NCBI GenBank assembly: GCA_002245135.1
Contig: NGBS01000586.1
Span: 248,001-312,000, forward strand
Origin: Proteromonas lacertae
Lineage: Eukaryota
Reading direction: 5' to 3'
DNA length: 64,000 nt
Shown here: positions 1 to 64,000 of the stretch, one piece after another
How the letters are laid out: every line of letters begins with the position of its first letter
Numbering within the stretch: position 1 is the stretch's first letter
Made by a program: the position numbers and the translations under genes
Notes under the pieces: model-generated
Databases searched by the model: none
What the model was told of the DNA's origin: nothing
Seen by the model: only the letters and a program-made list of their open reading frames with translations

Positions 1-393
1 AGTATTTCTATTTAGTAAAATTAATAATCTATGTTATTTAGTAAGATGTTTTTTAATAGATAAAAGAACACTAATTTTTATTACAACAAATTATAAGTTT
101 CATACACAATAGTACTATTGAAAACTCAAGATACACAACCAAAACCTACAATGCTGTGCTTTTTAAATTAAAAAAATGTGAGTCATCTTCAAGCCAAAAG
201 CTTGCAGTTTTAGGAGCATTTTCGCCAAAATTTAGGTTCAAATCATTCCCTTTTCTTTTTCTTTCTATAAAGAGGAGAGTATATAGTGAGTGATATATAC
301 ATTCAGATCAATTTTTCAATCGTATTAGCTTGATTAGATATATTAGTTTGTTACAAACTCTACATTTTACTTAATTTACGTGTCATACAGAGA

Positions 394-3181
394 ATGAGTT
401 ATAAAGATGATATACATTTTTTAACTATAAAACCTCCATTAGGTCAGAATGATATGGTGCACTTATGTGAACCTTATAGCATAACTGTTACTATTTCAGT
501 GGGAAAAGAGTATATATTTATCAATATCGATTATACATAGAAGTACTGGAAGTCAGAAATGCAAAGTATTAGCAGATATTTGGACAAATGCCAGAGATAA
601 ATACAGGTATTTCAAAATGTTATTATATTTAATTAAATATATATAGTTCAAGTGGAAGATGGCATGCAATACCAATGGCTTTAGTTAGTCGTGAAGACAA
701 AGGAGAAGCTTTTCATCTCCATTTTTCAGTTTCAATATTAGCAATAACTACAGGTAAATATGAAATAACTTCCAGGTGCAGAGGTGAAGAATTTAGAGAA
801 AATGAATACATATGGATTGGCACTGAATATAGTAATATAATAATAGTTGTTATTCCTTCGCCATTTCAAGGTATTATTAGAACAATGACAAGTGGAGTAG
901 TAAGACAATTTATGAAATGGTTTGAAGAGAATGTAAAAGTAGAAGGATATCCTACTTATGATGATGAGAATAATGCAAATACAGCTAATACAAATACAAA
1001 TACGAATTGTACTTGTACTAATGGATTATTATTGAATGGTTTATCAACATCCTTAATGCCATTAGGAAATAGTAATAGAGACAAAGGAAATAGAAATCTA
1101 ATCGCTTATTGTTCTAGTTTAATAGCTTCTACTGCATTTGAATCAAATATTGAAGTTGATTATTGTGATGGTTTAGTGAAATTATTACATGGTTCTACTT
1201 GGTTAAATAGTGTATCGAATATAAAGAGGTTATTAGTCTGGAGTTTAGGCAGCACATATTTAGCAAATTCATTTCAAAAAAGGTATATATATATATATTA
1301 TTATTATTATTATATCAATAGTATAACTGATTTTCAAAGAGACTTAGCCACTCCTAATCCACGATATATTACAGTGACTGAAAGTCCAAATGAAAAACAA
1401 GCAAAATATAAATCACTTTGTGGGGCATTATCTGCTCTATTAAAAATAGCCATTCAAACGAGAGATGTAAATTCAGATGAAAGTTTCAGATCTATTTTAA
1501 ATAACCAAAGATATTCTCCTTTGCCATTCTCAAGAAGAGCTTTAACTCCAATGAGAATAGCAAAATCAGGTGGTAATACATCGAGTGTATTATTTGAATT
1601 ATTATTAGATATATGTAAAAACTGCATTCCTGATATTTCAGATAAGAAATTATGTGATCAATTAGTCAGTACAGTTGCTGGTTCTAGTGATTCATTGGTT
1701 CAATTATATTTAATAAGAGTGATGAGAGCGTTATATGATAAACCACCTGTTATATTACCGACTGCAATTCATTCTAATTCAAAGAATGTAACTCAAGCAA
1801 TTTGTAATGCATTTTTAATGCATTGTGAATGGAATAAAGAAAAGACAAAAGATGAATTTGATAATGAATATGAAATCAATTTTGATAATAAACATCCTGG
1901 ACCATTATCCACACTCTTAAAATTAGTAAACAATATAATAGAAAAACCACCTAAATGTTTATCAAATGTTGTATATCATAAATCAAAATCAAATTATAAT
2001 AATAAAGATGATACTGATAATGAAAATGATACGGATAATGAGAATGACAATGATGAATCAAATAAATCAAAATTCTTAAAGAAATCTAAAAAATTACCAT
2101 CTCCATCATCTCCAATTAGAGAATTTTCTATTCCTTCCATATCTTTACCTCCTCCTCGTCGAAACAGTATTGCTTTTGAAACATTGAATGAACTTCATCA
2201 ACCAGTAATTGTAGAATCAGATAATAAGAAAAATATAATACCTGCTAAACATAAATATAACTTAATTCCACAATATGGGTCATTTAAAATGGGATCTCCA
2301 GTTATTGCAAAATCTTCGATAGATAGTGTACAATGTAAATGTAATGAAGATAAACAACCATTGAAACCTAATTATGATGATTTACATAGTGATAATAACA
2401 ATGATAGTAAAGCACCAACAACCAGTAATCAATCATTTGATGATACTTCAATACCAGTTTTACCACTTCGATTAGACTTCCTATCATTTCGAGGTAAATC
2501 TTCCAGTTTAAATAGTCGAGAGAATGTTGATAATGCTGTAGTAAACTGTGAAGAATTACACAATCAACCTCTTGTAACAGAAGAAATGGCAAAAGCAGCG
2601 GATGAACATCATAAAGAGAACTTATTATTAATTGGTAAAACATTATTAATATTAATATATAAACTTGACACAGATCATCCTGATTATAAAAAAATAATTG
2701 AAATAATTGTGACGATGTGCCAAAAGAATAAAGACGTGTTTATTATGACTATAAAGAAGTTATTAAATACAACAGCTAAACAGATATCTCAACAATGTTT
2801 TTTATTTCGATTATTATGTAATTTATTAAATCAAGAAGAAACAACGAAGAATTTAGAACTACATAAATTAGAAGTATATTATATATTATTATTAAATAGT
2901 TTACTATTATTAAAAAAGTATGTAATTATGCAACTTCTGTTCATATCGATTTAGCTACAATAGCACTTGAATATTTAAGATATAAATCCAATTCTACCAT
3001 TTGGAGAATAATCAATTTAGAAGATAATAGAAAAACTGCAATTCCTTTTGTTATAGACAGTATATCAAAGAATGAGAATCATTGGAGTGATGATATAAGA
3101 AAATTATCTAAAAAAGTATTGGATGATATAAAAGAAAGTGATATTGTAAAGAAATTCAATAATAATAATAATAATAATTAG
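394..3181 (+). CDS. Uncharacterised multi-exon protein (N-terminal beta-rich region, helical core, low-complexity insert); paralog of 43546-46353
   Basis: ATG at 394, short GT-AG introns, ORF 675-2954, stop TAG 3179-3181. Shares motifs with the 43546 gene (HxCEP, WHxxxMxL, YIWxG, LYDKPP, PLxxLLKL, DYKKIIEI). Confidence 0.7.
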
Positions 3182-3270
3182 TTATAAAAATCGTTTATAG
3201 TAGATATATATTTTTTAATTCTATATATCATTACTTATTAATCATTGTTGTTGTTATAGAAAAATGAGAA

Positions 3271-4178
3271 TTATTTTACATCCATTTTATCAACTAATTC
3301 TTCATGAATTTTGGTATAATATTGTAGTTTTATTATATATTTCTTGGCTCTTTCAAAATCTTCTATTTTATATTATTAAATCATCATTATCATACTATTT
3401 TTAAATCCATCTAATATCTCTCTCAAACATTCATTTGTCTTTTCTCTATTTTTCATTTCTATCGATTCTAATTCTTCTTTACTACAACTTTCTATCTTTT
3501 CTCTTGTTTCAAATATTTCCATTAATAATTCATTGTCTTTTTTACCTAACACTGATTCAAGAAAATCTTTATTTATTCCATTTAATTCCAACTATTATAT
3601 ATGTATTATCTTATATATATTTACTAGATAAAGAGCTCTACTAGATGCATTTCTTAATCGTTTATAAGCTACATTTATTCTTGTTGACATATTTTTACTT
3701 ATATTCAATTCTTTCTATATACATTTTTATTTTCATTTATATACTTCAGATTTATTTAAATAACGATCAGGATGAAGCTGTTTCTGTAAGCTTTTATAAT
3801 GTTGATGTAATTCATTTATATTTATATCAAATTGACTTGGTCTAAAAACTAAATTACAACAGTCTTTCATTTATAGAAATACATAGATAATAATTCAAAA
3901 TCATTACACTCAAATGGAGTGATATCTTGAATCTTATGACACGTTGAACAAACAGTACTACAATTACTCAAAAGATGAGAACAAGACCAACATTTTATCA
4001 TCTCTATACATTATATTATATATTCATTCTTACTTGAACATTTTTCACACTTTGGATTTATCTTTGGAATCTCACTAAAACTTCTAATGTTCATAGAAAT
4101 ATATTTTAATTGCATTGGTGTGAATTTTGTGGTATAACAATGGTTTAAAACAGACAAAATATATTTAGCTTTATTCAT
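3271..4178 (-). CDS. HSCB: HscB/Jac1 (HSC20) Fe-S cluster J-domain co-chaperone, copy 1
   Basis: Reverse complement of 6129-7036: CWSC..CSTC zinc finger, LQKQLHPD J-domain, C-terminal helical domain, 5 short introns. Confidence 0.9.
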
Positions 4179-4246
4179 ATATGATAAATAAAGATGAAAA
4201 AGAAAAAAAGATGTATAAGAAGCGAAAAATGAATAAAATATTATAT

Positions 4247-4317
4247 GCGTCGGTGGTCCAGTGGCATGATACTTCCCTGCCACGGAAGAGACCCGGGTCC
4301 GATTCCCGGCCGACGCA
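4247..4317 (+). tRNA. tRNA-Gly(GCC), copy 1
   Basis: Acceptor stem GCGTCGG/CCGACGC + A; anticodon arm CTTCC-CTGCCAC-GGAAG; T arm CCGGG-TCCGATT-CCCGG. Confidence 0.93.
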
Positions 4318-4495
4318 ATTTATTTTTTACTTTTTTATTTTAAATCTTTTCTTTTCTCAATTATTGATATATCATTATTCTATAGATAAACAGATAATAT
4401 ATTTAACTATATCTTTGTATAATAATAGTTTCATTAATTAATCTATATTGAAGAATTCTTTGGATAATTCTTTTTTAAAGAATCAAACAAGTTTG

Positions 4496-5869
4496 ATGAT
4501 ATTTATCTTAAAATCTTTTGTAGATGATGTAGTATCCTCGATATTGCCATCTAAATTTACAGTATTTTTTTATTTCTATATAATAGATAAAAGAGAGAGT
4601 AGAAAAGAGTAGTAGTGAAGTAGATTTGATAGTACAACTCTAGAATAACAATAAAGTGATGAAAATCATGGATATTAATGGGCTAAGAGAAACAAATGTG
4701 ATAAAATTCCATGAAAACAACTCCTTTTTGTTAGATTGTTGTTTATTTTATACCATTCCTTATGCAATGTATCAACTAAACAGTTATAATGAATGTACAA
4801 TAATATTGAGAGATTATTATGGAAGAGATTTAGAAGAGTTAATGAAGAGTAAATCCTTGTCCAATGATGATATTTATAATATTATAAGTAAAATTTGTGA
4901 TATTTTAGTGATATTAAATGAATATGACGTAGTAATAAGTAATTTGAAGAGTAGTAACGTAATATATGAAGAAGATGATAGAAATATAAAGTTATGTGAT
5001 TTTTATGTTGTTATTTAACAATTTTATGTTAAAATATGATTATGATTTGAGCAATATCTCAATAAATGATGAAAGTGCAATATCATTAACATATAAACTT
5101 GATTCAATTGGAAAATGTTATGGCAAAATAAATCTTAATGGCAATATTATCAAAATGAAAGGATTAAAATCAATTTGTCTAAAGTCCATCATGGACAAAT
5201 GAAGAATTAGAATATTATTTGAATTATTGTATTAAAAAGGAAAGAATGAATAATGAATATGACTTTTCCAGTAAATTATTCTATTATAATTATTAAATAA
5301 TATGAATATCAATGATTCTCATATTTCATTAATTAAACAGATTGATTATAAACAGCTAGATTTATCTAATAATAAAATTACTTCAAAAGGATTAAAAGAA
5401 TTAATAGATTCAATATCAAAATATTCTAATTTTTCAATATATAATAATCCAATTGGAGATGAAGGAATAGAGATAATATGTAAATATTTACACTTCTTTG
5501 TTGGTTCTTATTTATCGTTAAACCTTTTAAGTATTATATGAAATAACATTTGTAATTCTAATAGATATTGGAATGACTGAAAAAGGATTAAAGATGTTAA
5601 TAGAAGAACTAAAAAATTATTGTGAAAAATTAAAAAAGATTGATATATCAGAAAATGAAATAGATGAAAGTGAATTAAGATTGATGATGGAAAATGAAAA
5701 AGTTGTCAATGCTTTAGAAGAATTATCAATAACAGTGAAAGTAGATATAGATAAATCAGAATTAGAATTATTTTTAGAAACATTTGCAAACATTGGAAGG
5801 ATAAAAATAGATGGAATATCAGAAGATGAAAAGAAAGAATTATCCAAAGAATTCTTCAATGTAGATTAA
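4496..5869 (+). pseudogene. Pseudokinase-LRR family copy 1 (internally deleted, premature TAG at ~4641)
   Basis: Exon 1 and intron are homologous to the copies starting at 35723 and 41171. YDVVISNLKSSN..KLCDF joins directly to RNI-like LRRs (LDLSNNKITSKGLKEL, NNPIGDEGIEII); ends KEFFNVD*. Confidence 0.75.
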
Positions 5870-5989
5870 TTAATGAAACTATTATTATACAAAGATATAG
5901 TTAAATATATTATCTGTTTATCTATAGAATAATGATATATCAATAATTGAGAAAAGAAAAGATTTAAAATAAAAAAGTAAAAAATAAAT

Positions 5990-6060
5990 TGCGTCGGCCG
6001 GGAATCGGACCCGGGTCTCTTCCGTGGCAGGGAAGTATCATGCCACTGGACCACCGACGC
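5990..6060 (-). tRNA. tRNA-Gly(GCC), copy 2
   Basis: Exact reverse complement of 4247-4317. Confidence 0.93.
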
Positions 6061-6128
6061 ATATAATATTTTATTCATTTTTCGCTTCTTATACATCTTT
6101 TTTTCTTTTTCATCTTTATTTATCATAT

Positions 6129-7036
6129 ATGAATAAAGCTAAATATATTTTGTCTGTTTTAAACCATTGTTATACCACAAAATTCACACCAATGCAATTA
6201 AAATATATTTCTATGAACATTAGAAGTTTTAGTGAGATTCCAAAGATAAATCCAAAGTGTGAAAAATGTTCAAGTAAGAATGAATATATAATATAATGTA
6301 TAGAGATGATAAAATGTTGGTCTTGTTCTCATCTTTTGAGTAATTGTAGTACTGTTTGTTCAACGTGTCATAAGATTCAAGATATCACTCCATTTGAGTG
6401 TAATGATTTTGAATTATTATCTATGTATTTCTATAAATGAAAGACTGTTGTAATTTAGTTTTTAGACCAAGTCAATTTGATATAAATATAAATGAATTAC
6501 ATCAACATTATAAAAGCTTACAGAAACAGCTTCATCCTGATCGTTATTTAAATAAATCTGAAGTATATAAATGAAAATAAAAATGTATATAGAAAGAATT
6601 GAATATAAGTAAAAATATGTCAACAAGAATAAATGTAGCTTATAAACGATTAAGAAATGCATCTAGTAGAGCTCTTTATCTAGTAAATATATATAAGATA
6701 ATACATATATAATAGTTGGAATTAAATGGAATAAATAAAGATTTTCTTGAATCAGTGTTAGGTAAAAAAGACAATGAATTATTAATGGAAATATTTGAAA
6801 CAAGAGAAAAGATAGAAAGTTGTAGTAAAGAAGAATTAGAATCGATAGAAATGAAAAATAGAGAAAAGACAAATGAATGTTTGAGAGAGATATTAGATGG
6901 ATTTAAAAATAGTATGATAATGATGATTTAATAATATAAAATAGAAGATTTTGAAAGAGCCAAGAAATATATAATAAAACTACAATATTATACCAAAATT
7001 CATGAAGAATTAGTTGATAAAATGGATGTAAAATAA
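6129..7036 (+). CDS. HSCB: HscB/Jac1 (HSC20) Fe-S cluster co-chaperone, copy 2, with putative mitochondrial presequence
   Basis: Spliced translation MNKAKYILSV..KCWSCSHLLSNCSTVCSTCHKIQ..YKSLQKQLHPDRY..INVAYKRLRNASSRALYLLEL..LLMEIFETREKIE..KLQYYTKI..DVK*. Confidence 0.92.
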
Positions 7037-7276
7037 TTCTCATTTTTCTATAACAACAACAATGATTAATAAGTAATGATATATAGAATTAAAAAATATA
7101 TATCTACTATAAACGATTTTTATAACTAATTATTATTATTATTATTATTGAATTTCTTTACAATATCACTTTCTTTTATATCATCCAATACTTTTTTAGA
7201 TAATTTTCTTATATTATCATCACTCTCATTTTTTATATATTAAAAATCAACAAAAAATAATAAAGAACATAAAAAT

Positions 7277-8244
7277 TTAATTAACATTTATTTCTATATT
7301 CTCATTATTCTCACTTATATCATTATTTCCACTATTTTCATTATCATTCTCAACTTCATTATCATTATCGTCATTATCTTCCTCTTCAATAGTATTTTCT
7401 TTTTCTTTCTCAGCTTTAGCATCATCTAATAACTTCTGAAACTCCATAAAGTTCCTATGCGCTTTCTCTTTCTTTTCATTTTCTTGTCTTTCAATTACTT
7501 GTTTTTCTTTTTCTTGAGCTTCTTTAAGACTTTCACCATCATCTAAACTCTTCATAAATACCTCAGCTCTTTCTCTATCCTCAGGGAATACTGGTCTATC
7601 ATCTAAATACTTTAATGTTGGTATTCTAGCTATTAATAACTTTCTATAATTCTTTATTTTTCTTACACAAGGATTACCTTGCATGTATAATAAAGCTAAA
7701 TTAGGCATATGAGTTAAAATCTCAACAATTCCATCAGCATCTTCTATTCTGTTTTTCTTTAAGTCTAAACATTGAATAGAAGGACATTCAAGTAATCCTT
7801 TTAGATTTTCACTAGTTGTAAAGCAATTATTGGTGAGTAAGAGAGTTTTTAGTTTCTTTAAGTTACCTAAGTTTTTAACAACTTTAATTGAATTGTCTGA
7901 TAGATTTAAAGAATCTAAATTCTCGAGAGAGTCTAAATTCTCAATGTCTTCTATACAATTTTCTTGCAAAAATCTATGATAATCAAATAATATTATCAAG
8001 AATACAGATTTGTGAGTTGTTTACATTCATCTAAACCTTCTATCTTTCTCAATCCGTTTCCTTGTAGATGTAGGCATTTTACCCCTGTGTATTCTTCTAA
8101 ATTTTCAATTTTCTTATATCCCTATAATTATAATTAAATAAATATTACTTGATAATGTAAATATAGAATATCATTTAGAGAGGGAGTTCCATACAGGTTA
8201 AGCTTTAGACATGATTCTTTAAGGGCTTTTTTAGTCATCTCCAT
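7277..8244 (-). CDS. DNAAF1: Dynein axonemal assembly factor 1 (LRRC50/ODA7)
   Basis: [58 protein letters not shown]22-type LRRs, [21 protein letters not shown] cap; 2 introns. Confidence 0.92.
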
Positions 8245-8302
8245 CTTGATTATTTGTCTGTAACGAAGTAAAATAAAGAAAAACGGTTTAAAAAACTGAA
8301 TT

Positions 8303-8336
8303 AATACACTTTAAAACAGTGTATTATAAGTGTATT
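8303..8336. promoter_or_regulatory. Cluster of AATACACT motifs in the DNAAF1/RPB5 divergent promoter
   Basis: AATACACT at 8303, AGTGTATT at 8318 and 8329. Confidence 0.55.
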
Positions 8337-8354
8337 ACATTTACATTTTGAAAA

Positions 8355-9057
8355 ATGGATGATAACACGCTAGATCAGTTGTATGAGATAAGAAAAAATG
8401 CAATGAAAATGTTAGATAAAAGGTATAAATCTAAAGAACTATTATTCTAGAGGTTATGCGGTTGATTACGATGAAATGACTATGAGTGTTAAGAAATTCA
8501 AAAAAATTGTATTGAAATATATTACATAATCATATAGTTTGGTAAATGTGAATCAAGAACTAATTTAAGCTTCACAGGAGTTAGAATTGATGATAGTTCA
8601 GATGATATTTACGTTTACTTTACAGAACAAGAAATACTAAAAGTAAATCATTTGAGAGGGTATTAACATTTTTTTTAAATTGTAATATAGGATTGTTGAA
8701 TCATTATTGTCAGAAAATTATCACCATGTAATTTTAATACTTAGAAATAAGCCACAACATTTTGTACAAGCTTCTATAGCTAAATTATCAGGAAAAATAG
8801 AAATTGAGTTATTTCAAGAATCGGAGTTATTAATGGATATAACAGAGTATTTTTTAGTTCCTGAACATATATTATTAACATCACAAGAAGCCCTAGAAGT
8901 AGAAAATCAAATTAAATCATCTCGAAATAAATTACCTCGTCTGAGACTGACTGATCCAATTTCAAAATATTATGGATATAAAGCTGGTGATATAGTTGAG
9001 ATTATTAGACCGAGTGATATATCTGGAAGGTATATAACTTATCGTGTTGTATTGTAA
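8355..9057 (+). CDS. RPB5: DNA-directed RNA polymerases I/II/III subunit RPABC1 (RPB5)
   Basis: MLDKRGY N-terminus; ELFQESELLMDITE..LVPEH..LPRL..TDPISKYYG..GDIVEIIRPSDISGRYITYRVV; 3 short introns. Confidence 0.93.
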
Positions 9058-9202
9058 ACATAATTCTTGATATTTCTTTTTTTCTAAGTTGTTATTATTT
9101 TAGTTGTTTTTATTGATTGTAGTTATTAAATGTTTTTGTTTTTACAGATTGCGATGAATATTATTAATTTGTTAAAAGGAATTAAGAAAAATAAAGAATT
9201 TT

Positions 9203-9216
9203 GAAACGAATATATT
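9203..9216 (+). promoter_or_regulatory. GAAACGAATATATT motif just upstream of a start codon
   Basis: The same 14-mer occurs in sense orientation at 15252-15265 and 56135-56148 (minus strand), upstream of other starts. Confidence 0.5.
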
Positions 9217-9232
9217 TTGAATTAGAAAATTT

Positions 9233-10388
9233 ATGGCAAAGAACATTTCAATTAAAGATGTGTTTTATGCAATTGAATGTATTGCAGTAGGTTCATTATT
9301 TGGAATATTCATTCACAAAAGTAGAGTTTTTAATCCAAAACATGTGAGAGAACAGTTTTTATTAGTTAATTGGGTATGAGTGTTATATTTATTCGGTTTA
9401 GATCATGGTGAAAATGTTTATGAGTGCTGTAGGCTCTGGATTATTAGTCTTTTCTCTTATTGCATATTTTGATCCAGAAAGATTTGCAAAGTCACAAAAT
9501 GGCAAAAGAAATTTAATTCACAGAGGTTTAGTTGGACCATTAGTAGGAGGAATGATTTTAGGTATAGGTTTAGCTTTAGCAGGAGCTTGTCCAGGAATAG
9601 TATATATTCAAATCGGTAGTTTTGTACCTATGGCATTAATCGTATTATTAGGTTGTTTTGTTGGTGGATTCGTATTTGGCTGTGTATCTGACTCTGTAGA
9701 TAGTATTATTTTACCATCTACACCATGCACCATCCCAGGAACATTAAATGACTATTTAAGAATGCCATACTATAAGGTAGCTCCAATAGTCTCAATAATT
9801 GTGTGGTTAGTTATATTTACTATTGAGTATTTCCATCCATGGACTGTAGACTTAGATATTGGCTTAAATCAAAATCATCCAACTGGTTAAGGCATACAGC
9901 ATGGATGCCTGAAATTGCTGGTGCTTGTATTGGATTGTTACAATTTCCAACATTATATGTATGTGGAGGAGGATCAATAGGTAGTGCTAATCAATATATC
10001 ACTCTCTTAGCTCAAGTGTATGACAAAACTCAACATTTTAGAAATGCTAAAGATGGTTGGGGTAATTGGTGGCAAGTATATATATTGAGTATTATTATAA
10101 CTAAAATAGTTCTTTTTCATCTTTGGCAGTGCAATTGGATCTTTTATCAGTAATGAGATGTCATTAGCAATAATGGATATATCATCACCTGTAAGTTATG
10201 TAAGTGGATTTATTGGTGGATTTTGCTTATTATTTGGTGCAAGAATGGCTAGAGGCTGTACTAGTGGAAATGGAATATCAGGATTGTCTTTATTATCTAC
10301 TGTAGGGTTAGTATGTAGCTGTGGTATGTTTGGTGGAGCTATTGCTACTGCTATGATATTAAGGTCATTACACATGTTTGGTTATTAA
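9233..10388 (+). CDS. YeeE/YedE (TsuA-like) thiosulfate/sulfur transporter family membrane protein
   Basis: GGMILGIGLALAGACPG and GGFCLLFGARMARGCTSGNGISG motifs, multiple TM helices; apparent 1-bp frameshift near 9872. Confidence 0.85.
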
Positions 10389-10535
10389 GAAAGATGGCTT
10401 TATTTTAGATAATCGATTTTATTTTTATATTGTTGATTTTTCGAATAGTAGTGTTGTTGATTGGTATGTAAAATGTTTTTTCTGTCAGAAATATATCAAG
10501 CCGAGTTTTTACATATTTTTTATTCATTTGTAATT

Positions 10536-11148
10536 ATGGAAGTACCAGATAAAGATACTCAAATAAGCATTATGTATCCTCTACTAGAAAGAATACCATT
10601 ACAGCTAGGCGATAAATTGTATATAGAATCATTTTTACATGCATAAGTATAATGGTTAACGAAGGATGGTATCAAAATTGGAATTACTATGTAAACAATG
10701 AAGATGGCAAAAACCGGGTGTATTTATATAATTTTATTGTTAATAGCCAATTACTTGCGATATACGTAATAATGATGTGATTCCGCTAAGACCATTAGCA
10801 TATGACACACTATACAATTGGTATGGTGGTCCAGATGTACCTACTGAAAGATTTGTTGAAAGTAATGAAAACCGTTTATATATTGACTTTTATCCTATAA
10901 AGATTATTTTATATTCTGTTGATATATCGCAGAAGTTCAAAAAGGAGAAAGATATATATTTGCCTGCTGGATTAGAATATGCTGAAATAAAGAATAGAAT
11001 AAGAACATTTTTGAATTTGAAAAAACCATTTGAGTTATATATAAGACAAAGAAATTGCCTTTCATTAGATCCTGCAGATAAATATGTGATTAATAATAAT
11101 TCAGTGTATGATGATATAATTATAGATACTGGCGTAATTATTTTATAA
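10536..11148 (+). CDS. Small DUSP(-UBL) domain protein without USP catalytic domain
   Basis: Spliced LGDKFIMVNEGWYQNWNYYV..YDTLYNWYGG..IDFYPIKI resembles the USP4/11/15 DUSP domain; stop at 11148 close to the convergent ABC gene. Confidence 0.6.
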
Positions 11149-11258
11149 TATATTTAATTACTTTTTGCTTTTTTCATTTGTCTACATGTTTATATCCTTT
11201 TATCCAACATAACAATAATAATAAGAAAACATTGAATCTTTTAAAAAAATTCTTTTCT

Positions 11259-14200
11259 TTATCTATCAAGATATCTTATTTTACTAAGAGCAAGATAGAA
11301 GCACACAACAACAACGAAGAATTCAATCCAAATATAACCAATGTAATTCCAAAACTTTTCATATTCAATACCATAATAATCTCCAAAAAACTCATGTATT
11401 GTTTGCATAGTTCCATTAGCATCTCTAAACGATGGACAATTATCAACAGTAATAACACTTGCATCACATTCAAATTGATTACCAACTGATGCTTGAATAC
11501 CAAATGCATAAGGATTAATCCAATAAATCCATTTCCATGGTGCTTTCAATGATGGATAACGAATACTAAAACCAGCACAAGCGAATAATATGCTCATTAC
11601 ACAACTCATTACTATACCAGCGACTTGCATAATTGGTAAAGAATAAGCTGCTAAATAACCACACATAGAAGCTAACATCATCATTGAATAAGAAGTAAAT
11701 GCATCTTTAAACACTGCAGCTACTGTACTTTTCAATCCAACCATTCCATAATAGAATATTAAATAACACCATTCTATGAAGAATAGAAATACCATTTCTC
11801 CTAATATATTCGCTATCACTTGAGCAACTGGATGAAAAGTCCTCATAGCATCTTCACGGTAAAAGATTGTTCTATTTTCTATTAAAATTGGCACAATACC
11901 AAAGAGATTATTCATACAGACAGCGTTTACTGATAATGAAACAGCTGCAAATTTACTTAAAACATTACCCATTGTTTCATGTGGTAATTGATAATATAAA
12001 ATACCAACCATCAATGATAAAACAGTTAAATTTCTTATTTTTGCTAAATTGTAACGTAATAATCTAAACCCAAATCGATAAGTTCTTTTAGTCACTTCAA
12101 ATATCTGTTTTGTTATTGGAACAGCATATGCTTCTTTAAAGGCAATTGCTGGTAGTTTGGATGATCGAATTTCTTCTAAATTCATTTCTACATTTCGATA
12201 TAAATCTGTTGTGAAATAATAATCACCAAATTTCACATTCTTTGTATTTCCTGTTCCAGCTCCAGTTACATCTAACATCCAACTGGCTGGATTTTGACCT
12301 TCTTCAATTGGACTAACTCCATCAATCTGTTCCATATATTCTACCACTTTACTACCATTTTCACCAAGTGGACCACAATATACTACTTTTCCACCTCTTT
12401 CTAGTAATAATACATCAGTAAATAACTTGAATATTTCAAATGATGGTTGATGGATTGTACAAATTATACTTCTTCCACTTGCTGCGATTCTTTGTAATAC
12501 TTGACATACTAATAAAGCAGCTGAACTATCTAATCCAGTTGTTGGTTCATCTAAGAATAATATTGATGGATTAGCTACTAATTCGATTCCTACCATCACC
12601 AATTTTCGAACACCCATTGGTAAACCACTATCTGGTTGACCAATCATCATATCTTTATATTCTTTTAATTCCAACAATTCAATCACTTCTTTAACATAAT
12701 TATGGATTGTAGATTCTCGAGGATGACCTGGATATCTTAATCTTGCACTGAAATATAATGCATCTTTGACAGTCTCAGTTTCTGGTAATGTATCTTGTTG
12801 TTCAACATAACCACTAATCATACATAAATCTTTTGCTTTATATGGCTTACCATTCAATAAGAATGTACCTTCTATTTTACCTTGCGTTTTTCTATTTGCT
12901 AATACATCTAATAATGTTGTTTTACCTGCACCACTCGCTCCCATCAATGCTGTCATACTGTGAGCTCGAACATAACCACTAACATCATTCAATAAGATTT
13001 TATCTTCTTTCTTTTTAGTTGTTGGATTTTTGACTTGGACTGTATACTTTATATGTTCAAAAGAGAAATCAACCGCTCTGAAATTTACTTCACTTGCTGA
13101 AGATCTGGCACTCATTTCACTTTGCCTATTTGGATCGACAGCTTTAACATCTTTCGTTGAAACAGTCTTACTTGGTGGATATGGATCATAAATAATGAAA
13201 TGTAAAACAATCATTTGAATAATAATAAAACAAATATGTTCACAGATTAATATCAAGAAGTATTGCCATTGTGCGTTTTTATCAGTTGGAAAGTCATAAT
13301 TTTTTAAATACATTTTACCTTCTTCTTCACTATAATCACTTGAAGTAAATTCATTCACTGCCATTCCTTTAATCATATAACTTAATGGAGTAAAATAGTA
13401 GAATTCTATTAGCCAATCAGGTATTGTATCTCTAGTAATATTTACACCATTAAAAGCATTTAAAAAGAAGCCAATAATTGGCATAAAAGTAGACAAAACG
13501 GCAATATTTTTAAACAAATACATCATAATCAATTGAAATGAAGTGAAAGTGATATATCCAACAAATTCATAGGCAATAAATATAAAATAATGAGCTCCAT
13601 TATCCGCCAATGAAAATCCACTCATAAAATAGATTATACTACCAAATACAACAGATTCAATAAACTGCATTGGATATTGATTCAATACAACACTTAAAAC
13701 ATAAGAAGGAACTGAGAAAAATCCTCTTTGAACTTGTTTATACATCACTGGTTTCTGAAAGAATATACCAATAATCACAGAACCACTAGTATTGATTAAA
13801 GTCATAACAGCAGTAGCTATAACACCAGTTTTAGCTGTAAAATCATCTTTCTTTAAATTGAAAAAAATCCAACCAAAAACTAAACTCATTAATAATTGTT
13901 GAATTATTCTTGCTACTAAAAATCCTTTATCTAAAAAGGTACATTTTGCTTGTCTTCTAATTAAATAGAATAATTCATGCCAGAAAGGCATTGGATGAGC
14001 TGTATTAAACATAACATCATTATAGTCATTCTTTGGAACTTCTGTTTTTTCCACTTTTTCATTCACACTTTCTAGATTTTTCTTTTTCATATCACTTAAT
14101 TCATAACTGTCTACTAAATATTGAGTGGTTAATGGAGTTTTTTCATCTTTTCTATAAACACTTCTTGTTTCTTCTTTACCTATTTCACAGATGAATGATC

Positions 14201-15230
14201 CTAAATCTTTTCCTTCTATCATTTGATAACCAATTGAATTGAAATAAGGTAATATACCATCACATGGACCAGCATAGATAACTTGACCTTCACTTAACAT
14301 TATCATATTATCAAATAATGCAATAACCTCTGGATCTGGTTGTAATAAGTGACATACTAAGATTCCTTCAAATATTTTTGTCCATTGATTTAAGAATTTA
14401 CAAATATCAAATGTTACTGCACTATCTAAACCAGTACTGATTTTATCTAATAATAATACTCGACTTGGACCTAATAAAGATTCACCAACAGACACTCTCT
14501 TCATTTCACCACCACTACAACCACGATGAACTGCATCTCCAACGATTGTGTTTTTACAGATAGTCAAGCCTAATAGTTTGATGAATAATTCACTTCTTAG
14601 GTTTATATCATCTTCAATCATTGAATGGCCTTTACTTTTCATCTCACCTTTACCATTTAAACAACCAACTGCGAAATCAAATGTATCTTTGACAGATAAT
14701 AAAGGTAAATGAATATCTAATTGTCCACAGAAACTTACATAGTGAGACCAATTGAAATGCTGTAGAGGAAAACCATTACAAGTAATTGAACCTGTTACTT
14801 GACTTTTTGGTAAAGAATTTGCTAATAATTTTAATACTGTTGAACTACCACAGCATGGAGGACCCATAACTAGAGTTGAAGTTCCTGGTTTGAAACGAAA
14901 TGTGATATTCTTCACTACTGGACGATCTTCATATATACCACATGGGAATAAATTACGAATTTGATAATAAAGTCCATTAATAATATTAATTACACCATGT
15001 TTTTCACTCTTTGGTTGCTTGGCCGTATAATTCACTCCTTTCATAGCTATATCAACGGGTGGTAATTCAGGCATAATAGATTTGATTTTTTTAGCGTAAT
15101 ATTCATATCCTTTCTCTAATGCTTCATCCGAGCCTTTTAAACTGACATCTTTAACAGGTAATTCTTCTTTCTTTGGATCAGGTTTGACATTTGTCATTTC
15201 AACTTCATTAGCACCTTTATTTTCATTCAT
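11259..15230 (-). CDS. Full-size PDR-type ABCG transporter (NBD-TMD-NBD-TMD)
   Basis: 1323-aa ORF; degenerate Walker A GPPCCGSS, CSGGEMKRVSVGE, LDKISTGLDS; second NBD GASGAGKTTLLDVLA, LFLDEPTTGLDS, CTIHQPS; two TM blocks. Confidence 0.95.
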   Translation of the reverse strand: MNENKGANEVEMTNVKPDPKKEELPVKDVSLKGSDEALEKGYEYYAKKIKSIMPELPPVDIAMKGVNYTAKQPKSEKHGVINIINGLYYQIRNLFPCGIYEDRPVVKNITFRFKPGTSTLVMGPPCCGSSTVLKLLANSLPKSQVTGSITCNGFPLQHFNWSHYVSFCGQLDIHLPLLSVKDTFDFAVGCLNGKGEMKSKGHSMIEDDINLRSELFIKLLGLTICKNTIVGDAVHRGCSGGEMKRVSVGESLLGPSRVLLLDKISTGLDSAVTFDICKFLNQWTKIFEGILVCHLLQPDPEVIALFDNMIMLSEGQVIYAGPCDGILPYFNSIGYQMIEGKDLGSFICEIGKEETRSVYRKDEKTPLTTQYLVDSYELSDMKKKNLESVNEKVEKTEVPKNDYNDVMFNTAHPMPFWHELFYLIRRQAKCTFLDKGFLVARIIQQLLMSLVFGWIFFNLKKDDFTAKTGVIATAVMTLINTSGSVIIGIFFQKPVMYKQVQRGFFSVPSYVLSVVLNQYPMQFIESVVFGSIIYFMSGFSLADNGAHYFIFIAYEFVGYITFTSFQLIMMYLFKNIAVLSTFMPIIGFFLNAFNGVNITRDTIPDWLIEFYYFTPLSYMIKGMAVNEFTSSDYSEEEGKMYLKNYDFPTDKNAQWQYFLILICEHICFIIIQMIVLHFIIYDPYPPSKTVSTKDVKAVDPNRQSEMSARSSASEVNFRAVDFSFEHIKYTVQVKNPTTKKKEDKILLNDVSGYVRAHSMTALMGASGAGKTTLLDVLANRKTQGKIEGTFLLNGKPYKAKDLCMISGYVEQQDTLPETETVKDALYFSARLRYPGHPRESTIHNYVKEVIELLELKEYKDMMIGQPDSGLPMGVRKLVMVGIELVANPSILFLDEPTTGLDSSAALLVCQVLQRIAASGRSIICTIHQPSFEIFKLFTDVLLLERGGKVVYCGPLGENGSKVVEYMEQIDGVSPIEEGQNPASWMLDVTGAGTGNTKNVKFGDYYFTTDLYRNVEMNLEEIRSSKLPAIAFKEAYAVPITKQIFEVTKRTYRFGFRLLRYNLAKIRNLTVLSLMVGILYYQLPHETMGNVLSKFAAVSLSVNAVCMNNLFGIVPILIENRTIFYREDAMRTFHPVAQVIANILGEMVFLFFIEWCYLIFYYGMVGLKSTVAAVFKDAFTSYSMMMLASMCGYLAAYSLPIMQVAGIVMSCVMSILFACAGFSIRYPSLKAPWKWIYWINPYAFGIQASVGNQFECDASVITVDNCPSFRDANGTMQTIHEFFGDYYGIEYEKFWNYIGYIWIEFFVVVVCFYLALSKIRYLDR

Positions 15231-15432
15231 CTATGAAGAGACACAAATGTAAATATATTCGTTTCATTAACAAATGTTTTCTGTTAAATACCATTGATTA
15301 TAAAATGAATCAAGCTGATTTCAATTTAAAATATCCATACATTACTTGATATATTATCAAAAACACAAAAATAAATTCATTAAATGAAAAAATTCATTTT
15401 AAAATTTGAACCTGATCTGATCGATTCTCAAA

Positions 15433-16548
15433 ATGAAATTTCTTTATTTTTTAATTTTGATATGCTGTGGCTATAATTTTGAAGAAACAAACTCATTTAT
15501 AGAAATACACAAGATATTTAAAGGTGATTCAGGTGTAGAGTACTTAGAAGGTCGAAATTTATGTATTGTGGAAGATGGCCATGTAATATCACTTAGATAC
15601 TTTCTAACTGATGATAATATACAAAATGCAATGTTATTTTTTAAATATAGGGAATTATCAAACTTCCATATTGTTGTTTTAAATCAGACTCTCAAAACTA
15701 AGTATACTGTTTGGGATAAGATTGAAACTCCATGGGCTATTTCGATGCCTTACAAACTCCATATTGGCCATTATTTAGATTCTTATATAGCTTTATATCA
15801 TTCATTATTTAATGATGAAATTCCTCAAATAGATTATTTATTTCATTTAGTATTTGATCCAAAATCTGAAATAGAATGGAATGTTGGTATATACGATCTG
15901 TTAATGCGATATTATAACAATTCAATAATAAACATTTTCCAAGATAAACTCTCTCGAATATTACCAATATGTTTTGACAAATTATATATGATTGGGAATT
16001 ATGATTATCCTAAATTCTTTCTTCCTTTTTCATATCGAAATCGAAAGACATTTCGAGATGATACACTATCCTATTTGAAAGTGAAGAAAGATGATAAAGA
16101 AAGTAAGATGAGAATAGGAATAATCAATCGAAGAAATAAAAGAGTATTAAATACTGATATAATATTTCTATATTTGAATGAAATAAAAATGAAATATGAT
16201 ATAATATATTTCGAAGATTTGAATATGAAAGAACAAATAGAATGGATGAATAGTCATAACTATATAATCGCAATTCATGGAAGTGGGTTAACAAATGTGA
16301 TTTGGTGTATAGATGGAATAGGTTTATTAGAAATAACTCATCGAGGATTTGATCATGATTTTATGGAGTGGGGAATTTACTTTAATTTTATATACCACAA
16401 GTTATACAGTCAAGATATAATTGGTGAAACTGAATATATGATTCAGAGAGAAATTAAAATAATTTATGATTATTCTGATATAAATAATGTAAATCTAAAA
16501 GAGTTTATTTATTTATTTAACCTAATTTATAAGAAATTAAATATTTAA
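15433..16548 (+). CDS. GT61/DUF563-family glycosyltransferase (secretory)
   Basis: Signal peptide; RRNKRVLN..FEDLNMKEQIEWM..IIAIHGSGLTNVIW..LLEI matches the HGAGLTN motif; intronless. Confidence 0.8.
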   Translation: MKFLYFLILICCGYNFEETNSFIEIHKIFKGDSGVEYLEGRNLCIVEDGHVISLRYFLTDDNIQNAMLFFKYRELSNFHIVVLNQTLKTKYTVWDKIETPWAISMPYKLHIGHYLDSYIALYHSLFNDEIPQIDYLFHLVFDPKSEIEWNVGIYDLLMRYYNNSIINIFQDKLSRILPICFDKLYMIGNYDYPKFFLPFSYRNRKTFRDDTLSYLKVKKDDKESKMRIGIINRRNKRVLNTDIIFLYLNEIKMKYDIIYFEDLNMKEQIEWMNSHNYIIAIHGSGLTNVIWCIDGIGLLEITHRGFDHDFMEWGIYFNFIYHKLYSQDIIGETEYMIQREIKIIYDYSDINNVNLKEFIYLFNLIYKKLNI

Positions 16549-16595
16549 TTATATATATTAAATAAGAAAAACAATGAATAAAAAACATAATGTCA

Positions 16596-17621
16596 TTAAT
16601 CTTTAGATACACTTATACATAATGTTTGTAAATCACTAGATTTTAACGGAATACTTTCAATTATAGAGAAATATTCATCAATATTTATATCACTAGGAAA
16701 GGTTTTCAATAATTCTAACACTTTACCTAAATCCAACTCAAAGAATGTCTGTTTGTACAATTTCAAATAAGCAATAGCAGCTTTATATAGAAATACTTCC
16801 TTTTCGCTTAAATAACAATCTAAAATTCTATACTCAAGCTCAATTGGACAATTCTTTGAAAATAACGTTATAAACCATTCTAAAGCGTATATTTCAGGCA
16901 TCGCACCTTTAGAAGCAAAATAATCATATAATTCTGATTCATATTTTTTAAATAAATTTTGATACACTTTAAAATATACATTCAAATTATTCATCTGAAA
17001 TACAGCGAATTGTTTATAAAATGTAGTTCCAATTATATTACAAAAACATTTAAAACTTGTGAATTCATCTAAATAGTGTAAAAATATTGACATTATAAAT
17101 GACATCCCTTGCACGTATCCTATTTCTAAATTATAGAATGTAAATGCTTCTAGACATGTTTGCAATTGAGATGATGTGTAGTGCTTCCTTATACACTCTG
17201 GTAAATCGAATAATGTCCCTACATTAAATATTTATAACTATAATAATAATATACTAGGAACATCCTTATCAATAATAAATATAGACGATTCTCTTCCTTT
17301 CTCTTCACCTGTTTCTGGATCATCTTCAGAAGGCCTTTTCTTTCTATATTCTTTAACAGCAGCTTTACAATCTTCAAAACATTTTTCATCTATTCCCAGA
17401 TTATCTCCTATTAATTCTACCCATACCTATATTTCAATAGTTATTGAAAATTATACTCTGGCTCTTAAATTTTCTGGAATGCCTAACCTACAATAACTTA
17501 TAATCTCGTCATCAATGCCATACTTTTCCAACCTTTTCAATCCTTCGCTAATCCACCATTTTTCTGGATTATTATGTTTGGATTTAAATACATTATGTAC
17601 TAAAGAATTAAACTTTTGCAT
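16596..17621 (-). CDS. TBC-domain Rab GTPase-activating protein
   Basis: GIPENLRARVW, IDKDVPRT (Arg finger, split by an intron), GYVQGMSFI (Gln finger), WFITLFS, RILDCYL. Confidence 0.9.
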
Positions 17622-17671
17622 TTTTATTTTATTTTGAATATCTTATTTTTCAAAAAATTGAAATACTTAAA

Positions 17672-17726
17672 AATACACTACTAATACAAACAATACACTC
17701 CTTAATTCAAAACAATACAGTGTATT
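17672..17726. promoter_or_regulatory. Cluster of AATACACT motifs in the TBC/WDR19 divergent promoter
   Basis: AATACACT at 17672 and 17692, AGTGTATT at 17719. Confidence 0.55.
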
Positions 17727-17761
17727 TTACTCTTTCAGTTATTTTAAAATATTGAATTGAA

Positions 17762-20700
17762 ATGAAAGAGTTATTCTCTATACCTGCAACGAGACACGGA
17801 TTTGGGCATACCATGTTCGCTTGGCAAGTATGAATATATTTATAAAGTCATTTTACTATTTGATTAGCCTGGTGGGAATTTATTGGCATCCGCTGGTCAG
17901 AAAGGACTAGTATCTGTATATGATCGACATGGTGAGTATTATGCTGAGTTTTCAACTCAAAAATCAGTAATAGCCATTCAATGGGATAGAAATGGTGATT
18001 ATTTAGCATTAATCCAGAAAGGAATGTCGGTGGTATATTGAACAATAAAATTATTATATTAGGTGTCAATTTGGAATGCAAGAACTAAGAAAATTACTGA
18101 ATTAACCTCAACTCTTCAAGATCCAACCTGTTTAAAGTGGTCAAGAATCAGTGATAAACTTGCAGTAGGTGATAGTAAAGGTAATTTATTGCTTTACGAT
18201 AGTGATCATGGTAAAAAGAATGAATTAGCAGGAAAACATGGTGGAGCTATTACATGTGTAGCATGGTCAAATACTGATATTTTAGCATTAGGAAGTGAGG
18301 ATAATAAGTTCTCTTTAAGTAATGCTGATGGGAAAACATTTGAAGGTATGATATTGTTATTTATATTGTTTCAATAGAATTGACTATTAAAGCTCCTGCA
18401 TTAGATGTGCAATTCTCAAGACAAAAGGTTGATGGAAGAGATAGTCAAATTGAGAGAACAATATCTGTCAATATTGGTGGTAAATCATTATTATTGTATT
18501 TTTCTATTTATTTAAATGTATATAATGTAGGTATAATATTGATGATCCAGGAAATCCAATTGAGTTAGCTTTCCAATCTAGATATGGTGATTTAGTAGCA
18601 ATTCAATGGTTTGGAGATGGTTATTTGATTGTAGGATTCTCTGAAGGCTTCTTTGTCATAATCTCCACTCATATGAAAGAAATCGGTGAAGAAATTTACT
18701 CAATCCATTTATTCAAAGAATGTGGTTTATCAGGAATAAAATATTCACCCCAAACAAACCGTGCGTTTATAGTCGCAAACAAAACCATCAAGGTCTTAGA
18801 GAATAGTGCAAATACATGGTCACCCTTAGACCATGAGACTGTTACATTAGATAGTGAAAGAAATGACATTGAAGATATAGGATTAAGTGAAGATGGTCAA
18901 ATCGTGACAGTAAGTACAACATCAGGTACAGTTCGTAATTTCCTCTCTAGTTTACCACTAATCAATGGTTTCTGTACCACAAGTGTCGCTTATCTCTCAT
19001 CATTAAGAGAAGTTAGTATATTTGATACGTTGAGAGGAACTAAACCTCAAACCATCAGTGTAGATATGGAGCCAAGCTTTTTAACTCTTGGTGAAGAATA
19101 CATAGCAGTTGGAATGAATAATAGAGTAATAGTCTATCAAATTAGTAATGGCAAACAAGTGGATTCAATTGATTATCTCAATAGTGTGAAGAAGTGTATT
19201 ATTTCAGGTGAATATATTGCTGCATTATATGGTAATAGATTAGATATCAGAGAGATTGGCAGTAGTAATAATAACAATAAGAAACACGTATTATTCCCAC
19301 CAGATAATGATAGTTATAATGTAACTTCAATTGGTGGAGGAGGTAATGGATTTATATATTATGCAACGAGTAATAATAATCAGAATGAAAATAGATTGAA
19401 TATATTCTATACTGTTGACTTTGTAACATTAGATGGCTGTGGTATCAATCATAATAATAAGATCAATATGATTGAATGTAATATTAATGGGACAAGGGCT
19501 ATATTTGTGGATGATAAAGGTATTTACATGTTCTTACCTTCTACTAAAGCATTATCATTAATTCCATACAATCATACGACTAATATTAAGATATTATGGG
19601 ATATGAAAGATGATGGTGGATTTATTATTCAAGACAGTGATAATATCCATTCATTTATATTCAGTGATACTTCAATTCATGGTGAAATATGTAGTGAACT
19701 TGGAAGTGTGAATATTAGTGATAATGGAGAAGTGATAATCAAAGCACAGAGTACTTTATTGAATATGGGAAACATACCTATTACTTGTTATGATGGATTA
19801 TTAACCTGTCAATCTGCTAGTGGTTCTATTGATGAATTGAAATTACATTCTCATGATAAGTTGGTAGATGATAGACCTCAAGCTAGTAATGCATTCTATT
19901 CACTCTGTTTCCAACAGAATTTAGCATTATTAAGACTTCAAGAAGCTTGGCAAGTTGCTGTTAAATTAAAGTCAAAGAAGTGTTGGTTAGCTTTAGGTAA
20001 TAAAGCAATGGAACAGTTGGATATTGATATGGCTATTAAGGTATTTAGGCATTTAGGAGATGCAGGAATGGTATTATCCTTACGTGAAATATCCAATGAA
20101 GAGAATAAGAATCTATTAGCAGCACATATATGGATGTTATATGGTGATTATGATAAAGCACAAGAATTATATTTGAGTAGTAACAAGCCAAGCTTAGCTT
20201 TGACAATGAGATGTGATTTACAGAATTGGCAGATTGCTATTGATTTAGCAAAGACATTAGAACCTGATAAGTTGCCTGAAATATCATTAAGTTATGCACA
20301 TCAGTTAGAATTCCATCAACAATATCATGAAGCATTAGATAAGTATAAATATTAAATTTAATAAATATAGATTTGAAGAAGCGTTAAGAGGATTAAAGGA
20401 TAGTAAAAAGATAAGAGAATGTAAGAGTGGAATAGCAAGATGCTGTATGAGATCAGGAGATATAACGTATATATATAATAGTAATTATTATTATGTATAA
20501 ATAGTCGTGGTAAGAAGATAGTAATGGAAATCCAACCACCTGATGAAAGTCTCTGTACAGAATGTGCAAGTATTTTAGACTCTATGAATCAATTCAGTGA
20601 TGCAGCTTTACTATATGAAAAAGGAAATCAATATGAGAAAGCAGCCAAGATCTATATACAGAATAAGAATTATAAAGCAGCAGAACCATTAATGAAGAAG

Positions 20701-22255
20701 ATAGCAAGTCCAAAGTTACATGGATTATATGCTAAAGCTATGGAAGCTGAAAAGAAATATGATTTGGCTGTAAGAGGATATGAATTTGCTAATGATATTG
20801 ATAAGTATATTATTATATATTTATTTCTAATATTATTATTATTATTTTAATAGCATTGTTCGTATCTTAGTAGAAAACTTGAAAGATTACAAGAAAGCCT
20901 TCGAATTAACTCGAAAACACAAGAGTCAAAAAGCAGCTTTAATCTGTAGTAAATACTGTGAAGATATAAAGAACTATAAGAGTTGCGTAGAGTTCTTATT
21001 AATTGGTAATAAGAATGACATGGCATTCAGAGCAGCACAAGATCATAATGAAATGGAGAGTTATATGAATATGTTACGTAGTTTGAATAATAGCAATAGA
21101 GATGATTTCAAAGATGTCGCTGAATATTATGTTCAAAAAGAAGATTATGAAAAGGCAGGAGACTGTTTCAATGAAATTGGTGAATTCTATTTGGCATTTA
21201 GAAACTATTTACAAAGTGGAAGTGAATCATCAATTGATAAAGCAATTGATGTAGTTGTGAAGACGAATAGTGGAAAAATGTCATTAGAATTAACAGAGTA
21301 TTTAGAAAGTGATGTAGAAGGATCAATGAAGGAGAAATACATCATGAAATTATATGTTAGTAAAGGTCAATTTAAGAAAGCAGCTGAAGTAGGATTAGCA
21401 ATTGCATTAGATGAATTGAGAAATGGAAATTATGCAAGTGGTCATACAATATTATGTGATTTGATTAAAGATATGAGAAGAGAAAGAGGTTATGCACCAC
21501 TCGATATTGTAAAGACATTAGAGGTAATACATAGCTATGTATTAGTAAAGAAATTAGTAGCAATTGAAGATCATGTACATGCTGCTTTAATGTTGGAAAG
21601 AGTGATTGAAAACTTGTCTTATTTCCCCAAAAATATATCATTTTTGTAAAGTTATCATATTTATATTTCTTTAATTTTATTTGTGTAACATGTTCAGATA
21701 TATACTAGTGCTGTAGTTGAATGTCGTCGAGCCAAGCTGAAGGAAGCTGCTTTCCAATATGCCTCTGAATTAATGAAGCCAGAAAATCGAAATAACTTAG
21801 ATCCAAAATTCAAGAAGAAATTCGAAGAAATAGTTCGTAAACCTTCTCATGGTAAAGATCCTGAGTTTTTATCACCTTGTCCATTCTGTAAGACACCTGT
21901 TAATGATATTAAAGATGTTTGTGACAACTGTAAGAACACTATTCCGTTCGATATTGTCACTGGTACTCATTTAGTACCTGATGATATTTGCTTATGTCCA
22001 AAGTGTAATTTTCCAGCAAAGATGTCTGTATTGAAGGAGTATATCACTAAATCACCAAATTGTCCAATGTGTAATGGAGTAATTCAACCATTGGATATTC
22101 AGCCAGTTAAAGATATACCAGTAACATTGAAATTATTGACTAATGTCATTCCTGAGGTAGAAGATAACGAAGATGAATCTACAACAGACAAGAAGGAGGA
22201 ATCATCTAATGACAGATCTGTCAAACCATCTCAACCTCAAGGCCCCCTTCTTTAA
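17762..22255 (+). CDS. WDR19: WD repeat protein 19 / intraflagellar transport protein 144 (IFT-A)
   Basis: GKHGGAITCVAWS, NPIELAFQSRYGDLVAIQWFGDGYLIVGFSEG, ISTHMKEIGEE, AYLSSLRE, TPR region, HSYVLVK, C-terminal PCPFC..C..C zinc-binding tail. Confidence 0.95.
21633..21689 (+). other. Probable U12-type (minor spliceosome) intron in WDR19
   Basis: ATATCATT 5' site at 21635, TTTCTTTAAT branch-like element at 21666-21675, ends ..GTAAC. Removal restores FPKN(H)VQIYTSAVVEC; no in-frame GT-AG solution found. Confidence 0.6.
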
Positions 22256-22464
22256 ATGAAGAGAAGAAAATGCTCATAATTATCTCTCATTTTATTAGTT
22301 TTATGTATTGGGTTGATACATATGCATTGCATAATCATTAAAATCGAAATATTTAGATGAAAATGTTTAGAAATAGTGGATTTTTAACGTAGATTTAAAT
22401 AAGATATTTTTAGTTTAAATTGCCGATTCATCAATAATTCAGAGCAGATCTAGATATTTTAATA

Positions 22465-25400
22465 ATGGCTTTAATTTGGATATTGTTGTTCATTTTGAGT
22501 GTCATATCTGAAAATGACTTTAAAATAGGATTTATGTTAAGAAAAGACGACTTATTAGACAAGCGAAAACTGAATCTGATATCCGATTATACACAGAAAG
22601 CATTTAATGATCAACCAGGTCAATTAAATCAAATTAAGATCTTCCAATGCACATATGAAAGTAACATACAAGATGTAACGAAATGTGTTACAGATTTAGA
22701 CAGAGATAGTGTCAAGATAATATACACATACTGCGATGATATATATTTTACTGATAGTCTAAGAAAACTTTTGGATGAAAAGAACATACTTGTTTGGTGT
22801 ATCAACACATACAGTATGGGATCTTGCGAGAAAAACTTTGTCATGGGCATTGGCATCGTTAAGACTATAGAAAAACGTATATATTATATTATCTATTTAA
22901 CATTATAGTATCATTCATAATGTCAACAAGAGCAGAAGGTTTCGGTTATATTGGCTTAAATAGACAGTTAGATGATTTTTATGTAGAGAGAATAGTAGCC
23001 GCTGCTACTGTTTTTGGTCAGAAAGAAGTAGGAATTTATTATAACGAAGTGGTTGATGAGAATATACTCAAAGAATATATCCAAAAGATAAAAGAACATA
23101 ACGATAATGTAGTTACCTATTGGAGACACAACAGTAAGACATTATATAACACTTTTATACAGCTAATGAATCATGAATCCTTAACAACTGATAAATATCC
23201 AATAGTATTACTAGAAGGAAGTTTAAATTTAGATAATTTAAAACCACCTAGTGTTGATTTGGATAATAATAAAGGAAACTATCATATAAGAGGTTATGAT
23301 GTATCATTTGATAATGAAGATAGTCAATATTATAAAGATAATTATTTACATACTGCAATAACACCATATGAAGAAGTAATAATGTATAATTTATTGTTAT
23401 TATTATTACTGATTATATATAGGTTGGGATTGATGAAAATGTTGATGTATGGATTAAATGAAAATGGAATAAAGAATCCACTTAATAAATTACATGTATT
23501 ATACAATAGAGCAATCCAATATGGTGGTGGTGAAATAGCTTTACTTCAAAACAATTATATTGCTACAACTGTTTATGCATTTGAATTTGATGGTAGTAAC
23601 AATGAAGGAGTTAAGAAATACACAATTGATGTATATAAATTCTTCGAACCTGAAGAAATAATAGGTATTATACATGAAAATAGTTGTAACTTCTTAATGT
23701 CTAGAGATGGTGTTAAAAAGAATGATTACATTGCATTCTTAATGGTTCAGAGTGTAGATGGTGATAGATATCTGGAAAATAGATATTTGAGAAGATTATT
23801 TATCTTTTTAGTTGATAAAATAAATGTTGAAGGTGGTATTCAAAGCAAGGAAGTAAAAGTTGTCTTTGTGAATATTAATAAGGATATTTATAATGTAACT
23901 GAAGATATCAATGAAAAAATAGAAAAATATAATATTGGAAGTGGATTTCTAGTTTGTTCTAGTGAAGAAAGAAATCAAATAACAAAAGAAATTGATGAAG
24001 ATTTCATGTTTTTCTATTTAGGTTTTGTTGAAGGAGAAGAATGTCAGAAGAATGTAATATTTGTATAAATATTTTCTTTTATTGTTATTATGGTATAGTC
24101 AAATTCATTAGAATCTACTAATTTTCACTTAATAATAGATTATTTAAGGAATGAATATTCAAATAGTAAAATATTGTTGATAGGAAGTGATGATCTGTAT
24201 ATATATTTATACTATTTTCATTTTATAGATTTGGATTATCATCTTTTAAGTTATTATCTAAAGAATTGTCTCAAAATGAGTTTAAAGTTGTTGATGAAGA
24301 AGGTCCAATTTTAAAAGAACAAACTGATTCTTATTTAGATAATATAATTGATAATTCAGTTTCTCTACTTGATAAGAATGATGTAATTATTATTACAGCA
24401 TCTGAAGACTATCAAGTTCCTTTGTTTAGAAGATTAATATCAAAGAATGTGATAAATAATCCATCTAATAATTATGTCATTATCTCTCTTACATTAGATG
24501 AGATTATAGCTGAAAGAATTGGTATTTCTAATTTAAAGAATGTGATTTTTCCAACTCACTTCTTTAATGGTTTTAAAACTAGTAACAAAGATTTAACCAT
24601 ATTCAAGACTTATATAAAACAAACAGAAGGATTGGTAATACCATTGACAAATAGAATGGGAATATTGTATAATAGTTTTATGTTAATATCAACCATCATT
24701 AAGTTTATTCAATATGAAAAGCCTAGTAAATATACTTCATTTTTATATAATTATCCAATAACTAATCCAATAGCAGGTGTTTATGAAATTAATTACAGTG
24801 GATATGGAATTGGTCTAGTAAGACTTGCAAAAGTATTATTATATTGATATGTTATAATTTGTTTAGATTGGTGATGCAGGAGATACAGTTTTAGTTTTAG
24901 AAGATTCATTCAATCGAATTGACAGTATATATCACAATGTTTCATTAATATGCGATTGGAGAGATAATAGAAATGGAACAAGAATAAAAAATTTCTATTA
25001 TGTTAGTACTTTATTCAATTTACATAGTCAGAATGCTTATAAACGAATGGATGATATAAGGTTAGCTATTGATTTAATAAATCAAGAAGGAGGAATAAAA
25101 GATAAAGATTTAGTGTTATTAAAGACCAATTATTATGGAGATGTTAGTAGAATATCCGATATTTATGAATCTCAAGTGAAGAAATATTCTAATATTTTAT
25201 GTTTTATTGGATCAGATACAGTTGAAGAAAAAGATGCAGTTGATAAAATATCATCAGAATATCAAGTTCCTATTTTTAGCATAACACCAGGTGTAGGTGA
25301 ACATAGTTATAAATCTATTATTCATGTATATAATAATTTTATTATTAATATATATATATGCATATATAGATGGCTTCAGTTTCATATCAAACAGTAGAAA

Positions 25401-28400
25401 TTCCATTATATTGGGCATTAGGAAATAAGAATTTTGATTTTATAGGAATAATGTATGAAGACAATGATTTGAATAAAAACAGAGATGAATATTTGACTAG
25501 AATGATAAAAGAATATTTTAAGAAAGACATTGCTTTTAATGAGATAATAACAAAGCCATATAATGACTTTATCCAAAACAAAATAAAACCAAAATTGAAA
25601 GAAAGAATGTGTATATTATCGTTTTTTGATACACATGCAATTGAGGTAGTTCAGAAATATGATTCAATTGTAGATTCTTCTAAATATCCACTAATTTTAT
25701 TTGATATTTCTTTTTATGATATAAATCGAATAGAATTTGTAAATCACTTTATATTTTTGAATTATGGTCCAGAATTAATGTCTAAGGAAAATGTTGATTT
25801 ATTGAATAGAATAAAAGAGTATAAAGGATCTGAAAAATTAGCAAAAGATGAGTTTATTAATATTTATGATGCTTTATTATTCATTACAAATGCATATAAT
25901 AGAGTTTTAGCTCATTCAATTATTGAAGAAAGTATAACAATACATGATATTAGACAAATGCTATATAATCTAGAGGTGAGATGCCCAGATGGATTAAAGA
26001 AGCTATTTCATAATAATTATGTGAATAAATACTTATATTTAATTCAAATAACATCACAGAATGATCATGTGCATTTTATGGATGTATCTTTTCCTGTTAT
26101 ACCAAGTCCGTATAGTTTTATAATGAATAATTATGAACATAAAACTATTGATTATGCATATGGAAATAATGAAGTGTATAATGATGATCCAATTAAGATT
26201 GTGTATTTTTTAGATTTGAATAATTTGGGCTTTGATAATTATATAATATCCAAATCTGTAATAGATCAAACCAATTATGATGGGGGATTAAATGGTAAAA
26301 GAATAGTTTCTGAGTTTTATCAGTGTCCAACTACTGAAGCAGAAGCTAATCAAACTGTGAAGGATTTGTATAATAGAAATTTCACAGTAGTAATAGGTGG
26401 ATGTGACAAAACAACAAGAAAAACATTAATACCAATTCTTGCTGACTTGAATATGTTATTATTCTATACAGGGAATAATGAAGGTTTAGAATGTTCAAGA
26501 AATGTAATTTACATGTCTTCATCTCCATCACAAGGAATTATTCCATATTTATTACATTTATTTAGAAGAGAACAAAGAACTTTTGTGTATATTCATGGAC
26601 ATGAAGAGAATAATGTTGTTAGAGATAAACTAATCAGATCTGTATTTAAAGGGTTTGGTGTGAGATTAGACGTAACAATAGGATTAGATTTTCTTCATAG
26701 AACAAAAGAACAAGTAGAACAGGATATAAAAATGGTGCTTGGAGTAATAGAATTTTACTATCGTGAAGGTTGTGCTATTCTTACATTAATGTCAGATGAT
26801 AATATTAATCTCTTTTTGAAAGTATTTAATCAATATTTCAGTCATTATGGAGATTCAAAAGATATAGCAAAGGTTTATCCACTTTATTTAATAGATGATA
26901 CTAACTCGGTATATGATCCAACAGTATCAGAGGGTAATTATGTTTATTCGGCAAATATATTTGATAGTAATAGTGAGATGAATATGAAATATGTAAAAGT
27001 GTTTAAAGATTATACTTATGGTAAATTACCAAGTCATTCTGATTTATTGCTATTTGATTCAACTGGACTTGTTTTACAGATATTTAAAGGTTTGCTGAAT
27101 GACATTCATAATCACACTGCTTTATTTAGACAAGTTTATCTAACATCGCTTATATCAGCATCAGGAAACCTTTCAGTAAGTGATGGAAATAGTGTCAATC
27201 AAAAATTATACTTTGGACAAATAAACAAAAATGGTACAATAGATTTGATAGATATAGTGACAGATAAGTACTATGGTGAAATGTATAGAACTAATTTTAA
27301 TAGAGAAGAGTATATTATTTGTGATTGGAAGAATAGAATGGTTGATAAATATTCTGAAGATTTTATAAGACTAGGAATTGTTGTTTCATCTGATATAAAT
27401 GCTATTGAAGATAGTGTATTACTGTTTTTATCTATTTATGCTGAATGTTTAATATATAACCAAATGTTAGGTGGAATAAAAGGAAAACAAATTAATTTAT
27501 TTACAGTTAATGATGGTGGATCAGAAAATGAAGCATATGAGAAAATAAAAAGTGCATATGAAGAATATAATATAATATTCTATTTGGGTGGATTTACTAG
27601 AAATGTAAGAGATGGTTTAAATAGAGCAGCAAATGAATTTAACTTGTTATTTTTCTATCCAAAAGATTATGAAGATGAAGAATGTAAGTTTAATGGATTC
27701 TACGGAGGAATTGGTTTTAATTCTTATATTCCTCTTCCTTCAATAATACAGCAACATTCATCAGGAACTTCATTAGTAATATTATATTCAGATACAGTTC
27801 ATTCTGTATATTTTGTGGAACAGTTATTAAAAGAGTTATCTATTTTGGGCGTTCAAGTAGAATTGTTGTTGAAAATAGTTTTCGGTAATTCAGATTTTGA
27901 TAATGTTGCAAAGAAGATATATCATATTGCTCCAAATGGTGTTTATATTGTATCAATGTTAGAAGGAAAAGCAAAATCCTATTTAATACAAAGTCTATAT
28001 AACAATAATATGTTTCCACCAAAATTTGTTGCTATGAGTATGAATATGGATGATGAATCAATGAAGAAACTAAAAGAAGCATCATCAGGCCATTTTTATT
28101 GGGATACTTATGAAGTAGATAATTCTTACGAATTGTATAACGATGTAGAATTGAATTTTCTTTTATTATGTCCATATATTGGAGATATTGATAGATTAAG
28201 CATTAGAGGAATAGTATTGACTAGATTATTAACTGATGCATGTAATAGAGCAGATGTATTAGAATATAAGGAAGTAAGAAAGAATTTATATGATCTTGTT
28301 GACACTGCATTTGGCACTATACAATTTACAAAAAACAACCGCTTACCTTCAACAGTTATATTAAAAAAAGGAGTATATAATGAGATAAGTGATGATTATA

Positions 28401-31400
28401 ACTATTCCATTGAATATGAATATAAAGGTAGATTTGTACCAAGAGTATATGGTAATGTTTTTATAAATACAAATGAAGTAAAAGAATGTGTTTTATATGA
28501 TACAAAAATAATTAATACGTATGATAGAGTGACAATTGCCTTGATATTTTCAACTTCAGGTGAATTGAAGGATGTTCATGAAAAAGCACTTTTAGGAGCT
28601 ATAACAGCTTTAGAAGATGTATATTATTCGATTTTTCATATTAACAATGCAAGTGTATTAGCAAGAGTTGTTAATTATAATAGTAATATTCAAACTTTAA
28701 AAGAACAACTGCAAGTATTAAGTGAAGATGATTCTGTTGTTGCTTACCTTGGTTGTACAGATATAGAATGTAAAGAAGTAGTTGAAAATGTTACAAATAC
28801 AATCAAGAAGCCTTTTTATTATCCAAAAATATCATTAGGAGAAGAATGTAGTTATTACACTTTCTTTACATCCATGGTTTCAAATCAATATGTTTCAAGA
28901 TTTTTTGATTTCTATCTTGCTAGTAGTTACAATAGAAATTATTATATTATAACAGAAAATAATCCTGCATTAGATACAATCAAAAGTGTAATTTATTATC
29001 AAACAGGTGGATTATTCAAAGAAGTAGGTTCGTTTGTTTATGAAGATGGCAAGAATTTCAATGTTGATTTATTGAATGACATATTTGAAAAAATGAAAGA
29101 TGGAGGTGTAATAATGATAATTTTACTAGATATTGATATATTACAGCAATTTTTAAATTTATATTCTTCAATGTTATTTGATAGTAATAAATTTGCAGTA
29201 GTTGATTTATTGTTGGAAATAGAAGAGTTAGAAAAAATATCAGAAAGTTCAAGAAAAGGATTGTATCATGTAACAAGATATTCATATGATATAGATTCAG
29301 AAGATAATAAAAAGTTCTTAAGTAAAACAATAAATTATGTTAATGAAAGAAAACCCACATCATTGTTTGAATCATCTTATTTAGCAGTTCAGTTTTTTGT
29401 AAATGCAGCAATGGGTGATAGTTTTGAAACAGAAGATATTATTCGTAATTCGATTGGTCTATCATATCGAGTTGGAAGTGGTTATGCAACAATTAATTCA
29501 AATCATTATATTACATCAGGTGTATTTATTGTTAGATTTGATATAGACAATGGTAAAACATATTCTATTGTAAAATCATATTTTGATCAAGTTAATCCTC
29601 AAGCATATAATTGGATGGTAACTTCAAATTTTGGGTATGTATGTACTTTTCCTGATAATTCAATTAAAGGAGTAAAAACTAAAATACCAATGGAAAGAAT
29701 TGCTGTAATAGGAGAATTCTCGAATCACTTAGACGTTGTAAGTTATATTACTGTATTTGAAGGTATGATTGATCTAATTAATGAAGAAACTATGGGTGGA
29801 TATTACATAAGAGTAAATTTTTTTGATTCAGAAATATGTTCAAATTTGATTAATCAATTTATATTAAATGGAAAACCAATTGCTGTATTTTCATTTTCAG
29901 ATAATGATGAATGTTTGAAAAGCCTTTATAGTGATGTTATTGAGATAGAAAATACTTTATTTTTTCAATTGGTAGAACAATCTGCATTAGTTTGTGTAGA
30001 ATATGTGTATTTTGCATTAGATCATTTTTCATTTTATACTCCAGTTTTAGATGTTATACAATCCAGATTGTATGATGAAATTCTAATTGTTAGTAATGAG
30101 AATAACACTATAGCAAAACTTTCTTATGAATATTTGAAAAAGAATTATGGAATTATGGATGATAAATATATTTTTGAATATAATGAGAATACAACATCTC
30201 AAAATGTGTTGGATTATTTATATTCATACAATAATAGATTATGTATTTTATTTTTTGGTACAACATATGGATTTAAGCTGTTAACTGAGTCAATGGAAAG
30301 TGAATCTATGACTGAACCGAAGTATCAGATAATTATTATGGATCCAAGCTCAGAAATTGATATAATTTCATTTCATGATTATGAAAGAGTATTATATTAT
30401 AAACCAATTGAATCAAATTATCAGTTCTATCTTCTAAAAGGTATGTTAAATGATGAAGTAGGCGAATTACCTTTTGTTAATGATGCTGCTGTTAGATTAT
30501 ATACAACAATGAAAATATGGAAAGCTGCAATAGATTCATTACCAAAGAATATATTCTTAGAAGGAGGAAGAGTAGCTAATGTATCTAGAACAAATGTAAT
30601 AAATGCAATTACTAATACTAAAATTGTGACTGTAGAAGGATTAACATTATTTGGCGATAATCATTATTTATCAAGATATTTAAATATTGTAGAACATGAT
30701 GATGATCATAATCTTATTATGAGTTTTGATGGAGATTATGTAACTAACGTTCACACATATATAAACGAGAAAATGAATAATGTAATAAAAGTATGTGATT
30801 TATCAAATCCAAGTTTAGATGGTGTATTTTTAGAAACAGAAACAATTGTCATAGTATTATCAATAACAGGACCTGATAGAGTTAAAGAACAATCAATATT
30901 TGAAGCAATTCATTTAGGTGTAGACTACATTAATCAAAATGGTTTGTTATTGGATCATTATATTTTATACAAGTTATATAATGCAGGATCTAGCGATGAT
31001 GACTATATCTCGATATTAAACGAATTAAAAAGTGAAAATTATAAATATATTTTTGCAGGTTTTAAAACTTCTACTTTAGAGAGAATAGGTGATATATTTG
31101 AAGATACAGATAAGAAATTGTTCTTTTTAGGTAGATCTTTAGGAAAATGTTATAGTAGCAATACAATAATAAGTCATTTACATCCGTCTCAAATTGCCCA
31201 AGCTGTTATTTATCGATTATTATCTGTGAGTTTTAGTGCATTTATTATTAGATCATCATCTGATGGTTTTGCTGATGCTGTACAACAACATATAAACTCA
31301 AGAATGGTTGGTTTATCATTAACTACATTAGGAAATATTGCACTAGAAGATCCAGAAAAAGCTATAAAGATAATAAGGACAGCCATACCAGAAGGAGGTT

Positions 31401-33791
31401 ATATTATAACAATATTCTCAAATCAGCAAGATACTATTGCATTCTACAGTGCAATGTGCAGAAATGGTTTGAAATATCCTAAATACAAAATTATCAATTC
31501 CATATTTAATGAGAATATGAAGTATTTATTTAATGATTATGAGTGTCTGTATGGTTCGATAGTAATGGATTCTTATTTTGAATCAGTTGGTGAAAATGAA
31601 CACAATGAAATAGAAGTGCCATCATTTGCCTCTGGTTTTAATATAGCTTATCACAATCATATTGGTGATTCAAATAAAAGAATAACTGGATTTCAAGTAG
31701 CTGCTTATGATGCAATTATCTTTTGGAGAGCAATAATTATAAAAAGAAATACTTTCGATATTAATGACTCATCAGATATGTATCATTATGTAGTAAATTC
31801 ACCATCTGGATTAATAGAACTTGATGTGAATAATTACATGTTAAGAACAGTATATGGAGGAACAATAAATGAAAATTGGTGATATAATTATTGATTGGTT
31901 ACCTTCAGCTACATTGAAAGCTTATATTTATGATCAATATAATATATCTGAAATAGGATACTTTTGTGATTGGACTGATTTAAAGAATAAAGGTAAAAAA
32001 TATTTACTAATCCTATAAATCTATTATTCGTTCATGAAAATGATTATGGAGGGAAAACTGATAGATATTCTCAATTATTGACTGACATAATAATTGTAAA
32101 TATAAATAAAGCAGGTGGAGTATTGGGTAGAGAAATAGCTGCTATTCATTTTTGGACAACAAGTTCAAAATTGTTTCAAACAATAAGAAAAGTAATTGAT
32201 ATAACAAAATCAGAAGTGATATTTGGTTGTGTGACTGAAAGTTGCGCTGATGAAGTAGAGACCTTTGTTTATAGCAGACCAGAAATGTTTTTTTATACAG
32301 GAAGAGATGATGGAGTGAATAACCAAAGAAATGCAATAATGAGTTGTACATCATTAAATCAAAAAGTGGATGTTCTTAATCAATATTTGATGTTATTAAG
32401 ATATAAATATGCCATATTAATTGGTGATAAAAGAAATATTACTGAAACAGGAAAGTATATAATAGAACAATCGTTCAAACAATCAAATATTACACTTTTA
32501 TATACCTTAAGTACTTCTGTTGTGGATGTAATTTATTTGAATAATTTGATGAATACATTATATTCACAAGTGGAGGATTTTATTGCAGATAAAGTAGCAA
32601 TAGTTGATTTATTTCCAACTGGTGAAAATCAAGTGTTTTTATCTGTTTTTTCTCAGAATAAACAATTATCAAATGCTACAGGGTTATTCATTATGAATTA
32701 TGATCCAGCTGATATATATGATGAATCATTATATAACTTAGGTGGTGAATATGTAATAACTTCATACAGTGTAACAAAAACTTCAACAATTTCAAATGCA
32801 TTCCATTATTTAATGAATTCTAATTTCCCAAATTTGGATGAAATATCTGAACTAAATGAAAATATATATAGTTCAATTTATCAATGGAAAGAAGCAGTAG
32901 AATATTCAAAGCAATACACAAATGGAAAATGGCCAAATAGGAATTATGTAGAATTAAGTATTAAAGATATAAGATATGAAGGCCCAAGCGGAAATATAAA
33001 AATTGAATCAAATAATCGAGCTTCAAAGAATGTTTTTTTATATAGAATAGATAATAGTCGTCTTATCCAAGAATATCCTAAATTGATTAAAGAAAATATA
33101 ATTCATCCATCTTCTACTTTTGGAAATGATGATAATTATACAAAATCTCAAAGATTATTTGAAATGAATGATTCATATGTTATATTAGTTGTGATATTTT
33201 GTATAGTAAATGTAATTTTATGTGTAATTGCCTTAAGTGTAGTAATTCATAAACGTAAAAGTAGAATAGTAAAGAATGAGAATTTGTCATTCTTGTGTTA
33301 TAGTATATTATCGTTATTTATATTGTCACTTGTTGGAATTATATATGTAATTCCACCTGATAATAAAGTTGTGTGCGCAATGCGTGTATGGTTATTGTCG
33401 CTATCTGTTGACTTAATCTTTAGTATAATGTTTTCAAAAGCATGGAGAATAAACAAATTGTTTAACAATAAAAAGTTAGAAAAAATCAAAATATCGAATA
33501 TGTTGTTATTAAAGATAATTGGTTTAATACTGTTATTACAGATTGTGTATTTGTCGTTGTGGTGGATTGTTCAACCATCTAATCCAATATTAACATATAC
33601 AGCAAATCATTCAAATTATTTAGAAGATGTATATTTCCGTCAATGCTCAACTTCATTACCATTTGTAATAATTGAATTTATAAAGAAATTTGCAATATTT
33701 AGTTATGGATTAAAATTGGGTTGGGGGTTAAGAACTGCTTCTGCAGAATATAATGATTCTAATTCAATAATATCTATAATTTGTGTTATGA

Positions 33792-33833
<42 letters not shown>

Positions 33834-34461
33834 ATATTTATTGTTATTAGTGATGTTTGGAATTATTTTAATTCCATTAGATTTCATGTTATCAAATGAA
33901 GCAGAATCAGTAATGTTTACTCGAAGTTTTGGAATAGAATTAGGTGTTTTATTATTGCTGTTATTACAATTTGGTTCAAAAATAATCAGTTTAATAAGAG
34001 GAAGATATTTCAGCAGTAGTGAAACAAATTCAGTTTCTGGTAGTTTTATGTCTTCAACATCTAATAGCACTCTTCGAAATAAATCGCTGGCAAGCCGAGG
34101 TAGATTTGAAGTATATCCCTGTTTAATTGATTTACCTCCAATTGTGATAGCTACCATATCTGAATCTGATAGATTTTTTGAAGAAATAATTAATAAGAGA
34201 AGTACAAAACTGTATGGTAGAAAGAATACTGTGGCTAGTAACCAAAGCATGGATAGCAAAGCATCTAATTTTTCATCTTCATCTTCTAGAGTTAATAAGA
34301 CTTTGCAAATTCAAATTAGTTTGGCTAATACTCAAATAGTTCATGAGAGATTTTCTGATAAAAAGACAACTCTTAGTCCAATTCATCGTAATAACATAAA
34401 TAATTCAACAAGAAATAATGTATTAACTGTACATACTTCAGCAATGAATACTAGATTGTAA
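22465..34461 (+). CDS. Giant class C-like GPCR: signal peptide + 9 tandem UrtA/AmiC-like periplasmic-binding (Venus flytrap) domains + 7tm_3 domain + Ser-rich tail
   Basis: ORFs 22465-34461 are joined by short introns plus two compensating frameshifts (~31877, ~32000). Repeating INxxGGxxG(K/R)xI and (L/F)FYxxxxEGxECSxN motifs at ~390-aa period; 7TM with CAMRVW..SKAWRINKLF, EYNDS, LLQFGSKI. Confidence 0.85.
33793..33828. repeat. (TA)n microsatellite inside a GPCR intron
   Basis: Run of ~18 TA units after the GT donor at ~33792. Confidence 0.9.
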
Positions 34462-34607
34462 AAGTATAATTGTATATTCTAAGGAAATAATAAAAATGTA
34501 AATAATCAATCAATGTGTAAATATTTATAATTATATTTTTTATCTGAATTATTTTTGAATGAATTAACATAATATAAACCTTCTTTATATAACAATAGTA
34601 TCATTAA

Positions 34608-35723
34608 TTAATCAATATTGAAGAATTCTTTTAATAATTCTTTCTTTTCTTCTTCTAGTTTTATCTTTTCAATTGAAGAAACAGTATTTAAAAATGATTT
34701 TAATTCTGATTTATCTATATTTTCTTTTGCTGTTATTGACAATTCATCTAAATTATTGTTGGATAAATCAAGCTTATAAAAATTAATTTGTTCAATTAAT
34801 GTGATATGAGAATCGTTAATATTTGAATCTATTTTAATACAATAATCCAAATAATATTCCAATTTTTCATTAGTCCATGATGGATTATCTCAATATTTCA
34901 CTCATTTTTATCATTTCTTTATTCAACTCTTTTAAACTCAGTCTATCTTCACTCTTTACTTTTAACATTCTCAATATCATCTCTTTCATTCTATCATCAC
35001 ATTCTACTTCAAAACTGTATTTACATTTCATAACATTCTCTTTTGTTTTATTCATATTATCATCTTCATTGAATGGTAATTTCTTAAACATCATTTCATA
35101 TAATATACATCCAATTGACCAAATCACACTTTCATCATTACATTCATATCCACTTAATTCTTCTAAGCTTTTGAAACAGATATCATACACTCTCATATCA
35201 TCTTCTTTTCTTAATTCATTCAACAATAAATCACATATTTTTACATTACCATCTTCTTCATATATTATGTTACTACTCTTCAAATTACCTACCACTACAT
35301 CATATTCATTCAATATCATCAATATATCACATATTGAACATATTACATCACATATTTCATTCATTGAAAGAGATTTATTCTGAATTATCTCTTCCATGTC
35401 TCTCAAGTAATATTTTCGTTTCAATATCACATATTCACTTTCAATATTTACTTGGAGTGTTTTAGAGGGATAAATAAAGGGTAAATGACAGTCTAACAGT
35501 AACTTATTGTTCTCTAGGAATTTTAATATCTTCTTTTCCTTAATTCCTGATACACTCAACATTTTCATCATCTTAAGATCATTTTCATTGAGAATTACTA
35601 AATTTAACTCACTACTACTTTTTTCTACTCTCTCTTTAATCTATACGAATAAATCAAGAGAAATACTTCAACATCATAGGGTAATATCAATGATAGAATG
35701 TCAGCTGAAAGAGAAAACTTCAT
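34608..35723 (-). pseudogene. Pseudokinase-LRR family copy 2 (kinase fold retained, LRR region mostly deleted)
   Basis: ATG 35723, intron, kinase-like ORF whose 228 aa match copy 3 exactly, stop at 34885, then short remnants homologous to the copy 1 tail ending KEFFNID*. Confidence 0.7.
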
Positions 35724-35875
35724 TATAGAATTATATGAAAAAATATTCGTTTTCAATTCAAATTTTTAAAGGATTTTTTATATATAAGATAGTTTTATTA
35801 GATACTTAAATATAAAAACACAAATAAACTAATACATGAAAAACATAACATAAATATTAAATACTTAGAGAGGAA

Positions 35876-36778
35876 TTACAGATCAGATAAAGGAGTAAGA
35901 AGATCTTTTATATTCATATCATATATATCATTTAATGAATAATAATCTCCATTATTTTCTACATTAGGAGGATACTTAAAAAATGGACCAGCATTTAGTC
36001 TAATTGAAGCATTCATATATAACGAAACGGCAGGGTAATAACTTCCATAATATAAATCACAAAATGCTATTCCTTGATCTATTCCATTTACAAAATACTT
36101 TATATAAGAATCTTTATAAATTGATAAAGGAATTGTATGATTAATTTCACCATACGATGGAGGCACTATATATATATATATATATTCTATTATATATATA
36201 TATAATACATTTAGCTTCTATTTGTGTTGATGGGTTAATGTTAGATGGTGAAAAATTTGGTAAATTTATTAGAACACCAATTGTATCTCCTTCACCATAT
36301 TTTATACCATATTTCTTTTTCATTTTATTATGAATTATATCACCATCTATATCTTTATAACCATAACTAAAATTATCAAAACCTATTGGAGCTTCTAAAT
36401 CAGCATAAATTAAACTACAACCTATTCTTACATGACTATTTTCACTTTCACTTTTTAATATGTCCATTTCCCAATAATAACAACCTTCTTCAATATGTTG
36501 ATTTACACGAGCTGTTCGGTAACCTCCACATCCACTTATTGTTAAACAATCTTCACTAATTTTTAACTCACCGTTTAGATGTTCAGTACACTTCACAAAT
36601 GATACATTATGCCGTTTTTCTAGTTCTTCTTCCTATTTTCATATTAGTATTATTTATTTATTATATATACTGCTTTGTTTTCTATACATGTTTTGTATTG
36701 TCCTTGTAAGAATTTAGGATCAGCATTAAATACACCTATCTTCTTTTGTTTTCTCTTTGCTATACTAATATTCTCCAT
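35876..36778 (-). CDS. SPRY-domain protein, ASH2L/Bre2-like
   Basis: GYRTARVN..EGCYYWEM..HVRIG..DLEAPIGFDNFSYGY..YGEGDTIGVLINLP..NGIDQGIAFCDLYYGSYYPAVSLY..LNAGPFFKYPP. Confidence 0.85.
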
Positions 36779-37625
36779 ATTTTGTATATTTATGACAAAA
36801 AATGGATTATAAAAATGAAATGAAGGCTTGGCTTGAAATTTATAAAATCTCAAAATAGATCAAAATAGCCAACTTTGGCAATAACACAAGTCTTTTTTAT
36901 AATTTATCTCCTTTTATAGATGCGTTGATATTTTTGTTTTTGATTGTTATGAATATTTAAGAAATTTTCATACAAAAATGTTAAAGATATATGAGTTGGA
37001 GTTATTAGAGCTGGTAATACTAAATAATAAAGAGATAGCTCGAATGGATTAGGTAAATCTAAACCTTTTATTAGAGTAAAACTCGTATATGTGGATAAAT
37101 TAGCTTTGCAACTACATTATTATCTATATGATAAGATTCCATTTCATGCTTTTCACATAGTTTTTCTTATTCATCGATATGTTAATTATCATCAAAACAA
37201 AAATGATTATAATAAACCTCTAAAATAATTTTATGACTAACAACAACAAAAATAATCCTTCACTCATTGAAAAGCGAAATTCTACTATCAGATAATGTTA
37301 ATAGTTTTAATACTTCAAATACAATAAATTCTAAATATTTACATCGTCTATTATTTTCATTTTCAATTATTCCACAAAATTTAGGATTGTGTTATTTTAA
37401 TGGAACATTACTAGATAAATACAATACACACCAATAATTTTATGCTTTTATATCATTAATAATCTTTCTTCTTATAGGATTACTCATTTATCAAAAAATA
37501 AAAACAGAAAAGGCTTGAAACAAATCAAACAAATAAAGCTTGAGTGAAATGAGAACGTATAGTAATCTCTTGTATATCAAGTATTGCATTAAAATCCCTT
37601 TTAATTATTTTTTAAGACTGTAATA

Positions 37626-38321
37626 ATGGGTATAAAATTAACATTTATTATTCAATAGGTATTTCCAGAGATAGTTTCCATAAACGTCGTAACACTGGTG
37701 GTAAAAGAGTCATATCAACCAAGAAGAGACAATATTTATGTGGAAGACAACCAGCTCATACCAAACTTCTTCTCCAAAGTACTAAGAAGCATCAGACCAA
37801 AGTAGTACACACTGTAAGATGTCGTGGTGGCAATTTAAAATACAGAGCTCTCCGTTTATCAGCTGGTAACTTCTCATGGGGAACTGAAGGTATATAATAT
37901 TTTTTTAATGCATTATTTTAATTACTTAGTCTGTACAAGAAAATGCCGTATTTTAGATGTTGTGTACAATGCATCAAACAACGAATTGGTCAGAACTAAA
38001 ACTTTAGTTAAAGGATGTATTGTTGAAATCGATGCTGCGCCATTCAAAACATGGTTTGAAAACCATTATGATGTAAAAATCGAAAAGAAAGGTGAAGAAC
38101 CAAAATTCGATGCTGAAAAGAAGAGAAACGACAAAACAAAAGCAAAGACTGAAGCTAGAAGAAAGAAGGCCGTATGGGATCAAGCCATTTTAGATGAAAT
38201 TGTAGGAAACAGATTATTAGCATGTATTTCTTCAAGACCAGGACAATGTGGACGTGCTGATGGATATTTACTTGAAGGTGAAGAATTAGCTTTCTACCAA
38301 AAGAAAATCGTTAAAAAGTAA
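37626..38321 (+). CDS. RPS8: 40S ribosomal protein S8 (eS8)
   Basis: [76 protein letters not shown]; 2 introns. Confidence 0.97.
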
Positions 38322-38464
38322 AAATATAATTATGAATTAATACACAAGGGATTTTTATTTATGTTTATTAGGAAATAATCATTTAACTTCTTTCTCCCAA
38401 AGTTGGCAAGAAGAGAATATATTATTTTATTCATTAAAAAAAACATTATTTAATAGAATAAAAG

Positions 38465-41171
38465 TTAGACTATATTTCGCTTCTTTTTACTGCAATAATC
38501 ATCGTAATAATATACCACTTCATAATTTTCCCATAATGAAAATTTCATTTCTATAAATGGATATTCTTCTTTCTCTAATGATTTAGAACAAATAGATTTT
38601 AATCCCTTTATTCTTATATAATTTCCACTTAGATTTATTCTTTTACAATCTTTAACAGAATCTATTTTTTCTGATAATAATATCACACTTTCATCATCTA
38701 TTTCTATATTACTCAAATCTATTCCGTCAAAATCCACTAATAAATCTAATTTGTTTAATAACAATTTAAATCCAACATTACCAATTTTATTACCTATAAA
38801 AGCAATAATAGAAATAATTACATAAATATACCATAAATACAAATACAAGAAATATTATCATTTTCATTCAAATACAAGAAATATTCTATCCCATCTGAAT
38901 CAATAAAGTTATCACTTATATCAAGTTCTATCTTCTCTTCAAGATTCTTTAAACTATCTAATAAATATTTTAAACCAGTTGAAGATAATCCCATATCTTT
39001 ATATAATAATAATAATAATAATACTATAAAAATTTGTTATATCAATAAAATAGATAATAATCTTGATCATTATGACAATATTCTTTCACTAGGAAATTCA
39101 AATATGGTGCTACTATTCTCATTCCTTCATCTCCAATCAAATTTCCACTTATTTGAAATTCTCTTAATTTTGGAAATGAATTTATCAGTATTTTCATACT
39201 TTCACATGTTAATTTATTATCTATAGCCTAAATCAATATCAAATTATACCTCTTAAATCTAATGCATTTATATCTTCCAATTCATTTGATCTTAATGAGA
39301 TGAAGGATTTAAACAAATCATCATCAATATCTAAGATGCTAAGATCCAATATGTTATAATAATCTCCATTCTCATCTACATCTACACTTTTAATGATATT
39401 GATTAATTCAGGAATATCTTCATCAACCAATAAATCTTTTTGTGCATCACAATGTACTTTTCCAACTTTGAGTAATAAAGATTTCAATCCTTTGGAATGA
39501 ATATTTTTATTTCCTCTTATGTCTATTTCCTTTATTTTTGGATATTTGTATAATTCTTCTGATAATAATATCATTGATTCATCATCCAATTTGCATTTCA
39601 AAAAGATACAATTCATTTTCTTTGTTGATTAATAAATGTAAATATGGAAGCAATAATTTAAAACCTTCTAAACCTATTGAATTATCTATTATATAAAATA
39701 AATTGATAATATATATACATGAAAGATCTACATGTTCCAATTTCATAAATGGAATTGATTTCACAAATGATTCAATAAATATAATAGTAATATTACAAAA
39801 TGATAAATCTAATTCTTGCAAAGATGATAATCGAAAAAATAAAGATCCAAATAATGATTGTTGTTTAATTGGAATGAAGGAATATAAAATTATACCAAAT
39901 CTAAGTTTTGTTGGATTGATCAGTTTCATTATTTTAAAGAGATAATTCATTCCTTCTTCACATAAACACATACTTTCCGAAGGAACTTTAATTCTTTCAT
40001 CATTATAATCAGTGTGAATGTTAAGAATTATTTTATCTAAATAACACTCTTTTCCTTCTTTACACAGGTGATTTATTTGATATTTCACTTTATCTTCTAT
40101 TGATCTATCTTTTTTGTATAATTTCATCATCAATAATATTGATAGTTTTCTTTCATTTGGTTTATTATTGTATGATTTTATCAAAACATCTCGAAGTTCT
40201 TCTCTTTTATTACATTGAAGATAATATTCTGATGGATATATAATAGGAAGCGTTAAAATCATATTATCGCTACTGAATAATATATCTTTTCTTTCTTCAT
40301 ATATCATCAAATTATCATCATTATCTCTCAATATTTCACTCATTTTTATCATTTCTTTATTCAACTCTTTTAAACTCAGTCTATCTTCACTCTTTACTTT
40401 TAACATTCTCAATATCATCTCTTTCATTCTATCATCACATTCTACTTCAAAACTGTATTTACATTTCATAACATTCTCTTTTGTTTTATTCATATTATCA
40501 TCTTCATTGAATGGTAATTTCTTAAACATCATTTCATATAATATACATCCAATTGACCAAATCACACTTTCATCATTACATTCATATCCACTTAATTCTT
40601 CTAAGCTTTTGAAACAGATATCATACACTCTCATATCATCTTCTTTTCTTAATTCATTCAACAATAAATCACATATTTTTACATTACCATCTTCTTCATA
40701 TATTATGTTACTACTCTTCAAATTACCTACCACTACATCATATTCATTCAATATCATCAATATATCACATATTGAACATATTACATCACATATTTCATTC
40801 ATTGAAAGAGATTTATTCTGAATTATCTCTTCCATGTCTCTCAAGTAATATTTTCGTTTCAATATCACATATTCACTTTCAATATTTACTTGGAGTGTTT
40901 TAGAGGGATAAATAAAGGGTAAATGACAGTCTAACAGTAACTTATTGTTCTCTAGGAATTTTAATATCTTCTTTTCCTTAATTCCTGATACACTCAACAT
41001 TTTCATCATCTCAATATCATTTTCATGTTGAATTACAATTTCATCTTCATTACTACTTTTTTCTACTCTTTCTTTTATCTAGACAATAGTAAAAAACTAA
41101 AATACTTCAGTATGAGATGGTAATATCAATGATAGAATGTCATCTACAAGAGATTTTAAGAAAAAAAACAT
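38465..41171 (-). CDS. Pseudokinase-LRR family copy 3 (longest; probably 3'-truncated or disrupted)
   Basis: MFFFLKSLVDDILSLILP exon, intron, kinase-like domain (VGNLKSSN, ICDLLL, IWSIGCILYEM), then multiple RNI-like LRRs over several exons; frameshift near 39600. Confidence 0.75.
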
Positions 41172-41334
41172 TTTTCTGTTTCAAAATTTTGAGTCGTTTT
41201 TTAATTAATTTCTATTTTTACATAAATAGCTATTCTATGGGCATATAAATAAAATTAATCCACCCACATAAACATTACATTATTAATAATCAAAACAAAA
41301 AACAATCATATCTCATTAATTCTCTATTCCCTCT

Positions 41335-43238
41335 CTAATGATGGAATAATCTCTCTCCAGTATGAACCATTGTCATACCATACTCATCACAAGCAGCAGT
41401 AACTTCTTGATCAGCAACACTACCACCTGGTTGAGCAATATACTTCACACCATACTTACTAGCATGATCAATATTATCTCTGAATGGGAAGAAAGCATCA
41501 CTGGATAGGGATACACCACTTAATGTCTTTAAGAACTCTTTCTTAGATTCATCAGATAATGGTTCTGGAACTTTCTCGAATAATTTCTCCCATGTAATTC
41601 TTTCAGCATCTGTTAAGTCTCCTTCAATGTATCGAACTCTAGCATTCACTCTATCTTGTCTCTTTACACCAGATGCGAATTTCAAATCTAATACTTGAGG
41701 ATGTTGCCTTAAATACCAAGTGGTTACTTTTCTTGCTGCTAATTTTACACAGTCTACTCTTGATTGTTGGCCAGCACCTACACCAATCATTTGACCATCT
41801 AATGCATAACCAACACTGTTACTTTGAGTGTATTTAATACATATTGAAGCTAAGATTAAATCAATAATTGCAGTATCAGTTAAGTCTTTTGTCTTAGTGA
41901 CAATATTCTTTAAATTTTCTTTAGTGAATAAGAAATTGTTGTGTTTTTGAGCTAATACCATTCCGTGTAATTCTCTAAATTCCATTTCTGGCATCTTAAA
42001 GTCAGGATTACCCTGTAAAATAATGAATGAACCTTTCTTCTTGTTCTTTAATATTTCAAATGCTTCTGGTTCAAAGGATGGTGCAATAATACCATCACAT
42101 ACTTCAATCTTTAAAATATTAGCAGTAGCAACGTCAACTTTGTCTGAAATTGCGACGAAATCACCAAAGGAACTCATTGGATCAGCATTTCTGGCTCTTA
42201 AATAAGCTAATGATGTCTCTGTCATTTCTCTATCACCTACTTCATAAGCTTGCTTCAATGCATCAGATAATGGTAATCCAATTGCACAACCAGCTGGAGA
42301 AACGTGTTTAAAACTAGCAGCACATACTCTTCCTAATGATTTCTTCACTTCTTGAACTAATTGCCATGAATTAGCTGCATCGCATAAATTAATATAACCT
42401 GGCTTGCCATTGAGTACAGTAAATGGTAATGTACTTCCTAACATTGAATATACAGCAGCTGGTGCTTGAGATGGATTGCAACCATATTTTAAAGACATTT
42501 CATATTGATAAGGTCTTGTAACGACTATAAATTTAAAAATAAAATTAATATATAATAAATACCAGCTCCTGGTTGTTGTTCAGTTTGTTGTGTAAACCAA
42601 TTAGAAATAGATGAATCATATTTTGCACTTAATGAAAACGCTGTAGCAGCAAATCTACGTCTTGTCTCCAATGATGTACAACCGTTGTTCTTTTTCATTT
42701 CTTCGATTAAATCAGAGTATTGTGTTGGACTGGTTACAATGGTTACATAGTTGTGATTCTTAGCAGATGATCTTAACATACTTGGACCACCAATATCGAT
42801 ATTCTCAATACAAGTATCAAAATCACTACCTTTAGAAACAGCTAATTCAAATGGATATAAATTCATTACTACTAAATCAATCCATTCTACTCCATTGTTC
42901 TTACGATCTTCCTCATGTTTCTCATTTCCTCTTACACCTAATAAACCTCCGTGTACTTTTGGATGTAAAGTCTTAACACGTCCGTCCATCATTTCTGGAA
43001 AACCTGTGTATTCAGATACATCCATAACCTTAATTCCGTTATCTCTTAATGCTTTTGCACTACCTCCTGTTGACATTATAACAACACCTTGTGATTCCAA
43101 AAATTTGCCTAAATCAACTAATCCTGTCTTATCAAAAACAGAAATAATAGCTCTTCCAATTTTACGCATGTTTTCAGAACTACCTATACAAACAATTAGA
43201 TTTCAAATACCTTTGACTGCTGTTAATGTGTGAGACAT
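41335..43238 (-). CDS. ATIC: Bifunctional AICAR transformylase/IMP cyclohydrolase (PurH)
   Basis: AIISVFDKTG, STGGSA, DGRVKTLHPKVHGGLL, ENIDIGGPSMLRSSAKNH, LKYGCNP, SFKHVSPAG, KYTQSNSV, SDAFFPFRD, RLFHH*. Confidence 0.97.
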
Positions 43239-43545
43239 TGCAAATAAGAGAAAAAGAGAAATTAATGAGATGAGAATTAAAATCTATTTTGAAATTAGGA
43301 TTTCAATAGTTGTAGCAGATCGTGTCAAATTAGAGAGATTCAACGAATATATTTTTAGTAATTGTTTTAATCAAAACGGCTATTTTCGAAAAGGTGTTTT
43401 TTTTCATCCTATCGAACTTTGAAAAAATCAAAATTACATCATAAGTTCAATAAATAGTGATATATATATATATATATAACTTAAAGCAATCCAGTTTAAT
43501 TAACAGAATCAATTACTCATCCAGAAAAGCATCTAACAAAGCGCA

Positions 43546-46353
43546 ATGGCAAATATAAAATTTCGAAACACTAATCCTAATATGGGAGAGAATGAGTTGT
43601 TGCATGTGTGTGAACCATTTCCCTTTTCTTGTTCAATAGAAGTACCTTCAAAGTATATATCATTATTTAAATTAATAAAATATATAGTTTTGATGAAGCA
43701 ATGAAACAATGTGTAAAAGTGGAGTTATGGACAGATTTGTGTGATATTACTCAGTATAATGGTTTATAGCTATTGTCTAGTAAAAATAATGAATGGCACT
43801 CAGTAGAAATGCGATTAATTCGTTGTGAAAATTGCATATTATACTTTGGTATATCAATATTCGTAATAAAGAATGGAAAATTTGGAATGACCATGAGACT
43901 AAAATACAAAGATGACGATTATATTTGGAGTGGAGATGGTACTAATAATATAGCAATCATTAGTTTGCCATTACAATTGAAGTACCAACGAGAATTCACA
44001 CTAGATTCCGTTGAACATTTTGTACAGTGGTATAATTTATGTTTAAAATATATAACCAATGAAATGGCAAATTCTACATCCACAACACCTAGTGCTTCTC
44101 CACTTTCTATTAATAGTTACAGTAGTAGTAACTATGGTAGCAGTAATAGTATAAATGAAATAAAATATATCCGAAGTTTTACTTGTTCATTTGTGGGATT
44201 GAATATGTTTAGATGTTTTGAATGATGTAGCTGTCAGTGATAGTATTGTACAACTGTTATTAGATTCAAAACATTTAACTAGTAGTTCTGCTTGTAAGAG
44301 AATTATATTGTATTTTATTGGTAGTTCTTATATTACGAATTCTCTATTTAAAAAGTATATATACATATACATATATATTGTAGGATATGTGATTATGTTG
44401 ATGAAGATGATAAAGATGAAGAATATGATAGTTACGATATTAATGAAAATAATTTCTATACTAATATAAAAGACATGAATACTCTTCGAAACGCTATGAA
44501 TTCATTCATCGATGTAATCATCAAGAATAAATTCACAGAAATTTCATATTCGAATAATCTCAGTAAAAATGGAAAATCGAATGATATAAAACCAACTATT
44601 AAAGATCCTCATTCTAGTAGCAATAATAATGAATTAAGATCACGAACACTCTCCAAATTACCAGGTCAATCGATGCCAAACCTTTGTCATAGTAGTAGTA
44701 TATCTTATGATCAAGGAAATAGTTGTTTTTATGAATTATTAATTGATTTAATTAAATACAATAGTTGTGAACTCTTTAATCATAGAAACATTGAGGCTTT
44801 AATGAATTTGTTAATAACTACAGATGATTCAATGATTCATTTATATGTTTATAAAACACTCCGATATTTATATGACAAACCTCCAACAAATGTTAATGGT
44901 AAATTGTATAGTTTGACAAGCTTTATTTTGGAGATATTAACCTCCATGTTCCGCTTACATGAAATGACCATGAGAGAAATGAAAAAGAATCAATTCAGAT
45001 ATGAAGGTGATTATATAATGGATGGAAAAGAAGTAAGTCCACTTTATTCATTATTGAAATTATTAACTAAGCTATTAGATCCAACTCCGAAGTATTTATC
45101 TTCGCTTAAAACATCATCTGTTCCTCCACTCGGTTTGGGTTTTAATTCTCCACAAATAACTCCATCTTTTTCACCATCATCCAATACTAATTCACCTCCA
45201 CCTTTATCATTATTACAATATTCTCCATCTCCATCTTTAATACCTCAATCTCCAGGATTATTAAACTCCAGCAACGGTAATAATAATAACGATGATATTT
45301 CATTACCAGTAAATATCAGTTTTAATATCGAAACTAAGAATCTAAAGCGTAGGAAAATGAGAAAACCACCACCAATGTCAAAGAGTGGTTTTGTAATTGG
45401 AGATGAAGATAGTGATGATGATAATATAAGTAGTAGTAAAAGCAATAATAACTTAGAAGTTGATGATGATGATGATGATGACGATGACGATGGTATATAT
45501 GATTCATTTATGCCTGCTTATCCATCACCTCGACCTTTAAATATGATGAATAAATCAAAGTCAATGTTACCAATGAATGGAGATAGTATATTAAACTCAA
45601 TGATGATATCTGATTCGACTAATATTGAAAGTGATCATATTCCTTTTCATAAATCATTATTTTTGAGAAAACAGAAACGAATTATTATTAATAATAATAA
45701 TAATAATAATAATAATTTATATATGCAACAACAACAACAACAACAAGTGTCAGTGAAAGAACAAATCGAATCTCAAATACAAACTATTCAAGATGACTAC
45801 AATTTACATATTAAAGAATTGATCCATAGTTTATTAGGTTTAGTTTATATCTTAGATATAGATAATAATGATTATAAGAAGATAATAGAAATATTAAAAA
45901 ACCTTTGTTCTAAACAGGATAAGTTGTTAAATTTCATTATTATTGAATATATCACCAAGCACTTCCCTAAAGAAAGTACTAAGAGTTGTTCATTGTTGAG
46001 GTTGTTATTTAGTGCAATTAATGAGTTTGATTCACCCAAGCCTCTTATTGATAAGAATCTAGGAGTATATTTTATAATTATCTTATGTATATTCTATATA
46101 GCCCACTATTATTAAACGAGTATGTAAATGTATTCGTAATACTCATGTGGATGTGATAGCTACCGCTTTGAATGGAATTGAACCATACAGTAATAATATC
46201 TTCTGGGGATTGGTAAATGGATGTGGGTTAAAGATTCAAATTGTTCAATATGTGAAATCTGCTATTGAAAGTAACTTGGATAGTTGGTATAATGAGATTA
46301 AAGTGAAAACAAAGAATATTTTAGATCTTCTTCATCATGACGGATATCTTTAA
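43546..46353 (+). CDS. Uncharacterised multi-exon protein, paralog of 394-3181
   Basis: Same domain layout and shared motifs as the 394 gene; poly-N, poly-Q and poly-D tracts; apparent frameshift near 44220. Confidence 0.7.
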
Positions 46354-46485
46354 ATATTAATTAAAAAAGTGCGATAATATAAAATATGTTTTGCTGTTTT
46401 AATAAAGAAATAAACCATATTTATCAAAATAGAATTGCAAGCTTTATTTGAAAAAGAAACTGTCAAATTTGTTTTTATCGTTTTA

Positions 46486-47427
46486 ATGAGCAGTCAAGAG
46501 GCTCATGGCATTGAAATATATGAGAGTGCTGAGCAATTAATTTATCCTTCAGGAAGACGTAGAAATAACGATGAAAATGATCAATTTTTGCCATTACTTA
46601 ATAAACCAAAACCAAAGAGAAAATCTTTTGTTACACCTAGAGGTGATGATTATAATAACAGTAGTAGAGATGTCGGAATCCCTGATGGCTCATATTTTGA
46701 ATATGAATCAACACATGGTAAAGCAAAACAACAATTAGAATTACTGTATTATTTATGATAGTTATTTTTTACATATAGAAGGAATCAAAAGAAACAAATG
46801 ATCTCAAGAATTAATCATTTAAAACGTTTGCAAGAACATGCAATAAAATGTACAGAAAAACAAACGCGTATTATTGGTCGTCAATTAGAGTTTAAAGAAG
46901 AAAGATTAATAACAGAAAGAGATAGAAGAGAATTCCGAAGAAAAGAAAAAGAAAAATTAGATAAAAGAGGAGCTTATTTAAGAGAATTAAGAATGAGATG
47001 TCATAATGATTTAATAAATATGATGAAAGAAGAACAAGAACGACGTGCAAAAGAAGAAGCTGAAGAGAAGAGAAGAAGAGAAGATGAATTAAAAAGACTT
47101 AGGCAAATGGAAGTAGAAAGATGTAGAAACTTGAATTTAAAGAGAAGATTTGAACATAGACAGAGAATGGTAACTATTCATACATTGAAAGAAAAAGAAA
47201 TTGAAGCGATTAGAAATCAACGAATAGAAGAAACAAATCAAAAACTAAAAGAATCTGAAAGATTGGCTGATGAAATAAAGAGGATGAAAGAACAAATAAA
47301 AGAGTTGGACAATCAATTAGATGAGATTACTTTATTGGGTGTAAATACTGTAGAAGGTGGAAAAGAATTGTTAGAAAATGCTACTTTAGAAGTAGAAGAT
47401 AATAATAATGAGAATATGTATTGTTAA
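46486..47427 (+). CDS. Charged coiled-coil protein
   Basis: Two exons (intron ~46746-46778); E/K/R-rich helical sequence. Confidence 0.65.
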
Positions 47428-47553
47428 TAATATAATTTAGATTTTGTAATTTATTATTTAATTCTTTTTAAAATAAATGTTTTTGCATTGTGATAAATGA
47501 AATAACACATTCTCTTAAATAAAATCTAAAATCAATCATTTATAATTTATGAA

Positions 47554-48560
47554 TTAAAAGAATATATTTATAGCTATTCCAACACATACTATTGACACTA
47601 TTATTCCACTCCAAAAATACAACATTCCATTATCTTTCATTCTACTGTAATTATATTTACTGAAATTCTTATCATTCTCTTTTACAACAATTCCATTATA
47701 ACATAATTCAATTCCTTCATATAACTTCATTATAACATTATATTTTCTATTTATTACACTTTTATCATCTTTATCCTTATTTTCTATTTTTAAATTTAAT
47801 TGATAATTTACTGGTAAATGATCAAATGAATAAAGCGTTTTTATTTGTTTATTTTTTCTTAATTCATTGATTTTACACATTGTATTAATTCTGCTCACTT
47901 CTCGTGGTATTTCAACTATTTCATATTTTATTCTGTCATCAGATGTTGTATTGAAAGTGATGTTAAAGGAATTAGATTCTTTTGTAATCTTAGAAACTGG
48001 CTTTATATCACCGATTTCTTTCAATTGAGGTATATGGTCAGTTGCTATTCAATAATTAAAATAAATTATTATTATATAAATACCATTCAAAAAGAATACT
48101 CCTAATTGAAAGGTAGAGTTCTGTTTAGCATATACTGTTATAAATAATCTTAAATATCTTGACTGAATAACTACTATATTATCTGTATAATTCCTGTCTG
48201 ACACCCAAACACTGTTAGTATCTCTACTTGACTGTAAAAATGAAAGTATTGGTAATATGGGTGGTTGAATCATTAAATGAACATTACCAATACATGGAGA
48301 TACAATTACTAGGATGCTTCCTTGGTGCATTTGAGACATAATCCAATCAAAGTGCATTTCTTCACCTATTGTTAAATTATATGTTGGTACATCGCTATTT
48401 GAATTTGGATCATATGTGAACTTGTGACAATTAGGAATAACTGTTCCATTCATCGACTCACAAGGATTAGGAAAGGCAGTCTCTTTGGCATTGCAAAAGA
48501 ACAGGAAAACAAAAAAAATTATCTAAAATATATGAATGTGAAACGAAATACAAATGACAT
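47554..48560 (-). CDS. Single-pass type I surface protein family, member 1
   Basis: Micro first exon, signal peptide, HFDW, SPCIGNVHLMIQPP, FITVYA, C-terminal TM helix; homologous to the 52041, 53390 and 56582 genes. Confidence 0.75.
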
Positions 48561-48672
48561 AAAAAATAACTGACAAAATACTTCAAACAGCAATTCAAAC
48601 TTATTCTTAAAAATCTAAGGAACATCATCACAATCATTATATTTTAGATTAGTGATAATTCATAGGAACTAT

Positions 48673-49190
48673 TTAATCTTCTTCCATTGTATTCTCTATC
48701 ATATTCTTCAATTCTGGAATTACATTGTCAATCTTGTCTTTTAACATCTCATTCATTTCTTCTTCATTTTCTAAATCTAATATTGATTTTATAAATTCAT
48801 CTTGTTCACTGATTATCTTTTTAGCTAATTTTATATTATCTCTTAATCTCTTTATTCGTTTCTATTGATTAAATTATAATATTTATCATTTCATATATAT
48901 ATATATATATATATTATATATACACTTTCTGTTTTCATCACCATTACTGGATGTTCATTCAACTCATTTCCAGTTTCTATTAGATTATTTTGCTGTTCAA
49001 TTCGAAATAATAATGCTTGGATTTTAGAATGTAAATAGGTTAAGTATTGTTGTTTGAAATAATCAACTGGCATTTCGATTATTTCTCTTGAACTTGCTTC
49101 TTCTTTGATTTGTTCTAATGAAAATACAACATCAGCTAAAGCAGTTGTTTGTTTATTTACTAAATCCTATATCACAAATTATAAATATAA

Positions 49191-49225
<35 letters not shown>

Positions 49226-50215
49226 TAAATACATCAACTGCATCTCTCAATTCACTCACATAACTTCTCAATGTATCATTTTCTTTTTGTAATTCAATAA
49301 ACTGATTATAATAACTCTCACTTACAACACTTTGAAATTCTTTGTAAGCTTTTTCTTTACTTACTTTATATTGAGGTACTGGCTTCATTTGACTATTTAA
49401 TACAATACCACTTTTTAGTCTGTTTTCTAATGATTTAATCAATTCTTCTTGCTTTATTAAGTTTTCTTGATCTCTTAATTTATTTTGATATTTCAACATC
49501 CTTAGTTCATTAAATATTTTAGCATTTTTTTGATATTCTAAAATCAATTCATTATTATTATTAATAGATTTTATTAAATTATCTCCTGATTCTTTTAATC
49601 TGTTTATATTTCCCTATTTTTGTATTAATATTTATTATATTATATTATATTATATTATTTATACTTGATATTGATTTTCTAATCGACTGATTTTAAAATT
49701 GTTTCGTTCTTTCTCTTTGTTCTTTTCTGAATATAATTTCTTTATTTCTTTTTGTTTAATTTTTAGTTTGTTTATTTCTTCTTCTCCATTTTTGATTTTT
49801 TGATTTGTTTCTCGAATCTTATTTCTTATTATACTTTCATCATTTATTAATCGATTTCTTTCAGCTTCTTTCTTTCGAAGAGTTATTTGAGATTCTTCCA
49901 AACTGCTCAAATCACTTCTTCTTTGATTGATTAGAGTATATAAACAGTTTATTACTTTTATTGCATCTTCTTCTGATAACTGAAGAAAATTGGAAGGTAC
50001 AGGAAATTTCATATCTTCCATTCTATCAATTGATTATCAATAATGAATATACGTAATTTTTAAGAAAATTGCTTTATCATAAATAGAGATGACATTAGGA
50101 TCTCCATGTGTAGGAGCTACATAGTTAAAATTTGATAAAATATACTCACTACACATGCATCGGACATTTCAAAACTAGAATTTATGGATATGTCGTTTAT
50201 ACCGTCTATTTCCAT
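48673..50215 (-). CDS. SSX2IP/ADIP-like coiled-coil protein, tandem copy A
   Basis: MKFPVP..VINCLYTLINQRRSDL..coiled coil..ELQKENDTLRSYV resembles the ADIP domain; multiple short introns. Confidence 0.55.
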
Positions 50216-50946
50216 AGATTTTATAGTTATACATAAAAATACACTAAATACACTAAAACTTTGTATTTTGTATATACAACCAAAAACACAATAATACAAT
50301 CATTTTATATTAAAAAACTGATGATTCTGATGATATACTACCGCTCACAGATGTTGGTTTCTTAGGTAGAGTTTCATCTTCTTCAATTGTTGTTTCATTT
50401 ATCTCACTTGGCATTGCAAATGATATTCCATCAACTGGTGTCGGAGGAACATTCTCTATCATATTCTTCAATTCTGGAATTACATTGTCAATCTTGTCTT
50501 TTAACATCTCATTCATTTCTTCTTCATTTTCTAAATCTAATATTGATTTTATAAATTCATCTTGTTCACTGATTATCTTTTTAGCTAATTTTATATTATC
50601 TCTTAATCTCTTTATTCGTTTCTATTGATTAAATTATAATATTTATCATTTCATATATATATATATATATTATATATACACTTTCTGTTTTCATCACCAT
50701 TACTGGATGTTCATTCAACTCATTTCCAGTTTCTATTAGATTATTTTGCTGTTCAATTCGAAATAATAATGCTTGGATTTTAGAATGTAAATAGGTTAAG
50801 TATTGTTGTTTGAAATAATCAACTGGCATTTCGATTATTTCTCTTGAACTTGCTTCTTCTTTGATTTGTTCTAATGAAAATACAACATCAGCTAAAGCAG
50901 TTGTTTGTTTATTTACTAAATCCTATATCACAAATTATAAATATAA

Positions 50947-50978
<32 letters not shown>

Positions 50979-51794
50979 TATAAATACATCAACTGCATCT
51001 CTCAATTCACTCACATAACTTCTCAATGTATCATTTTCTTTTTGTAATTCAATAAACTGATTATAATAACTCTCACTTACAACACTTTGAAATTCTTCAC
51101 ATGCATCTTCTTCGCTTGTTTTCCATTCATATCGTGGTTCTAGTGGCATTGAGTCTTTACCTAATAAAACAGATCCATGACGGAATTTCTTTGATGAATT
51201 TGTTGATTTGATGTGGTTCACTAAAGCTTCTCCTGATTCTTTTAATCTGTTTATATTTCCCTATTTTTGTATTAATATTTATTATATTATATTATATTAT
51301 ATTATTTATACTTGATATTGATTTTCTAATCGACTGATTTTAAAATTGTTTCGTTCTTTCTCTTTGTTCTTTTCTGAATATAATTTCTTTATTTCTTTTT
51401 GTTTAATTTTTAGTTTGTTTATTTCTTCTTCTCCATTTTTGATTTTTTGATTTGTTTCTCGAATCTTATTTCTTATTATACTTTCATCATTTATTAATCG
51501 ATTTCTTTCAGCTTCTTTCTTTCGAAGAGTTATTTGAGATTCTTCCAAACTGCTCAAATCACTTCTTCTTTGATTGATTAGAGTATATAAACAGTTTATT
51601 ACTTTTATTGCATCTTCTTCTGATAACTGAAGAAAATTGGAAGGTACAGGAAATTTCATATCTTCCATTCTATCAATTGATTATCAATAATGAATATACG
51701 TAATTTTTAAGAAAATTGCTTTATCATAAATAGAGATGACATTAGGATCTCCATGTGTAGGAGCTACATAGTTAAAATTTGATAAAATATACTC
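48691..51794. repeat. Tandem direct duplication with two identical blocks (48691-49342 = 50451-51097; 49582-50147 = 51229-51794)
   Basis: Direct comparison; identical ORF translations 49659-50021 vs 51306-51668; differences seen only in intronic microsatellite length. Confidence 0.92.
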
Positions 51795-51888
51795 TGAGCT
51801 CCTGTATCAGACATAGTAACGCTAGTTGCTGTTGATCTGCTATCTATAAAATACTCAGATATTAAAATATACCATCATCCTCTTCCAT
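50310..51888 (-). CDS. SSX2IP/ADIP-like coiled-coil protein, tandem copy B
   Basis: Same core as copy A, with different first exons, internal segment and C-terminus. Confidence 0.55.
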
Positions 51889-52040
51889 AATTTCAAATTT
51901 TAAATAAAATACAAAGAAATACACTCAAAATACACACAAATTTTGTATTCTGTTTAAATAGCCAAAACAACATAAATATTATAAAATAAAATAATTAACT
52001 GGAAAATAGAAATAGACATATACATATAGGATATTAAAAT

Positions 52041-53048
52041 TTAATCAATATGTTGATACCTCTTTGTTAGTCTCATTTTCATGAAGACCATCAACATAAT
52101 AATCAATATAACTACTACTATAATAACTACTATGATTGCTATTGTTGTGCCTTTTGATACATTCGTTGCAGTATATTCAAATTCTGGAGTTCCTTGAGTT
52201 CCTCGATATGCTATTGATAAACCAGATTTAAGATGAACTACTGCATTAAAAGTATAATTCACATTTTGAACTAAATCTTTAACCATTACAGACTTCTTAC
52301 TATTAGGCGAAGGATTTACTATAGATTCTGATTTTGCTGCTACTTTTGCTTTGATTAATTCTTGTAGTCCACATTCTGTTTTCATTACACATTCATCTTC
52401 TGCACCATCAATTATATTGCATTTGGTACCTGCTCTTTTAGATCTTTGGACTTTATAAACATCATATGTGGCTTCAGAATCACTTGTTGTATTAAATGTG
52501 ACATTCATTTCCATCGGATCACCTTTCAATATGATGTCATCAATCTCAGGAGAGACAGCTTCCATATAATCTATGTCATCAACATCTGGAGGATCAGTAT
52601 AATACACACCAATTTGATATTTTGTATCGTTATAAGAAAAGACCTTTATAAATAATGCGATAAAACGAGATGGAACAGTTATTATATTATCTGCATATCC
52701 TGCACTTTCAGACCAATACTGATCCATATCAAGATCTGATACATTTGCAATAGGAGGATATACTGTTAACTTAATACTACCATAGCATGGTGAAGCCATT
52801 ATTGTAATATTCTGACTAGTTGGTATTTTATTATAAGCAAATTCAAAAAGCCTGTATACACCAGGTTCCTGAGAATATATGTGTTCACTTTTGTTGGTAT
52901 TTTGATCATGTTCGTGGAGTATTATACAACCTTCTATAAGCGCACCTTTATTATCGTGACAAGGTAGACGTCTATCACATAAAAGCAGAGATCAGCAAAA
53001 TGATAAGTATCTAAAAGTAAAAATTAATTTATATACTATATATTTCAT
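52041..53048 (-). CDS. Single-pass type I surface protein family, member 2
   Basis: Signal peptide, ASPCYGSIKLTVYPP, CVMKTECG, FN3-like DLVQNVNYTFNAVV, TM IAIIVVIIVVVILIIML, short basic tail; frameshift near 52981. Confidence 0.8.
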
Positions 53049-53389
53049 CTATAGGGTTAGAAATAATCAAAACCACTATTTCAATTTTTGTAACTGATGA
53101 CTATTCCAGAATAATGTCATTTTTTCTAATTCTTATTTCTTCACACTTACCTATTCATTGAATTATATTAATGTATTATTAATTTCATTAATGTATTGCG
53201 TATATAAAAATTTATTGTATGTTATTTTTACTGGTTATAGTAGAATGTTAATGTTAGTGCAATTGCTATAACCATTGAAATTGATTGTTTGATATTTTTT
53301 TAGCATCTAGATAATTAAATTATATAAATTATGAATAATTAAGAATTAACTTAAACAAACAAGTATTCTCTTAAGTTAAATAATTACAA

Positions 53390-54489
53390 TTAAATATTAC
53401 CTTCATAAATATATGTTTACATTATTATATATACCTAAACTTTTGTCAATATCTCTATTTTCGTAACTATTTGTTTTTATTCGTTCATACCTTTTTACTA
53501 ACCTCATTTTCATATAAATCATCAATATGATAAGTAAAATAACTACCACTACAATAGACACAATTATTGCTATTGTTGTGCCTTTTGATACATTCGTTGC
53601 AGTATATTCAAATTCTGGAGTTCCTTGAGTTCCTCGATATGCTATTGATAAACCAGATTTAAGATGAACTACTGCATTAAAAGTATAATTCACATTTTGA
53701 ACTAAATCTTTAACCATTACAGACTTCTTACTATTAGGCGAAGGATTTACTATAGATTCTGATTTTGTAGCCACTTTTTGTTCAATTAATTCTTCAATTC
53801 CACACTCAGTTTTCACTACACAATGTTCTTCATCTCCATCAACTATATTACATGGTATACCACTCTTTTTAGATCTTTGTATCTTATAAACATCATATGT
53901 GGCTTCAGAATCACTTGTTGTATTAAATGTGACATTCATTTCCATCGGATCACCTTTCAATATGATGTCATCAATCTCAGGAGAGGCAGCTTCCATGTAA
54001 TCGATCTTATCTAAGTCGGGAGATTTAGTATAATACACACCTAACTTATATCTTGTATCATTTAATGCAATAATTGAAATTTTTAGATTTGCAAATACTG
54101 CTGGTACTGTAATTAAATTATCAGCATATTCTTCTTCACTGTGCCAAGTATTTTCACCTATTTCTTTTGGAAATTCATCTGTTGGCGGTGATACTAACAG
54201 TTGTATAGTTCCATGACATGGAGATGCAAAAATTGTTATATTTGAATTCCAAGGAGGCATTTTTTCAGCAACAAATTCATAATATCGAATGGAGTTTTTT
54301 TTCTTGTTCAAAAACCATTTCAGTATTGTTAGCATATGGTCCTTCACTAATTTCATCACAATTAACAATTTCATCACCCGATATCTTGTGACAAGCTTCA
54401 TGAACACTATAAACGGATTCAAAAATTGCAGCAAATGCCTATTAACAATTAAATAGGTTGTATTATACCACCAAATAGATAAAATTCAT
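53390..54489 (-). CDS. Single-pass type I surface protein family, member 3
   Basis: Same architecture as member 2; frameshift in the A-run near 54300; terminal 34-nt intron, then GNI*. Confidence 0.8.
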
Positions 54490-54606
54490 ATTACAAAAAA
54501 TAGTACCGTTTCTTAACTGAATGTTATTTTTATAAATCGTAATAAATAATCATAATAATAAAACGCAAACACTTTTAGAAGTACATAATGATGATTGTTA
54601 ATAAAA

Positions 54607-56120
54607 TTATATCAAATTTTCAGAAAGTAGATTATTCGAGTGATATTCATTCACTAAGTCTTCAAACCCCAATTTTATTAACAATCTTTCAAGTTCTTTT
54701 CTTTCTACTCTTTGTTTTTCTACAGTGACATATTTTACCTCGCCAAATAAAGGTGCAAATAATAACAACATCATTAAAATCAAATTCACTAATAATCCAA
54801 TGTAAAGTATTGTTTCACTAAATACTTTATTATAATATTCATCAATACTACTACAAGTATTATCATTTAAGAAATCACACTAATCAATATTATTATTATT
54901 ATATACTTTACTGGAGGAAATATGATTTATACAACACTTTTCATGTGTTTCAGAATAATTTGATATATTATTGGCAAACATACCATTTATGCAAAAAATC
55001 AAACCTGTCACACAAAATACTAACTGTATTGCTAATATTATATATCTATAGCCTTTTTGCTTGTTTTCTAAACATTTAATATATAATTTTTTATAACTCA
55101 GTGAAAAAATAAGCATAAGAATTGAATGGACTAATTTGACTATATATATATCTTTAGAAATTAAATTAAAACCAATTCTACCAGCATAAACCAACTCTAT
55201 TACACTCCATACAACATATGCTAGAGTTATAATCTATTTTATTTTATTTTAACATATATTATACACTCAAAATTACAGTTACAATAGAAAGTCTCTGATA
55301 ATAAACTGATAATTGATTTGTTTTACCACAACCCTTTTCATAAACATTGGGATTCTTTTGTAATTTTTTTCTTATAGATTCTATCCCATATTTATTAATT
55401 CTATATCTTAATTTTTTTAATTTTTCTGAATCAATTATTTCTTCAGATATTTTACCTTCATTTTTTAACATTTTTCTGGTAAAGAAAATATAACTAAGCT
55501 GTTTAGATTATATTACATATAATAGATACTGCAATAAACATAAAAAATACTGAACTCATTATATTAGTCATTATTCCAATATTTTCAATATAATCAAATT
55601 GACCTTTTGTCATATTAAATGATTCACATCCATAGCTTTCCATAAAATTGCATTTGATTGAATATGTCAAGTCAGGACAACAAATACTCATTGTATTATT
55701 TACTTTTTCATCTGTTATAGAAGATGATGGTAAAACAAACAAGCAACATACTAGAATAAGAAATATAGCCAAATTAGGTATTAGAACAATTGACTCTATA
55801 GTACTCCACATTCTTGAAGATATAGATTCGCCATAGTAAATGAATATTAACATTGCTATTATTCCATAAAACATCAATATTAGTGGATATACTCCTAACA
55901 ATTTTGGAATTACATCAAATCCTATTCAGTAAAGTATATTTATTATTTAATAAATACCCATTGAAGATGATTTATTAAATACAATTATTCCATAGGTTAA
56001 TAACACTATACACCATACCTATAGGTGAAAACATTAATGGCGATACTATATTAATAGCGATAATAACATATTGTCCAACATTTCTGGATAATGATTGTGA
56101 CTTACTATAACTTCAACCAT
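54607..56120 (-). CDS. Uncharacterised multi-pass membrane protein
   Basis: ATG 56120; several exons with many hydrophobic helices and Cys-containing loops. Confidence 0.55.
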
Positions 56121-56581
56121 TTTAAAATTTCAAAAATATATTCGTTTCAGTTTCAGTTTTTATTCAATATGTTGTTATAGAAATTATATATGTAGAAAAT
56201 AATAATACTATGAGCTAATTATTACTATTCTACTGTTTAAATTAAGTCAATATTATGATAAACTTTAGTTTTTAAATAATACACGAAAAATACTTTAAAA
56301 ACAATTTTATATATATTAGTTTAGCTATGTAATTCTAGTAAACATTTGTTATATTACACCTTTGCTTAGTTATTTTTCATTATTTCGACGAAGATATTAT
56401 TATAAATGAAAACATTTGCATCATAATATATTCATTAAAACCTTTTAATAGCAAACTGAACAGTAGAAACTGTAATAAATTCAAAAATATCTCAAAAAAG
56501 CTTGATAGAACAAATATAATAACTGTTGGAATTATCAAACGAAAATTTTTATTTCTCTTTACTGAGCCATTGAATAGATTA

Positions 56582-57700
56582 ATGAATAGTTTATATGTAT
56601 AAAATTTATTTATTATACATCTTTTATAGGTTATATTTTTCCTTGTATTATTACAAGGTTCATTAAGTAAAAATGCTGCTTCACCCTGGCCTATATGCTA
56701 TGATCATAATGAAGAAGAAGTAAAAAACTGCCAATGAATTAAAGGCAGGTCCTTATAAAAATGGAATCCCAGCAAATTTCACAATTTCAGCAGGAGAAGA
56801 AATTCATTTCGATTGGATGTTAGATGATTTTTCTTACATTAACCAAGAAAATCCTCCAAATATATCTATTGTAGCTTCACCTTGTGTAGGAAATGTTTAT
56901 CTTTTAGTAAAGCCTCCACTTGATCCTCATCCTTCGTATGTAAATGGTAAACCAGGAGATAATGAAGGATGGTCAGCTACTTATAATTATTCCGACAATG
57001 CTTTAAGTGTTCCTTTACAAATTGGTAGATACTATATAACTGTATATGCTGTTGAAGATAGTGAATTCCAAATAGGTTTATATATCTTAAATGGTATTTA
57101 CATTATATATATATATATATATATATATATCTTATAGATACTTTGGATTTACCCGATCTACAAGATGATACTGTTATGGATGCAAAGGCACCAGAATTAA
57201 ACAGTTTAGTAATGGCTGGAGATCTAATGACTATGAATATATTCTATAACTCAACAGGTATCAAAGGTGCAAAATATGAAATGTATACTGTTCAACATGC
57301 TAATAGAAATGAGACTTGTGGTTTAAAGAATAAAGGAGATCACCCTGGTGATTGTGTAGTAAAAACTTCGTGTGGTTTAAAAAGATTAGAAGAAAAAGGT
57401 TATGCTAAAATATCAAAACAATGGAATAGTACTGTAGATGATAATAACATGACAACTGTAGGTGATTTAGTGCAAAATGTGAATTACACTTTTAATATTG
57501 TTGTAACATTACCAGAAGGATTAAAATTGGCATACACTGGTACTGAAGGTACTCCAGAATTCCATTATGAAGCTACAGCTGTTGATAAGACAACTACTAT
57601 TGTAATTATTGTGGTAGTTTGTGTGATTATTGTGGTTGTTATTATAGGTATGATATTATTGAAGATTAAATTAAGTAAATCCTATCAGAAGATGACATAG
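56582..57700 (+). CDS. Single-pass type I surface protein family, member 4
   Basis: Signal peptide, HFDW, ASPCVGNVYLLVKPP, CVVKTSCG, DLVQNVNYTFNIVV, TM helix; frameshift near 56731. Confidence 0.8.
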
Positions 57701-57918
57701 AAGTAAATTTCACACAATTTATTAGTTACATTTTCTTTATATAAAAAAAGTATTTTATATTGTATTATTAATATAATTTTGTTTTGATTTCCCGTATTTA
57801 TCACAGTCAATATGAAATACACTAAAAATACAGATTTATACACCAAAATACATTTTTCTGTTATTATTTTTTACCCTATTATATATATATTTAATCACTA
57901 AATAAATATTTTAAATAC

Positions 57919-58644
57919 ATGGGTAAGACTAGCACAGATCTTAAAATAGTAAGCATCAGTGTAACTGATCCAGTTATTTGTATCAGTTATGAAAAGAAGT
58001 CGATAGGTTTTTATCTAGTAAAATCTGTGATTAAAGAGGGTATATATAATGTGAATTTACAAGTGTATCATCGATATCAAGATTTTATTAGTCTTCAAAA
58101 CAATTTAGTTGATCAATATCCTGATGCACCATTTCCACAAATGCCACCAAGAGAAATCCCGTGGTTTGTGGACCATACAAATCCAAATTTCCTCCAAAAG
58201 AGGAAAGATCTATTCGACAGTTATTTAAAACAGTTGTTAGACATTCTCTCAAAAGAAAAGAATTATTTACTATTAAATTTTCTTGGTTATTACGACAAAG
58301 AATTAAGAGAAGTGTCATTATTGTTTTACACTCCAACAATAGGTATAAAATTAAAAGAAAATGAAAAAGATGAAAATTATAAAGCAGTAATAATGTCATT
58401 CCCACATACAAAAGATGATAAGCCAAGTGCAGCAGAATTATCAAATTTGATAGATATTGGAGATTGTATATCAAATATAAACGGAGAAACGATGAAATCA
58501 AAAGCATTTGATGAAGTATCAGCTATATTACAACTTAGTGATAAAAGGCCAACGATAATCACGTTTAGAGGGAAAATGATAAAATCAACTGAAGATGAGA
58601 AATTTGATGATGATACAAATAATAACAATATTAATAATAAATAG
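57919..58644 (+). CDS. PX + PDZ domain protein (sorting-nexin-like)
   Basis: VYHRYQDFISLQNNL..PFPQMPP..FLQKRKDLFDSYL (PX); IGIKL..AAELSNLIDIGDCISNINGE..PTIITFR (PDZ). Confidence 0.85.
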   Translation: MGKTSTDLKIVSISVTDPVICISYEKKSIGFYLVKSVIKEGIYNVNLQVYHRYQDFISLQNNLVDQYPDAPFPQMPPREIPWFVDHTNPNFLQKRKDLFDSYLKQLLDILSKEKNYLLLNFLGYYDKELREVSLLFYTPTIGIKLKENEKDENYKAVIMSFPHTKDDKPSAAELSNLIDIGDCISNINGETMKSKAFDEVSAILQLSDKRPTIITFRGKMIKSTEDEKFDDDTNNNNINNK

Positions 58645-58727
58645 AAATTATACAAAAAAAACAAACAATAAGTCAGTTTTATTATTATACAATTGAAAAT
58701 TATTAAATGTAGCTAAATTAAATTATC

Positions 58728-61700
58728 TTACAATTGTTTCTTTTTATTTTTGGCCCTTTCATACCTCGATTCTAATAATTCTTTAAATGTATCTTTGGTT
58801 GTGTATTTCAATTTAAATTTCGTATCAGTTGATCCAAATACAGATACATAGTATTTACCACAACAGTAATGAGGGTCATTTGTAGCAATATCAATTGTAT
58901 CAGATCCTTCTCCTACACTTGCCCAAGTAAAAGCATTTGATGTTGGATGTCGAACTATATTGCAGGCAAACAAATCGCCATCACCTTCTAATACATTCAA
59001 TTCAATTTTGATTGATAAAATGTCTTTCACTTCTAAACTGAAGAATCTATATTTATTTTTCTTTACATTTCCTTCAAATTCTTTTCCTTCTGTTAATGGA
59101 ACATCCCAACCTTCTGGAATTTCACCTTTATATAAGCTCCAGTTCACTTTACTATTTTTTATCAAATTCTCAATTACTTCTCTAGTATGTTGCTTTGAAT
59201 CACTGTCGTGTATATAAGCTAAATCTCTAACAGCCAATCTAACAGCTCTCGCATAACAAACTGAAGCATTCTTGAAATCTTCTAATTTTTCATATTTCTG
59301 CGCTCTAAGAGTTAATGTATATCTATCTTCATCAGCTGTAAAGTCATAAAACACTTCTTCACCATAACTCCTCAAAGATGCTAAAAATTCAACAATATAG
59401 AAAGATTCATTACCACTAACAAATGGAATATGTTTTTCTTCATTATCATTGTCACTTTCTAAATTAATTTGTCTATCATTATCTAGCTTCAATATTTCAT
59501 CTTCTATTTCATCATCATGAGTTTTTCTAGTTTTTGCATTTTTTTCATTTGCTTTATCTTTACTATCTTTTGAACTAATTGAACCATTGAATAGTCTCAT
59601 CGCTTTATCATTCTTTTCTACATAAACTTCTACCAATTCATCCAACCTTCTTCCTAATGTGTCAATATAATTCTCACTACCTATTTTATACATTCCTTCT
59701 TCTTCTTTGAATGTTACATACTGTGCAGACCCACAAATATTGGCCTGATATGTCAAACCAGTTTGGTTTTTCTCATGATTAAAATTCATTGGATCATTAA
59801 ACCCAGTAAAACTATACAGCATTACTAATCCTTTTTCTTTAGCTATTGTGTTGTTTTTAGATGGTGAAGGAGAAGGTATATACACTTGATTCAAGTGATC
59901 TTTATAAATTGCATCACTATTCCACAATTTAGATATACTGTTTTTTCTACTATTTCTACTTGCTCTAGAGCTATTTCTTGAGAGTATTCTTGAGTTATTT
60001 CCTCCCCTTGGTTGAGATGGAGGTACAGGTTGCAATCCTCCTTTTATAGAGGGTACAATAATTGGATTCAATAAATCAGGAATTTTGGGAGTTGTAATTT
60101 CACTATCAGAGGCATTAAAACTACTCAAACTAGTTTGACTTGACATATTCGAACTTACTGCTGATAAATTATCAAAATTAAAGGCTTGTGTGTTTTGCAT
60201 TATATTGGGTCTTGCTCTATGATGCGGAGAAAAACTAATTCTTCTTTGTTCTTTAAATTCTACACATTCTTCTTCTTCTTCATCTAAATCGGTTGTTTTT
60301 ATTCTTTTACTTGTGGCATTACCATTATCATCTACTTCTATTTCTAAATCTTCACCACCTTGAATATTTGTTAAAAATTCTTCTGCATTATCAACAATAC
60401 CAAGACTAGTAGTACTAATGACATTCACTCTAAACAATTTCTTTATATTTGGATCTATATCATAAGGACTATTATTACCACTTCCCATTACTGGAACTAA
60501 TTGTCCTTTCAGTAATTTACTTGGATGTTTCAAATGTTCATCGAATAACAAGTTGGCTTGATGAATATGAACTAATTTAATCCCTTCTTTCACATAACTC
60601 TTTATTTCACCACTATTTCTTTCATAATTATAAAATCTAAAATCACAAATACTTCCTTCTAAGAAAAATCCTCTTCCAGTCTGTATACTTCTACCTAAAA
60701 AGAAGTAATCATATTTCAATAAAGAACAATTAATAATTGGAATTTCACCTTTCACATCTAATACTCCATTGATATATATTTTCACTATTCCCTCCTTTGA
60801 AACAGTTAAATCCAAATGACACCATTTATTAGAAGGTAACAAATGAGTTGTATTTACATATATCCATTTAGTATCAGCTGGATCTTTATTTACATCATTT
60901 TCATAATCATATTCATCATCACTATTTTCAGTATTTTCAGTATTTGAAATTTCATTACCATATTCATCAATTTCAATGTGTTTTTTCTTTTTATAATTTC
61001 TTTCATATTCATCTCTTTCTTCAGAATTCATTGGAATTGATATACCAAATCTTATTCTACCTGTATTTCTCAAAAATCCTAAATACATCATATAATCATG
61101 GTTATTATTACTAAACCTTCCTAATTCAAAGATTCTACTTCCATCTTTAAAACAATTACATATATTTAAATAAACACCAACACTATATTCGATATTATTA
61201 TAATTTTTAAATAAAATATCGTTAGAAGGAGGTAAACAAACATAAGATTCTTCTCCTTCTAACTCTAAAACACTTGTGTTAAACTGTTGAGCACATAATA
61301 TTCTTTCTTCTTCAGTTCTTTCATGTTTTTTAATATTAATCTTTTTATTCTCATTTTCTTCTCTTTTAAAATGCTGAAATTATATTTTTAGGATGATAGG
61401 ATGGTTTTGGTTGATGTGTTATTAATCGAGGTGAAGCTGTAAATGGACGAAATTTTCTCATTTTATGAACTTTTACTTTTCTTCGATTAGGTGGAGCACT
61501 TTTTGGTGGTAGTGGATAAGGTCTTTTCTTACTATTTGTTGTTATTTCATTTCCATTATTTTCATCATTATAAATATCATCATCATCATCATCATCATCA
61601 TTTACTTCTTCTATATCATTCATTATTATATTCTCTTCATTATTATGATTATTGTCATTACTCTCCCAAGCACTAATTTCATCATCTTTATTATTATTAT

Positions 61701-62676
61701 TATTTCCAATTGCAGATTTAGTTATTCTTGTAAGTGGTGAACTTTTTCTAAACCTTTTTGGAGATGTTGTTTTTGGTCTTTTCACATATAATGGAGATTC
61801 CATTTGTCTTCTTGTCGATGGAATATAAGGAGATTCTTTTTCAATATAATTCGTCTCAATAAACATTTTTTGATTATCATTTCGGATAGAATCATTTTTG
61901 TTATTTTCAGTAGCAGGGACCCAATTTGGACCAATCCATCCATTGTGGCTGTTATTATCACTTCTTAAAATTGATATTTCCTTTGGATCTACATATTCTG
62001 TTACTGTCTTTTTTACATTATATTGTCGCGATGGAGTATATAGATTCTTTCTATCTCTTGCCTTTGGAGTATGTTGCCTTCTTTCATTCTCTCTTTGTTT
62101 TGCTATTGATACTCTTTTTAATAATTTCTTATAACTCTGTTGGTTGGTTTTATAATGGTCTATTTTGGTCTCTACAGAACGAATTGTCTGTTCTCCTTGT
62201 ACAGCACTTCCTTTCATTGAACGATGAGTTGATATTGATACACTAATTGGTATTAAAAATGGTGGATTAAGATTGGTACAAGTTTCACCTTTGATTGATA
62301 TACAGTAAGTGATTGAACCATTTTTGGGTGGATTGGGTGGGTCTATAGAGAGCGTAAAATTGGTTTTGTCCTTTTGTGAATTACAAAAACTATTATATTT
62401 ACATAATAAATAATTAAAATACTCAAATCTATTTGAAGTTGGGAAATTATTGTCAGAACTAGCATATAATCTTACAGTTCCATTTGTAGGTTTTACTATT
62501 ATTTTTACTACTTGAGTAGAATCTTTTAATGTGTATTTAAAATTTGAATATGTGTCCTAAGTAAGTATAATGTTTGAATGAAATACTTTCTCGATAATGA
62601 ATCTCATATTATTACCATTATTTAATTCTCTCCACTGTTCACCTATTCTACTGGAGTGATTCTTACATTCTTCCAT
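58728..62676 (-). CDS. Large protein with LamG/concanavalin-like domain and C-terminal PPC-like beta domain
   Basis: ORFs 61366-62217 and 58728-61091 join via a 1-bp shift at ~61368. LEGEESYVCLP..WCHLDLTV..IYINGV..FLGRS..LEGSICDFRFYN (LamG); GDGDLF..GKYYVSVFG (PPC-like). Confidence 0.65.
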
Positions 62677-62847
62677 TAATCGTATCTAATTCCTGTATTC
62701 TTTGAGTGAATCTATTGCTTTCTTCTTCCAGAAGTTGAATCGACATATTCTTTTATCTCTATCCCTTTGAAAAAAATAAAAATAAAAATCAAACAGTTTC
62801 TTTTTTTCGATGAAATTAACAAAATTTGCGTAAACCCATTTTCAAAA

Positions 62848-64000
62848 ATGTCATTAAAACAAGAAAATGTTGCATTAGGCATTGATTTTGGCACTACAAA
62901 TTCTGTCATAGCTATATGGGATTTAAAGTCAAATGAAACTAGAGTATTAAGCAATAAAATAGGTCAATTTTCAACAAAATCGTTAGTAGGATTCAAAGTA
63001 TATATCAGTACTAATTATTTTATTAGAGTAAAAATGAAATTTTGATAGGAGAATCAGCACTATCTCTTCAAATAGAAAAACCTGAATGTGTTGTTTCAAA
63101 TATAAAATCAATATTAGGAATATCCTTAGAAGAAGCAGAAAATCTAAAATCAACTGTGCCATACACAATTAATACAGCTGATGACGAAATATCTATAGAC
63201 ATAAAATACGCTGAAGGTGATTGTTTTGAACAGATGACACCAGAATATATAGCTAGTTTAATTCTATTACATTTACTAGAATGTGCTGAGTCAGAATTAC
63301 ATATAAAAATTACCAATATTATTCTAACATGTCCTGCTTATTTCAATGTAAATCAAAGACACTCTCTCATGATAGCAGCTGAAATGGCAAATATGAAAGT
63401 AATGAAGTTAATTAATGAACCAACTGCTGCTTCTCTGTCATTTGGTTTTAATTATTCAGCAGATGTATATGAGAATAATAATATTCTAATATTTGACTAT
63501 GGAGGTGGTACATTAGATATATCTATATTAAATATAACAAATAGAAATGGAAAAAGTGAATATAAAGTATTGAATGTTAGTGGAAATACAACTCATGGTG
63601 GAAATGAAATTACATTATTATTAGCCAATTATATTAAAGATAAGATATTTAAAGAAACAAATATTCGTTTAATATTTTCAAATCCATTTATTTTATCAAG
63701 AATGATCAATATTGCAGAAGAAATAAAGATTGAATTATCTGAGAATGAAAGTGTTACAAAAACGTTAAATCCATTAGAAAACATGAAGAAATCATATAAA
63801 ATAACAATTACAAGAGATGAATTTAATAATTTAATAGAAAAAATAATACAGGAGTATATTTTATTATTCTATTATTGTTTAAAAATTAGATGCGTTTCAT
63901 TAGTTGATAAAACGATGAAAGATATTGATTTTTTTCCTAATAATATAAAAGATGTATAGTTATTATTTATATATATATTTAATATTTAGATTATAATGAT
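62848..64000 (+). CDS. Divergent Hsp70-family protein (partial, runs off window)
   Basis: LGIDFGTTNS, TCPAYFN, INEPTAAS, IFDYGGGTLDISIL, AEEIKIELS. Confidence 0.9.

Follow-up and report, generated by a model that had tools for sequence, protein, structure and literature searches.

Does a single gene of Proteromonas lacertae, a flagellated protist, encode a G protein-coupled receptor (GPCR) with nine bacterial-type binding domains in tandem, and what could such a receptor sense? The question arises from a stretch of 64,000 nucleotides (the window), for which a sequence-only reading had proposed a bacterial UrtA/AmiC-type module that was fused to a class C, GABA-B-like seven-transmembrane (7TM) domain and amplified nine times. 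UrtA is the urea-binding protein of the UrtABCDE importer. Our analysis bears this architecture out; all nine of the motifs quoted in that reading are present in our gene model, and its ten coordinates each hit the first strand of a repeat or TM1. We conclude with moderate confidence that the locus constitutes a single receptor gene of class C, GABA-B type, with nine UrtA-derived modules that have lost the urea contacts, that it is likely a chemoreceptor for another ligand, and that its two frame slips are likely assembly errors.

Domain layout, repeats and relatives

The spliced model has about 3,900 residues (about 3,906 with the frames mended) and seven GT-AG introns. In order, it consists of a signal peptide, nine UrtA-type flytrap repeats of about 390 residues (R1 to R9), a short stalk, a GABA-B-like 7TM domain, and a Ser-rich tail (Table 1). 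The start ATG sits 213 bases past the stop of an upstream IFT144 gene, and the N-terminal starts of the related proteins P0003, P0174, and P0175 are similar to that of the window protein. Comparison with solved IFT144 and S8e sequences did not place this flagellate, which may be a relative of Blastocystis. Across the last splice, the window and P0005 align without a gap, and the ORFs of P0001 and P0007 stop at that point; an alternative donor at 33785 was dropped because it gives 17 stops. The cytoplasmic tail is 19% Ser and had no match in a family search. Elsewhere in the window, the two copies of a tandem duplication near 48.7 and 50.4 kb are distinguished by microsatellite length alone and gave no measure of assembly error.

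Table 1. Features of the receptor gene, in positions of the window.
Feature	Position	Strand	Remarks
Start codon and predicted signal peptide	22465..22519	+	First ATG; hydrophobic N-terminus
Repeat 1	22515..23720	+	Most diverged; introns 22877-22908 and 23384-23422 inside
Repeat 2	23721..24992	+	Introns 24063-24098, 24197-24228, and 24833-24866 inside
Repeat 3	24993..26188	+	Intron 25326-25369 inside; lacks both staple cysteines
Repeat 4	26189..27361	+	
Repeat 5	27362..28525	+	Sole position with partly conserved aromatic/acidic cleft
Repeat 6	28526..29692	+	
Repeat 7	29693..30838	+	
Repeat 8	30839..32005	+	C-terminal tail in shifted frame
Compensated frameshift pair	31877..32005	+	Extra base near 31877, missing base near 32003-32005
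Repeat 9, membrane-proximal	32009..33137	+	UrtA tail absent, as are both staple cysteines
Short stalk	33138..33178	+	No cysteine-rich domain
Class C 7TM domain	33179..33985	+	Intron 33792-33850 splits TM6
Ser-rich cytoplasmic tail and stop codon	33986..34461	+	

The 7TM domain matches 7tm_3 with 99-101 bits (Pfam cut-off 33.5; E 4e-28), and its best solved relative is GABA-B2 (E 1e-11). Six of the seven helices were placed from hydropathy and TM5 from alignment to GABA-B2 and its relatives, and a predicted model of the part before the intron has six long helices. The cysteine atop TM3 is invariant in 19 aligned rows, that of extracellular loop 2 is aligned across the family, and a large N-terminal ectodomain of type I flytraps, as in class C, is present. 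NCD3G found no match and the stalk has no cysteine, which places the protein outside the mGluR/CaSR/T1R subgroup. With the GABA-B receptors (7C7S, 9JQX) it shares 7tm_3 and the succession of type I flytrap, short stalk, and TM1 without a cysteine-rich domain, and GABA-B structures were the top Foldseek matches of a model of R9 with the 7TM. However, GABA-B receptors proper carry a single flytrap of the ANF_receptor type, whereas the window protein carries nine Peripla_BP_5-type repeats of UrtA type.

About nine Peripla_BP matches had been expected alongside 7tm_3. Pfam searches recovered 7tm_3 and pieces of seven repeats, with Peripla_BP_5 E values ranging from 1e-5 to 2e-24 (R2 first exon, 7e-6; R3, 1e-5; R4, 1e-23; R5, 6e-16; R6, 2e-24; R8, 9e-15; R9, 1e-14), while R1 and R7 had no Pfam match. 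A family profile recovers all nine (44 bits for R1, 158 for R2, 144 for R3, and 99 for R7), and R7 has flytrap secondary structure in a predicted model. The first exon of R2 also matches TIGR03407 (E 4e-5), and R4 is the best window repeat for this model with 72 bits, short of its cut-off of 493 (492.75). When compared with the repeats of P0003, the repeat of the same number was always the closest (23-42% on the diagonal, 10-21% off it); even R1 is 28% identical to P0003 repeat 1 and 12-16% to the other repeats of that protein.

The unit that is repeated corresponds to a complete mature UrtA, including its C-terminal tail, and the copies are joined head to tail without a spacer. A profile search of the PDB returned six sequences at E<=0.01, all of them urea- or amide-binding (8TG1 by its title), and a model of R6 superposed on UrtA 8HIC over 381 of 395 residues, tail included (Z 45.8, rmsd 2.9 Å). 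In a fold ranking of predicted models, UrtA (Z 45-46) stood ahead of AmiC (42), LivJ-type proteins (at most 38), and GABA-B (about 31). ANF_receptor gave at most 13 bits per window repeat (cut-off 25.4), and in sequence and fold comparison the repeats are of UrtA type, as the sequence-only reading had held, and do not group with animal ANF flytraps. Fold, length, and a Cys-Asp-Trp tail are common to the window repeats, UrtA (8HIC, 7S6E, 7S6F; TIGR03407), and AmiC (1PEA); in R8 the tail motif falls in a shifted frame. The window repeats differ from UrtA in their low TIGR03407 scores, in the loss of the pocket, and in being receptor modules with no permease. A Nostoc protein has the same tail at its end, and a permease gene lies next downstream. 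Of the best 80 genome loci matching a P0002 repeat, 78 were titled cyanobacterial, with 52-57% identity (20 of 64 scan parts covered). A cyanobacterial sister position received an SH-aLRT of 87 (unstarred) in a quick tree, in which the AT-rich repeats, with their long branches, were not placed.

The sequence-only reading did not mention that this gene belongs to a family, some members of which have an intact urea pocket. P0002, P0174, and P0175 encode nine Peripla_BP_5 repeats and 7tm_3 within one ORF; 7tm_3 follows three to nine repeats in 15 of 61 scanned matches (13 over the Pfam cut-off), and likewise in P0174, P0175, and P0001. The count of nine is common to the proteins of the window, P0003, P0002, P0174, and P0175, although their compositions differ widely. 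The window's position-specific array recurs in about 35 AT-rich relatives. Position-specific clades of R4-R8 have FastTree support of 0.905-0.999, and, judging from these sequences, the order of the array was fixed before the AT-rich family expanded. Between one GC-rich protein and another, or between them and the window, the repeats do not clearly match position for position; P0174 has internal repeat pairs (R1/R4 and R3/R6); and the 7TM tree, built without an outgroup, is weak. Counting repeats back from the C-terminal end gave the number of the best-matching window repeat in no more than 107 of 173 cases; tree clades were therefore used to recompute conservation (the R9 clade has low support). 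A word-seeded search with R4-R6 among 7,496 candidates returned none and was too insensitive, since many relatives emerged from an exhaustive profile search. No relative turned up in two metagenome scans, and none of the ESM Atlas clusters listed combined Peripla_BP_5 with 7tm_3.

Cysteine staple and cleft conservation

A cysteine in lobe 1 and another in the C-terminal tail are kept or lost together: among 164 AT-rich repeats, both are present in 150, neither in 10, and four are discordant. This co-occurrence among related sequences points to a predicted disulfide that staples the tail of each module; the UrtA paper makes no mention of one (PMC10392092). A three-repeat model (pLDDT 86; pTM 0.77, a value without a control) suggests that the modules pack in an ordered manner.

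Such an array might also bind no small molecules at all. The AT-rich ectodomain would then act as a rigid, glycosylated stalk or as a rod for surface recognition; it would respond to contact, force, or macromolecules, with mechanical gating of the 7TM. The cleft columns are under no extra constraint (0.27-0.29 in R6-R9, below the average of 0.36-0.40), yet the staple cysteines are 91-100% conserved in R4-R8; 21 N-glycosylation sequons in the ectodomain and the conserved repeat number also fit a rod. However, a diversifying chemoreceptor family would show variable clefts as well, and all modules tested have a two-lobed fold in predicted models. R5 in addition retains Tyr (18 of 22 family members), Asp (13/22), and Glu (14/22) at the UrtA pocket columns, although this signal is weak (P 0.068). 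Between the window and its close relatives, identity in the cleft (83/254) and overall (3532/10605) is 33% in both cases, which fits loss of binding equally with diversification. We judge such a stalk or rod to be somewhat unlikely and favor a chemoreceptor. The multi-ligand antenna suggested by the sequence-only reading is a conjecture at present, with cleft columns in R6-R9 that are conserved no better than average.

A frameshift pair near the end of repeat 8

The sequence-only reading had obtained one protein by splicing alone and made no mention of a frameshift pair. This part of it did not hold, as removal of the six 5' introns yields a product of 3,066 residues that stops at TGA 31880-31882, and the protein of about 3,906 residues therefore requires two frame corrections. 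The premature TGA arises from a +1/-1 indel pair with 126 bases between the indels. In the shifted frame, 31878-32003 scores 87-148 against all five homologues, compared with at most 53 for shuffles and at most 41 for the other two frames, and an orthologue reads through the region. Identity to P0001 is about 60% within the shifted segment and 54-60% in its flanks, so the segment is not decayed. Coding in the shifted frame and the read-through in the orthologue therefore indicate either an assembly error or a recent lesion. An intron at 31880 was rejected: the sole single-intron bridge found (31840-32064, 225 nt) would remove the C-terminal end of R8 together with the opening strand of R9, and the frame is not restored by any pair of small introns there. 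Programmed frameshifting was set aside, as a +1 shift would have to be followed by a -1 shift about 125 bases on, and no fitting slippery site was seen. The two indels are the only breaks in about 11.7 kb of coding model, and they are clumped to the same degree whether read as errors or as marks of a pseudogene.

If the frameshifts are real, the window copy would be a recent pseudogene in a family otherwise as described here, and it would yield at most a secreted fragment with eight repeats. The stop is present in the sequence as given, and losses are expected in an AT-rich family of this size (41 multi-repeat proteins, fragments included). Against this, one indel exactly offsets the other, and both are located within or next to short T runs, as is often the case for sequencing errors. 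The shifted segment and everything downstream, including the 7TM and its intron, are also as conserved as the upstream part. A pseudogene is in our view unlikely, and the two frame slips are likely assembly errors.

Urea sensing and a model of the receptor

In UrtA, mutation of the pocket residues Trp120, Ser122, Gln144, Tyr190, and Asn246 abolishes or strongly cuts urea binding (PMC10392092). Each of the nine window repeats holds none or one of these five essential residues, and at least four of them occur in 0 of 120 complete AT-rich repeats. All five are found in eight of nine repeats of P0174, seven of nine of P0175, and five of nine of P0002, with the membrane-proximal repeat of these proteins never holding the full set; UrtA shares its complete pocket with GC-rich relatives as well. 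Relatives thus keep the pocket that the window lacks, so urea sensing fits them and not this gene. The suggestion that the receptor senses urea or amides accordingly fails for the window, and we found no support for the proposed gut setting. UrtA is the closest family in sequence and fold and the relatives retain its pocket, but in view of the missing residues it is highly improbable that the window receptor still senses urea or simple amides. These residue patterns suggest that the relatives that retain the binding residues are likely urea sensors, and that the window copy likely senses something else.

A further reading assigns the repeats and the 7TM to two genes, or takes the region for bacterial contamination or a mis-join. 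It can point to the in-frame stop between R8 and R9 but is largely refuted and barely credible, as relatives hold both parts in one reading frame, spliceosomal-type introns lie inside the repeats where tblastn alignments with P0003 break, the adjoining genes (IFT144, RPB5, S8e, TBC, and PX) are eukaryotic, and R9 has neither a signal peptide nor an early in-frame ATG.

Single fusions of bacterial binding domains to 7tm_3 have been catalogued before, namely Peripla_BP//7tm_3, Bmp, OpuAC, TctC, PBP_like_2, and SBP type II (PMC3971589 supplementary figure S3, PMC3251606, PMC5168858). In the portions of these catalogues consulted, the non-animal class C receptors share a solute-binding domain and 7tm_3 with the window protein, but the domain is named once per architecture and none is labelled UrtA (figure S3 may show repeated domains as one), and the longest N-termini are 1,600-1,667 residues as opposed to about 3,490 in the window. 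This kind of fusion is already known, while our literature searches found no tandem or UrtA-type version and no description of the nine-module design, in keeping with the novelty claimed for it earlier. A model for its working mode is offered by the sensor kinases BvgS and EvgS, which carry tandem flytraps in one receptor. Their membrane-proximal flytrap is distinct and is proposed to stay closed and transmit strain (PMC4352136). In contrast to the window protein, they are histidine kinases of bacteria, carry between one and five flytraps, and signal through a single helix; no homology is claimed.

We propose that a eukaryote took up a cyanobacterial-type urtA, which was fused to 7tm_3 and amplified. 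The disulfide-stapled module tails would produce an ordered chain and not loose beads. Ligand would close distal modules and shift the chain, and the pocket-dead ninth module could serve as an adaptor that relays the movement to the 7TM via the short stalk. By analogy with GABA-B and BvgS, the receptor is probably dimeric. The ancestral ligand was likely urea, and in the window's lineage the gene may have multiplied while its clefts drifted. If a site has been retained, R5, with its aromatic and acidic cleft, is the likeliest to hold it, and the ligand would likely be a small cation that contains nitrogen. Most of the remaining modules may serve as scaffold or carry sites that are paralogue-specific.

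More tentatively, though as a serious possibility, these proteins may form an undescribed class of eukaryotic GPCRs in which nine captured urea-binding proteins of cyanobacteria, stapled into a chain by disulfides, make up the ectodomain. P0002, P0174, and P0175 would be activated by urea and integrate up to eight sites via a pocket-dead ninth, and the window's lineage would be a chemoreceptor repertoire with a different specificity per slot. In the literature surveyed, class C receptors have one flytrap per chain, and the model of their activation rests on that single flytrap. A nine-module chain raises the question of how binding many modules away from the membrane reaches the 7TM, and it provides a naturally occurring system in which to test long-range allostery. 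As its source can still be identified as one particular bacterial protein (52-57% identity in the relatives), the repeat offers a datable example for the long-standing proposal that the ectodomains of class C receptors derive from binding proteins of bacteria. The family appears to have been caught in two states, one with the original pocket intact and one with the pocket remodelled after gene-family expansion. Our literature search found no urea-sensing GPCR in protists, and the pocket-intact members would provide a direct test for one.

Gene model and frame break

Once six GT-AG introns, each 32-44 nt long, are removed, translation from the ATG at 22465 stays open for 3,066 residues and runs to a TGA at 31880-31882. 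The tblastn alignment with P0003, a relative that is intronless in this part, is interrupted at the predicted 5' introns, and the ORFs of two further relatives, P0001 and P0007, stop at the site of the seventh intron.

Predicted introns of the receptor gene, in window coordinates
Feature	Position	Strand	Boundaries	Remark
Intron 1	22877-22908	+	GT-AG	
Intron 2	23384-23422	+	GT-AG	
Intron 3	24063-24098	+	GT-AG	
Intron 4	24197-24228	+	GT-AG	
Intron 5	24833-24866	+	GT-AG	
Intron 6	25326-25369	+	GT-AG	
Intron 7	33792-33850	+		connects TM6 with the tail; stop codon at 34459-34461

The sequence-only reading had held that splicing by itself yields a single protein, but the frame restored by the six 5' introns ends in the TGA; the gene is broken as assembled, and that reading missed the break. 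No pair of small introns placed across the stop reopens the frame, and the sole single-intron candidate (225 nt) would delete conserved sequence. The stretch 31878-32003 is the end of repeat 8, coded in another frame: its shifted reading scores 148, 146, 127, 115 and 87 against five homologues, compared with at most 53 for shuffles and at most 41 for the remaining frames. The orthologue P0001, which comes from an independent assembly and is 54% and 60% identical to the two window ORFs, has a single ORF that spans the R8/R9 junction region and continues into the 7TM. On the basis of these scores and this read-through, the window carries one surplus base near 31877 and lacks one near 32003-32005. 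Because conservation of the shifted segment equals that of its flanks, this pair of frame changes is probably an assembly error, or otherwise a recent lesion. The full-length model, with X at both breaks, has 3,906 residues.

The window is gene-dense, contains no N and has a GC content of 23-32% per 2 kb. Its other genes encode IFT144/WDR19, RPB5, ribosomal protein S8e, a TBC protein, a PX protein, kinases, an ABCG-type transporter and Hsp70, and these features and neighbours identify the source as a eukaryote, one likely to have flagella and short introns. In this eukaryotic setting lies a YeeE/YedE-type sulphur transporter gene (PF04143; 9402-10385, +), a possible bacterial acquisition, and a glycosyltransferase family 61 gene is found at 15421-16545 (+). 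An inverted duplication of 99.8% identity (3088-4476 and 5830-7219) encloses kinase and LRR-like fragments and carries a tRNA-Gly(GCC) in both arms. Tandem duplications affect a kinase gene (34888-35714 and 40326-41153), a gene for a single-pass membrane protein (52052-52635 and 53483-54065) and one for an ADIP-like coiled-coil protein (48691-50147 and 50451-51794), the copies of which differ in microsatellite length only.

The repeats, the membrane part and the family

The nine-repeat receptor first noticed in the sequence is real. An iterated family profile recovers all nine repeats (44-254 bits), and the 7tm_3 domain scores 99-101 bits. Pfam Peripla_BP_5 matches parts of seven of the nine. 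In NCBIfam, most repeats have TIGR03407 (UrtA) as their best or sole relevant match, far under its cut-off. Among themselves the repeats are 11-19% identical, and each is nearest to the same-position repeat of P0003. A profile built from six repeats matched six solved-structure sequences at E<=0.01, namely three cyanobacterial UrtA, one other urea binder and two AmiC, with no animal flytrap among the solved sequences at this threshold. An AlphaFold model of R6-R8 (1,116 residues, 34 rows) reached pLDDT 86 and pTM 0.77; its R6 matches UrtA with Z 45.8, AmiC with 42 and LivJ-type proteins with 38 or less, and R8 matches GABA-B with Z about 31. R7, which the fold search barely covered, is predicted to be a flytrap from profile, tree and model secondary structure.

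The nearest solved relatives of the 7TM are GABA-B2 (E 1e-11), GABA-B1 and GPR156, and GABA-B receptors rank first in a structure search with a model of R9 plus TM1-6 (pLDDT 86.5, pTM 0.73). The orientation of flytrap to 7TM differs in this model (rmsd about 25 A). The window protein has no cysteine-rich domain between flytraps and 7TM.

The feature is a family, and a wider one than the sequence-only reading knew. We performed an exhaustive profile search over 1.84 billion representatives and scanned 61 hits of the 150 matches listed; its top matches were proteins in which as many as nine stretches matched, and 7tm_3 followed 3-9 repeats in 15 of the 61, 13 of them exceeding the cut-off. From their sequence ends, many other relatives seem to begin or end as though cut at an intron. 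The members fall into two sets by composition: 41 are AT-rich multi-repeat proteins resembling that of the window (fragments counted), and a few are GC-rich. All AT-rich clusters that were looked up, covering 16 proteins, are Logan-only. A search with P0002, a GC-rich member with nine repeats of which the first is incomplete, brought in P0174 (4,080 aa, ENA) and P0175 (3,909 aa, JGI); in both, a single ORF encodes the signal peptide, nine repeats and the 7tm_3 domain. The sole label of P0175 and of P0043, another relative, is an automatic "urea transport system substrate-binding protein".

Pfam gives ten stretches for the nine repeats of P0174 because the eighth carries an insertion of ~120 residues (about 3010-3135). 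This protein also has a Cys-containing stalk ahead of a 7TM unlike that of other members (17-22% identity or less), possibly a separate fusion event. A cluster of AT-rich proteins of about 535 residues (P0054, P0076, P0083) includes one, P0054, whose N-terminal region is hydrophobic and whose single UrtA domain has an altered pocket. Because AT-rich repeats cluster by position in the repeat tree (support 0.905-0.999 for R4-R8), the array was assembled before the AT-rich family multiplied.

Origin of the module and its ligand

The donor of the module was likely of cyanobacterial type. Of the 80 prokaryotic loci that best match a P0002 repeat, 78 are titled cyanobacterial and two "uncultured bacterium", at 52-57% identity, in a scan that covered 20 of 64 parts and gave 577 confirmed matches. 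Behind the match in Nostoc linckia lies a permease gene, and the matching protein has a C-terminal Cys-Asp-Trp tail; in the receptors the equivalent tail abuts the next module directly. A quick tree unites 18 GC-rich eukaryotic repeats in a group (SH-aLRT 89, unstarred) adjoining cyanobacterial UrtA (SH-aLRT 87, unstarred, two unnamed rows included) and leaves the AT-rich rows as unplaced long branches. Profiles of AT-rich positions 5-8 scored cyanobacterial UrtA highest (means 227-288 bits), followed by intact GC-rich repeats (188-238) and other prokaryotic matches (177-222), and gave a distant PF13433 protein of Nostoc linckia 44-68 bits.

Nine pocket residues have been named in UrtA, and mutation of Trp120, Ser122, Gln144, Tyr190 or Asn246 abolished or strongly cut urea binding, for which the Kd of UrtA is 141 nM (PMC10392092). 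We transferred these residues through an 8HIC alignment. All five contacts are kept in eight of nine repeats of P0174, seven of P0175 and five of P0002, and urea is the likely ligand of the GC-rich members. The urea sensing proposed for the window gene fits these relatives instead: every window repeat keeps 0-1 of the five contacts, and urea is unlikely to be its ligand. No contact is kept in 78 of 120 complete AT-rich repeats, one in 35, two in five and three in two; all five are kept in 64 of 109 other domains, and domains gapped at a pocket column were excluded from these counts. Conservation of the cleft columns, which loop alignment error may depress, is under average in R6-R9 and slightly over it in R4 (P 0.24) and R5 (P 0.068); R5 would be the best remaining candidate binding site of the window protein and may bind a cation.

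The module also recurs in other proteins. A 46-member cluster (P0121, P0189, P0190, P0195) has a pair of UrtA repeats, only the first of which retains an intact urea pocket, ahead of a membrane helix and then a glutaminase domain; its UrtA repeat groups with receptor repeats in the tree, and these proteins are possibly urea-controlled glutaminases. P0176 (EukProt) has four UrtA repeats as two intact/degenerate pairs, together with Cys repeats of the ephrin-receptor-like type and a membrane part of several helices that has no 7tm_3 match, and we read it as the module on a different receptor body. P0059 fuses arginase, a urea-producing enzyme, with a UrtA domain, and P0030, P0033, P0034, P0072 and P0105 carry a UrtA domain at both ends, flanking HEAT repeats or an AAA/NB-ARC/NACHT-type region.

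Precedents and proposed working

A bacterial binding domain on 7tm_3 is of a known kind. Peripla_BP//7tm_3 is catalogued within 20-odd labels (PMC3971589), fusions with Bmp, OpuAC, SBP and others have N-termini of up to about 1,650 residues (PMC3251606, PMC5168858), non-animal ectodomains are diverse (PMC12716839), and an origin from binding proteins has been stated again (PMC13466386). Entamoeba has a GPI-anchored flytrap (PMC12965686), and tandem flytraps occur, one to five of them, in BvgS-type kinases (PMC4352136) and reportedly in trypanosome adenylate cyclases (PMC6027212). The design itself, with UrtA-type flytraps in tandem on 7tm_3, is not described in the open-licence work covered, mostly judged from listings, on UrtA-GPCR fusions, Peripla_BP_5 with 7tm_3, flytraps in tandem or in multiple copies and protist urea-sensing GPCRs, though the architectures in supplementary file 12 of PMC12716839 could contain one.

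In the receptors, modules adjoin without a spacer, and a pair of cysteines, one in lobe 1 and one in the C-terminal tail, probably staples them. It is this pair that the repeats conserve: of 164 AT-rich repeats, which are related rows, 150 have both cysteines, 10 have neither and four have just one; window R3 and R9 are without either. Given the missing spacer, the probable staple and the fair-confidence packing in the three-repeat model, we infer an ordered chain of modules. The last repeat of P0174, P0175, P0002, P0043, P0189 and P0176 keeps 0-1 of the five contacts, and because the last module never carries the urea pocket, an adaptor role is suggested for it. The flytrap of GABA-B2, which is non-binding, offers a parallel. 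The pocket-less last module may likewise be compared with the flytrap nearest the membrane in BvgS, which is closed (PMC4352136). That the ectodomain of the AT-rich lineage is a non-binding stalk seems less likely to us; under the relay that we propose, closure of the distal modules would be passed down the chain to the 7TM.
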